Virus record (IMG/VR): IMGVR_UViG_3300036045_000009
Coordinates: 1-61,516 of that record
Reading direction: 5' to 3' (one strand)
DNA from: a virus
Taxonomy: Duplodnaviria; Caudoviricetes
Length of the DNA: 61,516 nt
Each line of letters begins with the position of its first letter. The stretch's first letter is position 1. Below the pieces are notes generated by a model. It did no database searches. It saw only the letters and a program-made list of their open reading frames with translations, and had not been told where the DNA came from. A program made the translations under genes and the position numbers. Positions 1-61,516 of this stretch are shown here, in pieces.

Positions 1-323
1 CGATCCAACCCATCACGCCGTCGGCGACGAGCATACCGTTCTCGCACGAGGACACGAGTGGCGTGTCCATCAGGCAGCCGCAGGCGCCCGCTGCTCAGCC
101 ATCGCAAAGTGGCCTGCCGGGGCAAGGCGCGAGCACCGCGCAACCTCCGCCAAGCGCGCAGCCCGCGCTGATCCCGCCACAGCGCATGGCGACTGTTCCG
201 GTGACGGCGGCACCTGTCGTTGCCGGCGTCAGCACGAAGGAGACCGCGGCCGGCCAACTGCAGGCGTTGTTGAGCGAGCAGTCGCCCCTGCTCATTTCCG
301 CGCGCACGCGCGCGCAGGAAATG
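1..323. repeat. Terminal direct repeat / circular overlap, left copy
   Basis: 1-323 matches 61194-61516 except for 4 substitutions (46, 59, 64, 196); it lies inside a coding region, as expected for a circularised contig. Confidence 0.95.
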
Positions 324-1214
324 GCGACGGCGCGAGGGCTCCAGAATTCCAGCATCGCCGCGCAGTCTGGCGAGAAAGCGCTGATCGACTCCGCGCTGCC
401 GATCGCTCAGTTCGACGCCGCGAGTCACTTCAACCGTACGAACGCCAATCTCGATGCGGTCAATCGCTTCGGTCTGAACGAGCAGACGATTCAAGGTCAG
501 AAGGACCTCTCCGCCCAGGACGCCGCGCAGCGCGGCACGCTCATGGATCAGGAGACGGCGGCGCGCGTGAAGTTGCTTGCGCAGGAAGGCGCGCAGCGGC
601 TTCAGGAAATCAGCGCGACGACCGACGCGAACATGCGCTTGCAGCAGATGGACCAAGACTTCCGGCTGCTGCAGCAGGACCGCGCTGCCGGCATCGACCT
701 GAGTCTTGAGGACAAGCGCTTCCAGAATCAGCAGGCGCTGCTCATTGCCGAGTACGCGCAGCGCACCGGCCTCTCGCAGACCGAGCAGGTGCAAATGCTC
801 GAGCGCATGAACCTGCAGCACGCGCAGACGTTGGAGCAGATCGCTGCGCAGGCTGCGGCGGCGCAGGCTGCCGACGTCGGCCCGAAGCTGCAAAGCCAGT
901 ACCTCGCGTCGGTCAGTGATCGCATGAACGCAGGCTCGAACGAGATTTCGCAGATTTACCAGACCCAGGGCCTCACGGCGTCGCAACAGCAGACTGCCGT
1001 GCAGAACGCCCAGAACCGCATGGCGGCGGATCTCGCGGCGCTCTCAGCGTACTACCGACAGTCGCCGTTCTGGGACCCGAACTGGGGCGCGAGCGGCATC
1101 ACGAATCCGAACCCGGCGGCGCCGCCAATCATGGGCGGAAACCCGACTACTCCGGTTACGCAGGAGCCAACCGCCCGGCCGATCAACCTCTGGCCGCGCG
1201 CCAATTGGTCATGA
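1..1214 (+). CDS. Putative internal virion / DNA-ejection protein, 3' part (true start ATG 61076 across the junction)
   Basis: Open frame is continuous with ATG 61076 through the overlap; the GTG at 63 is GCG in the other copy; Gln/Ala-rich helical protein containing ARGLQNSSIAAQ, a motif typical of podovirus injection proteins. Confidence 0.6.
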   Translation, partial: IQPITPSATSIPFSHEDTSGVSIRQPQAPAAQPSQSGLPGQGASTAQPPPSAQPALIPPQRMATVPVTAAPVVAGVSTKETAAGQLQALLSEQSPLLISARTRAQEMATARGLQNSSIAAQSGEKALIDSALPIAQFDAASHFNRTNANLDAVNRFGLNEQTIQGQKDLSAQDAAQRGTLMDQETAARVKLLAQEGAQRLQEISATTDANMRLQQMDQDFRLLQQDRAAGIDLSLEDKRFQNQQALLIAEYAQRTGLSQTEQVQMLERMNLQHAQTLEQIAAQAAAAQAADVGPKLQSQYLASVSDRMNAGSNEISQIYQTQGLTASQQQTAVQNAQNRMAADLAALSAYYRQSPFWDPNWGASGITNPNPAAPPIMGGNPTTPVTQEPTARPINLWPRANWS

Positions 1215-1224
1215 AGGAGCGCTG

Positions 1225-1575
1225 ATGCCCTACCCGCACGATCTGAAAAAGTCCGGCGCTGGCGTCAACGACAACGACGTCGTGCTCACGACCGAAGACG
1301 TGTCGGGGTGCAACGAGCACCTCATCCGCGCCACCGCGGGCACGGTCGACGTGGAAGTGGCGATCAACGATGGTACCGTTGGCGGCGCCACGTACACCGA
1401 TTCCGCAACGTTCCCGATCTCGGTGATGAAATTGAACGTCACCAATCCGTCCACGTGGTCGCTCACGATCGCAGCCGGCGAGATCGCGGTGCTCGTTGGT
1501 CGTTTCGATCGCGTGCGGCTCAGGCAGAACGGCGCGACCGCAGCCGCGGCGCATATCTCCAGTTACATCCGGTAA
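1225..1575 (+). CDS. Small beta-rich virion protein (hypothetical)
   Basis: AAGGAG RBS, coding-like codon bias, late operon context. Confidence 0.65.
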   Translation: MPYPHDLKKSGAGVNDNDVVLTTEDVSGCNEHLIRATAGTVDVEVAINDGTVGGATYTDSATFPISVMKLNVTNPSTWSLTIAAGEIAVLVGRFDRVRLRQNGATAAAAHISSYIR

Positions 1576-1599
1576 CGCCACTCTTTCAAGGAGTTTGTC

Positions 1600-2010
1600 A
1601 TGGCGAACAGTTGGTACGACGCAGGATTGGAAGGCTTCGCCGGCGGCGACGTCGCCTGGGACACGAGCGACATCCGCCTCATCTGCATCGACGAAGCGGA
1701 CGACACCATCGACCTGGTGAATGACGACTTTCTCGACGACCGTGCGGCGGCCTCGCGAGTTGCCGTCAGCGGCTCGTTCGGCACCAAGACGAACACCGAC
1801 GGCTACCTCGATGCGGCCGATATCACCCTGACCTCGGTGAGCGGCGACCCGTTCGAGAGCATCGACATCTACTGCCACGACGGCGGCGCTGACTCGGCGC
1901 GTCGGTTGCTCCTGAACTTCGACACAGCGACCGGGCTGCCGCTCACGCCGGATGGCGGCAACGTCACCGTGCAGTGGGACAACGGCACGAACCGCATCGC
2001 ACGGCTGTAA
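1600..2010 (+). CDS. Conserved phage tail-associated structural protein
   Basis: AAGGAG RBS; acidic beta-rich sequence ending LPLTPDGGNVTVQW, typical of a small tail-region protein family. Confidence 0.65.
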   Translation: MANSWYDAGLEGFAGGDVAWDTSDIRLICIDEADDTIDLVNDDFLDDRAAASRVAVSGSFGTKTNTDGYLDAADITLTSVSGDPFESIDIYCHDGGADSARRLLLNFDTATGLPLTPDGGNVTVQWDNGTNRIARL

Positions 2011-2013
2011 GCC

Positions 2014-2397
2014 ATGAACCCCAAGGGGGAGTTGACGCTTGTGCGCGACTCGTTCGATCCGACGCGGACGCTGATCGTCCTAAACGGCAAGGCTGTGGCG
2101 TCTGTGCCGTGGCAAACATGCGACGAAATCGCAAAGAGTTTCACGCGTGCAGCTCGCGCTGGCGAGGAACAGGAGAAGGCAAACAGCATCGTGCTTGCCG
2201 AAGCCGCGCTGATTCGCTCCGGCGCGCCGTTCTCGCTCACGAGCGATTCAAAGATTCGCGACGATGCCTTCACGGAAGCCCAATGGAACTCTCACATGCG
2301 CAAGCGCATGCCCATGCGTGGAGCACCATCCAAGAAGCGGCTCGGCACGCCGACCATCATCAAGCATCGAACAATCGGAGGGAATGGACATGTCTGA
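2014..2397 (+). CDS. Hypothetical protein
   Basis: Tightly packed ORF with protein-like composition. Confidence 0.6.
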   Translation: MNPKGELTLVRDSFDPTRTLIVLNGKAVASVPWQTCDEIAKSFTRAARAGEEQEKANSIVLAEAALIRSGAPFSLTSDSKIRDDAFTEAQWNSHMRKRMPMRGAPSKKRLGTPTIIKHRTIGGNGHV

Positions 2398-2611
2398 TCG
2401 AAGCAACCCTGAAGTTCTTGCCGCGCGCGAAGCGCGTCAGCAGGAGATCGCGACTGTCGAGACGGAGGTCGCTGGGCTGGAGGCGAAACGCGCGGACTTC
2501 GAAGCAACGCGCGTGGAGGCATTGCGTCAGGGACGGCTCGTGTGCGCCGATCTCGACGCGAAGCGTCAGCGACTCGATGGGCTGAAGCGTTCGCTCGGCG
2601 AGCCAGCGTAA
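2390..2611 (+). CDS. Small coiled-coil protein
   Basis: GGAGG upstream, ATG 2390 overlaps the previous gene, heptad-like charged sequence. Confidence 0.55.
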   Translation: MSDRSNPEVLAAREARQQEIATVETEVAGLEAKRADFEATRVEALRQGRLVCADLDAKRQRLDGLKRSLGEPA

Positions 2612-2617
2612 TCGCGT

Positions 2618-3940
2618 GTGGCAGACATTCGGATAGGTCGGGCGTTTGGATGGGAGAACAACGCCCAGATCATTCAAGTCTCTGACGCCCAGACCGGCGT
2701 AGCGCTCGACTATGACGTTGGCGCGCAAGTCACCGGCGAACAGTCGATCGCTCTGACATCTGGCAGTTTGCCAGGGTGTTCTTTTGATCCGCAGACGAAG
2801 CGGATTACCGGCACGCCGACGACGCCAGGCTCATACGACCTTTCTTTTACAGCAGACGATGGCCAGAACACGGTCGTCGCAGACTGGCAATCTCGCATCG
2901 GCGGGCCGGGCGTCGTCTGGTATCACGGGTTCGAGTCGGACAACGAGGTAAATAACTTTCGCTGGACGCCGACGATTGGAAACAATCCGCAGGGCGTCAC
3001 AACACCCAGTTACACGGGGCTTGTTCGTCGGATCACTACAGACGGCTCAGATAAGGGCTCTGGCGTGTCGTGTCTCGAGGTGGTGCGCCTTTCTGGATCA
3101 AGCGATGGGTCTGATTGGTGGCGACCGATGTCGCCGCTTGTAGGCGGGACAACATCCGGCAATGGTCGCGGGGTTGGTCAGAATGACCCCGGCGCTGGCG
3201 GCACTATTATTCCGAGAGCTTTCTCTCCGACCCAAGGTGGTAGCCAGACCGCAGGCTTTTCTCCAGGTCGTTATGGCAATTCCATCTATCACGGCGAGGG
3301 CGGATTCGACGGCACCGAATACTACTTGCAGATGAGGGTCAAGATCGACCCTTTGCGCTGGCAGGGTATCAATGCGAATGCTGTGTACGGGAAACTCATC
3401 TACCTGACGCGCACCGATCGTTCGCTAACCGACCAAGAGATCAATACAGAGACCGCTCGCATCATTGGTGGGAACAGTTACTTTTCGATGTATCGAAGCG
3501 GCAGCCCCGGGCTCCCCCAAGACCCTCCGGGAGTTTCGGTTCACGGGAATCAGCCGGGCACTCAGTTTGGCACTGTCGGTGATGGCGTCTGCCGGTTCGA
3601 CAACAACGGCGGTCGGCTCGCGAACTGCTGGTTCTGGCCTTCTGGCCAATGGACAACAGTTCTCTATCACGTCAGGCCCGGCACCTCGACTGGTCCGCTA
3701 GGGAGCAGCAGCGGCAACAATGACACTCTGGTAGAGGTATGGGTGGCGGTTCAGGGCGCAACTTCCTACACGAAAATCTGGGAGCAAGCGGGCGTCGACC
3801 TGCCGTTCGACAACTTCCACGGTCACAACGCTGTGATCGCGTCGATCTACGAGGGCGGTGAGCCCGGAACCGGCTGGTATCACCGTTACGACCAGATCAT
3901 TTTCTCGAAGCAGTTCATCCCCTGCCCGCAGGTGTGGTGA
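2618..3940 (+). CDS. Putative receptor-binding protein: N-terminal putative Ig (He_PIG-like) domain plus ConA/polysaccharide-lyase-like domain
   Basis: GSLPGCSFDPQTKRITGTPTTPGSYDLSFTADDG is a He_PIG-like pattern; C-terminal WTTVLYHV...VEVWV...YDQIIFSKQFIPCP resembles a beta-sandwich lyase fold. Confidence 0.6.
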   Translation: MADIRIGRAFGWENNAQIIQVSDAQTGVALDYDVGAQVTGEQSIALTSGSLPGCSFDPQTKRITGTPTTPGSYDLSFTADDGQNTVVADWQSRIGGPGVVWYHGFESDNEVNNFRWTPTIGNNPQGVTTPSYTGLVRRITTDGSDKGSGVSCLEVVRLSGSSDGSDWWRPMSPLVGGTTSGNGRGVGQNDPGAGGTIIPRAFSPTQGGSQTAGFSPGRYGNSIYHGEGGFDGTEYYLQMRVKIDPLRWQGINANAVYGKLIYLTRTDRSLTDQEINTETARIIGGNSYFSMYRSGSPGLPQDPPGVSVHGNQPGTQFGTVGDGVCRFDNNGGRLANCWFWPSGQWTTVLYHVRPGTSTGPLGSSSGNNDTLVEVWVAVQGATSYTKIWEQAGVDLPFDNFHGHNAVIASIYEGGEPGTGWYHRYDQIIFSKQFIPCPQVW

Positions 3941-4986
3941 TGGCGGCGTCTGCCAAAACAATCAGGTTTGTTGTGTCAGATCCTTCCGCGTTGGCGACGG
4001 CATGTGCCGCGCTGGCTTCTGGCGCGAATGCGGCGTTCGCGTCTGGCCAACAGTCGTCGTTCACTGAAAACGATTTGTCGTGGCAGACCGCGTTCTATCA
4101 CGACGACGGCCACGGGCTTATCCACCTCATGGGAAAGCCCGCGAACTCGGACACGCAGTGGAAGCACCAGTACTACACGGTTGCCACGAACACGTGGACA
4201 GTAGTTCTGACCGGGGCATGGAACAATCCGGGGCACATCTACGGCAACTTCACGATGGACTTCGTGACCGGCGATGTGTTCCAGCAGCGCGGCTTTAACG
4301 GCGTCGACAATGTGCGTCGACTTCGCCGTTGGGACTACACGCAGCGCGCGAGCGGCGCGGCAGCGTGGGGGCTTGCCCCGATCAATCAGGACATGTTCAC
4401 CGGCAACGAGGACAATCACGGTAACGGTGTCTGTTATCACCCGAACCTCTACGGAACGAACGACGGCGGTGCGATTTGGAGCACGCAGTCACAGATTCAT
4501 TTCTGGCGCCGCAACACGGATGGTCGTCAAACCATCGGCTACACCTACGGCGCTTATGGCGAGAAGGAAGGCGCGAACTGTTATTGGCCCGCGCAGAATT
4601 CGTGTTTCGTAGGCGGTTCCGCCGGTCCCGACGGCAACAATTTGCTGCGCGTGACGCCAAATGTCAGCGCAGGCGGCACGCCTGTACTGGCCAACATGGG
4701 CACACCGCCGATTCGTTGTCAGGGCGCTTCGCATCTTGGCGGGTCTGGATTCGGGTCTCTGCATGTACACCCAGGAAATCCCAACAAGATGCTGTTGATA
4801 GAGACAGCGGGTTCTCGCGTCTACGAGACGAGCAATGGGTCAACTTGGACCCAGATCAGCAATCACCCGTTCACGATGGTGCCGCGTGTGCTGTGTTCGC
4901 TGCGCGGCGGCTTGGGTTGCGTGTGGGCGATCGGTCGTAACAGCGGCGGCACGCACTATTCGCAACTTTGGAAGCCGGCACCGTAA
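3940..4986 (+). CDS. Beta-propeller protein (Kelch/BNR-like), probable virion appendage
   Basis: YTVATNTW and ETSNGSTWTQ blade/Asp-box-like motifs, rich in Gly/Trp/Asn; TGATG coupling to the upstream gene. Confidence 0.55.
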   Translation: MAASAKTIRFVVSDPSALATACAALASGANAAFASGQQSSFTENDLSWQTAFYHDDGHGLIHLMGKPANSDTQWKHQYYTVATNTWTVVLTGAWNNPGHIYGNFTMDFVTGDVFQQRGFNGVDNVRRLRRWDYTQRASGAAAWGLAPINQDMFTGNEDNHGNGVCYHPNLYGTNDGGAIWSTQSQIHFWRRNTDGRQTIGYTYGAYGEKEGANCYWPAQNSCFVGGSAGPDGNNLLRVTPNVSAGGTPVLANMGTPPIRCQGASHLGGSGFGSLHVHPGNPNKMLLIETAGSRVYETSNGSTWTQISNHPFTMVPRVLCSLRGGLGCVWAIGRNSGGTHYSQLWKPAP

Positions 4987-6414
4987 ATGGCGCAAGCATT
5001 CAAAGACTTTAGCGGGTATTCGACCGGAGCCATTGGGTCTGTATCCGGCGGCGATTTCAGCGTGCAGGTCGCTGGCGGCGGTAACTGGACGCAGAACTGC
5101 GAGGATGTCAGCGGTACGAAGATGTTGCGCATCACACGCACGTCGTCTGGTACCGCCGGGAATCTTGTTGTGTGCGATGCGCTAGGCGCAGCCACGTCTG
5201 GCGACATCGAAGTCGTCGTCAAGATGCGGCGCGGGGCGAATCCTGACAGCGCCGCCATAGACGGACCGACCCTTTCTGATTCCTCCGGTAATTCCTACGG
5301 CATCGCTTGGGGGGATTCTGGCGGGCAGTTTCAACTAGGGCGATGGTCGTCTCTGACGGGCTCGCCTACGCAGATAGGCTCTGACTTCGGCACCGGTATC
5401 GGTGCGAACACTTGGTTTTGGGTTCGTCTTGGTCGAAGCGGTACCACGATTCGCGCGAAAGCGTGGGCGGATGGTTCCGGTGAGCCTGGTTCGTGGCAGA
5501 CATCTGGCACAGACACCAATATCACCAGCGTCAAGGCAGGATTCGCGTGCGCCGAGTACCAATGGACGCCGTATGACTGCGGCGCATTTGGTGTTGGCAC
5601 TGGTGGAGATGCTGCGCCGACGAGCGGTGGTGGTCTCGTCACACAGTCTGGTCTTGCAAGTGCCGCCGCGTATGGGTCCCATGCTATCGCAAACACTGTC
5701 GAGAGCGCGCAACCGAGCGGTATTGCGACGAGCACGGTGTACGGCTCGCACACGCTCTCGAAAGTTGCCGCGCGCACGTTAGGCCCTGTTGGCAATCTCA
5801 GCTCCTCTGCGTTGTACGGTTCTCATTCCATCGCGTCGAGCGGAGCGATTCAGTACGTTCAGCCATCAGGCATAGGCACGTCGAGCGCCTTCGGTACTCA
5901 CGCGTTGGCAAAAGTTGCGGCGCGCAGTCTTGGACCTGTCGGGAATCTGGGGTCAGCAGCGGTCTACGGCACGCAGACCGCCGCCAAGACGGCCGCGTCC
6001 GAGGGCATACCGAGCGCGGTTGTTTACGGCACGCATCAAATAGCGAGCCAGGGTACAGATGTCATCGGGCATCAGGGGAAGTCGAGCGCGGCCGTCTATG
6101 GGTCGCACACGGTGGCAAAGGTTGCTGCCCAGGTCGTACCGCCTGCAGGAAACTCGAGCGCGGCGGTGTACGGCTCGCACGCGCTGACGATCTCTGGCGT
6201 GGCCGCCATTGCGCCGAGCGGCCTGGTGTCGCCGGCTATCTACGGCGCTCCGACGGTGGCGCTCGCGAACAAGTTAATTGGGATGACTGGCATTTCGAGC
6301 GCGGGCATCGGAGGTATCCCAAAGATGCTTGGCGGCGCGGCGCCGACGGGCAACGGAATGTCCGCGCGTTGCCGCTGGCGGCGATCGAGGCCGCGCAGGA
6401 GTCGTGCGGCGTGA
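4987..6414 (+). CDS. Fibre/spike-like protein: lectin-like N-terminal domain plus about nine S-x-x-x-Y/F-G-S/T-H repeats
   Basis: WFWVRL...IRAKAWADGSGEPGSW ConA-like strand pattern; repeated SAAVYGSH units. Confidence 0.6.
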   Translation: MAQAFKDFSGYSTGAIGSVSGGDFSVQVAGGGNWTQNCEDVSGTKMLRITRTSSGTAGNLVVCDALGAATSGDIEVVVKMRRGANPDSAAIDGPTLSDSSGNSYGIAWGDSGGQFQLGRWSSLTGSPTQIGSDFGTGIGANTWFWVRLGRSGTTIRAKAWADGSGEPGSWQTSGTDTNITSVKAGFACAEYQWTPYDCGAFGVGTGGDAAPTSGGGLVTQSGLASAAAYGSHAIANTVESAQPSGIATSTVYGSHTLSKVAARTLGPVGNLSSSALYGSHSIASSGAIQYVQPSGIGTSSAFGTHALAKVAARSLGPVGNLGSAAVYGTQTAAKTAASEGIPSAVVYGTHQIASQGTDVIGHQGKSSAAVYGSHTVAKVAAQVVPPAGNSSAAVYGSHALTISGVAAIAPSGLVSPAIYGAPTVALANKLIGMTGISSAGIGGIPKMLGGAAPTGNGMSARCRWRRSRPRRSRAA

Positions 6415-6884
6415 GTGCGCCAACCATCCGGCAAGCCACGCACGCTGACATCCCCGTATTGATAGAACTGTTCCTGCGCTTGAAGCGCGCGTCGCCGTAC
6501 GTGACCGCTCCGCACAGCCTAGAGCGCGCTCGCGCGACCATGCGGCGGTGCATTTCCTCGCCAAGCGGTTACCTTGCGCTGGCGGAGCACCAGGGCAAGA
6601 TCGTAGGCGCGCTCATGGGCGAGACGATCGAGTATTGGTGGAGCGGGCGGCACTATGCGACGGATCACTCGATGTTTTCGACGATGCCAGGCGCTGGAAG
6701 CGCGCTCGTCGAGGACTTCTGCAGGTGGGCATGGTCCCGGCCGAATGTCCTCGAAGTGCTGGTCGGGCAGTCGAGCGGCGATGAGCCGGCGCGCACTCGT
6801 GCGCTGTTCGAGCATCTCGGGTTCGAGTACGCCGGGGGGCTCTTCCGGCTCGCACGCTACGACGCGATGAGAGGTGCGGCATGA
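6411..6884 (+). CDS. GNAT-family acetyltransferase (podovirus head/ejection module type)
   Basis: IRQATHADIP start, GAGSALVEDFCRWA motif A, LFEHLGF end; GTG overlaps the upstream stop. Confidence 0.8.
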   Translation: MSAPTIRQATHADIPVLIELFLRLKRASPYVTAPHSLERARATMRRCISSPSGYLALAEHQGKIVGALMGETIEYWWSGRHYATDHSMFSTMPGAGSALVEDFCRWAWSRPNVLEVLVGQSSGDEPARTRALFEHLGFEYAGGLFRLARYDAMRGAA

Positions 6885-7780
6885 GCGGAGTAGCGAAGAA
6901 GATCAAGAAAACCTTCAAGAAGGTGTGGAAGTCCCTGAAGAAAGTGGTCACGGTCGTCGCGATCGCCGCCGCCGTGTACTTCACCGCCGGCCTCGCGCTA
7001 TCCGCCTTTCCCGCGACCGCGAGCTTCGCGGCGTCGATGCCGGGATTCGCCGGAGGAGGATTCATGGGCCTGGGCATTGGCTCGGGCGCGACCGCGGGTA
7101 CCGGCATTTTCACGAAGGTCGCGGCGAAGTTCGGACTCGCGGCAATCGGCAAGGGCGGCGGGCTCGTCGGCGGCGCGCTGGCGTCTGGCACGAGCACGGC
7201 TGCGCTCGCGAACGCAGGAATCTCGGCCGCGCAGCTTGGCGCGGGCGCGGCGTCGGCCGCGAACTCGGGGCTGATTTCTGGCGCTGCGGCCAGTGCGTCA
7301 CAGGCCGTTGCACCGGCTGCCGTAGCCTCGGCGTCCGGTGCGCCGCTCGCTGCCACGAAGGCTGGCGTAGAGGCGGGCGTCGCGCTCAGTACGGGCAGCG
7401 CGGTCGGCCCCGCGGCCAGTGCGGGCATGGCGCTGTCCGACAAGTTGCTGCTCGCGAGCACCGGACTGAAAGCCGTCAGCGGGCTGCTCGCGCCGTCGCC
7501 CCGTGAAATCGCCGACGCGCAAAAGCGCTGGTCCGGCGCATTTTACGGTGACGAAGGTGGGGGCGCAGCAGCGCCGCCTCCTCCGCCGCTGATTCCCCTG
7601 CCCTCGACCGCGGCCGCCAAAGTGAAGCCGCCATCGGGCGCGAAGCGCACGGTGCCGTCGGACACGAGTGCCGCACGCAACGCCCTCATCAGTCCGAGCT
7701 ATCGCTACGGTCAGACCGGCAGCGGCAAGCCGGCGAGCGTTGTCGACGCTGAATTCGGCGTGCAGGAGAGCGCGGCGTGA
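6881..7780 (+). CDS. Putative DNA-ejection (pilot) protein
   Basis: Basic amphipathic N-terminus (KKIKKTFKKVWKSLKK) followed by long Ala/Gly hydrophobic stretches; position directly after the GNAT gene. Confidence 0.65.
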   Translation: MSGVAKKIKKTFKKVWKSLKKVVTVVAIAAAVYFTAGLALSAFPATASFAASMPGFAGGGFMGLGIGSGATAGTGIFTKVAAKFGLAAIGKGGGLVGGALASGTSTAALANAGISAAQLGAGAASAANSGLISGAAASASQAVAPAAVASASGAPLAATKAGVEAGVALSTGSAVGPAASAGMALSDKLLLASTGLKAVSGLLAPSPREIADAQKRWSGAFYGDEGGGAAAPPPPPLIPLPSTAAAKVKPPSGAKRTVPSDTSAARNALISPSYRYGQTGSGKPASVVDAEFGVQESAA

Positions 7781-8484
7781 AGCCGAAGGAGAAAGCCGGC
7801 AAGGCGAAGCGCAACGTCGGGCGCATGAGCGCGCCGGTCACGCCTGCGCCTCGACGAGATCCGGCGCAGGTGCGTCCGCGGCTGCTCCCCGGCACCGATG
7901 AAACGAGCGGCGAGTTCGCGGCGGCGCCCAGCGAGCAGGCGGAACTCGAACAGGTCGTCGACAAGGCCATGCGCATGATCCACGGGCGGGATTCCCGCGA
8001 TCAGACGTTGCGCGCGCTCCATGATCCGTCGGCGACGGTGGCGGAAACCGTCGGCCGTGCCGCGTATCGCGTGCTCTCAGCCGTGAGCGATCAGAAGCGA
8101 GCGACGACCAAGGAACCTGTGTCGGAGACCGTGCTGCAGGAGGCCGCCGGCTACGTCGTGCCGGAACTACTGAAGGTCGGCATAGCCGCGGGACTGTTCC
8201 CGATCGAGGACGACTCCGAGTCTCGCGATGAAGTCGGCGACACCGATTCCGAGTTCGACGAGCAAGTGCGCCTAGCCATGCTCGAGGCGACCAAAGCGTA
8301 CGGCGAGAACGAACTGCGCGGGCCGAACGGCGCGCGGCGCAGCGAGGAAGCGCAGGACGAGTGGACGCGGGGCGTCGCGCAGGAAGTCAGCAGCGGTAGC
8401 GCCGATCCCGAGTTCATGCAGATGGCGCAGAGCCAGCTCGCGCCGCCGCAGCAACAGCAAAAGCTGATCGAGGAGGGCGCCTGA
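7777..8484 (+). CDS. Hypothetical protein, ejection module
   Basis: Coupled ORF with helical composition. Confidence 0.6.
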   Translation: MKPKEKAGKAKRNVGRMSAPVTPAPRRDPAQVRPRLLPGTDETSGEFAAAPSEQAELEQVVDKAMRMIHGRDSRDQTLRALHDPSATVAETVGRAAYRVLSAVSDQKRATTKEPVSETVLQEAAGYVVPELLKVGIAAGLFPIEDDSESRDEVGDTDSEFDEQVRLAMLEATKAYGENELRGPNGARRSEEAQDEWTRGVAQEVSSGSADPEFMQMAQSQLAPPQQQQKLIEEGA

Positions 8485-9113
8485 TGGGCCTGAACTGGTC
8501 GCGCGCGCTGGAAGGAGCTGCGGAAGGTGTCGCTGTGATGGGCGCCCACCAGGCACGCCGCGAGGATCAGGAAATCGAGCAGTTGCGGCAGGAGAACTTC
8601 GCCCGCCTTACCGCGGGGTTGGCGATGGAGCGAGACCGCGCGAACAACGCCGACATCGACAAGCGGCAAAAGGACCGCGACGCCGCGATCGAGGATCGGC
8701 AGGACAGGCGTGACGCCGCCATGTTTGGCCGCCAGCAGAAACTCATCGAGTCGCAGGAGGCGCGCGAGGACATGCGCAATGCGCGCGCGATGGAACTCGA
8801 CGAGCGCCGCTCGATGCGCGAGAGGCTGGCCGACGCCAAGGCGCGCGCGGGTGAACTTCGGAAGCAAGAAGCTGATGCGCTCGCTGAACTCGAAGCGCTC
8901 GAAACCTCGACGATCGCCGATCCGAAGGTGATAGCGCGCCGGCGCCGACAGCTCGAGGAAATAGTCGGCGACCGGCAACTGGCCGAGCGTGACATCGTGC
9001 GCTTCCAGCAGCGTGGTATGCCTACACCGCCGCGCCGCGGTCAACCGTTCGCCCCATCGAAAGACCCGTTCGAGTTCGGTCCACAGCTCATCCCAACGCA
9101 ACCGGGGCGCTGA
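8484..9113 (+). CDS. Coiled-coil internal virion protein
   Basis: GGAGG RBS, TGATG coupling at both ends, Arg/Glu/Gln coiled coil. Confidence 0.65.
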   Translation: MGLNWSRALEGAAEGVAVMGAHQARREDQEIEQLRQENFARLTAGLAMERDRANNADIDKRQKDRDAAIEDRQDRRDAAMFGRQQKLIESQEAREDMRNARAMELDERRSMRERLADAKARAGELRKQEADALAELEALETSTIADPKVIARRRRQLEEIVGDRQLAERDIVRFQQRGMPTPPRRGQPFAPSKDPFEFGPQLIPTQPGR

Positions 9114-12100
9114 TGGCCTACGACTGGCTCGCCGACGCGGAACGCGAGCCTTCCGACAACGAAGGCTTCGAGTGGGTCCGCGATCCAAATGATGGGCTCT
9201 GGTACGAGTTGCCGCAGGTCACGCGGCGCGCGTCGTCATACCTGATCGACCCTGAAGATGCGGTCGGCGCGGACTCGGGCGCCCCGCAACTCATACCGAC
9301 GTCGCCTCCACAGGAGAAGTCGAGTTTTTTCGGTTCGCTGTTCGACATCGAAATGGCGGACCTTGGCAAACTGCTCGGCGCCGAGGGGATTTCGATGGTC
9401 AGGGGGGCGTCGCCGGTCAGTATGGCGTCGTTCGGTGAGCCGGCATCGTTCGGGCTCGATCCGACGCTGCTTGAAGCTCAGGCCGAACTCGCGAGCCCGG
9501 AGAGCCGCAAGGCAATCGACGCCGAACTCGCTGGACAGGAGAAGGCGCTGCTGGAGTCGCGATCGCCGGGCTCTCAGGCGATAGACCAAGAGTCCTATGC
9601 ACGCTGGCCCGAACCCGGCGAGCAAGGCTCGAGGGTCACGAAGTTTCTCGATGCGATGGCGCCGAGCAATCCGCTTGCGATCGGCGCGGTCGCGTTGCGC
9701 GAGGCGTTCCCAAATACCCCGTTCATTGGGCGCGACGCCAAATTGGGCGACTTCAGCGCGGCGAAGATCGCTCAGGACGTGACACGCAGTCTGCCAAGCA
9801 CAGCGGCTGGTATTGCCGCAGGCGGCGGCATCAGCAGCGTGGGGCGAAACCTCGCTGCCAGCGTCCTCCGTCGGGAAGCTGTAGAGCGAGCCGCTACCGA
9901 GGGTAGTGAACAGGCTGTGCGGCAACTCGCTCGCTTGCAGCGCATCGACAGGGTGATTTCCGGCGCTGGCTACGGCGCTGGCGAAGCTGTTATCGCCGCT
10001 CCACAGGCCGCGCAGGACGTGCGCGACGAGATACTCGAACTGCCCGCAGAACTGCTGTTCGAGAGCAATCGCTTCCGCGAAATCTACGATGCCGCTCGCG
10101 AGTTGCCGGAAGCCGAGCGTATTGCCTACGCCCGCGACACGCTCGCGAACGAGCTCGGCAATGCCGCGGGGTTTCGTGTCGCGGCAGTCACGTTCGCGAC
10201 GGGTCCGCTCGCTGCCGATGTGGCCGCGCGCGCCGGCCGTCTGATGGAAGGTCGCACCGCACAGGAGGCGATCGCTGCCAGCCGAGGTCGAGCCAAGCAG
10301 GCGCTCGTGTCAGGTGCCCAGGAAGCCGGGCAGGAATTCGTACAGAGCGGCGGGCAGGAGTTCGTGTCCGCCGAACAGGTTCGTACCGTCGATCCGACTG
10401 TCGACTCGCAGATGCGCATGGTCGAGGGGGCGATCGGCGGCATGTTCGCTGGCAGTGTGATGGGCGCTGGCGTCGGTGCGCTGACCGGAGGAAAGCGGCC
10501 CGCACTTGGCCGCGAGGCGCCGGCAGGTGTTCAACTTCCACAAGGGGAGAGCCCTGATCCCGTTGCCGGGCCAGCGGCTCAGGCAAGTATGGCTGACGTG
10601 AGCCGGCTGGCTCGCGCCGCCCGCGAGGCCGGCGTCGATCCGGCGGCGCTGCGCGAGGTCTCGCAGGCCGTCATCCGCAAACAGGTGGCGCCAGCCGAGG
10701 CCGCGGAAGCCCTGAATTCGCTCATTGAAGCAGCCCGCCAGACCGCCGCAGAGGCTGCTACGGCGGAGCAAGAGCCCCCAGCCACGGAGACCCCCGCAGA
10801 GCCCGCCGAGCCGCCGCTGCCCGCCCAGGGCGAGCCGGATATGGCTGCCACGCCGGCTGCTCTCCTTGCAGAAGAGACCGTGAAGGCCAGGTTCAAGCGG
10901 GAACTGCTGGCGGACGTTCCGGCTGCCTTGGAGCGCTATGCGGCGCTGCCGGGCACGGACAACGGCAGGATCCTCGCGCCGGACATGGCGAAGCGCCTGT
11001 CGCCCGAGTACGTGGCTGATCGGACGCTCTCCGATGAGGTGGCGCCAGGCGCCTCGCACCTGATGCAGGCTGCTTTCGACCAGGCGATCCAGCAGCCGGC
11101 GCCAGCGGGCAAGCAGAACTACGTCGTGTTGACCTCCGGCGGTACCGGGGCAGGCAAATCGACGATTGCCGCTGACGTGCCGGAGTACGGCGAGGCCCAG
11201 GTCGTGTACGACACGAACCTCGCGAGCTTTGAAGTGGCGAAGCGCCGAATAGACGCCGCGCGCGACGCCGGCAAGAGCGTCTACATCGTGCACGTCTATC
11301 GCGATCCGACGGAAAGTTTCCGTCAGGGCGTGCTGCCGCGCGCGATGGGCGCAGAAGGGCGGCCAATCACCGTCGAAAGCCATGCGCGCACGCACGCTCA
11401 GTCGAACGAGGTCGTGCGTCGGCTCGCGGCGGAATATGCCAGCGACGCAGGCGTCACCGTCGAGATAATCGACAATTCCCGCGGGCCAGGGAAGGCGAGC
11501 AAGATCGCGGTCGAGGCGCTGCCGGCGGTGGAGTACAATGCGACTCGTGACGCAGCCCAACAGCAACTCGAAGAAGCCTACGACGCCGACGAAATCTCCG
11601 ACCGCATCTACCGCGCCAGCGGCGGGCAGCGCACAGCGCGATCAGTCGTTCCGCGCGTGGAGCGATCGGGCGACGAAATCAGCGGTGGACGCGCTGAACC
11701 AGAAGTTCGGGCCGAAGTAGATGGATTTTCGCCGGGAAGTGATCGGCGGAATCCGAATCCTGATTCTCGACGAGGCGTCCGAAATACCCCCCGAGGTGTG
11801 GAACGCGAAGCCGGCAGCGCCGAGCACGGCAGTCGTGCGGACGCCGGACCCAATGAGGCTTCCCGGCCCCTTGCCCAAGATCGGTCCGCTGCCACCGAAG
11901 TAGCGGCCGACGCCGCGCCGGCAGAAGAACCAGCAGAGGAATTCGACAGCGATCACGTTGTCGACCGTGGCGCATACACCGGCGCCTACGACCACGACGC
12001 GAGAGTGGCTTCGCTGCGCGCGAAGCTGCGCGGCGACAAGGCGTTCAAGGCGGCGTTCAAGTCTCCCAACGGCAACGACAACGCGCACGTCGAATCTGGC

Positions 12101-15100
12101 CCCGCCATCTCGTTCTTGGACGGATGGGAGGACGCGGCGGCGGGCAAGCCGATCGACGAGGCGCGCATTTCTCGCCCTACGGCAGATATGAAGCCGTGGG
12201 GCTTCAACCCGGTCGACTCCTACCGCAGCGGGTACGAAAGCCAGAAAGCCGGGGAGCCGCGCCGGCTTCGCGTACTCGATCCGATCGAAACGCCCGACAA
12301 AGCCCCGGCCGCTGCAGCGCCGACCGAGGCGCAGCCTGAAACTGACGTCGCCAAGATCTTCGAGAAGATGCTGCTCGCCGGCGCGCCAACGCGGCTCGCG
12401 GAGTTCCGCAGGGCCTATGGCGAGTCGCTCGGACGCGCGGTTATCCCGCGAGACTTCAAGACCGTCGACGAGCTCGTCGAGCGCGCGTTGGTGACGGTCG
12501 CGCGCCGCATCGTTGATAACGCGAAGTCGCCGGCCGAAGCCTTCGACAAGCTGGTAGCGCTGTATCAGTCGCAGCCGACTCTGAGCACGCGCACGTCGAC
12601 AAGCATCGAAAATCAGGCGTACTCGACGCCAGCACCGCTCGCCTACCTCGCTTCGCGCCTTGCCGGCATCACGAAAGACACGTTCGTGCTCGAGCCGAGC
12701 GCGGGCAACGGCATGCTGCTGATCGAGGCGAATCCGAAGAACACGCACGCGGTCGAACTCAACGAAGAGAGGGCGGAGTCGCTGCGCGCGCAGGGGTTCG
12801 CGCCGGTCGTTGGCGACGCGCTGTGGCCGTCATCTGCACCGGACCACGAGCAGGATGTCGTGATTGCGAATCCCCCGTTCGGCGTCGTCAAGACCGACCA
12901 GGGCGACTCGCAGACGTTCTCGATCGACGTCGGCATGGGGCAGATGCGCACGACCGAGATCGACCACGCGATCGCGCTCACGGCGTTGAAGCACATGAAG
13001 GTCGACGGGCGCGCCGTGCTCATCATCGGCGGGATCAACAGACTCGCGAAGTCGCAGGAGGCGCGATCGGACGCTTACAACGGCGCGGCGAAGCGCAAGT
13101 TCTTCTTCAACCTGCAGCGCCTTTACAACGTCGTCGACCACTTCACCGTGTCCGGCGACCTGTACGCGAAGCAGGGCGCGGGCTGGCCGGTCGATATCAT
13201 CGTGATCGACGGGCGGAGGCCGTCTGTAAGGGCGCTCCCGGCTGTCGATGTGCCTCGGGTGTACAATTCCTGGGCGGACCTGAAACCGCTGCTTGAGGCG
13301 ACCAATGAGCGCAATGATCGCATGGGCACCGACACCGCTGCGGCGGTGGACGCGGCTGACCGCGGTGCTGTGCGCGCCGGGGCAGACGATGCAGCGCTCG
13401 ACGTACCTGTCGCTGCTCGGGGAGCGGATACAGCGGATGGTGGACGCAGCGCAGAGCCCGCAGGAAGCGGCGTCCAACCTGCAGACGTGGCTGCACGAAC
13501 TGGGGCTCGTGTCGGACCTCGGCCACGTGCCAGCGAGCGAAGCGGGGAACCGGCTGGTGTGGAGCAATCCAGCGGTGGAAGAGAAGCTCGGCAACTTGGG
13601 CTTCCTGCGGAACCTGCCGGAGCAAGTAGCGGAGATGCCGGAAGCGCGCCAGCAGACGGACCTCGATCAGAGCGACCCGCTCGGCCGGCTCGCGCTGTGG
13701 ACGAGCGACCTGCACGCGACGATGACGAAGTAACGACCGGCGGGCAAACCGCCTACAGACCTTCCAGCGCTGTCGAGGCCATCGGCACGCTCGTTCCCTC
13801 GAACATGCGCACGGCGATTGCCGACGCGCTCACGGATATGTCCGCGCGCGCCGGCAGCATCGACGAGTACGTCGCGCGCGAGCTCGGGTACGAGCCCGCG
13901 GAACTCGGCCGCTACTTCTCCGCGGAGCAGGTCGACGCGCTGGCGTTAGCGCTCGACCAAATGAGCCGTGGATCGGGCTTCATCATCGGCGACCAGACCG
14001 GCGTCGGCAAAGGCCGGTTTGTGGCCGGCATCATCCGCTACGCGCTGAAGAACGGCCGCATTCCGATCTTCGTCACGGAGAAGCCGAACCTATACGCGGA
14101 CATCGTTCGCGACCTGCGTGACATCGCACACAAGGACATCCGTCCGCTGATGACGAATGCCGGCGAGCGCGTGCCGATCGACGACAGCGGTAATGAACTG
14201 CGCACCCAAGGCAATTCGCCGCATAACGCGCTGTTGAACAGAATCGCCGGCAGCGCCGACCTCGGCGAGTTCAACATCGTGTTCACGACCTACAACCAGA
14301 TGCAGACACTCAAGGGCAAGCCCACCGAGCGCATGCTGCTGCTGCAGGCACTGGCGCCGAACGCGATCGTCATCTTCGACGAGTCGCATAACGCTGGCGG
14401 TAGCGACGCCGAAAGGCGCTCTCGCAATCAGAAGGCCGCCGACGGGGGCAGCCCCAAGACTGGACGAGCGGCGTTCGCGCGCGCGCTGGCAAGCACAGCA
14501 AAAGGCGTCGTGTACTCGTCGGCAACCTACGCCAAGCGCCCGTCGGTCATGGACCTGTACTTCAAGACCGACATGAGCCTCGCCGTCGAAGGCGACGCGA
14601 CGAAACTGCCAGCGGCGATCGCCCTTGGCGGCGTGCCGCTACAACAAGCGGTGGCTTCGATGCTCGCGAGGTCCGGTCAGTACATCCGCCGCGAACGCAC
14701 GTTTGAAGGCGTCGAGTACAACACGCCCGTTGTCGGCGTGGATCGGTCGGCGGCCGAGTCCATTTCCGCGATGATGCTGGCGGTCAAGCAATTCGACGAC
14801 GCGAAGGCTGGCGCGGTCGATGCGCTGAAACGGGCGGCGAAGGCCGAAGCGAAGGTCGTGACCGGGAGCACGGCGACGGGGGCGGCCGGCGCGCACTCGA
14901 CGAACTTCACCTCGGTCATGCACAACCTGATCGATCAGATGCTTCTGGCTCTGAAAGCCGATAAGGCGGCGGACCTCGCGCTCGAAGCGTTGAAGCGCGG
15001 CGAGAAGCCGGTCGTCACCGTCTCGAACACGATGGGCTCGTTCATCGAAGAGTACGCGGACGCAGCAGGACTCGCCGGCGGCGATGCGATCACGCTCACC

Positions 15101-18100
15101 TTCCGCGACCTGATGCTCCGCTACTTGGCGAAGTCGCGCGAAGTCCAGGTCAAGGACCACACCGGCAAAGCGACGCGCCACTACCTGACGGACGAAGAAC
15201 TCGGCGCCGCGGGGCTGTACATGTACAACAGTGCCCGCACGGTGATCGACGAGTCCCCGCAGATTCAGGCGGTGCCGATCAGCCCGATCGACTGGATTCA
15301 TCACCGGCTGCGCGAAGCCGGGTACTCGTCGGGTGAGATCACCGGGCGATCGCACACGATCGAGTACGGGAAGAACGGCAAGGCCACGTACAAGCTGCGA
15401 TCGAGCAAGGACACCTCGATACGAGCGCGGCGCAACGCCATCGACAACTTCAACAGCGGGAAGCTGGACGCGCTCGTCCTGAACCAGTCCGGCGCGACCG
15501 GCCTGTCACTGCATGCCAGCGAGAAGTTCAAGGACAAGCGGCGCCGGCGCATGGTCATCGCCCAGGCGGAAAAGAACATCGACACGCACATGCAGATGCT
15601 TGGCCGGGTGCATCGCACCGGCCAAGTCATTGCGCCAGCCTACGATCAACTTGTCGCCGACGTGCCCGCCGAGAAGCGCCCGGCGGCTGTACTCGCGAAG
15701 AAGATGGCGAGCCTGAACGCGAATACAACGGCCTCGCGCTCGAGCCAGTTCACGAGCAAGGAGACCGTCGACTTCCTGAACATCTACGGCGATGAAGTCG
15801 CCGCGCAGTTGATGACCGACCTACCGGAGATTCACCTGAAGCTCGGCGAGCCGCTGGCCGCGGGCGAAAACGGGCTCGAACGCATCGACGCCGCGCGCAA
15901 GGTCACCGGGCGCATCCCCATGCTGCCGGTCGACGAGCAGGAGTCGCTGTACGACCTCATCGAGAACGCCTACGCCGATCGTTTGCAACAGGCGGAGGCA
16001 ATGGGCGAGAACGCGCTGGAAGCCAAGACGCTGCCGCTCGATGCGCGGACGGTCGAGCGCCGCGTGATTTTCGACGGCAAGCAGGGGGCGAGCCCGTTCG
16101 CGGCCGGCGCCGTGGCCGAAGTCGTCGACGTGAAGCGCCTGGGCAAACCGTACACGTCGGAGAAGGTGCGCGAGCTCGTGGCGTCGACTCTCGAACAGCC
16201 CGCAGACAGCACGCTTTCAGCCCTGTCGCGCGCGGGGGAGTCGGCGCGAGCCGAAGTCGTGAAGGACGTGACGGCGAAGTTCGAGAAGTATCTGACGGCC
16301 GAAGAGACGCGGATGCTGGAGTCGGACATGCCGGAAGCCGCCCGTGAAGGGCGGGTCGGCGCATTACGTGGAATCAATGCGCGCTGGCGCGAACTCTCGT
16401 ACACGCTGCACGTAGGCGGAAGCTACGAACTCACGATGGAGGATGGCACGACGCTCTATGGCGTGGTGACCGAGATCCGCCACAAGAAGGGCGTGAAGAT
16501 GCCGGTCGCGCTCGGCTCGTGGATCGCACACTTCGCCGTGGCCGACGGCGCGCGCACATTGAGCATTCCGTTCTCGCGTATGTCCACACGCCAAGCAGCG
16601 GTCGCGGGCATGGGCACGGTGACGGTCGAGCGTGCCAGCCGTCACCCGCTGACTGGCGCAACGATTGAACAGATGTTCGACGACGGCCAGACCCTTAGCC
16701 GCGAACAGCGCGTCGTCGTGACCGGGAACCTGCTCGCCGGCTACTCGCAGATGAAGCGCGGGCAGATCGTGAACTACACCGATGCCGGCGGCCGGACGCT
16801 GCAAGGCATCCTCATGCCTCGCTCGTTCAACCTCGCCGAGTTCACGGCGGAAGCGCCGGTAACGGTTACCGCAGATCAGGCCATCAAACTGCTGCGCGCC
16901 GAGTACAGCTCGATCGTGCGCACGGCCGATGGGCTGGCACAGGTGTCACGAGCTGGCGGTGACTTCGCGATCTCTGTGCCGCGCAGCAAAGCGGAGGGCG
17001 GGAAGTATTTTCTCGATCGCGGCCTGCGCGAGATCGTCGGGGATTTCGTGAGCACGTCGAGCGCGATGCGCGTGCTCGTGCCGGGGAGCCTCGTGTCCGG
17101 CGCCCTGGACTACATCAACACACAGATGGGCCAGCGGCTTGAGGTCGTCACCCATCGCGAGGCAGCGATTCGCGTCGGCGGAACCGCCATCGGCTCGCGC
17201 AAGGTGGAAGCGAAACCAGCCGAGCCGGAGCCTCTGTATTCCCGAGCCCCGGTGTTCTATTCGACTGCCCTTGCAACCGCCGAAGCGCTGCCGCTGCGCA
17301 AGGCGAGCGGTCAACAGTGGTACGCAACGCTCTCGAAGCGCCCCGGCGTGAAGCCGGATGAGCTCGACTGGATGGGGCTGAAGGAATGGCTCGGCGATCG
17401 CGCTGGCGTGACAAAGGACGAACTGATCGAGTTCATGCGCGCGAACGAAATCAACATCGAGGAAACGGAGCTCGGCGGCGACCAAGACCCGCGTGTGACG
17501 GCGGTGAAGCGCCTGCTCGCCGCCGGCTACGAAATCGACGACGACTACACAGCGGTCATCACGAAGAACGGCGAGGACGTCCGTGACGAGGACATGACCG
17601 CTGCCGAGCTCGCCGATTGGGAATTCGTGCGCAACGACCTTCCGAATGCCGATGCTACGGGGGAGCCTCTCGCCACCAAGTACGACGAATACACGCTGCC
17701 CGGCGGCAAGAACTATCGCGAGCTGATGTTGCGGTTACCCGCGCGAGACACGGTTACGCAAGTGCCATCCCCGGCCCCGGCGGGATGGGGCGACACAGAC
17801 GGCGGGAATGTCGGTGTAGCGCGGCGAGGGAATATCAAGGCCGACTTTCGCGGCGGTCACTTCGACGAGCCCAACGTCATTGCGCATGTGCGCTTCAACG
17901 AGCGCATCGACGCCGATGGCAAGCGAGTGCTGTTCATCGAGGAGATTCAGAGCGACTGGCATCAGGCCGGCCGCCGGCGTGGCTATCGCGGGCGGCAGAC
18001 ACCGCGGCCGACGCTAGATGATGTGGCGCGCGAGGTCTACGGGCGACCGTACTCCGAACTGGACGAGCCGACTCGGGCGGCAGTAGACAGCGAACACGCA

Positions 18101-21100
18101 GCGCGCGAGCGCGGGACTGGTGGCGCAGCGCCCGCGACGGATGGCGGGAATGCGGTGCCCGACGCGCCATTCAAGACGACATGGCACGAACTCGCGCTCA
18201 AACGGATGATCCGCTACGCCGCGGAAAGCGGTTTCGATCGCGTCGCGTGGACGACGGGGCAGACGCAGGCCGATCGCTACAGCCTTCGAAAGCGCCTGTC
18301 CGCGATCTACTACAGCGGCAGCAACTTCTCTGCGGTCGACCACAACGGGAAGGAGGTCATCCGGCGTACTGGCGTCACTCGCGAAGAACTCCCCGAATTG
18401 ATAGGGAAGGCAGCAGCAGATCGCCTGTTAGCGAAGGAGCCTGACGGAACCCTTCGGTCGCTCGAAGGCGAGGATCTGGAAGTCGGCGGCGAAGGCATGC
18501 TCACGTTCTACGACAGCATGCTCGTCGTAGCCGCCAACAAGTACGTGAAGAAATGGGGCGCGAAAGTCGGGTCCACGACGATCAAGGCCGACAACGCGCC
18601 GGAGGAAGTGGTCGCGCGCACGGCCGCATCCGATCCGAAGCATCCGCTGGTCGTGAAAAACCGCCTGCCTGTTCACTCGGTCGACGTCACGCCGGCCATG
18701 CGTGACTCCGTGTTGGCCGGGCAGCCGCTATTCAGCGGCGCGAGGGCGTCAGGCGGCGCAACCGTCGCCCAGGTCAGGACTTGGCTCGGCCGTGCGATCG
18801 ACAAAACCCGTGGCGCGGCGGAGACGGTAATCGTTGCAGATGTCGACGAACTGCGCCGGGTTACCGGCCGGCCGAACATTCCCGATGACGTGGAAGGAGT
18901 GTACTTCCTCGGTGGTCGTACGGTGTACCTCGTCGCGAGCCGGCTGCCGGACGCGGCGACGGCGCAGCGCAAGTTCGCGCATGAGATGTTCGGGCACCTC
19001 GCCCCGGAGCGGTACGAGGACATGCGCCGCGCGGTGACGATGGTGCAAAACCTGCGACGCATGAAGTCGCAGAGCATCACCGCGCTGTGGGACGAGGTAT
19101 CGCGGCTGCAACCTGGACTGACGGACCTGCAACACGCGAAGGAAGTCATCGCGCTCATGGCCGAGCGCGGCGTGAAGAATTCGATCATGGACCGCTTGCT
19201 CGCGTGGGTGCGGCAGACGCTTCGGTCGTGGGGCGTCAACATCGAGCACGCGGAGGCGGAACTGCGCGCACTCATCGGTCGCGCTGCCCGTGCGCTCGAA
19301 TCCGATGCGCGGCTGTCCGCGCGCGACGAAGCGAGCGTTGCGGATGCCGACGCGAAGGATGATGTGTCGCTCGATGCCGCGCTCGGCGCGATGGACCTGG
19401 CGCGCTCGCCGCTGATCGAGTCCGGGGCGCCGCTGGAGCAGTTCTACGAGCGGCCGGCTGATGTATTGGACGGCGACGCGCTCGACGTGAACCTCGAGGC
19501 GCTTGACGACGCCATAGCCCGGCACTGGCTGCCGCAGTTCTCGCGTGATGACGGCAGCGCGTTCGCGGCGGAAGTGCTCGTAGAACTCGGCGCGGTGGAT
19601 GAACTATTCAAGCGGCCCACGACCGGCGCCGGTACTGTGCGCGAAGCTCTTGCCGCTATTGCGCCGGACATTGAGTGGGGCGGCACGGAACTGCCAGTTG
19701 AGGAAAGTGATTGGTTCCGCGCGGAGCGTCGGCACGTCGCCAAGCTTCCGAATGGCAAGCCGCTGTATGTATACGAACGTGGCCGCGAAGTCTGGATCGA
19801 CATCAGTGACAGTAGGCGTGGCGGTGGCGGTGATGCCGCTTATCAGGCCATCGCGGACTATGCCCGCAACACTGGCCGCCGCTTCATCGGTGATCCGATG
19901 GGGCTGTCGGCGGATGCCATTGTTCGCCGGACTTACCACATGCTCTCGAACATGGTCCGGTACGGCGACCTGCGCGGCTTCGAGCCGGCGCCAGCCCAAC
20001 TGGAGGGCGCGCCAGATCGTAGGATTGCACCGCTGGCGTGGCCGGCGGACAATGCAGGCCGGTTCCGGGCGCTGATCGAGTCGTTCTATCAGACGCATCG
20101 AAACCTGTACCCTTGGATCGAGAATGTTCGATACAACTTTGCCGAAAGACGATTTGTTGGTGATTCAGCAGATCGACTCAATCAGGCAGTACATCATGGG
20201 CCTTCCTCCCCTGAGTCCCGAGGAATTGGAGCGCCGCAGGCGGGGCGCCGAACGCTGCGAGCGGCTGTATTCCTCCAATCCCTCCTACGCAGCGAAAGCA
20301 GCGAAAGACCCGCTGTACTGGCACAAGTTCTACGCCAGCCAAGTGAACTGGTAACGAAGGGCGGGCTCGACCCGCTTTTCTCTCGCTCTCCACCCGAAGA
20401 TCCGCAGCTAGCCGCCGACCGCCGAAAAGTCATGGCCGCTGCCGGGCACGCGGCGTTGCCGCTGCGCGACCGCTTGCGCTTGTTTCTGCGCAAGCACCTC
20501 GACTTCTCGAAGCTCGCCGCGCGCCAGTACATCGCCAACAGCTTCGCCTCGATCGAGGCGTACGAGCGCCTTATCAACGCGGGGCAGTTGCAGGATGCGT
20601 CGGTCTCGCCCTACAAACAGACGGTCGCGACCCAGAACCTCGGCTCGGTGATGAGCGCGGTGCTGTCGCACGGCGTCCCTGTCTGGCGCGACGGGGCTTA
20701 CGTGGTCGCGGACGACGGCCGAAAGGGCATCACCGACATCTTCGCGCCGCTCGTGAATCACCCTGCCGGCAACCTTTTGCCGCAGTGGGAGTATTACGCC
20801 GCGGCTCGCCGGGCTGCGCGTCTCATCACGGAAGGGCGCGAGCGACTTTTCACGCAGGACATGATCGACCGCGCGTTGGAGCTCGCGACGACGTATCCCG
20901 AATTTGATGGCGTATTCAACGACTGGCAGACCTTCAACAAGCAAGCGCTCGACATGGCGGAGGAAGCCGGGCTTCTAAATGCCGAGAGTCGCGCGATCTG
21001 GGAGCGCAACGACTACGTGCCGTTCTACCGGGCGGTGGAAGCCGCGTCCGGTCGGCTGAATCCGGTCTCGCTGAAGAAGGCGATCGCGAACCAGCGCGCG

Positions 21101-23044
21101 AAAATAAAGCGGCTCGTTGGCGGAACCGCGGCACTTGAGGACGTGTTCGAGTCGATGCTGATGAACACGGCGCACTTGGTCGACACGTCCTTCAAGAACC
21201 GAGCCGCGCAAGCGATCGTCACGCAGTTCGACGGCGTGGCGACCTCTCGTGCGCCGAAGGCCGCACAGCCCGTCCGCCTGTCGACAGAGCGCGTGCGCTC
21301 GGCGCTCGAGGCCGCGGGCATTGAGACGCTTGGCGATGCGGAAGCCGAGTACATGACCTTCTTCCGCGCGGTAGCGCCGACAGACAAGAACGTGGTTTCG
21401 GTGATGTTCGATGGCAAGCCGAAGTATTTCGAGGTGCACGATCCCCTGCTGTTGGAGTCGATTGTGCAGATGCACCCGAGCGAGTTCTTGCGCCGGATCG
21501 ACGTGTTCGGCCTGCTGTCGGGCTCGAAGCGGCTGCTCACGCGAGCGGTGACTGCGCTGCCGGGATTCATCGTCGCCAACCTCATGCGCGACACCCTGTC
21601 GAACGTGGTGCAGAACGAGAACAAGAAGATCGGCGACATGCTGAAACTGACGTTCCTCACGGAGGCGGCGAAGGGCTTCAAGGATTACGTGACCGACAAT
21701 CGTGTCGTGCACGACCTCATGATGGCCGGTGCCGGCGGCGACCAGATTTACGACAACGAGCGCGGGACACTGAAGAAGATACTCACCCGCGCGATGCAGG
21801 ATGCCGAAGCCGACGGCTTCCTCGATACCGTGGTGTCTCCGCGGCGGATCTGGAACGCCTACCGCAAGTTGCAACAGGCGTCGGAGAACGCGAACCGCAT
21901 CGCCGTGTACCGCCTCGTGCGCCAGCGCGGCGGCTCGCATGCCGAAGCCGCGTACCAGGCGCATGACGTCCTGAACTTCCAGCAGCGCGGCTCGCACCCG
22001 TTGATGCAACTGTTGGTGATGACGGTGCCGTTCCTCAACGCCCGCGTGCAGGGCCTCGATCGCTTACAGCGGGGTTACGCCGCGAACCGCATGGGGTTCC
22101 TGCTCAAGGGGCTGTTGCTCACGTCGGCAACGCTGGCGCTGATGGCCGCTGGCGATGACGACGAGCGGTATCAGGAGTTGGAGGAGTGGGATCGCGACCT
22201 GTATTGGCACGGCTGGATCGGCGACACGCACATCCGTATTCCGAAGCCGTTCGAGATCGGGGTACTGTTCGCGACGCTGCCCGAGCGCGCCGTGCGACTG
22301 ATGCGCGGTCAGGACGCCTTTCGCACGACGGCAAAGTCACTCGGTCGAATCCTGTTCGACACCTTCGCCTTCAACCCGACGCCGCAACTGGCGAAGCCAG
22401 TGATCGAAGCGTGGGCGGGCAAGAGCTTCTTCACGGGGGCGCCGATTTTGTCGATGCAGGACAAGAACGTGCTGCCGGAGGCCCGCTACCGGCCGTGGAC
22501 GTCGCCGACGCTGATCGAGCTCGCGAAGGCGATGCCGGACGGCGCGCCGGAGTTTCTACGCTCGCCCGTGCAACTGGAACACCTGCTGCGGGGATACCTC
22601 GGTGGGATGGCGATGTTGGGGCTGGAAGTGTCGGACACGGTGACGCGCTCGGCCGGCGGGTATCCCGATGCGCCGGCGAAGGCGTTCCACGAGCACGTGT
22701 TGCGGCGGTTCGTGCGAGTGGGCGAGCCGCGGACGACGAAGTGGCACGACGAACTGTACCGGATGCTTGATGTCGCAGATGACACCGCGCGCACGATCAA
22801 GAAGCTCGGCGCCGAGGGGCAGATGGAGGCGGCGCGCCGGCTGGCGACAGAGCGCAAGGAACAGTTGCTCGTGCGCCCACGCTTGAACGACATCGCTCAG
22901 GAGATCCGGAAACTGAGTGCGCGGGCGCGCATGGTCCAGTCCTCGTCGATGACCGCCGAGCAGAAGCGGGCGGCGCTGGAGAAGATTTACGCGCGCCGCA
23001 ATGAACTGGCTCGCATGGTCGAGCCGTACGCCCCACTGTTCTAA
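9113..23044 (+). CDS. Giant DarB-like large polyvalent protein (4643 aa)
   Basis: Zeta-toxin-like P-loop GGTGAGKST (11138-11164); N6-MTase EPSAGNG (12692) and NPPF (12869); Strawberry-notch SF2 helicase GDQTGVGKG (13988) and DESH (14378); FIEEIQSDWHQ domain; metallopeptidase HEMFGH (18980); GNAT-like RRGGGGDAAYQAIADYA; C-terminal IRIPKPFEIG (LPD38-like). Confidence 0.9.
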   Translation: MAYDWLADAEREPSDNEGFEWVRDPNDGLWYELPQVTRRASSYLIDPEDAVGADSGAPQLIPTSPPQEKSSFFGSLFDIEMADLGKLLGAEGISMVRGASPVSMASFGEPASFGLDPTLLEAQAELASPESRKAIDAELAGQEKALLESRSPGSQAIDQESYARWPEPGEQGSRVTKFLDAMAPSNPLAIGAVALREAFPNTPFIGRDAKLGDFSAAKIAQDVTRSLPSTAAGIAAGGGISSVGRNLAASVLRREAVERAATEGSEQAVRQLARLQRIDRVISGAGYGAGEAVIAAPQAAQDVRDEILELPAELLFESNRFREIYDAARELPEAERIAYARDTLANELGNAAGFRVAAVTFATGPLAADVAARAGRLMEGRTAQEAIAASRGRAKQALVSGAQEAGQEFVQSGGQEFVSAEQVRTVDPTVDSQMRMVEGAIGGMFAGSVMGAGVGALTGGKRPALGREAPAGVQLPQGESPDPVAGPAAQASMADVSRLARAAREAGVDPAALREVSQAVIRKQVAPAEAAEALNSLIEAARQTAAEAATAEQEPPATETPAEPAEPPLPAQGEPDMAATPAALLAEETVKARFKRELLADVPAALERYAALPGTDNGRILAPDMAKRLSPEYVADRTLSDEVAPGASHLMQAAFDQAIQQPAPAGKQNYVVLTSGGTGAGKSTIAADVPEYGEAQVVYDTNLASFEVAKRRIDAARDAGKSVYIVHVYRDPTESFRQGVLPRAMGAEGRPITVESHARTHAQSNEVVRRLAAEYASDAGVTVEIIDNSRGPGKASKIAVEALPAVEYNATRDAAQQQLEEAYDADEISDRIYRASGGQRTARSVVPRVERSGDEISGGRAEPEVRAEVDGFSPGSDRRNPNPDSRRGVRNTPRGVEREAGSAEHGSRADAGPNEASRPLAQDRSAATEVAADAAPAEEPAEEFDSDHVVDRGAYTGAYDHDARVASLRAKLRGDKAFKAAFKSPNGNDNAHVESGPAISFLDGWEDAAAGKPIDEARISRPTADMKPWGFNPVDSYRSGYESQKAGEPRRLRVLDPIETPDKAPAAAAPTEAQPETDVAKIFEKMLLAGAPTRLAEFRRAYGESLGRAVIPRDFKTVDELVERALVTVARRIVDNAKSPAEAFDKLVALYQSQPTLSTRTSTSIENQAYSTPAPLAYLASRLAGITKDTFVLEPSAGNGMLLIEANPKNTHAVELNEERAESLRAQGFAPVVGDALWPSSAPDHEQDVVIANPPFGVVKTDQGDSQTFSIDVGMGQMRTTEIDHAIALTALKHMKVDGRAVLIIGGINRLAKSQEARSDAYNGAAKRKFFFNLQRLYNVVDHFTVSGDLYAKQGAGWPVDIIVIDGRRPSVRALPAVDVPRVYNSWADLKPLLEATNERNDRMGTDTAAAVDAADRGAVRAGADDAALDVPVAARGADTADGGRSAEPAGSGVQPADVAARTGARVGPRPRASERSGEPAGVEQSSGGREARQLGLPAEPAGASSGDAGSAPADGPRSERPARPARAVDERPARDDDEVTTGGQTAYRPSSAVEAIGTLVPSNMRTAIADALTDMSARAGSIDEYVARELGYEPAELGRYFSAEQVDALALALDQMSRGSGFIIGDQTGVGKGRFVAGIIRYALKNGRIPIFVTEKPNLYADIVRDLRDIAHKDIRPLMTNAGERVPIDDSGNELRTQGNSPHNALLNRIAGSADLGEFNIVFTTYNQMQTLKGKPTERMLLLQALAPNAIVIFDESHNAGGSDAERRSRNQKAADGGSPKTGRAAFARALASTAKGVVYSSATYAKRPSVMDLYFKTDMSLAVEGDATKLPAAIALGGVPLQQAVASMLARSGQYIRRERTFEGVEYNTPVVGVDRSAAESISAMMLAVKQFDDAKAGAVDALKRAAKAEAKVVTGSTATGAAGAHSTNFTSVMHNLIDQMLLALKADKAADLALEALKRGEKPVVTVSNTMGSFIEEYADAAGLAGGDAITLTFRDLMLRYLAKSREVQVKDHTGKATRHYLTDEELGAAGLYMYNSARTVIDESPQIQAVPISPIDWIHHRLREAGYSSGEITGRSHTIEYGKNGKATYKLRSSKDTSIRARRNAIDNFNSGKLDALVLNQSGATGLSLHASEKFKDKRRRRMVIAQAEKNIDTHMQMLGRVHRTGQVIAPAYDQLVADVPAEKRPAAVLAKKMASLNANTTASRSSQFTSKETVDFLNIYGDEVAAQLMTDLPEIHLKLGEPLAAGENGLERIDAARKVTGRIPMLPVDEQESLYDLIENAYADRLQQAEAMGENALEAKTLPLDARTVERRVIFDGKQGASPFAAGAVAEVVDVKRLGKPYTSEKVRELVASTLEQPADSTLSALSRAGESARAEVVKDVTAKFEKYLTAEETRMLESDMPEAAREGRVGALRGINARWRELSYTLHVGGSYELTMEDGTTLYGVVTEIRHKKGVKMPVALGSWIAHFAVADGARTLSIPFSRMSTRQAAVAGMGTVTVERASRHPLTGATIEQMFDDGQTLSREQRVVVTGNLLAGYSQMKRGQIVNYTDAGGRTLQGILMPRSFNLAEFTAEAPVTVTADQAIKLLRAEYSSIVRTADGLAQVSRAGGDFAISVPRSKAEGGKYFLDRGLREIVGDFVSTSSAMRVLVPGSLVSGALDYINTQMGQRLEVVTHREAAIRVGGTAIGSRKVEAKPAEPEPLYSRAPVFYSTALATAEALPLRKASGQQWYATLSKRPGVKPDELDWMGLKEWLGDRAGVTKDELIEFMRANEINIEETELGGDQDPRVTAVKRLLAAGYEIDDDYTAVITKNGEDVRDEDMTAAELADWEFVRNDLPNADATGEPLATKYDEYTLPGGKNYRELMLRLPARDTVTQVPSPAPAGWGDTDGGNVGVARRGNIKADFRGGHFDEPNVIAHVRFNERIDADGKRVLFIEEIQSDWHQAGRRRGYRGRQTPRPTLDDVAREVYGRPYSELDEPTRAAVDSEHAARERGTGGAAPATDGGNAVPDAPFKTTWHELALKRMIRYAAESGFDRVAWTTGQTQADRYSLRKRLSAIYYSGSNFSAVDHNGKEVIRRTGVTREELPELIGKAAADRLLAKEPDGTLRSLEGEDLEVGGEGMLTFYDSMLVVAANKYVKKWGAKVGSTTIKADNAPEEVVARTAASDPKHPLVVKNRLPVHSVDVTPAMRDSVLAGQPLFSGARASGGATVAQVRTWLGRAIDKTRGAAETVIVADVDELRRVTGRPNIPDDVEGVYFLGGRTVYLVASRLPDAATAQRKFAHEMFGHLAPERYEDMRRAVTMVQNLRRMKSQSITALWDEVSRLQPGLTDLQHAKEVIALMAERGVKNSIMDRLLAWVRQTLRSWGVNIEHAEAELRALIGRAARALESDARLSARDEASVADADAKDDVSLDAALGAMDLARSPLIESGAPLEQFYERPADVLDGDALDVNLEALDDAIARHWLPQFSRDDGSAFAAEVLVELGAVDELFKRPTTGAGTVREALAAIAPDIEWGGTELPVEESDWFRAERRHVAKLPNGKPLYVYERGREVWIDISDSRRGGGGDAAYQAIADYARNTGRRFIGDPMGLSADAIVRRTYHMLSNMVRYGDLRGFEPAPAQLEGAPDRRIAPLAWPADNAGRFRALIESFYQTHRNLYPWIENVRYNFAERRFVGDSADRLNQAVHHGPSSPESRGIGAPQAGRRTLRAAVFLQSLLRSESSERPAVLAQVLRQPSELVTKGGLDPLFSRSPPEDPQLAADRRKVMAAAGHAALPLRDRLRLFLRKHLDFSKLAARQYIANSFASIEAYERLINAGQLQDASVSPYKQTVATQNLGSVMSAVLSHGVPVWRDGAYVVADDGRKGITDIFAPLVNHPAGNLLPQWEYYAAARRAARLITEGRERLFTQDMIDRALELATTYPEFDGVFNDWQTFNKQALDMAEEAGLLNAESRAIWERNDYVPFYRAVEAASGRLNPVSLKKAIANQRAKIKRLVGGTAALEDVFESMLMNTAHLVDTSFKNRAAQAIVTQFDGVATSRAPKAAQPVRLSTERVRSALEAAGIETLGDAEAEYMTFFRAVAPTDKNVVSVMFDGKPKYFEVHDPLLLESIVQMHPSEFLRRIDVFGLLSGSKRLLTRAVTALPGFIVANLMRDTLSNVVQNENKKIGDMLKLTFLTEAAKGFKDYVTDNRVVHDLMMAGAGGDQIYDNERGTLKKILTRAMQDAEADGFLDTVVSPRRIWNAYRKLQQASENANRIAVYRLVRQRGGSHAEAAYQAHDVLNFQQRGSHPLMQLLVMTVPFLNARVQGLDRLQRGYAANRMGFLLKGLLLTSATLALMAAGDDDERYQELEEWDRDLYWHGWIGDTHIRIPKPFEIGVLFATLPERAVRLMRGQDAFRTTAKSLGRILFDTFAFNPTPQLAKPVIEAWAGKSFFTGAPILSMQDKNVLPEARYRPWTSPTLIELAKAMPDGAPEFLRSPVQLEHLLRGYLGGMAMLGLEVSDTVTRSAGGYPDAPAKAFHEHVLRRFVRVGEPRTTKWHDELYRMLDVADDTARTIKKLGAEGQMEAARRLATERKEQLLVRPRLNDIAQEIRKLSARARMVQSSSMTAEQKRAALEKIYARRNELARMVEPYAPLF
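11538..11720 (+). CDS. Nested +1-frame ORF A (60 aa) after the zeta-like kinase domain
   Basis: C-terminal half DQSFRAWSDRATKSAVDALNQKFGPK is an amphipathic helix unlike GC-rich shadow frames; its stop abuts the ATG of ORF B. Confidence 0.45.
   Translation: MRLVTQPNSNSKKPTTPTKSPTASTAPAAGSAQRDQSFRAWSDRATKSAVDALNQKFGPK
11721..11903 (+). CDS. Nested +1-frame ORF B (60 aa) with a terminase Walker-B-like motif
   Basis: IRILILDEASEIPPEVWNA; rich in Ile/Leu/Glu; the host frame here is a low-complexity linker. Confidence 0.55.
   Translation: MDFRREVIGGIRILILDEASEIPPEVWNAKPAAPSTAVVRTPDPMRLPGPLPKIGPLPPK
13389..13733 (+). CDS. Nested +1-frame ORF C (114 aa; alternative ATG 13305) after the MTase domain
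   Basis: Globular helical composition (YLSLLGERIQRMVDAA, LQTWLHELGLV, LALWTSDL); the host frame reads as an R/A/G/P shadow sequence. Confidence 0.65.
   Translation: MQRSTYLSLLGERIQRMVDAAQSPQEAASNLQTWLHELGLVSDLGHVPASEAGNRLVWSNPAVEEKLGNLGFLRNLPEQVAEMPEARQQTDLDQSDPLGRLALWTSDLHATMTK
20196..20354 (+). CDS. Nested +1-frame ORF D (52 aa; alternative ATG 20124) after the GNAT-like domain
   Basis: LSPEELERRRRGAERCERLY...DPLYWHKFYASQVNW, aromatic and charged, with a local drop in GC. Confidence 0.55.
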   Translation: MGLPPLSPEELERRRRGAERCERLYSSNPSYAAKAAKDPLYWHKFYASQVNW

Positions 23045-23075
23045 CTTGCGCTGACGGATCACTCGGCGAGCATCG
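23045..23075 (+). promoter_or_regulatory. Putative late promoter motif, copy 1 (CTTGCGCTGAC)
   Basis: One of four same-strand copies at operon starts; lies directly upstream of terL. Confidence 0.55.
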
Positions 23076-23080
23076 GTACG

Positions 23081-24562
23081 ATGCAAGCCGCCTCCGCTGA
23101 ACTGCACGCTGGCGATGACGAGATCGCCGAAATCGCCGCGCAGTACCTCTACGATCCCTGGGGCTACGCGCTCGCCATGTACCCGTGGGGGCAGGCGGGG
23201 ACGCCGTACGAAAAGTGGCCGGATGGGCCGGACGTGTGGCAGTCGACGGTGCTGCGCGACATCGGCGCGCACATGTACGCGGTGGCGACCCACCGGGCTC
23301 CGGAGCCCACGACGCAGATCGCTGTGCGCAGCGGCCACGGCATAGGTAAGTCCTGGCTTATACAGACGCTAGTGCAGTGGTTCCTGTCGACGCGCGTCAC
23401 CCCGCAGGTCGTCGTCACCGCGGGCACCAAGACGCAGCTCGAAACGAAGCTCTGGCGCGAACTCAACAAGAACTACCGCTACACGCTGAACGCGCACTGG
23501 TTCGACTGGCAGGCGACGTCCTTCTCGCTGAAAGGCGAGGGCAAGCAATGGGCGGCGAATGCGATCCCGTGGTCACGCGATAACGCCGCCGCGTTCCAGG
23601 GCACGCACGAGCAGGACGTGCTCATTGTTTACGACGAGGCGAGCGCCATTGCCGACGAGATATGGGAGGCGTCCGAGGGCGCGTTCACCACCCGCGGCGG
23701 CCTGTGGATCGCGTTCGGCAACCCGACGAGCGAGACCGGCCGATTCTCTGAGTGCTTCGGGCGCTTCAAGCATCGCTGGCTGACGTACACGATCGACGCG
23801 CGGAATGCGAAGGCCGCGGATCACGCGAAGTTGCAGGAGTGGGTCGACGACTACGGCGAGGACAGCGACTTCGTGCGCGTCCGCGTTCGCGGCCTCCCGC
23901 CGAAGTCGTCGGAGACAGGGCTGATCTCGGCGTCGCTCGTGCAGCAGGCGGTCGACCGCGACATCGAAGAGGACTTCATCCCCGACACGATCCCGCGCGT
24001 GTGCGGGATTGACGTGGCGTATGGCGGCACCGCTCGCACAGCGCTCGTGTTCCGTCGCGGCCCCATTGTGACCGCGCGCGACATAATCCGGTTCTCGGAG
24101 TCGAATCACATGCACCTCGCGGACCGGATCGCGACGCTGCTCTCGACGGAACGGCCGGACGCCGCCTTTATCGACGCGCATGGCGCTGGCAAGGGCGTTT
24201 ATGACCGGCTGATCCAACTCGGCTACACGAACGTCATCCCCTGCTACGCCGGCGATCGCTCGGCGGTCATCGAAAAGCTGCTGTACTACAACCCGCGCGC
24301 GGAGTGGTGGAGCCGCCTCGCGCGCTGGCTCACGGAGTCGAAGATCCCGCCGGACAACGACCTGCGCGACGAACTCGTGGCGCAGCCCGTTCACTACGAC
24401 ACCGCGCGCCGCCTCCAACTGATGTCGAAAGAGGACATGCGCGAACTGAATCTGCCGTCACCCGACACGGGCGATGCGCTCGCGCTGACCTTCGCGCAAT
24501 CGGTCGCCCCCGTTCGCATGCCGGGATTCTCGGGCCAGAAAGGCTTGCCGGAGGTCGTGTAG
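23081..24562 (+). CDS. terL: Terminase large subunit
   Basis: Walker A SGHGIGKS, Walker B LIVYDEAS, coupling motif FGNP, RNase-H nuclease CGIDVA and SPDTGDALALTF. Confidence 0.95.
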   Translation: MQAASAELHAGDDEIAEIAAQYLYDPWGYALAMYPWGQAGTPYEKWPDGPDVWQSTVLRDIGAHMYAVATHRAPEPTTQIAVRSGHGIGKSWLIQTLVQWFLSTRVTPQVVVTAGTKTQLETKLWRELNKNYRYTLNAHWFDWQATSFSLKGEGKQWAANAIPWSRDNAAAFQGTHEQDVLIVYDEASAIADEIWEASEGAFTTRGGLWIAFGNPTSETGRFSECFGRFKHRWLTYTIDARNAKAADHAKLQEWVDDYGEDSDFVRVRVRGLPPKSSETGLISASLVQQAVDRDIEEDFIPDTIPRVCGIDVAYGGTARTALVFRRGPIVTARDIIRFSESNHMHLADRIATLLSTERPDAAFIDAHGAGKGVYDRLIQLGYTNVIPCYAGDRSAVIEKLLYYNPRAEWWSRLARWLTESKIPPDNDLRDELVAQPVHYDTARRLQLMSKEDMRELNLPSPDTGDALALTFAQSVAPVRMPGFSGQKGLPEVV

Positions 24563-24569
24563 GGCAGGG

Positions 24570-24600
24570 CTTGCGCTGACAGTGCACGTAGATAGGTTCG
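24570..24600 (+). promoter_or_regulatory. Putative late promoter motif, copy 2
   Basis: TTGCGC-16 nt-TAGGTT upstream of the lysis cassette. Confidence 0.65.
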
Positions 24601-24636
24601 CGCTGGCAAGTCCAACAGGTTGAACGTGGAGGCTTT

Positions 24637-24792
24637 ATGGGCGCAGTGGAATCCATCGGAGTGCTGGCCGCCGTAAGCGTGCTCGGCTACTTCGGCTGGC
24701 GCATCTACTCGAAGAGGAAGCAACGCACGGAAGGCGCCGGATCAGGCGGTGGCGGCGGCAGCGGCCCGTTCGATCGCCCGAACAAGCACTGA
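24637..24792 (+). CDS. Small single-pass membrane protein (51 aa; not in the ORF track)
   Basis: GGAGG RBS; MGAVESIGVLAAVSVLGYFGWRIYSKRK is a TM segment with a basic tail. Confidence 0.65.
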   Translation: MGAVESIGVLAAVSVLGYFGWRIYSKRKQRTEGAGSGGGGGSGPFDRPNKH

Positions 24793-24803
24793 TTACCCAA
24801 GGG

Positions 24804-25079
24804 GTGAACGTGGACAACAGAAATCGCGACCCCTTGGCGATCACGATTGCTGTTGCCGGCCTGCTCGTGCAGACGGGCATGTGGTTCTACTGGTCCGGCC
24901 GGCTCGAGCAGCGAGTCACGAATGTCGAGACCACCGTATCCGCGACCGCTTCTCGATCGGCTCTGCACCTCGAGAAGGACAGCCAACAGGATGCGCAGAT
25001 CGCCGTCACCGTCGCGCAGTACACGGAAGTGCTGCGTCGATTGAACAACATCGAGACGTCGATCGAAAGACTGCGGTGA
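24804..25079 (+). CDS. Holin-like protein (one TM plus coiled coil)
   Basis: LAITIAVAGLLVQTGMWFYW TM segment followed by a coiled coil; directly upstream of the endolysin. Confidence 0.55.
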   Translation: MNVDNRNRDPLAITIAVAGLLVQTGMWFYWSGRLEQRVTNVETTVSATASRSALHLEKDSQQDAQIAVTVAQYTEVLRRLNNIETSIERLR

Positions 25080-25474
25080 CCTACGTACTCGGTGCCCGCT
25101 CACTGCGACGGCTCGATGGCGTTCACCCGGCGCTCGTGAAGGTCGTGAAAAGCGCGATTCTCGTCACCGCCCAGGACTTCTCCGTCACCGAAGGCGTACG
25201 CACGCTCGCAAAGCAGCGCGAGTACTTCACGAAGGGCAAGTCCCGCACGATGACATCCCGCCACCTCACTGGCCACGCCGTCGACCTGACGCCGTGGCGC
25301 GCCGGCGGCTTTCAGGACTTGGAGGCGCCAGACGCGCTCGCCGCGTATCGCCGAGTCGCCAAGGCAATGAAACAGTGCGCGCTCGCCGCCGGCATCGACA
25401 TGGATTGGGGTTACGACCTATGGGGGTGGGACATGCCGCACTTCCAACTCAACTGGAGCGCGTACCCGGCCTGA
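25076..25474 (+). CDS. Endolysin, M15 family L-alanyl-D-glutamate peptidase
   Basis: LDGVHPAL, EGVRT, SRHLTGHAVDL and DMPHFQL zinc-peptidase motifs; GTG 25076. Confidence 0.9.
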   Translation: MTYVLGARSLRRLDGVHPALVKVVKSAILVTAQDFSVTEGVRTLAKQREYFTKGKSRTMTSRHLTGHAVDLTPWRAGGFQDLEAPDALAAYRRVAKAMKQCALAAGIDMDWGYDLWGWDMPHFQLNWSAYPA

Positions 25475-25487
25475 AAGGGGCGAACCG

Positions 25488-25874
25488 ATGGAGACCGTAG
25501 CCAACATCTTCGCGTTCGTCGAGTCGATGCTGAAACATGTGCACGTCGTCTCCTTGTTACTCGGCCTGACGATCTCTATCGGCTTCACGCAGTGGGCCAA
25601 GTTCCCGCTGCGCCTGTTTGCCGATGCGCGCAACTACCCGATGCGCGCGTTCAAGTTCTTGGTGCGCACGACCGCGGCGACCGTCGGTTTCTTCGGAACG
25701 TGGATCACGTGGCCCGAGGGCGGCAAGTGGGCCGTAGTGTGGGGGCTGTTCACCGGCTTTATGACGCCGCTCGTGTACACGGGCAGCGTGCGGGTCCTTG
25801 CCCGCTTCTGGCCGTGGCTCGCGGACAAGGCGAGTACGGACCGGCTCGACGACAGCGATGAGGCTGGCGTATGA
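25488..25874 (+). CDS. Holin-like multi-pass membrane protein
   Basis: About three hydrophobic helices and a charged C-terminal tail; lysis cassette context. Confidence 0.6.
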   Translation: METVANIFAFVESMLKHVHVVSLLLGLTISIGFTQWAKFPLRLFADARNYPMRAFKFLVRTTAATVGFFGTWITWPEGGKWAVVWGLFTGFMTPLVYTGSVRVLARFWPWLADKASTDRLDDSDEAGV

Positions 25875-26335
25875 CGGAACTGGTCATTCTGCAGCACCCG
25901 CATCCGGCGCTGCGCATGGTCGCGGCTCAGGTCGAGACCTTCGACGCAGCGCTCGCCGACCTTGCCGCGGAAATGCTGCGGCTCATGTACGGCGCGCACG
26001 GCGTCGGGCTCGCCGCCAACCAGGTCGGCGTGCTCTCGCGGCTGATCGTGCTCGACGTGAGCCCGTCGCGTGTCGACCCGGTGGTCATGGTGAACCCGGT
26101 CATCCTCAAGGCCGAGGACACGCAGATGGTCCGCGACGGGTGCCTGTCGGTGAACTTCGGGCGCACGTTCGCCTACACGACGCGCGCGAAGCGGATCAAG
26201 GTGGCGTATCAGGACCTCACCGGCGCGCCGCGCGTGGCGAAGTTGTCCGGGTTGAGTGCGGCCTGCGTGCAGCACGAAGTCGACCACCTCGACGGCAAAC
26301 TGTTCATCGACCTCGCCGGGCAGAAGGCGGCCTGA
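25871..26335 (+). CDS. def: Peptide deformylase
   Basis: Motif 1 GVGLAANQ, motif 2 DGCLS (canonical EGCLS), motif 3 QHEVDHLDG. Confidence 0.93.
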   Translation: MTELVILQHPHPALRMVAAQVETFDAALADLAAEMLRLMYGAHGVGLAANQVGVLSRLIVLDVSPSRVDPVVMVNPVILKAEDTQMVRDGCLSVNFGRTFAYTTRAKRIKVAYQDLTGAPRVAKLSGLSAACVQHEVDHLDGKLFIDLAGQKAA

Positions 26336-26336
26336 C

Positions 26337-26777
26337 ATGTTTGGATGGATTGCGACATCGCTGACATGGCTCAAAGCCTTCCAGGGCCCGTGCCTCATCC
26401 TTGCCGGTATCGCGTTCCTCGCGGGGACAGGCGCCGGAGGTTGGGCTGCCTACAAGATCACGGAGTCCCGCGCGCTCACGGCGGAAAACGCGCTCGCCAA
26501 CTTCCGCGCCGAGCTCGCCACCCAGTCGGCCGAGATCGAGCGCGAGGCCGCGGCCAGACAGAAAGCAGCCGCAGATGAACTGCGCGAGCGCGATCAATTC
26601 ATCACCGCGAGCGTGGACGCTATCCCGGCGGAAGTCGCCCGGCTCGTTGCCCCGCAGTTCGCGAAATTGAGGGAATCCGTCAATGACACGCGCTTTGATT
26701 GCCTGCGCCTGCCTCTGCCTGAGCCTTACCTTGACGGCCTGCGCCGGGCAGCCGGCAGCGCCGCCGCGAATCCTTGA
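26337..26777 (+). CDS. Inner-membrane spanin (Rz-like)
   Basis: N-terminal TM segment followed by a coiled coil and a C-terminal Cys; overlaps a lipoprotein ORF. Confidence 0.75.
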   Translation: MFGWIATSLTWLKAFQGPCLILAGIAFLAGTGAGGWAAYKITESRALTAENALANFRAELATQSAEIEREAAARQKAAADELRERDQFITASVDAIPAEVARLVAPQFAKLRESVNDTRFDCLRLPLPEPYLDGLRRAAGSAAANP

Positions 26778-26943
26778 GGTCCCGGTAGTTGTCCCACCGC
26801 CCGCCGCATGCGCGCGGATACGGGCGCTGCTCCTGCCGTCAGGGTACAGCGCGCAGGACGTGATCGAGGCGCAGCAGCGGTTGATTCTCGAATACGAAGA
26901 GCAGGTGAAAGCGTGCGCTGCGGCTAGGCCACCTTCACCGTGA
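26683..26943 (+). CDS. Outer-membrane spanin lipoprotein (Rz1-like)
   Basis: Signal peptide with lipobox LTAC, Pro-rich; overlaps the 3' end of the Rz-like gene in another frame. Confidence 0.75.
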   Translation: MTRALIACACLCLSLTLTACAGQPAAPPRILEVPVVVPPPAACARIRALLLPSGYSAQDVIEAQQRLILEYEEQVKACAAARPPSP

Positions 26944-28429
26944 CCTCGAAAGTCGGGGCCCATCCATCGAATCCCCTTGGGGACGCCATAGATAGGCCCA
27001 CGGCGGTCCGGTAGTACAGGCGGCAGCCGAGGTCCTTATCGAGGACCACGCGGTCGACGAGCGACGGCAGGGCCTTCCGCGGCCCCCCAAGTTCCAGTAG
27101 CAGGGCCCGCAGTTTCGTTGGCGTCATCGCCTTCGCCTGCTTATGCAGGGCCGACTCCGCCTCCATTTCCGCGAGCTCGGCGCGCAGTGCCGCGATCTGG
27201 CTCGAGCGCTCTTCGACAAGCCTTGAGAACGTGCCGCCGTCGTCGACAGTCAGTGCGAACGCAGCCGCGCGGCTCTTCTCTTTGTCGAGTTGAATGAGCC
27301 GCTCGCGCAGCGGCTTGCCGGGGTCTGCGGCGAGCCCCGTCGATCGCGCGGCCGCGATCAGTCCGGCGAGGAACTCGTCGGACCGGATGTCCTCCGTTAC
27401 CTTCGTCAGCACCGCGCGGTCGACGACCTCGCACGGGACCAGCTTGCCGGGGCCGTTCGCCGATCGGCGCAGTTTGTAGTACCGCCCGCCCTTGCCCGTC
27501 CACGCCGCGCCGTCCGGCGTGACGAGCAACCCCGTGAGCAGGTACGACGACGCCGCGGCCTTCGCTCTCGACACCGCAGCGCCAACGGGGCTGGTCATCA
27601 GGCGAGCGAGAATGCTCTCGGCATCGGCGTCCGTTATCAGCGCCTCGTGCGTGTCTCGATGCACGACCCATTCCTCACGCGATCGCCGCTTCGTGCCGTG
27701 GCCAGGCTCCTTGTGCACGTTCCACACCGTGTGGCCGGCGTACGTCAGCGCGTTCCACTCCACACCGATCAACGAGGACGGATTGCAGGTGAGGCCCAGG
27801 GACTTCATCGTGACATTGCGCGGTTGTCCGCTGGCTCGCGCCTTGAGATAGCGCCGCATGCGCTCGGCGTCCGCCCCGCGCACGAGCGTCGACTTCATCA
27901 CCGGCTTTCCGTCGCGCATGGCGCCGGTCGCCGTGTGTTTCAGCCGGTAGCCCATCGGCGCGCGCCCGCCAGCCCGAAAGCCGCGCGCGACGTTTTCCCG
28001 CATGCCCATGAGCCCCTTGTCGCGACTCATCAGCGACAGCACTTCGTCCATCGCCTCGAACGAGCTCTCAAGGATTACTTCGGCAATGGGGTCGACGTCG
28101 GCGGGCATACGCGCGTACACGATGGCGACGCCCCGCCGCCGGGCCTGATGCTTGAACGCCTGGGCGATGTAGCGGCGGCGCGCGAGGCGCGATGTGTCAT
28201 AGATGAGCAGTGTGTCCCACCCGCGCTGTGGGTCTTTCAGCGCTGCGAGTAGGTCGACGAAACCGGGACGACGATCCGAAGAGCCTGACTCTACCGCGTC
28301 CTCGAACTCGCGAGCGATCCGCAGCCCGCGTGCCTTCGCAAGTGCCGCGAGCTCGCGCCGCTGCGCGCTGATCGAGACATCACTGCGGTCCTTGCTGCTG
28401 CGCAGGTACGTGGCTGCGTTGTGGCTCAT
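26924..28429 (-). CDS. Large serine recombinase (phage integrase)
   Basis: YLRSS catalytic Ser, SISAQ, ESGSSDRRPGF, DTSRLAR, GGRAPMGY, HEALI and YLLTGLL motifs. Confidence 0.93.
   Translation of the reverse strand: MSHNAATYLRSSKDRSDVSISAQRRELAALAKARGLRIAREFEDAVESGSSDRRPGFVDLLAALKDPQRGWDTLLIYDTSRLARRRYIAQAFKHQARRRGVAIVYARMPADVDPIAEVILESSFEAMDEVLSLMSRDKGLMGMRENVARGFRAGGRAPMGYRLKHTATGAMRDGKPVMKSTLVRGADAERMRRYLKARASGQPRNVTMKSLGLTCNPSSLIGVEWNALTYAGHTVWNVHKEPGHGTKRRSREEWVVHRDTHEALITDADAESILARLMTSPVGAAVSRAKAAASSYLLTGLLVTPDGAAWTGKGGRYYKLRRSANGPGKLVPCEVVDRAVLTKVTEDIRSDEFLAGLIAAARSTGLAADPGKPLRERLIQLDKEKSRAAAFALTVDDGGTFSRLVEERSSQIAALRAELAEMEAESALHKQAKAMTPTKLRALLLELGGPRKALPSLVDRVVLDKDLGCRLYYRTAVGLSMASPRGFDGWAPTFEVTVKVA
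26967..26988 (+). mobile_element. Putative attP core equal to the 3' end of tRNA-Glu
   Basis: TCGAATCCCCTTGGGGACGCCA matches the proteobacterial tRNA-Glu T-loop/acceptor end including CCA (one mismatch to the E. coli sequence as recalled); no upstream tRNA body. Confidence 0.8.
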
Positions 28430-28544
28430 CGGTAGGGCGCTTCTCCATCAGTTCCAACACGAGTGGCAGCACGACGAGCGGATCGGGCGCGCCGACCGAC
28501 GGCAACATCGTGACTTGATGAGTGTGCCGCTTCTTTTCAGGCAT
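28380..28544 (-). CDS. Small protein (54 aa) overlapping the integrase start; possible directionality factor
   Basis: ATG directly follows the MTase TAA; MPEKKRHTHQVTMLP...; function inferred only from position. Confidence 0.4.
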   Translation of the reverse strand: MPEKKRHTHQVTMLPSVGAPDPLVVLPLVLELMEKRPTDEPQRSHVPAQQQGPQ

Positions 28545-30584
28545 TTATGGCTCGCCGCCGGCAGCCGAAAGCGGCTCTTCGTGCGACAACGCGAGCCCGT
28601 GCTGTTGACCGCGATGCGTCGCAAGCATCGCCGCGTACTCGCCGTTGATCTCGCAACCGATGAATTGACGGCCGAGTTCGAGCGCGACCTGTGCGGTCGT
28701 GCCGCTGCCCATGAATGGATCGAGAATGACATCGCCTGGGCGAGAGCCAGCGAGTATGCAGCGCCGCGGAAGATTGCGCGGGAACGTGGCGAAGTGCCCC
28801 CCACCGAACGGTTCGGACGGCATCGTCCACACCGAGCGAGCATTGCGCTGAGTCACCAGCCCGGCGACAGCGCCGCTGAAACTCTCGTTCTGACGCGGGC
28901 GGCCGAACTTCGTCCCATCGCCCGTTGACTTCGACTTTGCATGCGCTGCGGGCGTGTGCGGCCCATCGCCACGTGCCCATCCCGCGGCCTTCGGGTTCAC
29001 GCCTCGGCCGCGCGCATTGGCGGTGCCGCTCACCGGCTCTGCGATCGCGGCAGCGTCGTAGTGGTAAGTCTCAGACTTCGCCAACAGGAAGATGTACTCG
29101 TGGGATTTCGTCGGTCGATCCTTGATCGACTCTGGCATCGGATTCGGCTTGCAGTTGTGCGTAAGGACTCCGGATGCCAGCGCAAATAAGTGCGGATTAT
29201 CCTCGACTGCGATGTCCCAAAATCCGCGGGCTCGACTGAGGCGAATCTCTGAAATCTCGCCGCGGTCCGCCTCGTTCCAGTGTCCGCTGCGCTTCCATCG
29301 CCATTCACCTCGGAAGGTTGGTGCATCGCCGTTCTGATAACTCGCCGTTTCGGGCCAGAGCGCCAGCGTCGCGCCGAGCCGCGCAGCGGCTGTACGCAGG
29401 TCGCGTTCAAGCGAATAGTTTCGGCAGAAGCCGAGGCGCCAACGGGCGTTTGCTGTGTCGTCGTGACCGTCTCCATCGAGATAGCCTTGCACTACGCGCA
29501 TCAGAGCGTCGTTTGGTAGACGCCATGCGGCGACCTTCAAGTGCTTGTCGATGGCGACCGATCCGCCGATGTATGCGTCAATTAGCGAGTGCAGGACCGC
29601 CCCGTAGATTCTTACCGCAAGCGATCTTCCTGTAATGGTGTGGCTGCAAGATCCGCCGTAGTGCTTCGCAATCGCCTCGATGCGAGGAAGCCAATCTTGC
29701 TCGTCAGCAGACAGCGACAATTGACGCGCGTTCGCGTTCCCGCTGCGACTTCCCTCAGCAAGATACAATCCGATCAGCCACAGCGCGTCGTTGGTGATGT
29801 ATGTTGGACGCTCGCAATCATCCGGCTCTGGCAACTTGCATGACCGTATGATGTCGCCAACACGCAGGTCGCGTGCCATTACATTGCCACGCTGCGTGGG
29901 CCAGAGATGTCCGCCCGTACAACCGATGCGCTCTCCGGATCGCAGCACGAGTTCGATGCGCTTTTTGTCGTTGTTGCTCGGCCCCCATCCGAGCACGCCC
30001 GTCCACTTCTCGCCGTTCCACAGACGCACTGTCTTTGGGTTAAGGCGCACCAGGTCTTTCACCATCACGGGCATGTCACCTTTCTGTGTGCGCGCGTAAA
30101 CCCAGGCGCCCCCGGAAAGGCACCACACGATGTCGCTTCGCAAGTACCAACCCGCGTCCTGCAGCGCGAAGGCAACGCGCCACGGCTGTCCCATCAGGTC
30201 CTTCGCTTTGAGCCCGGCCGGAGGCCTCCGATTGGCCTCGCGCATGGCCACGCTGTTGCGTGTTGCGGTGAAGCGCCGGTCAGAGCGCTCGCCATTCTTC
30301 CCCTGCCAGCCGGCGCCGCCGTTCTGCGCGTAACTGTCGCCCAGGTTCAGCCAGAGCGTGCCGTCGTCAACGAGCAGGTCGCGCACGAGGTCGAACACTT
30401 CGACCATCGTGTCCACCCACTCGTGCAGGCTCGGCTCGAGGCCGATCTGCCCGGCGGCTTGGTAGTCGCGGAGCCCGAAGTAGGGGGGGCTGGTCACGCA
30501 TATCTGCACCTTCACGCCGTCTGCAATCATCTTCCGCATGAGGTCTCTACAGTCGCCGACGTGTACGCGGTTGAGCCAGGTCAC
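28545..30584 (-). CDS. N4-cytosine/N6-adenine DNA methyltransferase (beta class) containing an intein
   Basis: VTSPPY catalytic motif, KSHEYIFL, HFATFP, DPFMGSGTT SAM-binding motif. Confidence 0.93.
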   Translation of the reverse strand: MTWLNRVHVGDCRDLMRKMIADGVKVQICVTSPPYFGLRDYQAAGQIGLEPSLHEWVDTMVEVFDLVRDLLVDDGTLWLNLGDSYAQNGGAGWQGKNGERSDRRFTATRNSVAMREANRRPPAGLKAKDLMGQPWRVAFALQDAGWYLRSDIVWCLSGGAWVYARTQKGDMPVMVKDLVRLNPKTVRLWNGEKWTGVLGWGPSNNDKKRIELVLRSGERIGCTGGHLWPTQRGNVMARDLRVGDIIRSCKLPEPDDCERPTYITNDALWLIGLYLAEGSRSGNANARQLSLSADEQDWLPRIEAIAKHYGGSCSHTITGRSLAVRIYGAVLHSLIDAYIGGSVAIDKHLKVAAWRLPNDALMRVVQGYLDGDGHDDTANARWRLGFCRNYSLERDLRTAAARLGATLALWPETASYQNGDAPTFRGEWRWKRSGHWNEADRGEISEIRLSRARGFWDIAVEDNPHLFALASGVLTHNCKPNPMPESIKDRPTKSHEYIFLLAKSETYHYDAAAIAEPVSGTANARGRGVNPKAAGWARGDGPHTPAAHAKSKSTGDGTKFGRPRQNESFSGAVAGLVTQRNARSVWTMPSEPFGGGHFATFPRNLPRRCILAGSRPGDVILDPFMGSGTTAQVALELGRQFIGCEINGEYAAMLATHRGQQHGLALSHEEPLSAAGGEP
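29154..30122 (-). mobile_element. Intein (323 aa) with LAGLIDADG homing endonuclease
   Basis: Begins CLSGG, block B CTGGHLW, LIGLYLAEGS and VQGYLDGDG, ends GVLTHN followed by Cys+1; removal restores DIVW-CKPNPMPES. Confidence 0.92.
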
Positions 30585-30811
30585 GCCTTGGTCTCGTGTT
30601 GCGCGCCCACGATTCTCTGCCCGCAGTTACGGCAGCGCCGCACTCCGCTGGTTATCGGCCCGCCGACATCCTTGTACGTCAGCCCGTGCACGATGTCGTA
30701 GATGACTTTGCGGTTGACGACGTGAAAGTCCGCCAACTTCTTGAGCCCGCAGCCAAGCCGATATTGGTGGCGGATCGTGCGAACGGTCGAGTCTGCGAAA
30801 CGGCGTCTCAC
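30581..30811 (-). CDS. Small HTH protein with C-terminal CxxC
   Basis: LKKLADFHVVNRKVIYDIVHGLTY HTH-like segment. Confidence 0.55.
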   Translation of the reverse strand: MRRRFADSTVRTIRHQYRLGCGLKKLADFHVVNRKVIYDIVHGLTYKDVGGPITSGVRRCRNCGQRIVGAQHETKA

Positions 30812-30860
30812 AACAGCGGCCGTTTGCTGCAGTCGATCAAGTCGTCGAGAGTGACGGCGC

Positions 30861-31454
30861 TCACTGGCTGAGTCTTAGGAACTCAATCACCCACACCCAC
30901 GGGTTCTCGTCCCACGAGCCGGGGCCGCTAATGGACTCCCACATTCGCCGGTAGCACTCCCGCGCCGTCGTGCCGCTCAATACTGTCCCGCACGCGAACA
31001 CGCCCTCAGCGACTGCATCCGCCTCGGTTATGTCCTGCAACCGCTGCACACGTACGTCGGTGACCCTGAGCGTGATGCGGGACATCGCACGAGGCATGTG
31101 GATAGGTGAACGCCACCCGCCATGTGCAGCGACCTTTGGCAGGCGTTTCAACTGCGCGGCGTCGAAGTCCGCGCGGTATAGGCAGTCAAAGTGCGGGGAC
31201 GAGTGCCACGTCTCCCTTACCCAGAGCGTCGTCCCACCGACACGATGCCTTGAATTGACGATATCGCCGGGTTCGCCGTAGGGGCAGCGCATCGACGTGA
31301 TGCCCCGCACTTCGTTCATGTCCACCCACGCGCCGCTTGAACTGTGGAACGGCGCAATCGGCTGCGGCTTCACCACTCGGCGCGTCTGCGACTTCCTGCC
31401 ATACAACAGAGCGCGGATCGAGGAGGCGCTGAAAATTATAGGACGCTCGTTCAC
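30861..31454 (-). CDS. Conserved phage protein, ASCH/PUA-like
   Basis: ERPIIFS, GRKSQTRR, CPYG, LWVRETW, SPIHMPR, RLQDITEADAVAEG, NPWVWVIEF. Confidence 0.8.
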   Translation of the reverse strand: MNERPIIFSASSIRALLYGRKSQTRRVVKPQPIAPFHSSSGAWVDMNEVRGITSMRCPYGEPGDIVNSRHRVGGTTLWVRETWHSSPHFDCLYRADFDAAQLKRLPKVAAHGGWRSPIHMPRAMSRITLRVTDVRVQRLQDITEADAVAEGVFACGTVLSGTTARECYRRMWESISGPGSWDENPWVWVIEFLRLSQ

Positions 31455-31648
31455 CCGCCAGCCTTCAGTTGTTGCAGTTCGATGGTGAGAGGCGCGCCGA
31501 AGTGTTGAGCCGCCTCCATCAGCGCATCGTCCAATTGCCGATACACGTCCGTCCTGAACGTGACGTTGTAAAATGAGTCGATGAACACGACCGAGAATCC
31601 TCGGAACGGGTCAATCACGAGATTTGCATGACCGGAATCCATGCTCAT
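31451..31648 (-). CDS. Hypothetical protein
   Basis: Coupled to its neighbours by 4-nt overlaps. Confidence 0.55.
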   Translation of the reverse strand: MSMDSGHANLVIDPFRGFSVVFIDSFYNVTFRTDVYRQLDDALMEAAQHFGAPLTIELQQLKAGG

Positions 31649-31896
31649 GTCTTTGCCTCCTGCTCCTTCGCGAGGGCTGCGCGGATGGCGAGGTAAAGAT
31701 CGGTTTCAGTTCGCAGGTGCGGTTGAACTCGTTGGCGATAAGCATCCATAGCGGCGTACACAGCCCCACTCGGCTCCTCCGGCATAACGACTAGCGCTGC
31801 GAGGCGCTCGATCTCGTCGGCAGCATCAGCGGCGATACTTGCGTCCGAGTGCTCGAAGCGCGCGAGGGCGCGAAGCTGATCGACGAGTGTGCTCAT
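31645..31896 (-). CDS. Hypothetical phage protein
   Basis: ADAADEIERL motif common in small early phage genes; coupled. Confidence 0.6.
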   Translation of the reverse strand: MSTLVDQLRALARFEHSDASIAADAADEIERLAALVVMPEEPSGAVYAAMDAYRQRVQPHLRTETDLYLAIRAALAKEQEAKT

Positions 31897-32174
31897 GGCA
31901 CCCCAGGATTCGCCTGCGGGAACAGCGTGCCGTCGTGCTCTTCGAGCAAACGCAGTCGAATCGTCTCTGTGCCGATGATGGTTCGCTGACTTTCAAGTAT
32001 GGCTCGGCCCTTCGCGTCGAAGCTGAAGTCAGAGTGCCCGCCTCTGTTGAAGCGCGCCGCACCGAGTCCAGCGGGGTCGCAGGGAACCTTCAGAAGCCAA
32101 ACGGGTTTTCGTTGGCCCAGCTTGTCGAAGAAGTCGAATCGTTGCCACGGATTGTCAGGCGATTCTGTGTTCAC
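31893..32174 (-). CDS. Hypothetical protein
   Basis: Coupled ORF. Confidence 0.5.
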   Translation of the reverse strand: MNTESPDNPWQRFDFFDKLGQRKPVWLLKVPCDPAGLGAARFNRGGHSDFSFDAKGRAILESQRTIIGTETIRLRLLEEHDGTLFPQANPGVP

Positions 32175-32989
32175 GCCTGCTCCTGATGTGTCGCTTCCAT
32201 TTCTGCGGCCGCGTTCTCAATCTTCGCCAGTAGTTCGGTCATCGCCGCCGCGTGCTGTCGTAACATCGTGGGCGCGGCGTGCAGACCTCCGCGCCAGTTA
32301 AGTTCTTCCAGAGACTTGACGATGCCGCCGATTGCTCCAGCGTTGTACGATTTGAGCGTGATGCCCGATGCCTTCTCGAACTCGGCCACGGCGTCGCGCA
32401 GGTCTCGGAGCTCTCGCGCGGCAATGCCGCCGGCGCGCTCTAACTGAGCCCTGTACATGCGCTCTTGTTCGCGCGTCCGTTCTTCTATGGCCGAGCGCAC
32501 ATCGGGGCTCGATATGAGATCGTCCTGCAACTTCCGCAGCAGCCCAACCGTGAATCCCCAGGGCATGTTGTCGCGGTCATTGGGCAACTTTTGCGCCGGG
32601 CGCTGCACGCGCAGCCCGTGTTTCGTCGCCGTCATCCAGCCCCAACACGCCGGGATCTCATCGACCTTCGCGACCGACGGATCGCCTGTGACCAGCCAAA
32701 AGTAGTCGCAGATGGCGACGAACGGATCGGCTTTGTTGACGTGCTTCAACTCGCGCAGCCAGTCCGAGCGAGACACTTTGAGCTCGAACGCGGAGACGTT
32801 TCGCCCCACGGACTTCCAAATCCCGATGGCAACGGCGTCGATACGTCGGCGCGCGTCGAGACTCACGGCATCGGGCACGTCGAAGAACAGGGCGTAGCGA
32901 ACGCGGTCGTACTTGGCGCGAAGCAGGTCCTCAAGCTGCGCGGTCGTCAGCTTCGGCTCGTCCTCAAGCGCCAGTTCTGGGGAACTCAT
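32171..32989 (-). CDS. MmcB-like PD-(D/E)xK nuclease-fold protein
   Basis: RRIDAVAI...FELKVSRSDWLRELK...CDYFWLV...EIPACWG. Confidence 0.75.
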   Translation of the reverse strand: MSSPELALEDEPKLTTAQLEDLLRAKYDRVRYALFFDVPDAVSLDARRRIDAVAIGIWKSVGRNVSAFELKVSRSDWLRELKHVNKADPFVAICDYFWLVTGDPSVAKVDEIPACWGWMTATKHGLRVQRPAQKLPNDRDNMPWGFTVGLLRKLQDDLISSPDVRSAIEERTREQERMYRAQLERAGGIAARELRDLRDAVAEFEKASGITLKSYNAGAIGGIVKSLEELNWRGGLHAAPTMLRQHAAAMTELLAKIENAAAEMEATHQEQA

Positions 32990-33483
32990 GTGACGCTCAT
33001 CGGCGCAAACAGGGTCAACGGCGTATCCGACCGAATGAACAGCGGATGCTTCGGGCTGCCGCCCTTGTTAAATCCGAGGCATTGGACGTCGCCGTAATTC
33101 GCGAGAAGTTTCATCACCGGCTGCGCATCCTCTTGCTTGGCATGTCGTCCCCAGGCGGCGACGATGATCTGCGCATCGGCCGCCAACTCGAACAGGTGCT
33201 CGCGGTTGTGAGGCCCGACCGGATACGGGGCATCCCACAGTGCGGCGGGATACGTCGACCGATATGCGTAGACATTGCCGACCGAAATCGAGCCGCAACC
33301 GTTGGCCTTCGCAATTCTCACGCATGCGCGGATGGTGTTGTCGTCGCGCGTGCCGTCAGCCGTACTTGGGTTCAGCATCACGAACAGCATCCGAGGTCCT
33401 TCGGCTTCCCACCGACGATGGAGCTCGTAGCGGTACTGCTTGCAATGGCTGAACAGCGCGTACCTCTTCACAAAGGTGCTCAT
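32986..33483 (-). CDS. DUF1643 family protein
   Basis: YRYELHRRW, FVMLNPSTAD, DNTIR, NVYAYRST, AAWG, PKHPL. Confidence 0.85.
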   Translation of the reverse strand: MSTFVKRYALFSHCKQYRYELHRRWEAEGPRMLFVMLNPSTADGTRDDNTIRACVRIAKANGCGSISVGNVYAYRSTYPAALWDAPYPVGPHNREHLFELAADAQIIVAAWGRHAKQEDAQPVMKLLANYGDVQCLGFNKGGSPKHPLFIRSDTPLTLFAPMSVT

Positions 33484-33662
33484 TGGAAAAGGGCCTCCGC
33501 CGTCCAATACAGCGACCCGCATTGATCGCATCCGTTGCGATAGCGCTCGCCGAACTCGCCGGGGCAGTCCTGCCATACATGGCCGCACGCAACGCAGGTC
33601 ATGCGCTGCTTCTCGTGCGCGTGGCACATGGGGCATCGGCGCGTCACTTCGGCGCTCGTCAA
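33480..33662 (-). CDS. Small Cys-rich zinc-finger protein
   Basis: CPMC, CVAC, CDQCGS. Confidence 0.55.
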   Translation of the reverse strand: MTSAEVTRRCPMCHAHEKQRMTCVACGHVWQDCPGEFGERYRNGCDQCGSLYWTAEALFQ

Positions 33663-33883
33663 GGCAGCGTTCTCCCGAGCACGCCGTACAGGTAGTCGCG
33701 CAGTACATCTGGCGCGCCGCCGTGCACGTAGAAGTGGTTGAACACGAGATCCGCAGAGGCGCGAAGGTCCAATTCACTCGGAGAATCGACGGGCTTCTTG
33801 GCGCGTGCGTCGAGCTCGCGCACTAAGTCTGAGGTATCGACATCGCCAAGGTCGACTTCCGCTCGTACGACTATCGTCGTCAC
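33659..33883 (-). CDS. Hypothetical protein
   Basis: GTG coupled start; EVDLGDVDTSDLVRELDAR. Confidence 0.55.
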   Translation of the reverse strand: MTTIVVRAEVDLGDVDTSDLVRELDARAKKPVDSPSELDLRASADLVFNHFYVHGGAPDVLRDYLYGVLGRTLP

Positions 33884-34263
33884 TGGCCGCTCCTCGCAAA
33901 CGCGACGACGCGCGCGCAGGTTTCCACATCGAACATGCCGATGTGGCAGTCTCGGTCGTCGATCCCGAGGTGCTTCGCCAGCCGACGGTACGCTTCGCTG
34001 CGGCGGATCTTGCGAGACTTCCACAGCGGATCGAACGCATCGTGCGCGCGGATTTTTGCCGCCCGCAGTTCGGCATTCGCAAGGCGCCCGAGTGGATTCT
34101 CGGTGCCGGGATGGCAACCGACGTAAGCGTCGCAGGGTGCGCAGCGCCAGAATCTCAGGCGATCGAGGTCCGGCCGGTGCGGGTAGATGGCGCTGCCGCC
34201 TACCAGTTCGGCATGGCCGCGGCAGTATTCACAGCGCACCGCTGCACGAATTGACGTGCTCAT
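33880..34263 (-). CDS. DUF3268-like zinc-finger protein
   Basis: CEYC, CAPCDAYVGCH, LGRLANAELR, AHDAFDPLW, CHIGMFD. Confidence 0.85.
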   Translation of the reverse strand: MSTSIRAAVRCEYCRGHAELVGGSAIYPHRPDLDRLRFWRCAPCDAYVGCHPGTENPLGRLANAELRAAKIRAHDAFDPLWKSRKIRRSEAYRRLAKHLGIDDRDCHIGMFDVETCARVVAFARSGQ

Positions 34264-34364
34264 GCGATCTCCATAAGGAGCCCGCGCCGCCGCCGCTGCA
34301 CACGTGTCACACCAGGGCACGGCATGACGGGGAGGATTCGCGGCGACGGCACGGGCGATTCAGT

Positions 34365-35030
34365 TCAGGCCGCGCCAGCCGCGATACTCTTCTCCGACCA
34401 CACGCGCACGCCGGGGATGTTGGCGGCGCCCTTGAGCGCGTTGACGACCGCACGCACTTTCGTCGGGTCGACGACCATGTACTCGCGAGGCACGAGCTTC
34501 TCGTCGGCGATCTCGAACCGCCAGACCTCGCGCGAGGACAACCCCGACACCTTCGGCGGCTCGCGCTGGATCACGGGGGCGACCACAGTCGCGGCACGCT
34601 CCTCCAGTTGTGCGGCCTTTTCTGGCTTGCCGGCTTCGGCCGCACGGCGCGCCTGCGCTTCGATGCGCTCGCGCTCCTTGCGTGCGGCTTCGTCGGCGCG
34701 GCGCTGCTCTTCAAGCCGGATGCGCCGCTGCTCGTCCTCGTAGCTCGTGAGCGCGCGCTTCAAGCGCATTTCGACTTCGACCAACTGTTCCGCTGGCCGT
34801 CGAAACATGTCGTTGACCGCTTTCAGGCCATCGTTGATCGGCTTCGTGATCGACACGCGCAAGGATTCGATCTTCTTCTGCGCGCCCTTCACCAGTTTCA
34901 GGTGCTCGGCGCCGGCGGTGAAGTCCTCGGCCGTGACGATCGCGTAGTCGTCTGACACGTGCGCCGCGACCTCGTTCACGAGGCTCGTGGCTTCGCGCAC
35001 TTCCGGCGCGGCGGCGAAATCAGGTTGCAT
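34365..35030 (-). CDS. Coiled-coil recombination-module protein (Gp157/Gam-like)
   Basis: Long coiled coil, then WRFEIADEKLVPREY...NIPGVRVW; adjacent to the exonuclease and annealase. Confidence 0.6.
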   Translation of the reverse strand: MQPDFAAAPEVREATSLVNEVAAHVSDDYAIVTAEDFTAGAEHLKLVKGAQKKIESLRVSITKPINDGLKAVNDMFRRPAEQLVEVEMRLKRALTSYEDEQRRIRLEEQRRADEAARKERERIEAQARRAAEAGKPEKAAQLEERAATVVAPVIQREPPKVSGLSSREVWRFEIADEKLVPREYMVVDPTKVRAVVNALKGAANIPGVRVWSEKSIAAGAA

Positions 35031-35595
35031 GGCGGTTCTTCCAATTGTTGAGGTTCAAACAACTTTGAAACATCGGCCAGTCGGTCGGCTCCGTGAACTT
35101 CGTGAATCGGTATGTGCCATCCGGGCGCAGGTGCAGTGCTGCGCGCGCGTGGCGAACCGCCATGCACTTCTCGTAGGCCGCTGTCTGGGGACCGACGGTG
35201 CGCGACAGCGTGGCAGTCGACTTGATGTCGATCAGCGTGGGGCGCTTGTTCAGCAGGCCGCGCACGTCGAGCGTGCCCGCGTAGCCGTAGACCGCGTTCG
35301 CCACCCGCTCTTCGCTCGCGGTCACGACGAAGCCGGACTCGACGAGGAACTTGTCGTACGCGCGCACGTAGGGCTCCAGTTGGCCGTCCAGCCGGTCCCA
35401 ATCGAGGACGCCTAGGTTGTGCAGGTGGCAAGCCTCGTGCACATGCCGCCCGAACTGCGCCGCGGCCTCGAGCAGGTGTTGGGGCACATGCTCGAAGTCC
35501 TCCAGAAAGCGCAGCACTTGCGTCACGCTTGGCAACTTCTTGTCGCCGAGCGTGTACGAATGCGTACTCGGCTCGAACGACAGTTCAGCGTGCAT
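35020..35595 (-). CDS. PD-(D/E)xK exonuclease
   Basis: PSVTQVL, GRHVH, YAGTLD, IDIKS, QTAAY. Confidence 0.85.
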   Translation of the reverse strand: MHAELSFEPSTHSYTLGDKKLPSVTQVLRFLEDFEHVPQHLLEAAAQFGRHVHEACHLHNLGVLDWDRLDGQLEPYVRAYDKFLVESGFVVTASEERVANAVYGYAGTLDVRGLLNKRPTLIDIKSTATLSRTVGPQTAAYEKCMAVRHARAALHLRPDGTYRFTKFTEPTDWPMFQSCLNLNNWKNRHAT

Positions 35596-36592
35596 TGATG
35601 CTGCGCAGGTACGCGAGTGCGTCGTTCACACGGTTCAGCGGCAGCGACTCGATGCTGTCGATCCTGAACTTGTGCAGGAAGTCGGTCTCCAGCACGCCGC
35701 TCGCGTCGATCAGTTTCTGGATCTCGCCGACTGGAACGACGTTTGGAGGCGGGGCCGTTTTTGGTGCGGCCTGTGCCGGTGCCTCGCCTTTCTGAACGGC
35801 AGCCGGGGCATCAGTCGCTGGCTTCGCCTTCGGTGCTTCCGTCTCTTTCGGCGCGAAGGCAAGCTCGATGGTCGTCTCGCCGTCCTTCACCGCCGTGATA
35901 AGGCCCTTGAGCGTCGCGAGCTCGTCGAGTCCGATGTCCTCCGCGCCCTTCACGCCGAGCGTGGCAAACACCATGTCGGCTGTCGCGCCCATTTTCTGCA
36001 GGTACGCGAGCGCATCGGTTCGCTTGTTCGCGAGCGTTTTGACATCGCCAACCGCAGCGCGGCGCGCGGACTCGTAGATGTCATTCCAGAATGCCTTCGG
36101 CACGCCCTTGAATACGGCATTGCGAAGCGCGATGGAGCACGCGGCGTTGCCTGTCACGCCGATCATGTCGGCGTTGTACCGCTTGCCCTTGCTGTCGGTG
36201 ATGCGCCGGCGGACCTCGTACGTGATCGAGACGTTGCGCTGCAGGTCGTGGAACACGCCCTGGGCGGTGATGAAGTCCGCGCCCTCGTCGACGATGCGAG
36301 CTCCGGCGCGGCAGTTGCCCCACGCGCTCGCCACGATTTCGGCGAGGCGCGCGCTCGGGCCCTCGATGGTCTTGCCGGAGCGTGGCAGCGCGTAGAAGCA
36401 CTCGCTGGCGACCTTCTCATTGAGCGTCGCCATTTCCATGCACTCATTGACGAACGCCTTCAAACTGCGCGGGAAGGCGCGCGCGGTGGCGATCTGCTGG
36501 TCGAGTTCGGCCTTCGATATGAGAGCCAGGACGCCGGCTTTGACTTCGGTGGCCTCGACTTCGCGCTCGACGTCCGTGGCTTTAGCGTTCAT
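35585..36592 (-). CDS. Putative single-strand annealing recombinase
   Basis: IATARAFPRS, CFYALPR, IEGPSARLAE, WGN; next to the exonuclease. Confidence 0.7.
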   Translation of the reverse strand: MNAKATDVEREVEATEVKAGVLALISKAELDQQIATARAFPRSLKAFVNECMEMATLNEKVASECFYALPRSGKTIEGPSARLAEIVASAWGNCRAGARIVDEGADFITAQGVFHDLQRNVSITYEVRRRITDSKGKRYNADMIGVTGNAACSIALRNAVFKGVPKAFWNDIYESARRAAVGDVKTLANKRTDALAYLQKMGATADMVFATLGVKGAEDIGLDELATLKGLITAVKDGETTIELAFAPKETEAPKAKPATDAPAAVQKGEAPAQAAPKTAPPPNVVPVGEIQKLIDASGVLETDFLHKFRIDSIESLPLNRVNDALAYLRSINAR

Positions 36593-36846
36593 GCGGCCTC
36601 CGCTTCGTTCGCCACGCTTCCCGGCGGCTCGACCAGTTGCTCCGGAAAGCTCGAAGCATCGGAGAAGATGGTGCCGCCGCTCTTGCCGAGCGTGAACAGG
36701 TCGTCTTGGCTCGCGATCTCCACCTTCACCAATGCGCCTGTGATGAGGTTGATCGCCTGGGCGCGGTTCTTGGCGCGCACGAGGATCGGGCCGGCGAACC
36801 GCGTCGTGCCCGTGGTGATGTCGACTCGATAAATGCGTGTGCTCAT
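36589..36846 (-). CDS. Hypothetical protein
   Basis: LVRAKNRAQAI...VEIASQDDL small phage protein pattern; RBS present. Confidence 0.6.
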   Translation of the reverse strand: MSTRIYRVDITTGTTRFAGPILVRAKNRAQAINLITGALVKVEIASQDDLFTLGKSGGTIFSDASSFPEQLVEPPGSVANEAEAA

Positions 36847-36860
36847 GTCCGTCTTCCTGT

Positions 36861-37214
36861 TCAGGGGGTAAAAAGTCTTTCCACATGCGCGCCCACACGA
36901 GCCACAGCCACTTGGACGTAATCGCGCAACTGCTCGATAGGGATACCGATGACGCGCGCAGCGGTTTCTCCGCTGCATCGGCGCATGGCGGACCAGTCGC
37001 CGCGGTGCTGGAAGTATTCGCTCACGACTCGCAGCGCCGCCGCCTCGTTGACGTTGAGTTGCGTCGAAACAAGCCGATGGGCCAATACGCTGAATGCGCC
37101 GGCAAGCATTGCCTGCGCGGCGTCCGGTTTGCTCGTGGACAGCGACTCCAACTGATGAATCGAGCCGAGCGCGACGAGCAACGGGATTTCGCCGATCACT
37201 TCCGTGGATTTCAT
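36861..37214 (-). CDS. Hypothetical protein
   Basis: Helical ORF in the early operon. Confidence 0.5.
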   Translation of the reverse strand: MKSTEVIGEIPLLVALGSIHQLESLSTSKPDAAQAMLAGAFSVLAHRLVSTQLNVNEAAALRVVSEYFQHRGDWSAMRRCSGETAARVIGIPIEQLRDYVQVAVARVGAHVERLFTP

Positions 37215-37215
37215 G

Positions 37216-37386
37216 TCAGACCTTCCCCGCCGCACCAGGCGGCGTACGAAGTGTGGCGGGATCAGGCGCGCCCAATTGCTTGCGATAGCGCGACTCCCGC
37301 GCGTACCAGCCGAGCCACAACCCGGCGACGAACGCGACTATGGCGACCACGATGGCGTGCACGTACGCGTCGGCAAGGGAGATCAC
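37216..37386 (-). CDS. Small single-pass membrane protein (56 aa; not in the ORF track)
   Basis: AIVVAIVAFVAGLWLGWY TM segment; coupled GTG start. Confidence 0.55.
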   Translation of the reverse strand: MISLADAYVHAIVVAIVAFVAGLWLGWYARESRYRKQLGAPDPATLRTPPGAAGKV

Positions 37387-37547
37387 GTCGCGCGCTCCTC
37401 GGCCAGCGCGCGCTCGACCTGCTCACGATGCTCTTTCGCCCACCGCTCATGTATTTCGCGGGTCTCGCGTTCGTGCTCAGGGCACAGGTGCAGCCATTCG
37501 TGGTCACGGTACTTGCAGCCGCAGGGTTCGGTGACGGGGCGGGTCAT
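37383..37547 (-). CDS. Small Cys/His protein
   Basis: PCGC...LCPEH; GGAG RBS. Confidence 0.5.
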   Translation of the reverse strand: MTRPVTEPCGCKYRDHEWLHLCPEHERETREIHERWAKEHREQVERALAEERAT

Positions 37548-37996
37548 GTGTTTCTCTCCATCACTATCAGCCCGCCTTTCGTGCGTCCGCATCTGCCCCA
37601 ACCGGCGGCGATAAAGCAAAAGCCAGGATTCCTTGAGGCGATCCGCGCCGGATCGACGTAGGTGTAATGCCGGCGATCAGACCAGAGACAATCAGCAATC
37701 TGATCCGCCTGTCGTATAAGTTCCGAGCTGCGATGTGCTGACTCGTTGCGGAACGCCGCGCAGTTGATGCCTGCCTGCCGCTCTCCGGTGCGCGTGTCGA
37801 TGCAGTCGTCGACGAATCGACGCCAAACCCAGAAGGCGTTACCGTGCTCGGTGCGCAGGACGACTTTCTCGCCGGGGCCGGCGAACAGTTTTCGCGCGCG
37901 TCCGTCGGCGTAGCGGTAGGCGCTGTAGTGACGCTCGTAGAGTGCGAGGCAATCACGGTCGCCGTCCTTCGTGAGCCACCAAAGCGGTGTCGACAC
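37544..37996 (-). CDS. Mom-like GNAT-fold DNA-modification protein
   Basis: RHYS near the N-terminus, YTYVD, NPGFCFIAAGW..CGRTKG resemble the Mom-type signature. Confidence 0.55.
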   Translation of the reverse strand: MSTPLWWLTKDGDRDCLALYERHYSAYRYADGRARKLFAGPGEKVVLRTEHGNAFWVWRRFVDDCIDTRTGERQAGINCAAFRNESAHRSSELIRQADQIADCLWSDRRHYTYVDPARIASRNPGFCFIAAGWGRCGRTKGGLIVMERNT

Positions 37997-38168
37997 GCGA
38001 TCCCTCCCTCAGTGCCGCCGCCACGGTCTGCGCGAATCGCAGCACGGCCTCGCGCGTGCGCAGGGCCAAGTCGTCCGGGCCCACGGTGTACTCGCGGTGC
38101 AGTTCGGTGAGATACGCCACGTTCGGCTGGCCGAGTGCGTCGAGATTCGTGAGAGCGTCGGCGCTCAT
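37953..38168 (-). CDS. Hypothetical protein
   Basis: Coupled early ORF. Confidence 0.5.
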   Translation of the reverse strand: MSADALTNLDALGQPNVAYLTELHREYTVGPDDLALRTREAVLRFAQTVAAALREGSRVDTALVAHEGRRP

Positions 38169-38419
38169 GGCTTCGCCTTCATGAGTACAGCGCTGGCGTC
38201 CCTGCACCAGTCAAGCAGTGCAGGCACCAGCGGATCGTCCGCGTTCATGTGCGGCACAAGGTCCAAAGCCGTGACGAGCAGCGCGTGCATGTCTGGCGCG
38301 GTGGAGATCAGGCGGGCGTTGGCTTTCGCATTCGCGCCTTTGGCAACTATGTAACCGTCTGGAAGATCAACGTGCAGGTCAGCGAACTGCCACGGCCCCG
38401 GCGTGAACGCGGCGCTCAT
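38165..38419 (-). CDS. Conserved small phage protein
   Basis: FTPGPW...ANARLISTAPDM motif. Confidence 0.75.
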   Translation of the reverse strand: MSAAFTPGPWQFADLHVDLPDGYIVAKGANAKANARLISTAPDMHALLVTALDLVPHMNADDPLVPALLDWCRDASAVLMKAKP

Positions 38420-38631
38420 TCGCAGCTCCGCCAGCGGTGGCCCTCGATCACGAACCCGTCGACGCTCGCTGTCGTTTGCAGCGCCGTGCCGTAGCCCATC
38501 GGGTGGTAGTCGTCGAGGTACTTCGATCGCGCTGCCTCCGCCTGCGCAAGCGTGTCGAACTCGCCGCGTACGGTCACGTTGCCGTAGGCGTCGCGCCGTT
38601 CATGCAACACGTTGCGTGTCGCAGCGCTCAC
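38416..38631 (-). CDS. Hypothetical protein
   Basis: YHPMGYGT motif; coupled. Confidence 0.55.
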   Translation of the reverse strand: MSAATRNVLHERRDAYGNVTVRGEFDTLAQAEAARSKYLDDYHPMGYGTALQTTASVDGFVIEGHRWRSCE

Positions 38632-38744
38632 GACCGCCACCACTCGCGCGCGATCGCGACAGCGCCGCAGACACCGACCGCGATCAGCATGGCGATGAAC
38701 GCGAGCGCGGCGACATCGCCGGCAATCATCGGTTCGGTGCTCAC
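38628..38744 (-). CDS. Very small membrane peptide (38 aa)
   Basis: Single hydrophobic helix; fills the gap between coupled genes. Confidence 0.4.
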   Translation of the reverse strand: MSTEPMIAGDVAALAFIAMLIAVGVCGAVAIAREWWRS

Positions 38745-38959
38745 TAGTAGTCCTCCTCGATGACTTCGCCCACGTCCTCCAACTGCTGCCTGCCGTCGCC
38801 GCCGTAGCGCGACCAGCCGCAGTAGCAGAGGTCGAGACCGACGTGCGCCTCGCACTCGAAGCACACGTAGGCGCCGCAGTGGCGATTAAGCGTGATGCCG
38901 GTCGCGCTGCAGGAATCGCAGTCCTTGGTGCTGCGGCGAGGCTCGTCGCTGGCGCTCAT
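38744..38959 (-). CDS. Small zinc-finger protein
   Basis: CDSC, CFEC, CYCGW. Confidence 0.6.
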   Translation of the reverse strand: MSASDEPRRSTKDCDSCSATGITLNRHCGAYVCFECEAHVGLDLCYCGWSRYGGDGRQQLEDVGEVIEEDY

Positions 38960-39144
38960 GGCTGCACCTGCGCGAGGACCCGCCCGAGCTGCTGTGCGTT
39001 CGCCATCGCGCCGCGCTTACGGACGTAGCCCTCTGACGAGGCTCCGATGATCTTTCCGTTCCGCGCGCGCACGCGCCAGCGCCATTCCCGCCGATGGCCT
39101 TTGAGGTAGTAGTTGTAGCGGTAGAACTCGATGCGCGGCGTCAC
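38956..39144 (-). CDS. YegP/DUF1508-like protein
   Basis: WRWRVRARNGKIIGASSEGYVRK signature. Confidence 0.75.
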   Translation of the reverse strand: MTPRIEFYRYNYYLKGHRREWRWRVRARNGKIIGASSEGYVRKRGAMANAQQLGRVLAQVQP

Positions 39145-39335
39145 GACGCCACCTCGACGATCCGAATCGTGTCGCCGATGCTGAGAAGCCATCCCTCGAT
39201 GACCCGGCCGACCGCATCATTTACGGCCTGATCGGGATCGTTCTCGTAGGCGGCGGCATCGAGCGTGAGTTCCTCGCGGTCCAACTCGCCGCCAGGCCCT
39301 TCGAGCACCACCGCGATTCGCTTCGCCGCGCTCAC
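39141..39335 (-). CDS. Hypothetical acidic protein
   Basis: Coupled ORF ending LSIGDTIRIVE. Confidence 0.55.
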   Translation of the reverse strand: MSAAKRIAVVLEGPGGELDREELTLDAAAYENDPDQAVNDAVGRVIEGWLLSIGDTIRIVEVAS

Positions 39336-39778
39336 GACCGCACCGCCTGCGTCAGGACGAGCGCGCCTTTGTTGGCGAGGTAGCACACGCGCTCGACCGC
39401 GGCGTTGAACGCCTCGTCGCCGCAGTGCCAGTCGCTGATGAGGTCCTCTTTGTTGCCGCCGATCAGCAGCACGCCGAGGCTGCCCCAGGCGTCCAGTCGG
39501 TCGCGCTTGGCGAAGTGCAGGGTGCATTCTTCGACGCTGAACACAGAGTCCAGCACTTCCGTCAGCGACATCGGCTTGGGCGCCGGCATCGACGGTACGG
39601 CGTCAGCCTTGATGGTCGCGTTGTCGGCGAGCTGGTATTCCTCGCTATCCCACACAGCGACGGCTACGAAGCCGGCCTTGTCGAGCTCGTGGACCAGTGC
39701 TCTTGTGATGGCGTGCTCGATCGGCGCGCCGTAATTCGGGGCGTAGAGCCCCGGTTCAACAGATGCTGTGGTGTTCAT
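39332..39778 (-). CDS. First gene of the leftward early operon, hypothetical
   Basis: Directly downstream of the PL-like promoter; GNKEDLISDW motif. Confidence 0.65.
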   Translation of the reverse strand: MNTTASVEPGLYAPNYGAPIEHAITRALVHELDKAGFVAVAVWDSEEYQLADNATIKADAVPSMPAPKPMSLTEVLDSVFSVEECTLHFAKRDRLDAWGSLGVLLIGGNKEDLISDWHCGDEAFNAAVERVCYLANKGALVLTQAVRS

Positions 39779-39790
39779 AGAGTGCCCTTC

Positions 39791-39851
39791 TATGCGTTTA
39801 TGCATAGCCATTCTAGGCTTCACGCGAGCAATGTCAATGCATAAATGGCTT
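39791..39851 (-). promoter_or_regulatory. PL-like promoter with three operator sites
   Basis: Minus strand TTGACA (39837-39832), 16 nt, TAGAAT (39815-39810); 16-bp imperfect palindromes at 39791, 39805 and 39836. Confidence 0.8.
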
Positions 39852-39886
39852 GACCTGCTCAGCCGGGCTGCAACAGGGCTTCGAAA

Positions 39887-40156
39887 CTATCGAGACGGGC
39901 GGCGGGTGAAGAGTTCGAGGAGCGCGCCAGCAGCGATGATGAGGCCCAACACGGCGAGCGCCTGAACAGTCGCGCCAAGACTGTCATCGCCGTACGCGGT
40001 GTAGTGCACCACGACAGCCGCTACGGCGAGCGCGCCGACCGCGCGCAGCAGCTCCAAGATCCAGACGAGACGAGCGGGCAGGGCGCCGCGCGAGGTATGC
40101 AGGGCCATCCAGGCGCCTGCGCATGTTATCGCGCCCCAGGCGGCGATACCGATCAC
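39887..40156 (-). CDS. Three-TM membrane protein co-transcribed with the repressor
   Basis: GTG overlaps the repressor stop; three hydrophobic segments. Confidence 0.6.
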   Translation of the reverse strand: MIGIAAWGAITCAGAWMALHTSRGALPARLVWILELLRAVGALAVAAVVVHYTAYGDDSLGATVQALAVLGLIIAAGALLELFTRRPSR

Positions 40157-40827
40157 ACGGGGACCCACTTCCCGATCACGACGCCAATGATCTCGCTGTC
40201 GTGGTCCAGCGCAATGACTTCCGGCCCTGGCCACGCCGGATTCAGTCGGCGCAGGTAGCGGTGCCGACCCTCGACGACGAGCTCGCGGAACAACGCTTCG
40301 CCGCCAACACCGCCGCGAGCGATCACAAGCCTACCGCTCGTGGCGCGCGCATCCGGGTCGCAGAAGATCACGTCGCCATCGACGAAGCGCGGCTGCATGG
40401 AGCCGCCCGACACCTTCAGCGCAAACGTGTGCGGGCCGCAGGAATCCGGGCACGCGAGCCACCGTTCGACGTTCCTCTTCAGGGAATCCATGTCATCGAG
40501 CGCCTGTACTTCGATTGCGGCCCACGACACTAGGGGAACGCGGCGCGAAGGCGACGTGAACTGCGGCACACTGTTACCGTTTTGCGACAACCCCCTAGGC
40601 GGCTCGTCGTAAAAGTGGCCGACCTCGAGACCGAGCGCGTCGGCAATGCGCCGCAAATTGTCAGCGCTCGTGTCAACTTCTGCCCTACGGATCCGCCCGA
40701 TGGTGGTTTGTGCCAGCCCCGCGCGCTTCGCGAGCGCTGCTTGCGTGCGCAACTCCACGTGCGCGTCCATCGCCGCGATCAACCGCTGAGCCACGATCTC
40801 CCGCGGCGGCTGCTTCCTTCTAGCCAT
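40153..40827 (-). CDS. CI-like repressor (XRE HTH plus degenerate S24 domain)
   Basis: TQAALAKRAGLAQTTIGRI HTH; FALKVSGGSM.P.FVDGD S24 pattern; divergent from the cro-like gene. Confidence 0.9.
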   Translation of the reverse strand: MARRKQPPREIVAQRLIAAMDAHVELRTQAALAKRAGLAQTTIGRIRRAEVDTSADNLRRIADALGLEVGHFYDEPPRGLSQNGNSVPQFTSPSRRVPLVSWAAIEVQALDDMDSLKRNVERWLACPDSCGPHTFALKVSGGSMQPRFVDGDVIFCDPDARATSGRLVIARGGVGGEALFRELVVEGRHRYLRRLNPAWPGPEVIALDHDSEIIGVVIGKWVPV

Positions 40828-40892
40828 CTGAGCATCTTGCAATGCGATGTCAGGCACGAGAGACTTGCAGTGTATGCATAAAAGGCTATGAT
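40821..40892 (+). promoter_or_regulatory. PR-like promoter with two operator sites
   Basis: TTGCAG (40865), 16 nt, TATGAT (40887); operators TAGCCATCTGAGCATC (40821) and TATGCATAAAAGGCTA (40873). Confidence 0.75.
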
Positions 40893-40913
40893 CGGCGCTC
40901 CGAAGAGATACCC

Positions 40914-41168
40914 ATGACAGAATTCGACGGCGAGTCGCTGGGTCCAGGCCCCCTTACAGACGGCCTGGAAAACCCGCTCTACGCGAAGGTGCGGACGTTG
41001 CTCGCCGCGCGCCGCGGGCAGTGGACGGTGATCGCGAGGGAGTCTGGGGTCACCTATCACACGCTCGTTCGCATCGCGAACGGGTACGTCGTGAGCCCCG
41101 GCTACCCGAAACTCGCGGCACTGGCGCGGTACCTCGACGCCAATCCCCCGGCAAGCGATGCCGCCTGA
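40914..41168 (+). CDS. Cro-like HTH protein
   Basis: WTVIARESGVTYHTLVRIANG...PGY HTH; divergent from cI. Confidence 0.8.
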   Translation: MTEFDGESLGPGPLTDGLENPLYAKVRTLLAARRGQWTVIARESGVTYHTLVRIANGYVVSPGYPKLAALARYLDANPPASDAA

Positions 41169-41213
41169 CGTGAAAACGCCGTCGCTTGCGCCTGTTTTCC
41201 CTGGGGATCTCTC

Positions 41214-41528
41214 ATGACCCAATCATCGCCGACGGTCGATGCAAGCGCACGGAAGATGGTCTCCACGGTATTGCAGGTGCTGCAAGAGCCGGGGCGCGCG
41301 GTGGCGATTGCAACCGCGCTCGGAGTCTCTGAATCGACAGTTTCTCGCCTGAAAAATGAGCACCTAGAGACCCTGTGCAGCGTGCTCGCGTACGCGGGGC
41401 TCAAACTCGTGCCCGCCGACGCTCACGTCGTCGCGAAGGACAAGATCGAGGCGCTGCTACTGTTCGCCAAGGCCCACCTCGCTAGGGTGGAAAGCGCCGC
41501 CGACCTCACCATCGACAGCGGGCCATGA
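41214..41528 (+). CDS. CII-like transcriptional regulator
   Basis: IATALGVSESTVSRLK...LAYAGLKLVP, lambda CII family pattern and position. Confidence 0.8.
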   Translation: MTQSSPTVDASARKMVSTVLQVLQEPGRAVAIATALGVSESTVSRLKNEHLETLCSVLAYAGLKLVPADAHVVAKDKIEALLLFAKAHLARVESAADLTIDSGP

Positions 41529-41707
41529 GCGAGGGCAGGACCATGCTCCCGCCTCGTTCATCGCTCGACCTCGAAATTGATCGCGCGTGGTGGCTGTTGG
41601 TCACGGCGCCGGACATGGACATCCGCGTGCTCCGAGCTCAACGCATGGCGCGCCTCCGCCGCCTGCGGCTCGAGGCCCCGCCAGCGGCGACGAAAGCCGC
41701 CCCATGA
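41525..41707 (+). CDS. Hypothetical protein
   Basis: ATGA coupling at both ends. Confidence 0.5.
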   Translation: MSEGRTMLPPRSSLDLEIDRAWWLLVTAPDMDIRVLRAQRMARLRRLRLEAPPAATKAAP

Positions 41708-42654
41708 GCGGCTGGATCAAGTTTGAAAAGTCGCTGGTGGAATCGCTGCGCTTCAAGCGATTCGCGAAAGCCCTGTCACGCAGCGTAACGCGTCACGTAA
41801 CGCATGGCGCCATCAGTGACGAAACAGTCGCCATCGGAGGTCTCGCGCGACTGTGGATGTACGCCGACACTCACATCGCCGAGAACAACATTCTTGAAGC
41901 CTCGCTCGACGAGGTAGACGAGATCGCCGGCATTGAGGGATTCGCCCAAGCACTGCCCGTCGACTGGCTTAAGGTCGTCGACGCGAATCACGTCGAACTC
42001 CCGGATTTCCTTGCTCATAACGGCACGTCCGCCCGCATGCGAAAACTTGGTGCCGAGCGCCAAGCCCGCTATCGGCATCGTAGCAAGGATGCGTCACTAC
42101 GCAGTGACGTAACGAGGCGTAACGCGTCACGTAACGCCAGTAACGATGCTAGACCAGACCAGACCATACCAAGACCAGATGTAATAGCAGCGTCCGTTCC
42201 ACATGGAGCAAAGAGCGAATCCCGACTGAGTTTCGAACGTTGCCGATCGACGTACCCGAAGGGGCTGTATACGGGGTCGGCATGGCTGATGGCAGAGCGC
42301 GAGTTCTACCGCCGGATCGACGAGGGCGCGAGCGCCGCCGAGCTCGTGGCAGCCGCCGCTGAGTACGCCCTGCAGCAGGACGCTCTCGGGAACACCGGCA
42401 CGCAGTTCGTGATGTCGCCGGCGAAGTTCTTCAACGGCACCGGGGCGTGGCGCGGGCCCTTTCCGCTGCCGATTGATCCGAAGGCGAGCGAGGCGGGGCG
42501 TGCCCAGGCAGCGAAGGCGAGCGCGCTTGAGCGTGAGGTCGCGGCGGCGCGCGCCATCGGTTGCCCGCTGCAACCCGATCCCGCCGACTGCGCGGAGACG
42601 TATGCGACGCGCGTGCGCCTGTGGCGGCAGGATCAACCGAGGTCGGTCGCGTGA
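41704..42654 (+). CDS. Replication initiator protein (lambda O-like position)
   Basis: MSGWIK start, RLWMYAD, AERQARYR, internal iteron-like repeats, C-terminal YPK...FVMSPAKFFNG. Confidence 0.8.
   Translation: MSGWIKFEKSLVESLRFKRFAKALSRSVTRHVTHGAISDETVAIGGLARLWMYADTHIAENNILEASLDEVDEIAGIEGFAQALPVDWLKVVDANHVELPDFLAHNGTSARMRKLGAERQARYRHRSKDASLRSDVTRRNASRNASNDARPDQTIPRPDVIAASVPHGAKSESRLSFERCRSTYPKGLYTGSAWLMAEREFYRRIDEGASAAELVAAAAEYALQQDALGNTGTQFVMSPAKFFNGTGAWRGPFPLPIDPKASEAGRAQAAKASALEREVAAARAIGCPLQPDPADCAETYATRVRLWRQDQPRSVA
41775..42180. repeat. Putative replication origin iterons
   Basis: Exact 21-mer GCGTAACGCGTCACGTAACGC at 41783 and 42117, extra GTAACG/GTCACG units, AGACC run at 42151-42180. 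Confidence 0.7.
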
Positions 42655-43001
42655 GCGCGTGGAGTCCCGACAGCGGCGAGCAGTTCGATTGGGTGAATCG
42701 GCGCGACCTCGGTATCGCGCGAGCTCAACAGCGCGCAGAGCGCGAGCACGAGGGATGGACAGACCTTGCCGCCGAGTACCTGCGCGACTACTCGACGCGC
42801 GTTGCTCACGGTCAGCCATTTCTGCTTGAGGACGCGCGCGATGCGAGTTACGGGCGCGTGGTGAGGCCGTCGAACGACAAAGCCTGGGGCGCGGCGGTGC
42901 AGCGCGCGGCGAAACGCGGCTGGCTCGCGAAGGCCGGCTATGCGCCGGCGCGGAGCTCGAACGGCAGCCCGAAATGCACGTGGAGGGCGAAGCATGCGTG
43001 A
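42651..43001 (+). CDS. Hypothetical conserved phage protein (possible winged helix)
   Basis: KAWGAAVQRAAKRGW motif; coupled GTG start. Confidence 0.6.
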   Translation: MSAWSPDSGEQFDWVNRRDLGIARAQQRAEREHEGWTDLAAEYLRDYSTRVAHGQPFLLEDARDASYGRVVRPSNDKAWGAAVQRAAKRGWLAKAGYAPARSSNGSPKCTWRAKHA

Positions 43002-43179
43002 CGACGACGAGTTCAACATGGCGCAGCGCCATCGCTTCGGCGACGAGTACGGCGGCCCGCCATTCAGGCCACCCGAGCACAGCCCCCTCGTCGAGGTCCT
43101 GGGCGCGTGCGCGCTGATCGTGCTCGGCGTCGCGTGCCTCGTGCTGCTCGGGCACTTCGCGATTGAGTTGCTGTCGTGA
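42994..43179 (+). CDS. Small membrane protein
   Basis: GGAGG RBS; C-terminal TM segment. Confidence 0.5.
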   Translation: MRDDDEFNMAQRHRFGDEYGGPPFRPPEHSPLVEVLGACALIVLGVACLVLLGHFAIELLS

Positions 43180-43403
43180 ACACGGTCGCGCACGACTTCG
43201 CGAACGAAGCATGGCTCGTCAATCGCCTGGGCAGTTTCGGACACGTGTTTGCCGGCGTCACCGACCGCGAGATCCGCAAGCAGCGAATTCGCGAGGCGAT
43301 TCGCGAAGGCAACCTCGAGCACGCCATCGCCGGCGGCGCGAAGCGCGGATCGCCGGAGACCTTTGCTGATGTGTTCAAATGCCTGTACGGGGAGGACCTG
43401 TGA
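43176..43403 (+). CDS. Hypothetical protein
   Basis: Coupled ORF. Confidence 0.6.
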   Translation: MNTVAHDFANEAWLVNRLGSFGHVFAGVTDREIRKQRIREAIREGNLEHAIAGGAKRGSPETFADVFKCLYGEDL

Positions 43404-43651
43404 AGCGCACGAAACTCACGCTCACGCGGCGCATGGCTCGATTAGAGCGGCGCTTGCAACTCGCGAACAAGGAGGCCCGTCGCCGAACCGCGCTGACTGA
43501 CGCGCATGTCGCTGCGCTACAGAGCGTGCACGAGCACTGCCGCCGCCTCGCGACGCACGTCGAACGGTTGCTCGCCGAGAACCGCGAGTTCAGGGCCGAT
43601 CCACGCTTGTCGTTGTCGAACGGCACGCTGCCCCAAGAGCAGCAGCGATGA
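43400..43651 (+). CDS. Hypothetical coiled-coil protein
   Basis: GGAGG RBS, coupled. Confidence 0.5.
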   Translation: MKRTKLTLTRRMARLERRLQLANKEARRRTALTDAHVAALQSVHEHCRRLATHVERLLAENREFRADPRLSLSNGTLPQEQQR

Positions 43652-43896
43652 GCACGACGAACCAGACGCCGCCCGCAGGCATACGCATCGAGCGCGTCGC
43701 CAACGGCTTCGTCGTGATCCCGGAGGGGTTCGAGCGCAATGCCCCGATGCTTCGCGCCGACACGCTCGTGTTCAACACGCTCGATGACCTGTGCTTGAAG
43801 CTGGAGGCGTGGTGGGGCGACCGAGAGCCGCGCACGCTTCCGCCGGTCAATGCCGCAGTGTTGCAGGCGTGGCGAGACGCAGGGGCGAAGGTATGA
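43648..43896 (+). CDS. Hypothetical protein
   Basis: IRIERVANGFVV...VFNTLDDL pattern. Confidence 0.6.
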   Translation: MSTTNQTPPAGIRIERVANGFVVIPEGFERNAPMLRADTLVFNTLDDLCLKLEAWWGDREPRTLPPVNAAVLQAWRDAGAKV

Positions 43897-44324
43897 CCCT
43901 GCGCATCGGCTCACTGGCCCAATGCTCGCCGGAGCTGCGCGACCGCATCGAGCGCTCGGCGTCAGGCCCGCGCCGCGAGACCCCGCCCTTCGCCCCCTGG
44001 GACCTCACCCGGCGCAACAGCAAGTTCAATGCGAAGAAAGTGCGTGTCGACGGCTTCGTGTTCGACTCCACACTCGAAGCGCGCCGCTACGGCGAGTTGA
44101 AACTGCTTATGCAGGCTGGCGACGTGCGCTGGTTCGCGCTGCAGGCCGTGTTCCTGCTGACTGGCGGCGTCGTGTACAAGGCCGACTTCGTGATCCACTG
44201 GAAGGACGGCACGACGACGGTCGAGGACGCCAAGGGCCTCGATCGGCAGGTGAGCCGCAACAAGCGCAAGCAGGTCCGCGCGCTCTACAACGGGCTCGAG
44301 GTGTTGTTATGGCCGCCCAGGTAG
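43893..44324 (+). CDS. DUF1064 family PD-(D/E)xK endonuclease (resolvase-like)
   Basis: SKFNAKK..VDGFVFDSTLEARRY...YKADF...VEDAKG. Confidence 0.85.
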   Translation: MTLRIGSLAQCSPELRDRIERSASGPRRETPPFAPWDLTRRNSKFNAKKVRVDGFVFDSTLEARRYGELKLLMQAGDVRWFALQAVFLLTGGVVYKADFVIHWKDGTTTVEDAKGLDRQVSRNKRKQVRALYNGLEVLLWPPR

Positions 44325-44830
44325 ACACGACCGTCGCGATTCCTGCTGACGAGATCCGCCTCGTCATCGAATCCGAGCTCGCGGAGCGGTTTCTCGGTTT
44401 CGAGCGACGCCTGTCCGACCTCGGCACGTGGCTGTGGCGGCCGAAGGACGCGCCGGCGTCGCCCTGGGTGGATGCGCCGCCGAACACAATGGGCACGAAA
44501 GAGGCCCTGCCGACGCTGCTCACGCTGCTCGGGACCGCGTGTCACGCCCAGGGGCTGGAGTGGTCGATCATATATTCGCGCCTGTACCCGAGTATCGTCG
44601 GCGGTGAGCCCACACCGAAGTATTCTGTGGCCGTGTACGCGCGCGCGCCCAACGAGCCGCAGCGCAACCTCGTGAAACTCACGCACGTCGACGACCTGCA
44701 CGGCGCCATCGGCATCACCGTGATCGAAATGCACGGCGGCAACATCCACGACGCTCACCGCAAACTGTTCCCCGGTCGGTACCTCGCCGGCGCCAACGAT
44801 TCGAGAGTCGATGAGCAGATCCGCCAGTAA
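44309..44830 (+). CDS. Hypothetical protein
   Basis: GAGG RBS, protein-like composition. Confidence 0.6.
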   Translation: MAAQVDTTVAIPADEIRLVIESELAERFLGFERRLSDLGTWLWRPKDAPASPWVDAPPNTMGTKEALPTLLTLLGTACHAQGLEWSIIYSRLYPSIVGGEPTPKYSVAVYARAPNEPQRNLVKLTHVDDLHGAIGITVIEMHGGNIHDAHRKLFPGRYLAGANDSRVDEQIRQ

Positions 44831-45581
44831 CCCGGAGTCGGTGCGCGCGCTGTTGCGGCAGGACCTGAGCGCGCCGAACGATCCGAACGAGTCCATCGAG
44901 CGACGGCGCAATTGGCAGGCGGCGCGGTTCGGAAGAGCGGCGGCTGCGCACCAGTTCGCCGCTTTCTACGTCGAGAGCGGATTCAGTTCTAGCGGCGCGT
45001 ACGAGCGCATGCGCCCCGACATCGAACTCACGACCGCGCAGAAGAAGACGCGCGGCGCGCGATGGGTGCTCGACCGCCGCGTGCGTGAGGCGGTGATCCG
45101 CCTGGTCGAGCCGGCCATGCAGCGCGCGGCACGCACGTACGACAAGATCCTCGCGCAGCTTGAAGCGGAGATGGACGCCGACATCTTCGAGTTCATCGAA
45201 GAGGGCAGTGTGCCGGTGAAGTTGCAGGATAGGGTGGAGTACGTCACCGGCATCCGCTACAAGATCGACCCCTCGGAGTCGAATGCGCTGCGCCGACGTG
45301 CCGTGCGCTCGATCCGCGTGCAGGACGGGCAGGTGACCCACATCCAGCTCGCGGACCCGAATGCCGCGCGCAAGCAGTTCGTCGACATCGTGACCCGCCT
45401 CGAGCAAATCCGCGCCGGGCAGAAGGGCAAAGACGGGAGCCTGTCGAAGGTGCTGCGCACCCGGCTGACGCGCGCCAAGGAACTGCAAGCTGCGGGCGCG
45501 AAGAAGCTGCCGCTGCCGCCGAACGTCACCGATTTCAAGATCATCGACGGGCAGGTCATCCCGGAGCGCAAGGGTGCGTAA
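44811..45581 (+). CDS. Probable terminase small subunit
   Basis: FAAFYV...AY HTH-like start, ADIFEF and IQLADPNAA...IV pattern of P27/PBSX-type TerS; upstream of the portal. Confidence 0.65.
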   Translation: MSRSASNPESVRALLRQDLSAPNDPNESIERRRNWQAARFGRAAAAHQFAAFYVESGFSSSGAYERMRPDIELTTAQKKTRGARWVLDRRVREAVIRLVEPAMQRAARTYDKILAQLEAEMDADIFEFIEEGSVPVKLQDRVEYVTGIRYKIDPSESNALRRRAVRSIRVQDGQVTHIQLADPNAARKQFVDIVTRLEQIRAGQKGKDGSLSKVLRTRLTRAKELQAAGAKKLPLPPNVTDFKIIDGQVIPERKGA

Positions 45582-45876
45582 CGGCCGAGCGACGCACGCA
45601 CGCACGCTCGTACGTGCGGGCACGCGCCTCGTGTGTCCCAATCCGCTGTGCCGGGCGCACGTCGCCACGTTCCGCTACGACGTGTTGAGGGGAGCGCCGG
45701 GCATGGACCCGCGCTGGTTTCGGTTCGAGCCTGGGCAGACGCGCGAGGTCGGTTCGCCAGCGATCTGCTTCACGTGCACAGAGCAGGTGATGAAGGCGGA
45801 AGTCGGGCTGATCGACGGCAAATCCGCGTCGTGGTTTTCGATGCACACCGACAACGGCTGGATCGCGCTGCGCTAG
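45574..45876 (+). CDS. Zinc-ribbon protein
   Basis: CPNPLC...CFTC. Confidence 0.55.
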   Translation: MRNGRATHARTLVRAGTRLVCPNPLCRAHVATFRYDVLRGAPGMDPRWFRFEPGQTREVGSPAICFTCTEQVMKAEVGLIDGKSASWFSMHTDNGWIALR

Positions 45877-45879
45877 GCC

Positions 45880-45910
45880 CTTGCGCTGACAGTTCCCTCG
45901 GATACGTTCG
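45880..45910 (+). promoter_or_regulatory. Putative late promoter motif, copy 3
   Basis: TTGCGC-16 nt-TACGTT upstream of the head operon. Confidence 0.7.
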
Positions 45911-45916
45911 GGCGCC

Positions 45917-46096
45917 ATGCCCACGGTCAAGCCCGCGCCGAAGCCCACGTTCAGACAGACCACGCTGACTGACGTCGTGCGCCGGGCTGAGGGGCCGATG
46001 GCGTACGCGCGTCGCAAGCGCTACGTCGAGTACGAGTTCGGCGGCGGTCGTGGCAAGCCGCGCAAGTTCTGGGGCAACACGGACGGCACGCGCTGA
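45917..46096 (+). CDS. Small basic protein (59 aa; not in the ORF track)
   Basis: ATG 8 nt after the -10 box; coding-like codons; TGATG coupling. Confidence 0.6.
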   Translation: MPTVKPAPKPTFRQTTLTDVVRRAEGPMAYARRKRYVEYEFGGGRGKPRKFWGNTDGTR

Positions 46097-46251
46097 TGCT
46101 CTCCAACGCTCAATGGGCGGCGACCGTGTTCATCGCCTTCGGCGCGGTGCTCGTCGCCTTCGGCATGTGGAACAAGGACACGAAAGGCGCGATGTTGATT
46201 GCTGGCGTGATCGTGATCGTTGGCGCGGTGCTGTTCGTCGCCGCCGCATGA
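46096..46251 (+). CDS. Small two-TM membrane protein (51 aa)
   Basis: Two hydrophobic helices; coupled at both ends. Confidence 0.6.
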   Translation: MLSNAQWAATVFIAFGAVLVAFGMWNKDTKGAMLIAGVIVIVGAVLFVAAA

Positions 46252-46535
46252 AGGTCGCTCTCGCGCTGCTCACGCTCGTGCTCGCCGGCTGTGCCGTCAG
46301 CGCCGAGCGCCGCCCGTGGATCGAGGCGGGCATGGCCTACGACTTCAAAGACACCGTAGGCAGCAATCCCGCGTGCATCGTGCGCGTGCGTGCGCCCGTG
46401 CACTTCGGGCCGATCCCGCCGGGAGGGCTCATCGTCTCCTACACGCATCACTCCAGTTGCCCGGACCTTGACGACGCGAACACCGTCGATCAGGTCGAGC
46501 TCGTGGCCAAGTTCTACCTGGGGCGCGAGCGGTGA
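46248..46535 (+). CDS. Lipoprotein
   Basis: MKVALALLTLVLAGC lipobox; beta-strand-rich mature part. Confidence 0.7.
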   Translation: MKVALALLTLVLAGCAVSAERRPWIEAGMAYDFKDTVGSNPACIVRVRAPVHFGPIPPGGLIVSYTHHSSCPDLDDANTVDQVELVAKFYLGRER

Positions 46536-47035
46536 GCGGTAACCCGCTCGATCCCGTCGGCGAGCCCGAAGGCACGGTATTCGATCCCGGCGCGCTGAAC
46601 TGCAACGCCTCGCTCGTGCTGCTCGTGAAAGGGGCTGCTGACGCGCTCGAGCGCGAGTATCCGGGCTGGCTGTGGGCGATCCAACCTGACGAGCTTGGCG
46701 GCGTCATCAACATCTTCTCGATGCGCCTGTCCGGTCAGTGGGGCTACACGCTCAAGACCTCCCGCGTGCAGGAAGATGCGCGCAATGCCGCGGTGCTGAA
46801 AGCGGGCGGTGAGTTACTGGAGCGCTTCGGCTTTCGCCCTGGCCCGTACGACGCCGACATATACCGCGCGACGCTGCGGCACTTGGGGCAGATGAGGGCG
46901 GACGTCTCCGACCTGCCCGCGCGCACGCAGCGCGAGTACAACACGAACATGCTGCAGAACGCGGTCGCAACCGGCCACGCGCGAATCCTCATGGACGCTG
47001 ACATCGCCAAAGCCCGCCATGTACCAGGCGACTGA
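46532..47035 (+). CDS. Conserved protein upstream of the portal
   Basis: LEREYPGWLW...AGGELLERFG motif. Confidence 0.7.
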   Translation: MSGNPLDPVGEPEGTVFDPGALNCNASLVLLVKGAADALEREYPGWLWAIQPDELGGVINIFSMRLSGQWGYTLKTSRVQEDARNAAVLKAGGELLERFGFRPGPYDADIYRATLRHLGQMRADVSDLPARTQREYNTNMLQNAVATGHARILMDADIAKARHVPGD

Positions 47036-49307
47036 GCCGCCGGTCAGCGGATCGCCGGCGAAACTCGCGGCGGAAGCGATGGAGGCGGCGTCGGCTGCCG
47101 AACGCGGCGACAGCGAGGACGTGTCTGCGCCAGAGGTACTTGCCGAGGGCATGACCACCGAGCAATGGACGCAGGCGGCGCAGCGCGCCCACTTCTCCAG
47201 CACGAACTGGTTCGACGGCAGCGTCCGCGCCACGCTCCAGCGCAACTACAATCATTTCCACTCAAAGCACGCGCCCGGCAGCAAGTATTTCAACGAGCTC
47301 TATCGGCTGCGCGCGCAGTTCTTTCGCCCGAAAACAAGGGCGATGACACGCCGGTCGGAGGCCGCTGTTGCCGTCGCTCTGTTCTCGACGTCAGACCTGC
47401 TCGATGTGTCGACGTGGAACGACGTGGACAAGGATCAGCGGGACGCCGCTGAGGTCGCCAAAGCGATCCTGCAATACCGGCTCGAAAACACGCTGCCGTG
47501 GTTTCAGACGGCGGTCGGCGCGACGCAGGACGCGGCGATCGCCGGTCGTGTCATCGCGCGGCTGTCATGGCGCTACCGCACGGAGCAGGTGGAGTCGATG
47601 GTGGCTGACGAGGACGGGCAGGTCCGCCGCGAAAGTAGAGACGAAGTGCTGGAGGATCGGCCGTGGATTGACCTGGTGCCGATTGAAAACGTGCGCTTTG
47701 ACCCTGCCTGCGACTGGCGAGATCCGGTCGGCACGTCGCCGTTCTGGATCGAGATGATGCCGATGTACGTCGGTGACGTGAAGCAGATGATCGAGCAGTC
47801 GAACGCCGAGTATCGAGGCCGCTGGTACTTCGACGTGCCCGATGCGAAGTGGTGGAGTTTCACGAAGCGCGACAGCGACAGCATCCGCCAAGCACGCGCA
47901 AGCGGCCAAGTCGATCCTTACGAAGAGCGCAAGGGCCTGCCGGACTTTGAAGTCGTCTGGGTGCACCGCTACTTCATGCGGATCAACGGCACCGACTACA
48001 CCTTCGACATGATCGACACGCGCTCGATGCTGTCGCGGCCGCGGCCCGTACGCGAAGTCTATCCGCACTGCGACTACGGCCAGCGGCCGTACGTGAGTGG
48101 CACGGCGGCTGTCGAGGCTCACAAGCCGATACCGACAGCGCCCGTTGGCATGGTCGCGGAGACACAGGGCGAGATCAACGAGCTCGCGAACCTGCGGGTT
48201 GATGGCACGCGCCACGCGATTCTCGGCCGCTGGCTCATTCGCCGCGGCGCGCAGGTCGACGTGGAGACGCTGAAGTACGGCGTCGCGAATTCGGTGGTGT
48301 CGACCGAGAACATCAGCAACGACGTGAAAGAACTGAAGCAGCAGGACGTGCCCGCGTCCGCCTTCAACGAGGCCGATCGGCTGAACGTCGACTTCGATGA
48401 CGTCGCCGGCAACTTCTCGCTCGCAAGCATCGCCCCGAATCGCAAGTTGCAAGAGACAGTTGGCGGCATGAATTTGCTCAGTGGCGACGCCGCCCAGGTG
48501 AAGGAGTACGAGATTCGGACGTTCGTCGAGACCTTCGTCGAGCCGCTGCTGAATCAGTTGTATGCGATGGAGCAGGTGTACGAGACCGACGAAGCGTTGC
48601 TGCGCGACATCTGCGAGCACACGGACATGAGCGTCGAGCGCGTGCTGGACCTGCTCGCGTTGAAGGTGAAAGTGCGGGTGAACGTCGGCTTCAACTCCAC
48701 GAGTCCCGAGCGGCGCATCCAGCGTATTACCACAGGTATCAAGGCGGTGGCGGAGCTCGCGCCCGAGAAGCAGCAGCAGATCAACGCCGCCGAAGTCATC
48801 AAGGAAGTGTTCGGCGCGCTCGGCTACAAGAACGGCGAGCGGTTCTACGCGCTGTCCGAGAGCGATGACCCCGAGAAAGAGGCGCTGAAGCAGGAAGTCG
48901 CGCAACTCACGGCGATGCTGCAGGGCCGACAGATCGAGGCGCAGTCGCGGATCGAGGTGGCGAATATAACCGCCAACGCGCGGCTCCAGCAGGCGGCGAT
49001 GGACGGCGAGTCGCGCGAGCGCATCGCCATCCTCGAACTGCAACTCGAAGCCAAGCGCCTGCAACTGGAAGAAGTCGACCGCGTGCTCGTGACCGAGGTG
49101 AACGAGGTGAAGCGGCGCGAACTCATCCTGCAACGCGAGGCGCTGTCGCACGAGATCCAGCAGGACAACCGCGAGTTTCTGATGATGCTGCGCGGCAGCG
49201 CGAAAGCGGAGGGCGCTGACGAGGGACCGATGGACCTGCCTGGCGATGACAAAGCCGGTACGATCGCGCGCGGCAAGTTCGGCAACATACCGTTTGCAGA
49301 GGGGTAG
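47019..49307 (+). CDS. Portal protein (P22-like podovirus type)
   Basis: 762 aa, FRPKTR, ENVRFDP, QGEINEL, ETVGGM, FVETFVEPLL, C-terminal coiled-coil barrel; upstream of scaffold and capsid. Confidence 0.9.
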   Translation: MYQATEPPVSGSPAKLAAEAMEAASAAERGDSEDVSAPEVLAEGMTTEQWTQAAQRAHFSSTNWFDGSVRATLQRNYNHFHSKHAPGSKYFNELYRLRAQFFRPKTRAMTRRSEAAVAVALFSTSDLLDVSTWNDVDKDQRDAAEVAKAILQYRLENTLPWFQTAVGATQDAAIAGRVIARLSWRYRTEQVESMVADEDGQVRRESRDEVLEDRPWIDLVPIENVRFDPACDWRDPVGTSPFWIEMMPMYVGDVKQMIEQSNAEYRGRWYFDVPDAKWWSFTKRDSDSIRQARASGQVDPYEERKGLPDFEVVWVHRYFMRINGTDYTFDMIDTRSMLSRPRPVREVYPHCDYGQRPYVSGTAAVEAHKPIPTAPVGMVAETQGEINELANLRVDGTRHAILGRWLIRRGAQVDVETLKYGVANSVVSTENISNDVKELKQQDVPASAFNEADRLNVDFDDVAGNFSLASIAPNRKLQETVGGMNLLSGDAAQVKEYEIRTFVETFVEPLLNQLYAMEQVYETDEALLRDICEHTDMSVERVLDLLALKVKVRVNVGFNSTSPERRIQRITTGIKAVAELAPEKQQQINAAEVIKEVFGALGYKNGERFYALSESDDPEKEALKQEVAQLTAMLQGRQIEAQSRIEVANITANARLQQAAMDGESRERIAILELQLEAKRLQLEEVDRVLVTEVNEVKRRELILQREALSHEIQQDNREFLMMLRGSAKAEGADEGPMDLPGDDKAGTIARGKFGNIPFAEG

Positions 49308-49310
49308 GCT

Positions 49311-49673
49311 GTGCCGGAACCGACGCAAGCCGACTTCGACGCGATGGACCGGCGCATCCGCGCCGGGTTGGGGCCGGAAGCCGGCCTCGTCGATCGCCTG
49401 CAAGACGGAATCGACCTGGTGGCGCTGCTCGACCTCCCCGCGGGCAAGGCGCTGATCGCCGAGTGCACGCGGGTCGCGACCGAGTATTTGCGCATCCTAA
49501 CGGCCGAAGAGCCGCCGTCGGCAAACGACGAACGCACGGCACTACTTGCGCTGAGACTCAACATCGGCATTCTCCGGCGCATGGCGACGACCGTGACCAT
49601 CGGCAAGCAGGCTGAACAGATGATTCGGCAGCGCGATGCCGAGGCGCCGCTGCTCGCCGAGGATGACCAGTAA
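49311..49673 (+). CDS. Small helical head-module protein
   Basis: Usual gene between portal and scaffold. Confidence 0.65.
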   Translation: MPEPTQADFDAMDRRIRAGLGPEAGLVDRLQDGIDLVALLDLPAGKALIAECTRVATEYLRILTAEEPPSANDERTALLALRLNIGILRRMATTVTIGKQAEQMIRQRDAEAPLLAEDDQ

Positions 49674-50875
49674 TGCCGGCCGAGAATCCGAGCGAAGTCG
49701 TCGACACGGGCCAGCCCGCGGGGCTGCCGGCCGATGGCGTCGCCGCGGCGGAACCAGCCGGCGACACGCCGCAGGCCACGATTCGCACGTCGGATCACGA
49801 GCGCGCGGCGATCATCCAGCGCTACACGGAATCGAATCGCGCTGCCCAGGATTCGTCGCTGAACGCAGCGCGCGGCGCGTCCGAAGCCGCGATGCAGGAA
49901 GGCAGCGACGGTGTTTCTGCTCGCGCCGCGTCAGCCGGAAATGGCTCACAGGCAGCCGACGCCTCACCCCCAGATACCTCGTCGACCCCCGTCGAGAAAG
50001 CCGCAGCGCCGGAGTCGGAGACAGCCGCTCCGGCGCTGCGCACTGTGACCGTGAAGGTCTACGGGACCACGCTCGAGGTGCCGATGTCGACGGTCGAGGC
50101 TGCCGGCGGCATTGCCGCGTACCAGAAACAACTCGCGGTCGACGATCAGCTTCGCCGCGCCTCGATCCTCACGAAGAAGCTCGAGGAGCAACTGAATTCC
50201 GGGCAGAACGCGACCTCCGCGGCGCCCGCAACCACTACGGCCGCAGCCTCTCCACCTTCGGGCGAGCAGGCAGCGGTGGGAGGCAAGGAAGCCGCCCGCG
50301 AGGCGCTGGAGGCGCTGTTGGAGTCCGATGCGGATCGATTCTCGACCGCGCTCGGAAAGGCGATTGAGGGAACCGTGCAGGAACGGCTGCGCGAGGCGAA
50401 ACCGGCGGCTACGACAGCCGAAGCACCGGCCACGACTTCGCGAAGTGCCGAGGAAATTGCTGCCGCGAACGACGTGTTCGCGCAGGAATTTTCCCACCTG
50501 GCGAAGCGCCCGGAAGTGTTTCAGGCCGCGCAGGAACTGATGCGCGCGAGGATGTCGTCGCCGGAGTTCGCCTCCGTGCCGCTCGACATGCTCGCTCGCG
50601 ACGTCGGCGCGCGCGTCATGAAACTCACCGGCGCTCCGCTTGAATCTGCGCCAGCCAAGGCCGATACGCCCGCACGCCCGCGTGCTGACGTGGCATCGAG
50701 GCTGGAAGTGCGGCGCACGGTGAAAGCACGACTGCCGGCCGCTGCTTCGACCACGGCGGCATCGAGCACCCCCAATCCGCCCAAGAGCCGCGCCCAGGGG
50801 ATCTCCGATTACATCAAAACCCTGCGTTCGCGCAGCGGTTCCAACAGTGCCATCGCCGAGCGCGGTGCCCGTTAA
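49673..50875 (+). CDS. Capsid scaffolding protein
   Basis: Ala/Glu/Pro-rich, TVKVYGTTLEV motif, directly upstream of the capsid gene. Confidence 0.8.
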   Translation: MPAENPSEVVDTGQPAGLPADGVAAAEPAGDTPQATIRTSDHERAAIIQRYTESNRAAQDSSLNAARGASEAAMQEGSDGVSARAASAGNGSQAADASPPDTSSTPVEKAAAPESETAAPALRTVTVKVYGTTLEVPMSTVEAAGGIAAYQKQLAVDDQLRRASILTKKLEEQLNSGQNATSAAPATTTAAASPPSGEQAAVGGKEAAREALEALLESDADRFSTALGKAIEGTVQERLREAKPAATTAEAPATTSRSAEEIAAANDVFAQEFSHLAKRPEVFQAAQELMRARMSSPEFASVPLDMLARDVGARVMKLTGAPLESAPAKADTPARPRADVASRLEVRRTVKARLPAAASTTAASSTPNPPKSRAQGISDYIKTLRSRSGSNSAIAERGAR

Positions 50876-50887
50876 GGAGAACTTTCA

Positions 50888-51892
50888 ATGAGCGGACAAG
50901 TTTGGCAGGTCGCGTCTGAGGGCGGCTACATGTACTCCGACGAGCTGTCGGTGTACCTGCGAACCGTCGTGCAGCCGGCGATGCGCTTCCGTCAGTATTG
51001 CGACGCGAAGGACGCGACGGAGGCAGGCACCGGCAAGACCTACGGCGCCGGCGACAAGTTCACGTGGAACGTGTACTCCGACGCGCAGGACGGCGGCGAT
51101 CAGTTGGTCGAGAACGCACCGATCCCGGAAACCAATTTCCGGATCACGCAGGGCTCGCTGACGATCACCGAGTACGGCAACTCCGTGCCCTACACGGCGA
51201 AGCTCGACAACCTGTCGCTGCATCCGGTGCAGGAGGTCATCAACCGCGTGCTCGGCAACGACGTCGCAAAGACGCTCGATGGCGCCGCGTACAACCAGTT
51301 CCGGGTGACGAACCTCAAGGTCAACGCGGCGTCTGGCACATCGACGACCGACGTAGTAGTCGTCGACACCGGCTCGATCGGCGTCACGAACAACATCGCC
51401 ATGAACAAGAACCACGTCAAGGCGATCTCGGACGTGATGAAGGAGCGCAACATCCCCGCGTATCAGGGGAGCGACTACTTCTGCGTGGGCTGGCCCACGA
51501 CCTTCCGCACGTTCAAGAACGACTTGGAGGCGCTGAATCAGTACGTGGATCAGGGCTTCCGCCAGATCATGAACGGCGAGATCGGCCGCTACGAAGGCAT
51601 CCGCTTCATCGAGCAGACGCACGTGGCGAAGGGCGGCGCCGAGGACAGCACCTCGTACAACTTCCGCACGACCGACCCCTGGAACAACGCCAAGAGCGAC
51701 TGGGCGTTCTTCTTCGGCGAGGACACGGTGGCCGAGGCCATCGTCGTGCCGGAGGAGATGCGCGGCAAGATCCCCGGCGACTTCGGTCGCGACAAGGGCA
51801 TCGCCTGGTACTACCTCGGAGGCTTCGGCATCGTCCACGCCGGTGCGGGCAACAAGAACACCCGCATCATGAACTGGCAGTCGAACGCCTGA
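50888..51892 (+). CDS. Major capsid protein (N4-gp56-like, HK97 fold)
   Basis: TAAGGAG RBS, very strong codon bias, EYGN, NGEIGRYEGIRFIE, DFGR...AWY. Confidence 0.92.
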   Translation: MSGQVWQVASEGGYMYSDELSVYLRTVVQPAMRFRQYCDAKDATEAGTGKTYGAGDKFTWNVYSDAQDGGDQLVENAPIPETNFRITQGSLTITEYGNSVPYTAKLDNLSLHPVQEVINRVLGNDVAKTLDGAAYNQFRVTNLKVNAASGTSTTDVVVVDTGSIGVTNNIAMNKNHVKAISDVMKERNIPAYQGSDYFCVGWPTTFRTFKNDLEALNQYVDQGFRQIMNGEIGRYEGIRFIEQTHVAKGGAEDSTSYNFRTTDPWNNAKSDWAFFFGEDTVAEAIVVPEEMRGKIPGDFGRDKGIAWYYLGGFGIVHAGAGNKNTRIMNWQSNA

Positions 51893-51922
51893 GCCGGCGC
51901 ACCTACAGGAAGGACAGCAGAC

Positions 51923-52315
51923 ATGGGCTACAGCAATCCGATCCAGCGCTCCTACGGGCTCAAGGGTCACGCCTTCACCTCGGCGATCACGCGCGCGATC
52001 AAGCCGCCGCCGAAGTGCAACCGCGGCCGCATCACCGACATTCACGTGTCGGTGACGGTCGTGTTCACGGCGGTGACCACGCAGGGGTTCATCAACGTCG
52101 GTACGGCTGGCGATACCACGAAGTACGCGAGTCTCGGCATGGGCACGGCGGCGGCCAACACCGCCTACAACTCGCGCGACTTCCCCGCCGCGATCAAGTC
52201 CGACATCGACATGACCCGTGACAACGTGACCGCGATCCAGTACGCGATCGTGGCGCCGACCGGCGGCTCGCCGACGGGCACGGGTGACTTCGACATCGAG
52301 ATCGCCTGGTCGTAG
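51923..52315 (+). CDS. Capsid decoration/cement protein
   Basis: Beta-rich 130 aa directly after the capsid gene, followed by a terminator. Confidence 0.65.
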   Translation: MGYSNPIQRSYGLKGHAFTSAITRAIKPPPKCNRGRITDIHVSVTVVFTAVTTQGFINVGTAGDTTKYASLGMGTAAANTAYNSRDFPAAIKSDIDMTRDNVTAIQYAIVAPTGGSPTGTGDFDIEIAWS

Positions 52316-52337
52316 TACCAGCGGCAACGTGTGACAG

Positions 52338-52363
52338 GGCGGGGCCTTGACCCCGCCACTTTT
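52338..52363 (+). terminator. Intrinsic terminator after the capsid genes
   Basis: Stem GGCGGGG/CCCCGCC, 6-nt loop, then ACTTTT. Confidence 0.6.
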
Positions 52364-52379
52364 CGACAAAGGAGCCACG

Positions 52380-52565
52380 ATGAGCGGCAAGCGAGACTGT
52401 CAGTTGGGTTCTGGCCTGGAAGCCGGCGTGTACACGAAGGACTCGGCGAAGGGCAAGGCGGAGCGCAACCCGTCCAAGACCAGCGACTACCAGAACGACT
52501 CCAGCGCGCGCCTGTCCGCGGGCAAGCGCGTGAAGGGCGCTGGCGGCAAGCACAAGTTCGCGTGA
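52380..52565 (+). CDS. Small basic hydrophilic protein
   Basis: AAGGAG RBS, strong codon bias. Confidence 0.65.
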   Translation: MSGKRDCQLGSGLEAGVYTKDSAKGKAERNPSKTSDYQNDSSARLSAGKRVKGAGGKHKFA

Positions 52566-52575
52566 GCAGGCCCAC

Positions 52576-52839
52576 ATGAAGGGCCCGCTGTACTACGCGA
52601 CCGTGGTGGAGAAGCCGCCGGACACGCACTCCGGTCGTGATCCGAGCGGGCGTGACCGCGCGCGTGTGACGCACGGAACGCCGCATCGCTACGACTCGAA
52701 CTTCGATCGCGACGAAACGGGCAACACCGTGACCCGCGCCGAACTCGAGAAGAACGCGGGCGAGCGTGAGCGCGGCGCTCGCAATGAGGACGGGTTCTCG
52801 TCGCGCATGCCCTTCAACCGCCGAACCTGCGGGTACTGA
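52576..52839 (+). CDS. Small hydrophilic protein
   Basis: Coding-like codon bias; fills the operon. Confidence 0.55.
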   Translation: MKGPLYYATVVEKPPDTHSGRDPSGRDRARVTHGTPHRYDSNFDRDETGNTVTRAELEKNAGERERGARNEDGFSSRMPFNRRTCGY

Positions 52840-52840
52840 C

Positions 52841-53236
52841 ATGGCCTTCAAAAAGCGGGCTGGCGCGCCAGCCTTCAACCCCGCCGAGCCGCACGGCACG
52901 CTGTACGGCAGCGGCGATGAGAGCGACATGGCGGGCGTGCGCTACGTGCAGCGCGGCCACTACTACGCCGCGAATCAGGAGTACGTCGGGAGTGACGAGT
53001 CCGCGTCCACCGTTGCCGTGAGCGCGGCGCCAGTTCGCGAGGTCAATCGCAACGAGCGCTTCGTCGAGCCGGAAGAGGCGACCGAACTGCTGAAAGACCC
53101 GCGCGCGGCGAAACTCATGTCGTCGAGCCTCGATGAGCTTGCGGCGATTACGAAAGAGCACGGCGGCCCGCAGTTCGGCGGCGACAATGCGCTCGCGCTC
53201 TACACAGCCTGGCTGCTGAAGTTCGCGGTCGAATGA
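52841..53236 (+). CDS. Hypothetical head-module protein
   Basis: FNPAEPHGTLYG...YVQRGHYY motif. Confidence 0.65.
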   Translation: MAFKKRAGAPAFNPAEPHGTLYGSGDESDMAGVRYVQRGHYYAANQEYVGSDESASTVAVSAAPVREVNRNERFVEPEEATELLKDPRAAKLMSSSLDELAAITKEHGGPQFGGDNALALYTAWLLKFAVE

Positions 53237-53252
53237 CCGCGCCCGCGCGGTC

Positions 53253-53969
53253 GTGAACTACCTTTCGCTCTGTCAGGATTTCGTCAGCCAGTTCGGACTT
53301 GCCGGCGGCACGGGGCCGACCACTGTCGTCAACCAGACCGGCGAACTCGCGAATGTCGTTCGCTGGATTCGCGACGCCGAACTCTACCTCAACAACCTGT
53401 GGGTCGACTGGCGGTTCCTGTGGCTGCCGTACACGGGGACGATCGCCGCGGCCGCATCCGTGCCGAGCGCGGTCACGCAACCGGGCGTGCGCGTGCGGCT
53501 GTGGGAAACGCACAAGCTGAAGATTCGCGTAGCGTCACCACTCGAACCCTCTTGGTCGACGCTCGCTTTCCTCCCGCGTTCGCAGTTCGAGCGACTGTAC
53601 GACCCCGACGTGTCGACACCGGGGCGCCCGGAAGCGTTCACGGTGATGCCGGACAACACCATCCAGTTCGACAAGAGCGCCGACGTTATCTACGACGTGA
53701 AGGGCTCGTACTTCCGCTCGCCGGAGCCGATGACGGAGAACGAGCACTTACCGCTCATGCCAGCCGAGTACCACCGGCTGATCCTCGTCCGCGCCTGCAT
53801 CATGTACGCCGACCGCGAGGACGCGCCAGAGCTCGTGAATGGCGCGACCGCCGAGTACCCAGACCTGCTGGAAAAACTGGAAGCCTCGCAACTTGAGGGC
53901 CAGTTGAACCGACGGCGGTCGACGACGCCCGATGAGCACGTGTCCGCCAACACGGAGCGCTGGCTGTGA
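53253..53969 (+). CDS. Head-tail adaptor protein
   Basis: MNYLSLCQ start, WRFLW, GRP, PLMPAEYH; position before the nozzle gene. Confidence 0.8.
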   Translation: MNYLSLCQDFVSQFGLAGGTGPTTVVNQTGELANVVRWIRDAELYLNNLWVDWRFLWLPYTGTIAAAASVPSAVTQPGVRVRLWETHKLKIRVASPLEPSWSTLAFLPRSQFERLYDPDVSTPGRPEAFTVMPDNTIQFDKSADVIYDVKGSYFRSPEPMTENEHLPLMPAEYHRLILVRACIMYADREDAPELVNGATAEYPDLLEKLEASQLEGQLNRRRSTTPDEHVSANTERWL

Positions 53970-56086
53970 ACCTCGCGGAAACGCGAGCGGTCGCGCGGCG
54001 TACGGGGGCGACGCGAGTCGTCGACAGCGACTACTTCGCGCTCGAGGGCGGGCTGAACGTCGTCGACGCCTCGCTCAAGGTGAAGCCCGGAGAGTTGCTC
54101 GGCTCCCTGAACTACGAAGCGAAGGCGCGCTCGGGCTATGAGTCACTGCGTGGCTTCGAACGCTACGACGGCCGGTTGCTCCCTTCGCTCGCGCCCTATT
54201 GGGTGCTGAACTTCGACGGTCAGGCGAACGTCGCGAACGACGCCTCCGTCGGCTCGACGGTGACCGCCGGTTCCGGCGGAACCGCGGTCGTGCTCAAGTT
54301 CGACGACCCGAACAATGATGGTATCGGCCGGCTGATCGTTGGCCGACTCGTCGGCAGTTTCACCGACAACACCTCTCTCACCAGCGGCTCGTACTCGGCG
54401 CTGTTGAACGGCGCGCCACAGCAGAACACGGCCGCAACCGATGAAGAGGACGAAGAATTCCGCGCGCTCGCGATCGCGGATCAGCGCGCGCAGATAGCCG
54501 CTGTGCCGGGCGAAGGCAAGGTGCTTGGCGTCGTGATCTATCGCGGCGTGACCTACGCGCTGCGCAACAACGTCGGCAACACAGCCGCGGTGCTGCACAA
54601 GTCCACGACAACCGGCTGGACGGCGGTAAGCCTGGGGTGGAAGCTGAAGTTTACTGCCGGGCAGGCGGCTGCAGTCGCGGAAGGCGACACGCTCACCGGC
54701 AACACGTCGACCGCGACTGGCATCGTGCGAAAGATCGTGGTCACGGCGGGCACGTTCGCGGGCAACAACGCCGTGGGCTACTTCATCCTGACCGGAGTCA
54801 GCGGCACGTACTCGAACGGCGAAAGCCTGCGGGTCGGCGGCACGAACCGGGCGACAGCAGACGGCGCGAGCGCTGCGCAGACGCTCTCGCCGAATGGCCG
54901 GTTCGAGTTCCGCGTCCACAACTTCTACGGCCACACGCGGACCACTCGCCTGTACGGCGTCGACGGCGTGAACAAGGCGTTCGAGTACCAAGACGGAACG
55001 GGCGAGTTCTTCTGCCTCATCGACACGGGCATGTCGCAGGACAAGCCGAATCACCTTGCCGTGTGGCAGGGCCAACTGTGGCTGACGTTCCCCGGCGGCA
55101 GCATTCAGAAGTCCGGCGTGAACGACCCGGCGCTCTTCACCGTGCTGTCGGGCGCCGCCGAGCTCGCAATCGGCGATGAGCCGACGGGGCTGCTTGAAGA
55201 AGTCGGCACGGTCATGTTCATTTTCTCGCGCGACCGCACGAGTTACATCGAAGGAAACCCCGCGGACGGTTACGCGCTGCGCACCTTCAACCCTGAAGTG
55301 GGGGCCTTCGAGCACACGATCCAGCGCATCGGCCAAGGCACGTATCTCGACGATCGCGGCTTCGCCACGCTCGCAACGACCGACCGATTCGGCAACTACG
55401 CCGGCAATTCGATCAGCGAGAAGATCGCGCCGCTCATCAAACCTATCAAGACGCGCGCGATCGCAAGCTGCATATCCCGCAACTACGACCGCTACCGCTG
55501 CTTTCTCGACGACGGGCAGTTCTTCTCGATCACGTTCCGCGACAGAAAGCCGATCGCGCACATGCGCTGCGAGTACCCGAAAGTGGTGCGCTGCGTGTGG
55601 AGCGGCGAGGACAGCGTTGGCGACGAGCGCATCGTATTCGGTTCGGACGACGGATTCGTGTACGTCGCCGACTCGGGCACGAGTTTCGATGGGGCTGCCA
55701 TCGTTACGTTCATGCGCCTGCCGTTCCATCACTCGCGCGCGCCGAGCCGCGTGAAGCGCTATCGCGCCGCCGAGTTCGACATCGTGCTCGAAGGCAAGTG
55801 CTCGGTGTCGATCGGTGTCGACTACACATACGCGCGGGCCGACGTGCGCGGCGATCCGACTCGCGTCATTGAACTCCTGGGCGGCGGCGGATTCTGGGAC
55901 GTGAGTTTGTGGGATCAGTTCCGCTGGAACGCCGGTTTCTCGGCCCGCGCCAACGTCAAGTTGGAAGCGAGCGGCCAGAACCTCTCTTTTCTCATCGCGA
56001 GCAACAGCGCGGCGAACGCGAGCCATGCCGTCGACGGCGTGCGCTTGCTGCTCACCTACCGACGGCTCGAGCGGGGTGTGGGATGA
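53966..56086 (+). CDS. Tail nozzle / packaged-DNA stabilisation protein
   Basis: 706-aa beta-propeller-like protein, GGLN start, SISEKI, GSDDGFVY..DSGTSFDG. Confidence 0.8.
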   Translation: MNLAETRAVARRTGATRVVDSDYFALEGGLNVVDASLKVKPGELLGSLNYEAKARSGYESLRGFERYDGRLLPSLAPYWVLNFDGQANVANDASVGSTVTAGSGGTAVVLKFDDPNNDGIGRLIVGRLVGSFTDNTSLTSGSYSALLNGAPQQNTAATDEEDEEFRALAIADQRAQIAAVPGEGKVLGVVIYRGVTYALRNNVGNTAAVLHKSTTTGWTAVSLGWKLKFTAGQAAAVAEGDTLTGNTSTATGIVRKIVVTAGTFAGNNAVGYFILTGVSGTYSNGESLRVGGTNRATADGASAAQTLSPNGRFEFRVHNFYGHTRTTRLYGVDGVNKAFEYQDGTGEFFCLIDTGMSQDKPNHLAVWQGQLWLTFPGGSIQKSGVNDPALFTVLSGAAELAIGDEPTGLLEEVGTVMFIFSRDRTSYIEGNPADGYALRTFNPEVGAFEHTIQRIGQGTYLDDRGFATLATTDRFGNYAGNSISEKIAPLIKPIKTRAIASCISRNYDRYRCFLDDGQFFSITFRDRKPIAHMRCEYPKVVRCVWSGEDSVGDERIVFGSDDGFVYVADSGTSFDGAAIVTFMRLPFHHSRAPSRVKRYRAAEFDIVLEGKCSVSIGVDYTYARADVRGDPTRVIELLGGGGFWDVSLWDQFRWNAGFSARANVKLEASGQNLSFLIASNSAANASHAVDGVRLLLTYRRLERGVG

Positions 56087-56826
56087 GCCGATACTGGAAC
56101 TGGACATCCAATCTGTCGCCGGGCGAGATCGCGCGCTCGCAGGAAGTGAACGACAACTTCAGCGCGATCGACGCCGGTCTCGATGCGGTCGAGCTCGAAA
56201 TGAACCGCTCGATCCGGTTCACCAACGATTCCAATCCGGCAGAGTCGTACTTCCAGATCGCTGAGTCGCCCGCGCAGCGCGCGAGCAAGGCGCTCGGCTT
56301 CGACTCCGCTGGAAAGGCCGCCATCGTCAGTGTGCTGTGGAACTGGCGAGACGCCTGGCTTACGTCGACCGCGTACGCCGTGAACGATGTCGTGTCGCAA
56401 GGCGCGGAGAAATCGCTGTACGTGTGCCGCGTGGCGCACACCTCAGGCACGTTCGCAACGGACTTGGCCGCGTCAAAGTGGACGAAGGTCATCGACCTCA
56501 CTGAGGTGTCACGTGCTATTCGCAAACAGCAAATAGTCACGAATGCGATGTCGCCGTTTGTCGCGACCGCGGGCGACGACCTGCTTGTCGACGTCGCCGG
56601 CGGCGCGGTCACGATCACGTTGCCGGCGTCGCCGTCGATCAACGATCAAGCCATCAGCATCACCCACATCGACGGGAACATCGGCACGAACAACATCACC
56701 GTCGCGCGCAACGGCAATCTCATCATGGCGCTCGCCGAGAACATGGTCGTGAACGACACGAACGCCGCCTTCGAGCTCGCGTACTCCGATGCGTCTCGAG
56801 GGTGGCGCCTCGTTCGCGGAACATGA
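56083..56826 (+). CDS. Proximal tail fibre / fibre-anchoring protein
   Basis: EVNDNFSAI tail-attachment motif, [17 protein letters not shown] module, C-terminal VTITLPASP...ITVARNG...GW domain. Confidence 0.75.
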
Positions 56827-57338
56827 GCACCTACCGCCTGCTGCGTGTGTTGGGTCCGCCGGGGCCCGTTGGCCCCAACGGACCGACCGGCCCGTCAAGT
56901 CCAGGCCCAACCGGACCTCCTGGACCGACGGGGCCGAACGGACCGAATGGACCCGCGGGACCCACCGGACCCGCAGGTCCCACAGGTCCAACTGGTCCGA
57001 CGGGTCCCGCTGGATTGGGGCCGACAGGTCCCGCAGGGCCTCCGGGTCCGTCGGGTTCGCCGGGCGGCGCCGGTCCTCCTGGGCCTGCGGGCTCGACAGG
57101 TCCGACTGGACCGACCGGACCTACAGGTCCTACCGGACCCAATGGCCCACCCGGACCGACCGGCCCGACAGGTCCTACCGGACCCACAGGTCCCACGGGG
57201 CCCACGGGGCCCGCCGGACCCACTGGCCCCACAGGACCAGCGGGCGCAACGGGCGGACCCGGACCGACCGGGCCAGCCGGGCCCACCGGGCCCACTGGAC
57301 CCACTGGACCGACGGGGCCCGTTGGCCCGCCGGGGTAA
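56823..57338 (+). CDS. Collagen-like protein 1
   Basis: 10-aa leader then about 50 Gly-Pro-X triplets up to the stop codon. Confidence 0.85.
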
Positions 57339-57348
57339 GGGCGAGCCC

Positions 57349-57510
57349 GTGCACTGGCTCACCATCGACACGCCGGACGCGATTTTCGTCGTGCCCGACA
57401 ACGCCCGCCATCTGCTCGATCCAGATGGCCTGTGCTGCGCGTGCGAGCCGATCGTCGAGCGCGAGCCCGACTACCGCTGCAACGTCGTCGTGCACCGCGA
57501 GGATGCGTGA
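57349..57510 (+). CDS. Small Cys/His protein (53 aa)
   Basis: H...CCAC.P...VVH; coupled to collagen gene 2. Confidence 0.6.
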
Positions 57511-58340
57511 GCACGTATCGGCAGTTCGTGGTCATGCGCGAAGGCGGGCCGGGGCCGAGTGGCCCGATCGGCGTGCCCGGCACACCCGGCCCCACCGGCG
57601 GCAGTGGTCCCGCTGGCCCATCAGGTCCGCCCGGTCCCACTGGCCCGTCGCCGACCGGGCCAACAGGTCCAAACGGCCCGCCTGGCCCCACTGGCCCGTC
57701 GCTTCCTGAATTCACGGGCCCTGTCGGCCCGACTGGACCTCCCGGTCCTTCGCCGCCGGGGCCTCCTGGGCCGACTGGCGCGACAGGCCCAACAGGTCCA
57801 ACCGGGCCATCGCCAACCGGACCCTCAGGACCGACTGGCCCAACCGGACCGACCGGGCCATCGCCAACGGGGCCCGCGGGGCCAACCGGCCCTACCGGGC
57901 CTTCACCGCTCGGACCGCCCGGCCCGTCTCCGGCTGGTCCTCCAGGCCCAACCGGACCTCCTGGGCCAACCGGCCCCACCGGACCTACGGGTCCAACAGG
58001 GCCTACAGGCATCAACGCGGGGCTCAGTCCTGTCGACAGACTGGTGATTATTCCGGAGCCCGGCGGAACCGTTGGCCCAAGAAATGCACCGACGATGCCA
58101 GCGTCGTACACCGGTGGCGCGCCCGGTACGCCGACCTACGGGTGGGCCTTAATTGCGCCGAACTTCCCAGGCGCGTCGTTCCAAAACCCGGCTGGAGCGT
58201 CGAGCCAGATTGTAGGTTTCCCAGGCCCGCTCGGCGCAGGAAATCCAACACAGGGCGTGCGGGTGACCGTCACAGACCCCCTCAGTAACGCCGCTACGCA
58301 AGACGCCATAGCGAGCCTGACTATCGAGGACGGGACTTAG
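57507..58340 (+). CDS. Collagen-like protein 2 with C-terminal globular domain
   Basis: GPT/GPP triplets with SP interruptions; C-terminal beta domain ending VRVTVTD. Confidence 0.85.
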
Positions 58341-58343
58341 GCC

Positions 58344-59354
58344 GTGGCGAACGTTGTTATTACCAGCGTGCTCCTGAACGGCTACAACCTCGACGGCGGG
58401 GCGAAGTCGGTTGAAATCGCGCGCCACCGCGATTGCGTCGCGCACCAGTTGTCGATCGCGATCACGCCGGCCGCAGGCTCGGGAACGCTGCGCGTGCGCG
58501 GCGTGCCGAGCGGCTCGAAGATGGCGCCAGTCATCATCAGCGCGGCGCTGGAGTCGATCGCGCTCAACGCCGGCAATCAGACGTTCGTCATTCAGGGCAT
58601 GTTCGAGCACCTGGAGTTCGTGCCCTCGAGTCCGCCCGCGAACACGCTCATCACCGTCAGTCTCGTATCCACCCCCGGCGACCTGCGGTCGGGGCCTCCT
58701 GGACCCACAGGTCCGACGGGACCTGGCGGCGGGCCGCCTGGACCGCCAGGCCCATCCGGTACCGGGCCAACTGGACCGCCTGGTCCTACTGGCCCGAGCG
58801 GGCCGGCGGGACCCGCGGGACCAAGCGGGGCAAGTGGCCCCACGGGACCGAGCGGACCTCCGGGTCCAGCGGGTCCGCCCGGCGGGCCTCCGGGACCGAC
58901 AGGTCCAACGGGGGCAGATGGTCCCCCAGGCCCTGCCGGACCCCCAGGGCCATCTGGCCCTGCAGGACCGACAGGTCCAACCGGGCCAACAGGTCCGAAT
59001 GGGCCCCCCGGTCCCACGGGCCCCGCTGGTCCGAATGGACCGACGGGGCCAGCGGGGACGGCTGGCTCGGTCTGGTTCAGCCAAGCCGGCGCGCCGCCAG
59101 CGCCGACGGGCGTCAACGGCGATCACGCGCTCAACACCACGAACGGGGAAATCCTCGAAAAGATCAGCGGCACGTGGACGTCGCAGGGAAACATCACCGG
59201 GCCCGCGGGACCCACCGGACCCGCTGGCGGCGCTGGTCCGACGGGCCCCACGGGGCCGACAGGTCCCAATGGCCCACCGGGCCCCACAGGACCGACGGGC
59301 CCAACAGGGCCATCCGGCTCCGGCGACACCCTGCTCTACATGTTCCTGAATTGA
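58344..59354 (+). CDS. Collagen-like protein 3 with N-terminal beta domain
   Basis: Two collagen tracts separated by a GSVW...GVNGD...W..GNITGP knob. Confidence 0.85.
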
Positions 59355-59361
59355 GGCAGCC

Positions 59362-60222
59362 ATGATCCTGCTCACCAGCACGTCCGACCTGATCCGCGTA
59401 GTGAGCTCCGGCACGTCGGCGCTCGATGTCCAAGCGACTGCGATGGACATGAACCCGACGAACACCGATCGCCCGACCGGCTATCGCAAGAACACGGCAA
59501 TCACCACGGCCACGACGACGACGGTGGTCGAAAGCCCGGCGTCGAACGTCATCCGCTCGCTGAAAACGCTCTCGATCCGCAACAAGGGCGCGGGCACGCA
59601 GACGGTCACTATCCTGCACACCGACGGCACGACGGTCGTCGAAGTCATCGAAGCCATCCTCGCGCCCGATACTTCGCTCCAGTACCACGAAGCCGCGGGC
59701 TGGTGGGTGACGGACACGCAGGGGCGGGCTGCGGTCGTGAACTTTACGAACGTCGGCACGCCGGTCGCGGGCTCCGACACGATTACGACGCTTTCGTCGG
59801 ACGTAACGAACAACAACGGCACCGCGAACACGATTCAGGACGTGACCGGGCTTTCGTTCTCGGTATTGGCCGGGAAGATGTACGACTTCGAGTTCAACAT
59901 CGTCTACACCGCGGCGGCGACCACGACCGGCTCGCGCTGGTCGATCAGCGGGCCGGCGTCGCCCACGTACCTCGACTACACCAGCGAATACTCGCTGACG
60001 ACGACGACGACGACACGCAACGCGCTGGTGCAGGCGTATGACTCGCCTGCCGCAAGCAACGCCACGAGCGCCGCGACCGGCAACAACCGGGCGTACATCA
60101 ACGGCGTCATCCAACCGAGCGCCGATGGCACGGTCATCGCGCGATTCGCGTCGGAAGTCGCCTCGAGCGCGATCGTCGCGAAAATCGGCAGTTGGGTGCG
60201 CTTCCGCCAGATCACCGCATAA
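59362..60222 (+). CDS. Thr-rich beta protein, probable fibre tip or appendage
   Basis: DVTGLSFSV...VKIGSW-like ending reminiscent of C1q/BclA-C type domains; follows the collagen genes. Confidence 0.6.
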   Translation: MILLTSTSDLIRVVSSGTSALDVQATAMDMNPTNTDRPTGYRKNTAITTATTTTVVESPASNVIRSLKTLSIRNKGAGTQTVTILHTDGTTVVEVIEAILAPDTSLQYHEAAGWWVTDTQGRAAVVNFTNVGTPVAGSDTITTLSSDVTNNNGTANTIQDVTGLSFSVLAGKMYDFEFNIVYTAAATTTGSRWSISGPASPTYLDYTSEYSLTTTTTTRNALVQAYDSPAASNATSAATGNNRAYINGVIQPSADGTVIARFASEVASSAIVAKIGSWVRFRQITA

Positions 60223-60237
60223 AACGACAGGACTGCC

Positions 60238-60870
60238 ATGTATCACCGGACCGGATACTTCTTCGAGCCGCCTGCGCTCGCAGCCGACTACCCCTCGCAT
60301 GTGCAGTGGACGGCGGAGAACGCGATCCTCTCGCCGCCGGACTGCGCGGCACTCATAGAGATCGCCAACCGCATCGGGTGGTCGCCGGCAGCCGTCGGCT
60401 CAGGTGATCGCATGCGAATCGACCCGGCCTACCGCTGCGTGAGCATTGCGAGTATCCCGTACACCGCCGAAGTGGCGTGGTTGTACGAGCGCGTCACATC
60501 GCGAATCCATTGGGCCAACTGCGCGTACTGGCGCTTCGACCTCACGGGCCTGCTCGAACCCTTCCAAGTCCTGAGATACGAAGCGCCGAAGGAGCCGGAC
60601 GCGATTCCCGGTCACTACGACTGGCATCAGGACTTCGGCGCCGGGCAGATGGGGCGGCGCAAGCTCACGTTCCTCGCGCAGATGTCGGCGCCGAGCGACT
60701 ACGACGGCTGTGACTTGACGCTGATGTCGCACCAGCAGGAAAAGATGCCCTACCGAAATGCTGGCGATGCGATCGCGTTCCCGTGCTGGACCCCGCACCA
60801 GGTGTCTGCGATCAGCCGCGGCACCCGCTACGCCCTGGTGAACTGGATTCACGGTCCCCCCTTGCGCTGA
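60238..60870 (+). CDS. 2OG-Fe(II) oxygenase (prolyl-hydroxylase/PKHD-like)
   Basis: HYDWHQD (HxD), RKLT, FPCWTPHQV (distal His), GTRYALVNW (2OG-binding Arg). Confidence 0.9.
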   Translation: MYHRTGYFFEPPALAADYPSHVQWTAENAILSPPDCAALIEIANRIGWSPAAVGSGDRMRIDPAYRCVSIASIPYTAEVAWLYERVTSRIHWANCAYWRFDLTGLLEPFQVLRYEAPKEPDAIPGHYDWHQDFGAGQMGRRKLTFLAQMSAPSDYDGCDLTLMSHQQEKMPYRNAGDAIAFPCWTPHQVSAISRGTRYALVNWIHGPPLR

Positions 60871-60891
60871 CAGTTCCCTCGTATACATGAG
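60861..60891 (+). promoter_or_regulatory. Putative late promoter motif, copy 4
   Basis: CTTGCGCTGACAGTTCCCTCG is identical to copy 3 over 21 nt; precedes the ejection operon. Confidence 0.7.
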
Positions 60892-60924
60892 GCACATGCA
60901 GACGCCCCTCACCGGAGCGAATTC

Positions 60925-61095
60925 GTGCGTGTGACCAACCCCGCCGGCCGTTCAGCGTCGAGAAAGGCGCGCGACGAAGCCGACGAGATCCGCGAGATCA
61001 ATCGCGCGATGTTGGCGTGGTCGATGAACTCGCGCGCGGCCGCGTCGGTCCCCGCACGTGAAAAGTCGCGAGTCGATGGCCGTCTCGGCAAGTAA
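60925..61095 (+). CDS. Small hypothetical protein (56 aa)
   Basis: GGAG RBS 7 nt before GTG; overlaps the next ATG. Confidence 0.4.
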   Translation: MRVTNPAGRSASRKARDEADEIREINRAMLAWSMNSRAAASVPAREKSRVDGRLGK

Positions 61096-61516
61096 CGAAC
61101 CGGCCACGGATCAGCGTCGGTTGGGCCCGCCGCCGCCGACGAAGATTTACGACAGCGGTTCGCAACTGATCCCGATGCCGGGACCGTCGGACACGATCCA
61201 ACCCATCACGCCGTCGGCGACGAGCATACCGTTCTCGCGCGAGGACACGAGCGGCGCGTCCATCAGGCAGCCGCAGGCGCCCGCTGCTCAGCCATCGCAA
61301 AGTGGCCTGCCGGGGCAAGGCGCGAGCACCGCGCAACCTCCGCCAAGCGCGCAGCCCGCGCTGATCCCGCCACAGCGCATGGCGACTGCTCCGGTGACGG
61401 CGGCACCTGTCGTTGCCGGCGTCAGCACGAAGGAGACCGCGGCCGGCCAACTGCAGGCGTTGTTGAGCGAGCAGTCGCCCCTGCTCATTTCCGCGCGCAC
61501 GCGCGCGCAGGAAATG
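61076..61516 (+). CDS. 5' part of the junction-spanning ejection protein (continues to 1214)
   Basis: ATG 61076, open and in frame with ORF 63..1214. Confidence 0.7.
   Translation, partial: MAVSASNEPATDQRRLGPPPPTKIYDSGSQLIPMPGPSDTIQPITPSATSIPFSREDTSGASIRQPQAPAAQPSQSGLPGQGASTAQPPPSAQPALIPPQRMATAPVTAAPVVAGVSTKETAAGQLQALLSEQSPLLISARTRAQEM
61194..61516. repeat. Terminal direct repeat / circular overlap, right copy
   Basis: Matches 1-323 with 4 mismatches. Confidence 0.95.

Follow-up and report, generated by a model that had tools for sequence, protein, structure and literature searches.

Probable +1-frame genes embedded at domain boundaries of a polyvalent phage virion-protein gene

Polyvalent (DarB-like) proteins are among the largest proteins of phages and plasmids, and are first-strike counter-defence tools. 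Their low-complexity linkers have so far been regarded as spacers. The phage sequence analysed here (61,516 nucleotides, termed "the window") includes a gene of this type, whose product combines unrelated effector domains and LPD domains in one polypeptide (Pfam Zeta_toxin, N6_Mtase, AAA_34/Helicase_C_4 (Sno), LPD37, and LPD38) and whose relatives include the "DarB-like antirestriction" protein of Erwinia phage PEp14. Four ORFs lie wholly within this gene, on the same strand and in another frame (Table 1). The locus raises the question of whether these ORFs are genes or shadows of the host frame.

The original prediction had placed all four ORFs in the +1 frame, behind a zeta-like kinase, an N6-methyltransferase, and a "GNAT-like" domain. 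The frame assignment is confirmed by the ORF list and coordinate arithmetic, and the first two domains are matched in Pfam. The third is assigned by Pfam to LPD37, and no GNAT family was detected there at E ≤ 0.1.

Of the four ORFs, our analysis marks a minimum of two, and probably three, as conserved coding frames and not as shadows. Support for coding is strong for n3, good for n4, and moderate for n1. These three carry the codon periodicity of the genome, and each belongs to a family kept at the same place in distant relatives. On this comparative evidence, the polyvalent gene quite likely contains genuine embedded +1 genes (n3, n4, and n1) at three domain boundaries.

Table 1. Positions of the nested ORFs and of the host gene and its domains in the window.
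Feature	Coordinates	Strand	Description
Host gene	9113..23044	+	4643-aa DarB-like polyvalent virion protein (basis: ORF and Pfam)
Zeta-toxin-like P-loop kinase domain of host	11198..11476	+	Pfam stretch, aa 696-788; PF06414, E 2.5e-10
n1	11538..11720	+	60-aa +1 ORF spanning kinase domain end; probable small-ORF family member
n2	11721..11903	+	60-aa +1 ORF directly after n1 (TAG-ATG); possibly relic
N6-adenine methyltransferase domain of host	12590..13033	+	aa about 1160-1307
SD-like GAGG	13295..13298	+	6 nt ahead of n3 start codon; duplex energy -6.0 kcal/mol
n3	13305..13733	+	142-aa probable +1 gene filling methylase-to-helicase linker; ATG start (TTG at 13293)
Strawberry-notch-type helicase module of host	13952..16009	+	aa 1614-2299
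LPD37 domain of host	19571..20293	+	aa 3487-3727, E 1.2e-55; last about 57 codons probably dual-coding with n4
n4	20124..20354	+	76-aa probable +1 gene overlapping LPD37 tail
LPD38 domain of host	22160..22657	+	aa 4350-4515

Over the whole giant gene, GC content at codon positions 1, 2, and 3 is 0.69, 0.48, and 0.79. At 11513-11900, 13313-13700, and about 20063-20360, host GC3 falls to about 0.5 and GC1 rises to 0.8-0.87, with position 3 composed like a normal position 2 and position 1 like a normal position 3. A codon-usage log-likelihood scan flags a change of frame at just three places in the gene, each time to +1, and these coincide with the three clusters originally noticed. The ORFs are thus compositionally unlike ordinary shadows, as had been proposed: the anomaly is real and local, and a GC3 phase shift along 9113-23044 is present at every cluster. 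The TACAA(T/C) hexamers that had been described as -10-like do occur at all three sites (11534, 13262, and 20132, the last within n4 itself), but the + strand of the gene has 10 copies and a promoter scan of 9000-23200 found no sigma-70-like promoter, so they are not promoters. None of the window's nested ORFs has a match in Pfam, PHROGs, NCBIfam, PADLOC, PDB, or BFVD, and no family, fold, or defence-system match points to an antitoxin or regulator.

Judged from its homologues, n3 represents a new, real protein family. The 17 homologues, mostly free-standing, have 45-56% identity (E 2.7e-28 to 1.5e-13). The free-standing forms start at the same residue as n3, and an EAGNRL..SN motif is invariant across the family, with the invariant residues retained in the window. 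A free-standing 147-aa gene of this type is present in three metagenome loci. An AlphaFold2 model built on 31 sequences has a pLDDT of 94.5 and a pTM of 0.89, and draws mainly on the window's close, free-standing homologues. Fold searches with this model gave a best E > 1 (Foldseek, PDB and BFVD) and a best Z of 3.0 among 48,161 chains (VIA-align).

A +1 ORF of 92-178 aa occupies the same linker in all 17 viral loci that have the methylase domain (36-53% identity, GC 42-65%; L016 equals L017, and 16 were read together and L022 separately); the host methyltransferase domain was aligned with 15 relatives. L030 and Bacteroides phage BS-TP4 likewise have a +1 ORF in this linker, which bears out the suggestion that homologues would lie downstream of the same domain. 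In every relative examined, the ORF is uninterrupted by stops and begins with its own ATG, and every aligned ORF has this ATG a few codons ahead of a conserved N-terminal segment. Most of these segments include a W-x-P motif, which is absent from L006 and L009. Although the +1 frame of BS-TP4 has 213 stops over 14.2 kb, it runs open for 121 codons precisely at the linker. In most relatives, conserved host sequence picks up again no more than a few codons from the n3 stop.

Comparison of a profile of the window and free-standing forms (A1) with one of 14 nested ORFs of relatives (A6) by hhalign gave a probability of 96.3% (E 1.5e-9, 57 columns). Taken singly, the distant n3-like ORFs give weak support: of the ORFs from 16 relatives, an HMM built from the free-standing forms picked up 7, and L010 alone fell below 0.001 at Z = 1e6. 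In raw local alignments, the host frame outscores the nested frame in 119 of 153 pairs owing to its low complexity, being a G/S/A/R/D/P-rich tract; only when scores are taken in excess of those of shuffled sequences does the nested frame come out ahead (22.0 versus 9.7).

Codon choice within n3 is constrained as well. All 16 of 16 loci are poor in T at the third position of nested codons (0.014 versus 0.105 in the window), and this avoidance of T-ending codons keeps the host frame open. When nested codons are resampled, the host frame closes in most trials (summed log10 -34); a more conservative within-ORF permutation gives -17.5 for host-frame openness. Coding periodicity, protein homology, and constrained codon choice together mark n3 as a frame under selection. 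Anti-SD pairing ahead of the nested starts averages -5.76 kcal/mol, compared with -2.81 kcal/mol at control ATGs (p = 7e-4, 16 loci), and is weaker than at the locus's own control ATGs for 3 of the 16 starts (L017, L021, and BS-TP4).

The n4 ORF is found in five lineages (the window, the PEp14 group, L031, L032, and L034) as a frame of 74-76 aa with 36-57% identity. Its start and stop sites are common to all five, the start codon being ATG in four and GTG in the Erwinia phages. At the 40% GC of L034, a run of 74 open codons has a probability of 0.008 by chance. Between the window and PEp14, the nested frame shows 37% identity (E 2e-12), whereas the host frame over the same bases shows 28% (E 3e-8). 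Among the Erwinia phages, substitutions at host positions (0.22/0.09/0.24) reveal no nested-specific purifying pattern, and amino-acid changes are equal in both frames (23 versus 21 of 75).

The host frame had been expected to degrade into linker at the nested ORFs. This holds for n3 and n1, where it is low-complexity read-through, but not for n4, which overlaps a host frame that is likewise conserved. The dual-frame cases therefore appear to be of two kinds, n3 being asymmetric (the nested frame constrained, the host frame merely open) and n4 symmetric (both frames conserved).

The +1 codon signal at n1 begins at about 11603, and an SD-like GGAG lies 4 nt ahead of its ATG. An HMM of the relatives' +1 ORFs matches n1 with an E value of 5.1e-8 (next best about 1), part of this score coming from positions at which the host kinase, too, is conserved. 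An HMM of the last 30 aa matches n1 at E 0.002, in the +1 frame alone. A +1 ORF across the kinase domain end arises by construction, and with 0.01-0.06 stops per codon, lengths of 52-124 codons are not unlikely. The host frame ends within 300 nt in 11 of the 25 loci, such that the small ORF overlaps a free-standing kinase gene. The n1 family, the more weakly supported one, thus seems to straddle the end of zeta-like kinase domains.

The neighbouring n2, which had been proposed as a nested gene in tandem with n1, is most likely not a conserved gene. Its +1 signal, a local codon bias, covers the first half alone, and no counterpart is present in the 25 relatives evaluated. Among 1.84 billion representatives, there is no homologue of n1 or n2, and neither ORF belongs to a Pfam, PHROGs, PADLOC, or NCBIfam family or is related to epsilon or a known antitoxin.

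Small conserved genes in a second frame at domain boundaries of polyvalent genes recur in many unrelated phages. Every switch detected by codon scans is to +1, with 8 found across four giant genes and 11 across 16 loci. The nested layout is also present in the genomes of the isolate phages PEp14, Stean, Pavtok, Bcep22, and BS-TP4. A nested +1 ORF of PEp14 (L023, 8578-8895) resembles positions 22-83 of TnpV (PF14198) with an E value of 4.3e-4, at 20.7 bits against a Pfam gathering threshold of 27. Across three Erwinia phages, the substitution periodicity of this ORF is shifted to +1. The Bcep22 ORF at the equivalent place shows no significant similarity.

Several other explanations might account for these frames. 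The small genes could be fossils, swallowed when the polyprotein was assembled and now read as linker without expression, while their +1 signal decays. This suits n2 and perhaps the whole n1/n2 segment, where the +1 signal is split by a TAG, n2 lacks homologues, and the closest relative, P0020, has about 40 linker residues compared with about 110 in the window; the free-standing n3 homologue of L005 also has an internal stop. As a general account it is improbable, because the n3 ORF remains intact with its own ATG, profile homology, and invariant residues in relatives ranging from 42 to 65% GC, a divergence that a silent fossil would not outlast. The preserved n4 boundaries in five lineages also argue against it.

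Equally improbable is programmed frameshifting, by which a slip into +1 would yield a truncated polyprotein capped by the nested domain instead of a separate protein. Such a process could explain why the ORFs are always on the same strand, always in +1, and always at a domain boundary, and a degree of slippage might occur. However, a +1 stop lies directly before or a few codons from the nested ATG in L007, L008, and L017, leaving almost no room for frame entry. The placement of the ATG in n3-type ORFs, the enrichment of SD-like sites at nested starts, and the shared start residue of the free-standing homologues also favour independent initiation.

It is very unlikely that the ORFs are meaningless products of composition, whereby the codons of disordered G/S/A/R/D/P linkers leave the +1 frame stop-free. 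Openness is indeed expected: when the host protein is held fixed and its codons are resampled, no stop interrupts the +1 frame of n1, n2, n3, and n4 in 75%, 86%, 51%, and 31% of trials, respectively (probabilities of 0.31-0.86 in the window, and 0.01-0.84 in relatives). Longer +1 or +2 ORFs that have no coding signal also exist in the gene (for example, 19599-20075). Open +1 frames by themselves are thus not beyond chance. Composition leaves unexplained a host GC3 of about 0.5 against 0.79 for the genome, positive +1 codon scores, free-standing homologues and the confident n3 model, and conserved starts and stops with an open frame at 40-46% GC. It is contradicted for n3 and n4 and possible for n2. 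Paired indel errors, which would account for the frame switch itself and nothing more, have a negligible chance of being the cause and are contradicted by second-sample contigs that are identical without indels over the pieces compared (including 11786-12176, 12865-13272, 13297-13560, and 19955-20329), by the same layout in the isolates, and by stops that bound the nested frames.

If the ORFs are embedded genes, ribosomes would start internally on the late giant mRNA, at the ATG and Shine-Dalgarno site of each small protein, which would thus accompany the giant protein in producing cells. A search for RNA runs containing the stretch listed none. A fusion of neighbouring genes may have given rise to the arrangement: the small gene between them would have been read through in its -1 frame and presumably stayed functional. 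The free-standing n3 relatives and the n1-type overlap with free-standing kinase genes fit the earlier proposal in so far as the polyprotein would have grown by read-through of small neighbours. A shared effector-partner pairing of n3 and methylase is not supported: the genes beside free-standing n3 homologues are unrelated to methylase. We tentatively suggest that the nested proteins could be accessory factors of the flanking module, acting in its folding, silencing, or packaging. More speculatively still, +1 nesting might be a general building principle of polyvalent proteins, in which linkers are shadows of living genes and each nested protein is the cognate handler (chaperone, inhibitor, or packaging adaptor) of the adjacent effector from the same mRNA.

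If linkers are second readings of conserved small genes, annotation pipelines would be missing a whole class of phage genes, since same-strand nesting is disallowed in gene calling. Gene fusion through out-of-frame reading, in which the swallowed gene survives, would be a concrete route for building giant proteins, and the new families would be candidate partners of the methylase, helicase, kinase, and LPD37 modules. One of these candidates, n3, has a confidently predicted structure without a known fold. Together, n3 and n4 would offer a clean natural setting in which to study how a single sequence serves two frames.

The nested arrangement seems not to have been described previously in polyvalent genes. 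In spanin genes of lambda-like phages, Rz1 is embedded within Rz in another reading frame. The likeness is a small same-strand gene with its own start inside a larger one. Embedded Rz/Rz1 genes are also annotated in PEp14, Bcep22, and JC1, according to the records and the available part of the JC1 paper (PMC9144972). In contrast, the nested genes considered here lie over inter-domain linkers or domain tails of a giant injected protein, several of them share one host gene, and their families have no relation to spanins.

The accessory proteins of P1 DarB are DarA, Hdf, DdrA, DdrB, and Ulx. DarB, a methylase-helicase protein of giant size with an antirestriction role, is packaged into virions and depends on small partners (PMC9144972, in the part available, citing Piya 2017). 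The P1 partners are separate neighbouring genes, whereas the candidate partners here lie inside the giant gene; no sequence relation was found. The host gene itself is a polyvalent gene as defined by Iyer et al. 2017 (PMC5512222), with effectors and LPD37/LPD38 in one polypeptide. The main text of that paper, in the part available, makes no mention of overlapping, frameshift, linker, or TnpV, and to that extent the nested genes fall outside the published concept.

Zeta/epsilon toxin-antitoxin systems also combine a zeta-like kinase with a small co-located gene. Epsilon lies upstream of zeta, whereas the n1-family ORF is downstream and overlaps the 3' end of the kinase, as a candidate partner recognized from sequence. 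The likeness to TnpV belongs to the PEp14 nested ORF, a relative, and not to the window, whose ORFs have no match to TnpV in Pfam. Overprinted genes of small viruses, as far as the available accounts go, likewise encode two proteins in one DNA stretch, with one frame of odd composition and constrained synonymous choice. Classic overprinting creates a new frame de novo within an existing gene. At n3, in contrast, the nested frame looks older and autonomous, and the host frame appears to be the newcomer.

The window, at 61.5 kb, represents a nearly complete virus record; its genes include those for a serine integrase, portal, major head protein, tail fibres, terminase and endolysin. Its giant gene encodes a protein of 4643 aa. 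Pfam detects kinase, methylase, helicase, LPD37 and LPD38 domains in it, which makes it a polyvalent protein; Erwinia phage PEp14 and Burkholderia phage Bcep22 have proteins of this type that are annotated as "DarB-like antirestriction". In phage JC1, mass spectrometry detected the homologue in virions (PMC9144972). No Rfam RNA family was found within 9000-23200, and blastn of 11000-14500 against phages gave no match.

Coordinates of the giant gene, its domains, its nested ORFs and the genes that follow it
Feature	Position	Strand or frame	Basis or setting
Giant gene	9113-23044	+
Zeta-toxin-like kinase domain	aa 696-788 of giant protein		Pfam
N6-adenine methylase domain	about aa 1160-1307 of giant protein		Pfam
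Strawberry-notch-type helicase	aa 1614-2299 of giant protein		Pfam
LPD37	aa 3487-3727 of giant protein		Pfam
LPD38	aa 4350-4515 of giant protein		Pfam
Nested ORF n1	11538-11720	+ strand, +1 frame
Nested ORF n2	11721-11903	+ strand, +1 frame
Nested ORF n3	13305-13733	+ strand, +1 frame
Nested ORF n4	20124-20354	+ strand, +1 frame
First codon-usage switch	11603-11873	to +1	likelihood scan
Second codon-usage switch	13373-13763	to +1	likelihood scan
Third codon-usage switch	20123-20273	to +1	likelihood scan
Terminase large subunit gene	23081-24562		directly downstream of giant gene
Endolysin gene	24749-25474		after terminase gene
Serine integrase and large DNA methyltransferase gene	26924-30584	opposite to giant gene

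The four ORFs that the original prediction placed in the +1 frame of the giant gene are all present in that frame. At 65% GC an open +1 frame says little by itself: when codons were resampled under an unchanged host protein, no stop closed this frame in 31-86% of trials. GC at codon positions 1, 2 and 3 of the whole giant gene is 0.69, 0.48 and 0.79, and the predicted shift in GC3 phase is evident in three stretches, where the pattern is displaced by one base, which gives the +1 frame the usual profile. A codon-usage likelihood scan of the whole gene finds three switches to a frame other than that of the host, and these stretches coincide with the predicted ORF clusters. The A/P/E-rich host region at 9700-10800 is a contrast case, a low-complexity linker of the usual sort that contains no nested gene; GC1 exceeds GC3 there, and no +1 coding signal is seen except for a single weak scoring segment at 10493. 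Contigs obtained independently from a second sample agree with the window, without indels, and no variants were found in those that match it. No RNA data set is listed as containing this stretch.

The TACAA(T/C) hexamers near the nested ORFs had been read as -10-like signals. They are ordinary Tyr-Asn codon pairs, with 10 copies within the giant gene on its own strand, and no sigma-70-like promoter was found. The excess of the hexamer in the whole window (29 observed vs 10.4 expected from shuffles) is probably due to codon preference for Tyr and Asn, not to a signal.

The n3 position is conserved among relatives. A search with the methylase domain produced 17 viral loci (36-53% identity, GC 42-65%), two of which, L016 and L017, are identical. 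In 16 of the 17, the host frame is open throughout, the GC pattern is rotated just past the methylase domain, and a +1 ORF of 92-178 aa lies at the position of n3. The remaining locus, L022, has one in-frame stop in the methylase domain; its layout is unchanged, with a +1 ORF of about 150 aa. This stop lies at about 3199-3201, the giant frame continues past it, and it could represent a pseudogene, a sequencing error or recoding. The n3-type start falls within the final motif that is conserved in the methylase domain, and in most relatives the stop lies a few codons ahead of the conserved start of the helicase module, where four carry an additional insert in the host frame. In Bacteroides phage BS-TP4 (46% GC), 213 +1 stops occur in 14.2 kb, yet 121 codons are open exactly in the methylase-helicase linker. 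L030 (49% GC) has a 160-aa nested ORF with n3-family motifs.

Upstream of the n3-type starts in 16 loci, pairing with the anti-Shine-Dalgarno sequence averages -5.76 kcal/mol vs -2.81 kcal/mol for control ATGs (p = 7e-4), although three of these starts, including that of the Bacteroides phage, pair more weakly than the control ATGs of their own locus. The nested proteins would presumably be made by internal initiation on the giant late mRNA. Frameshifting is an unlikely route into the nested frame, given that several relatives have a +1 stop right next to the nested ATG.

The dual-coding anatomy of these genes is conserved, and the host frame is maintained at the codon level. T at the third position of n3-type nested codons is depleted in all 16 loci; for n3 itself its frequency is 0.014, vs 0.105 at third positions elsewhere in the giant gene. 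When nested codons were redrawn from the usage of the gene, the host frame was free of stops in just 0-24% of the trials at each locus (summed log10 -34), and a more conservative permutation within each ORF gives a summed log10 of -17.5. The host tract over n3 is rich in G/S/A/R/D/P, and the nested n3-type proteins are rich in L/E/A. Raw local alignment scores are higher for the host frame, which is of low complexity, in 119 of 153 pairs; only by excess over shuffled sequences is the nested frame favoured (22.0 vs 9.7).

The 114-aa core of n3 matches 17 predicted proteins of 67-156 aa (45-56% identity, E 2.7e-28 to 1.5e-13), and P0018, a 67-aa fragment, is 63% identical to n3 over half its length. 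The family alignment reaches upstream to the ATG at 13305, and its EAGNRL..SN block is invariant. The homologue is a free-standing 147-aa gene in three metagenome loci, and in a fourth it has an internal stop. In a profile-profile comparison of the hhalign type, n3 and its free-standing forms match the nested ORFs of relatives over the N-terminal 57 columns (probability 96.3%, E 1.5e-9). With a single-profile HMM of the free-standing forms, scores are weak: it lists 7 of 16 relatives' ORFs, and only L010 is below 0.001 at Z = 1e6. Searching phage and plasmid records with n3 by tblastn gave no match, and the n3 alignment gave pattern matches in viral and genome contigs with no confirmed relative among them.

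An AlphaFold2 model of n3, based on a 31-sequence alignment, predicts a short hairpin followed by seven helices (pLDDT 94.5, pTM 0.89). No fold match was found with Foldseek against the PDB and BFVD or with VIA-align against 48,161 chains (best Z 3.0), nor was there a match in a profile search of PDB sequences. The best ESM Atlas score, 0.85 for JetA/MukF fragments, is below a meaningful level.

The genes that neighbour free-standing n3 homologues (DruA/Mom-like, IS66, integrase, HlyD-like) show no relation to the methylase and have nothing in common with the window or its relatives. A candidate 142-aa partner in L002 looks non-coding. On L004, a metagenome contig with a free-standing homologue, the features of note (1648-2362 and 4098-5563) are a short zeta-toxin-like gene that a 124-aa ORF overlaps, an IS66 transposase and, directly upstream of the homologue, a DruA/Mom-like gene.

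Similarity between the host LPD37 region and Erwinia phages PEp14, Stean and Pavtok extends across the n4 stretch. Single-sequence scans of viral contigs with the LPD37 or kinase region gave no match; alignment-based scans later gave loci. For LPD37 these are nine viral loci, three with an LPD37 "tail" and five without; the ninth, L033, matches at PEp14's coordinates and was counted as PEp14. LPD37 and Zeta_toxin are absent from the records of five relatives, and the LPD37 search had no match in any control genome. Every tail-bearing lineage (the window, the PEp14 group, L031, L032 and L034) has a +1 ORF of 74-76 aa. The five lineages share its stop site and a start site (M-x-D-T-T) that uses ATG in four of them and GTG in the Erwinia phages. 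These ORFs are 36-57% identical, 18 columns are invariant in an alignment of four of the sequences, and for L034 (40% GC) a run of 74 open codons would arise by chance with a probability of 0.008. A word search with n4 gave no candidate.

Between the window and PEp14, the nested n4 frame is 37% identical (E 2e-12) vs 28% (E 3e-8) for the host frame of the same bases, and the host LPD37 tail is conserved too (28-55%). Substitution rates in the n4 region at host positions 1, 2 and 3 are 0.19-0.22, 0.08-0.09 and 0.22-0.24 in two comparisons with Pavtok, and much lower between PEp14 and Stean (0.03, 0.01 and 0.07). Amino-acid changes among these three Erwinia phages are equal in the two frames. 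This suggests true dual coding at n4, with both frames constrained, a reading that we hold less firmly than that for n3.

A query joining n1 and n2 had 0 matches among 1.84 billion representatives. In P0020, the protein of the nearest relative, the kinase is 62% identical, the alignment ends at about nt 11660, the linker is far shorter than that of the window, and LPD37 is absent. An alignment-based scan with the kinase domain gave 32 viral loci; six were left out as apparent duplicates (table rows or ORF sequences that coincide with those of other loci) or as too short (L061), and one further locus ran off its contig. The remaining 25 have a +1 ORF of 52-124 codons that spans the end of the kinase domain and stops 52-184 nt past the match. 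Most of these ORFs end in ..[ML][VL].[NSE]LN[RKQ].., a motif to which some conform approximately (for example, L063, L065 and L068); n1 itself ends in ..AVDALNQKFGPK.

An HMM of the relatives' ORFs, with the window excluded, picks n1 (E 5.1e-8) among 103 alternative-frame ORFs of the giant gene, the next best being at about 1. An HMM built on just their last 30 residues, past the conserved kinase, selects the two +1 tiles that cover n1 (E 0.002-0.003) from 690 three-frame tiles, and a host-frame HMM of the same bases has no match there. In 11 of the 25 loci, the host frame reaches a stop within 300 nt. In the low-GC group it ends inside the small ORF, such that the kinase gene is free-standing and a small gene overlaps its end. 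Because of the ORFs at kinase loci, the HMM matches and these overlapping gene pairs, n1 is moderately supported as a conserved nested gene. None of the 25 loci has a counterpart of n2, which is unverified and perhaps a relic. By eye, the first of the nested ORFs in PEp14 gives no convincing alignment with n1 or n2.

Other giant genes have +1 switches as well. Those of PEp14 (L023) lie at 6259-6570 and 8572-8895, and Bcep22 gp75 has two. The PEp14 ORF at 8572-8895 has a resemblance to TnpV that is below the cut-off (E 4.3e-4). Among three phages, its rates at host positions 1, 2 and 3 are 0.16-0.18, 0.09-0.11 and 0.11, vs 0.04-0.06, 0.02-0.04 and 0.20-0.24 elsewhere. The periodicity is shifted to the nested frame, in which amino-acid changes are fewer and milder (15 vs 21 of 106). 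This ORF and that of Bcep22 gp75 at 14248-14661 (L029) are each about 105 aa with a strong +1 codon signal, lie roughly 200-300 codons upstream of an Eco57I-type methylase domain, and are unannotated in either record. The similarity between the nested ORFs at this equivalent place is not significant.

A different +1 ORF follows the LPD37 core in the tail-less loci (L035-L039, about 1750-2000 in each) and in a Massilia violaceinigra plasmid (L026, about 2150-2400). Its motif, ..EALPDE.L.ALMK..G.S.EWMQYLS.TRIL.LL.., is well conserved in the six loci, where the host frame is a G/A/D/S/R linker. The ORF represents a further putative nested-gene family, one that also occurs on a plasmid. BS-TP4 has a second short +1 ORF (L024 3290-3460, 56 aa, MDNNEAMYWLAILQQ...) that scores better in codon usage than the host frame and lies about 110 codons upstream of an InPase domain. 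The switches detected (8 in one codon scan, 11 in another) all lead to the +1 frame, never to +2, in scans that miss low-GC loci.

The occurrence of free-standing n3 forms, and of free-standing kinase-plus-small-gene pairs, suggests that the arrangement arose by fusion, with read-through over a small gene that stayed alive. Our best guess is that the nested proteins are putative accessory factors of the neighbouring module. The antitoxin role originally proposed for them is a candidate idea with no support yet.

None of five isolate records examined has nested ORFs annotated in its giant gene. No description of nested genes within polyvalent proteins was found in the literature searched, which covered main texts from a subset of journals. 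The main text of the polyvalent-protein paper (PMC5512222) does not contain the terms "overlapping", "frameshift", "linker" or "TnpV", and on overprinting the search gave general reviews only. Embedded phage genes as such are already known: the spanin gene Rz1 lies within Rz, and it is annotated in the same phages that carry these giant genes.
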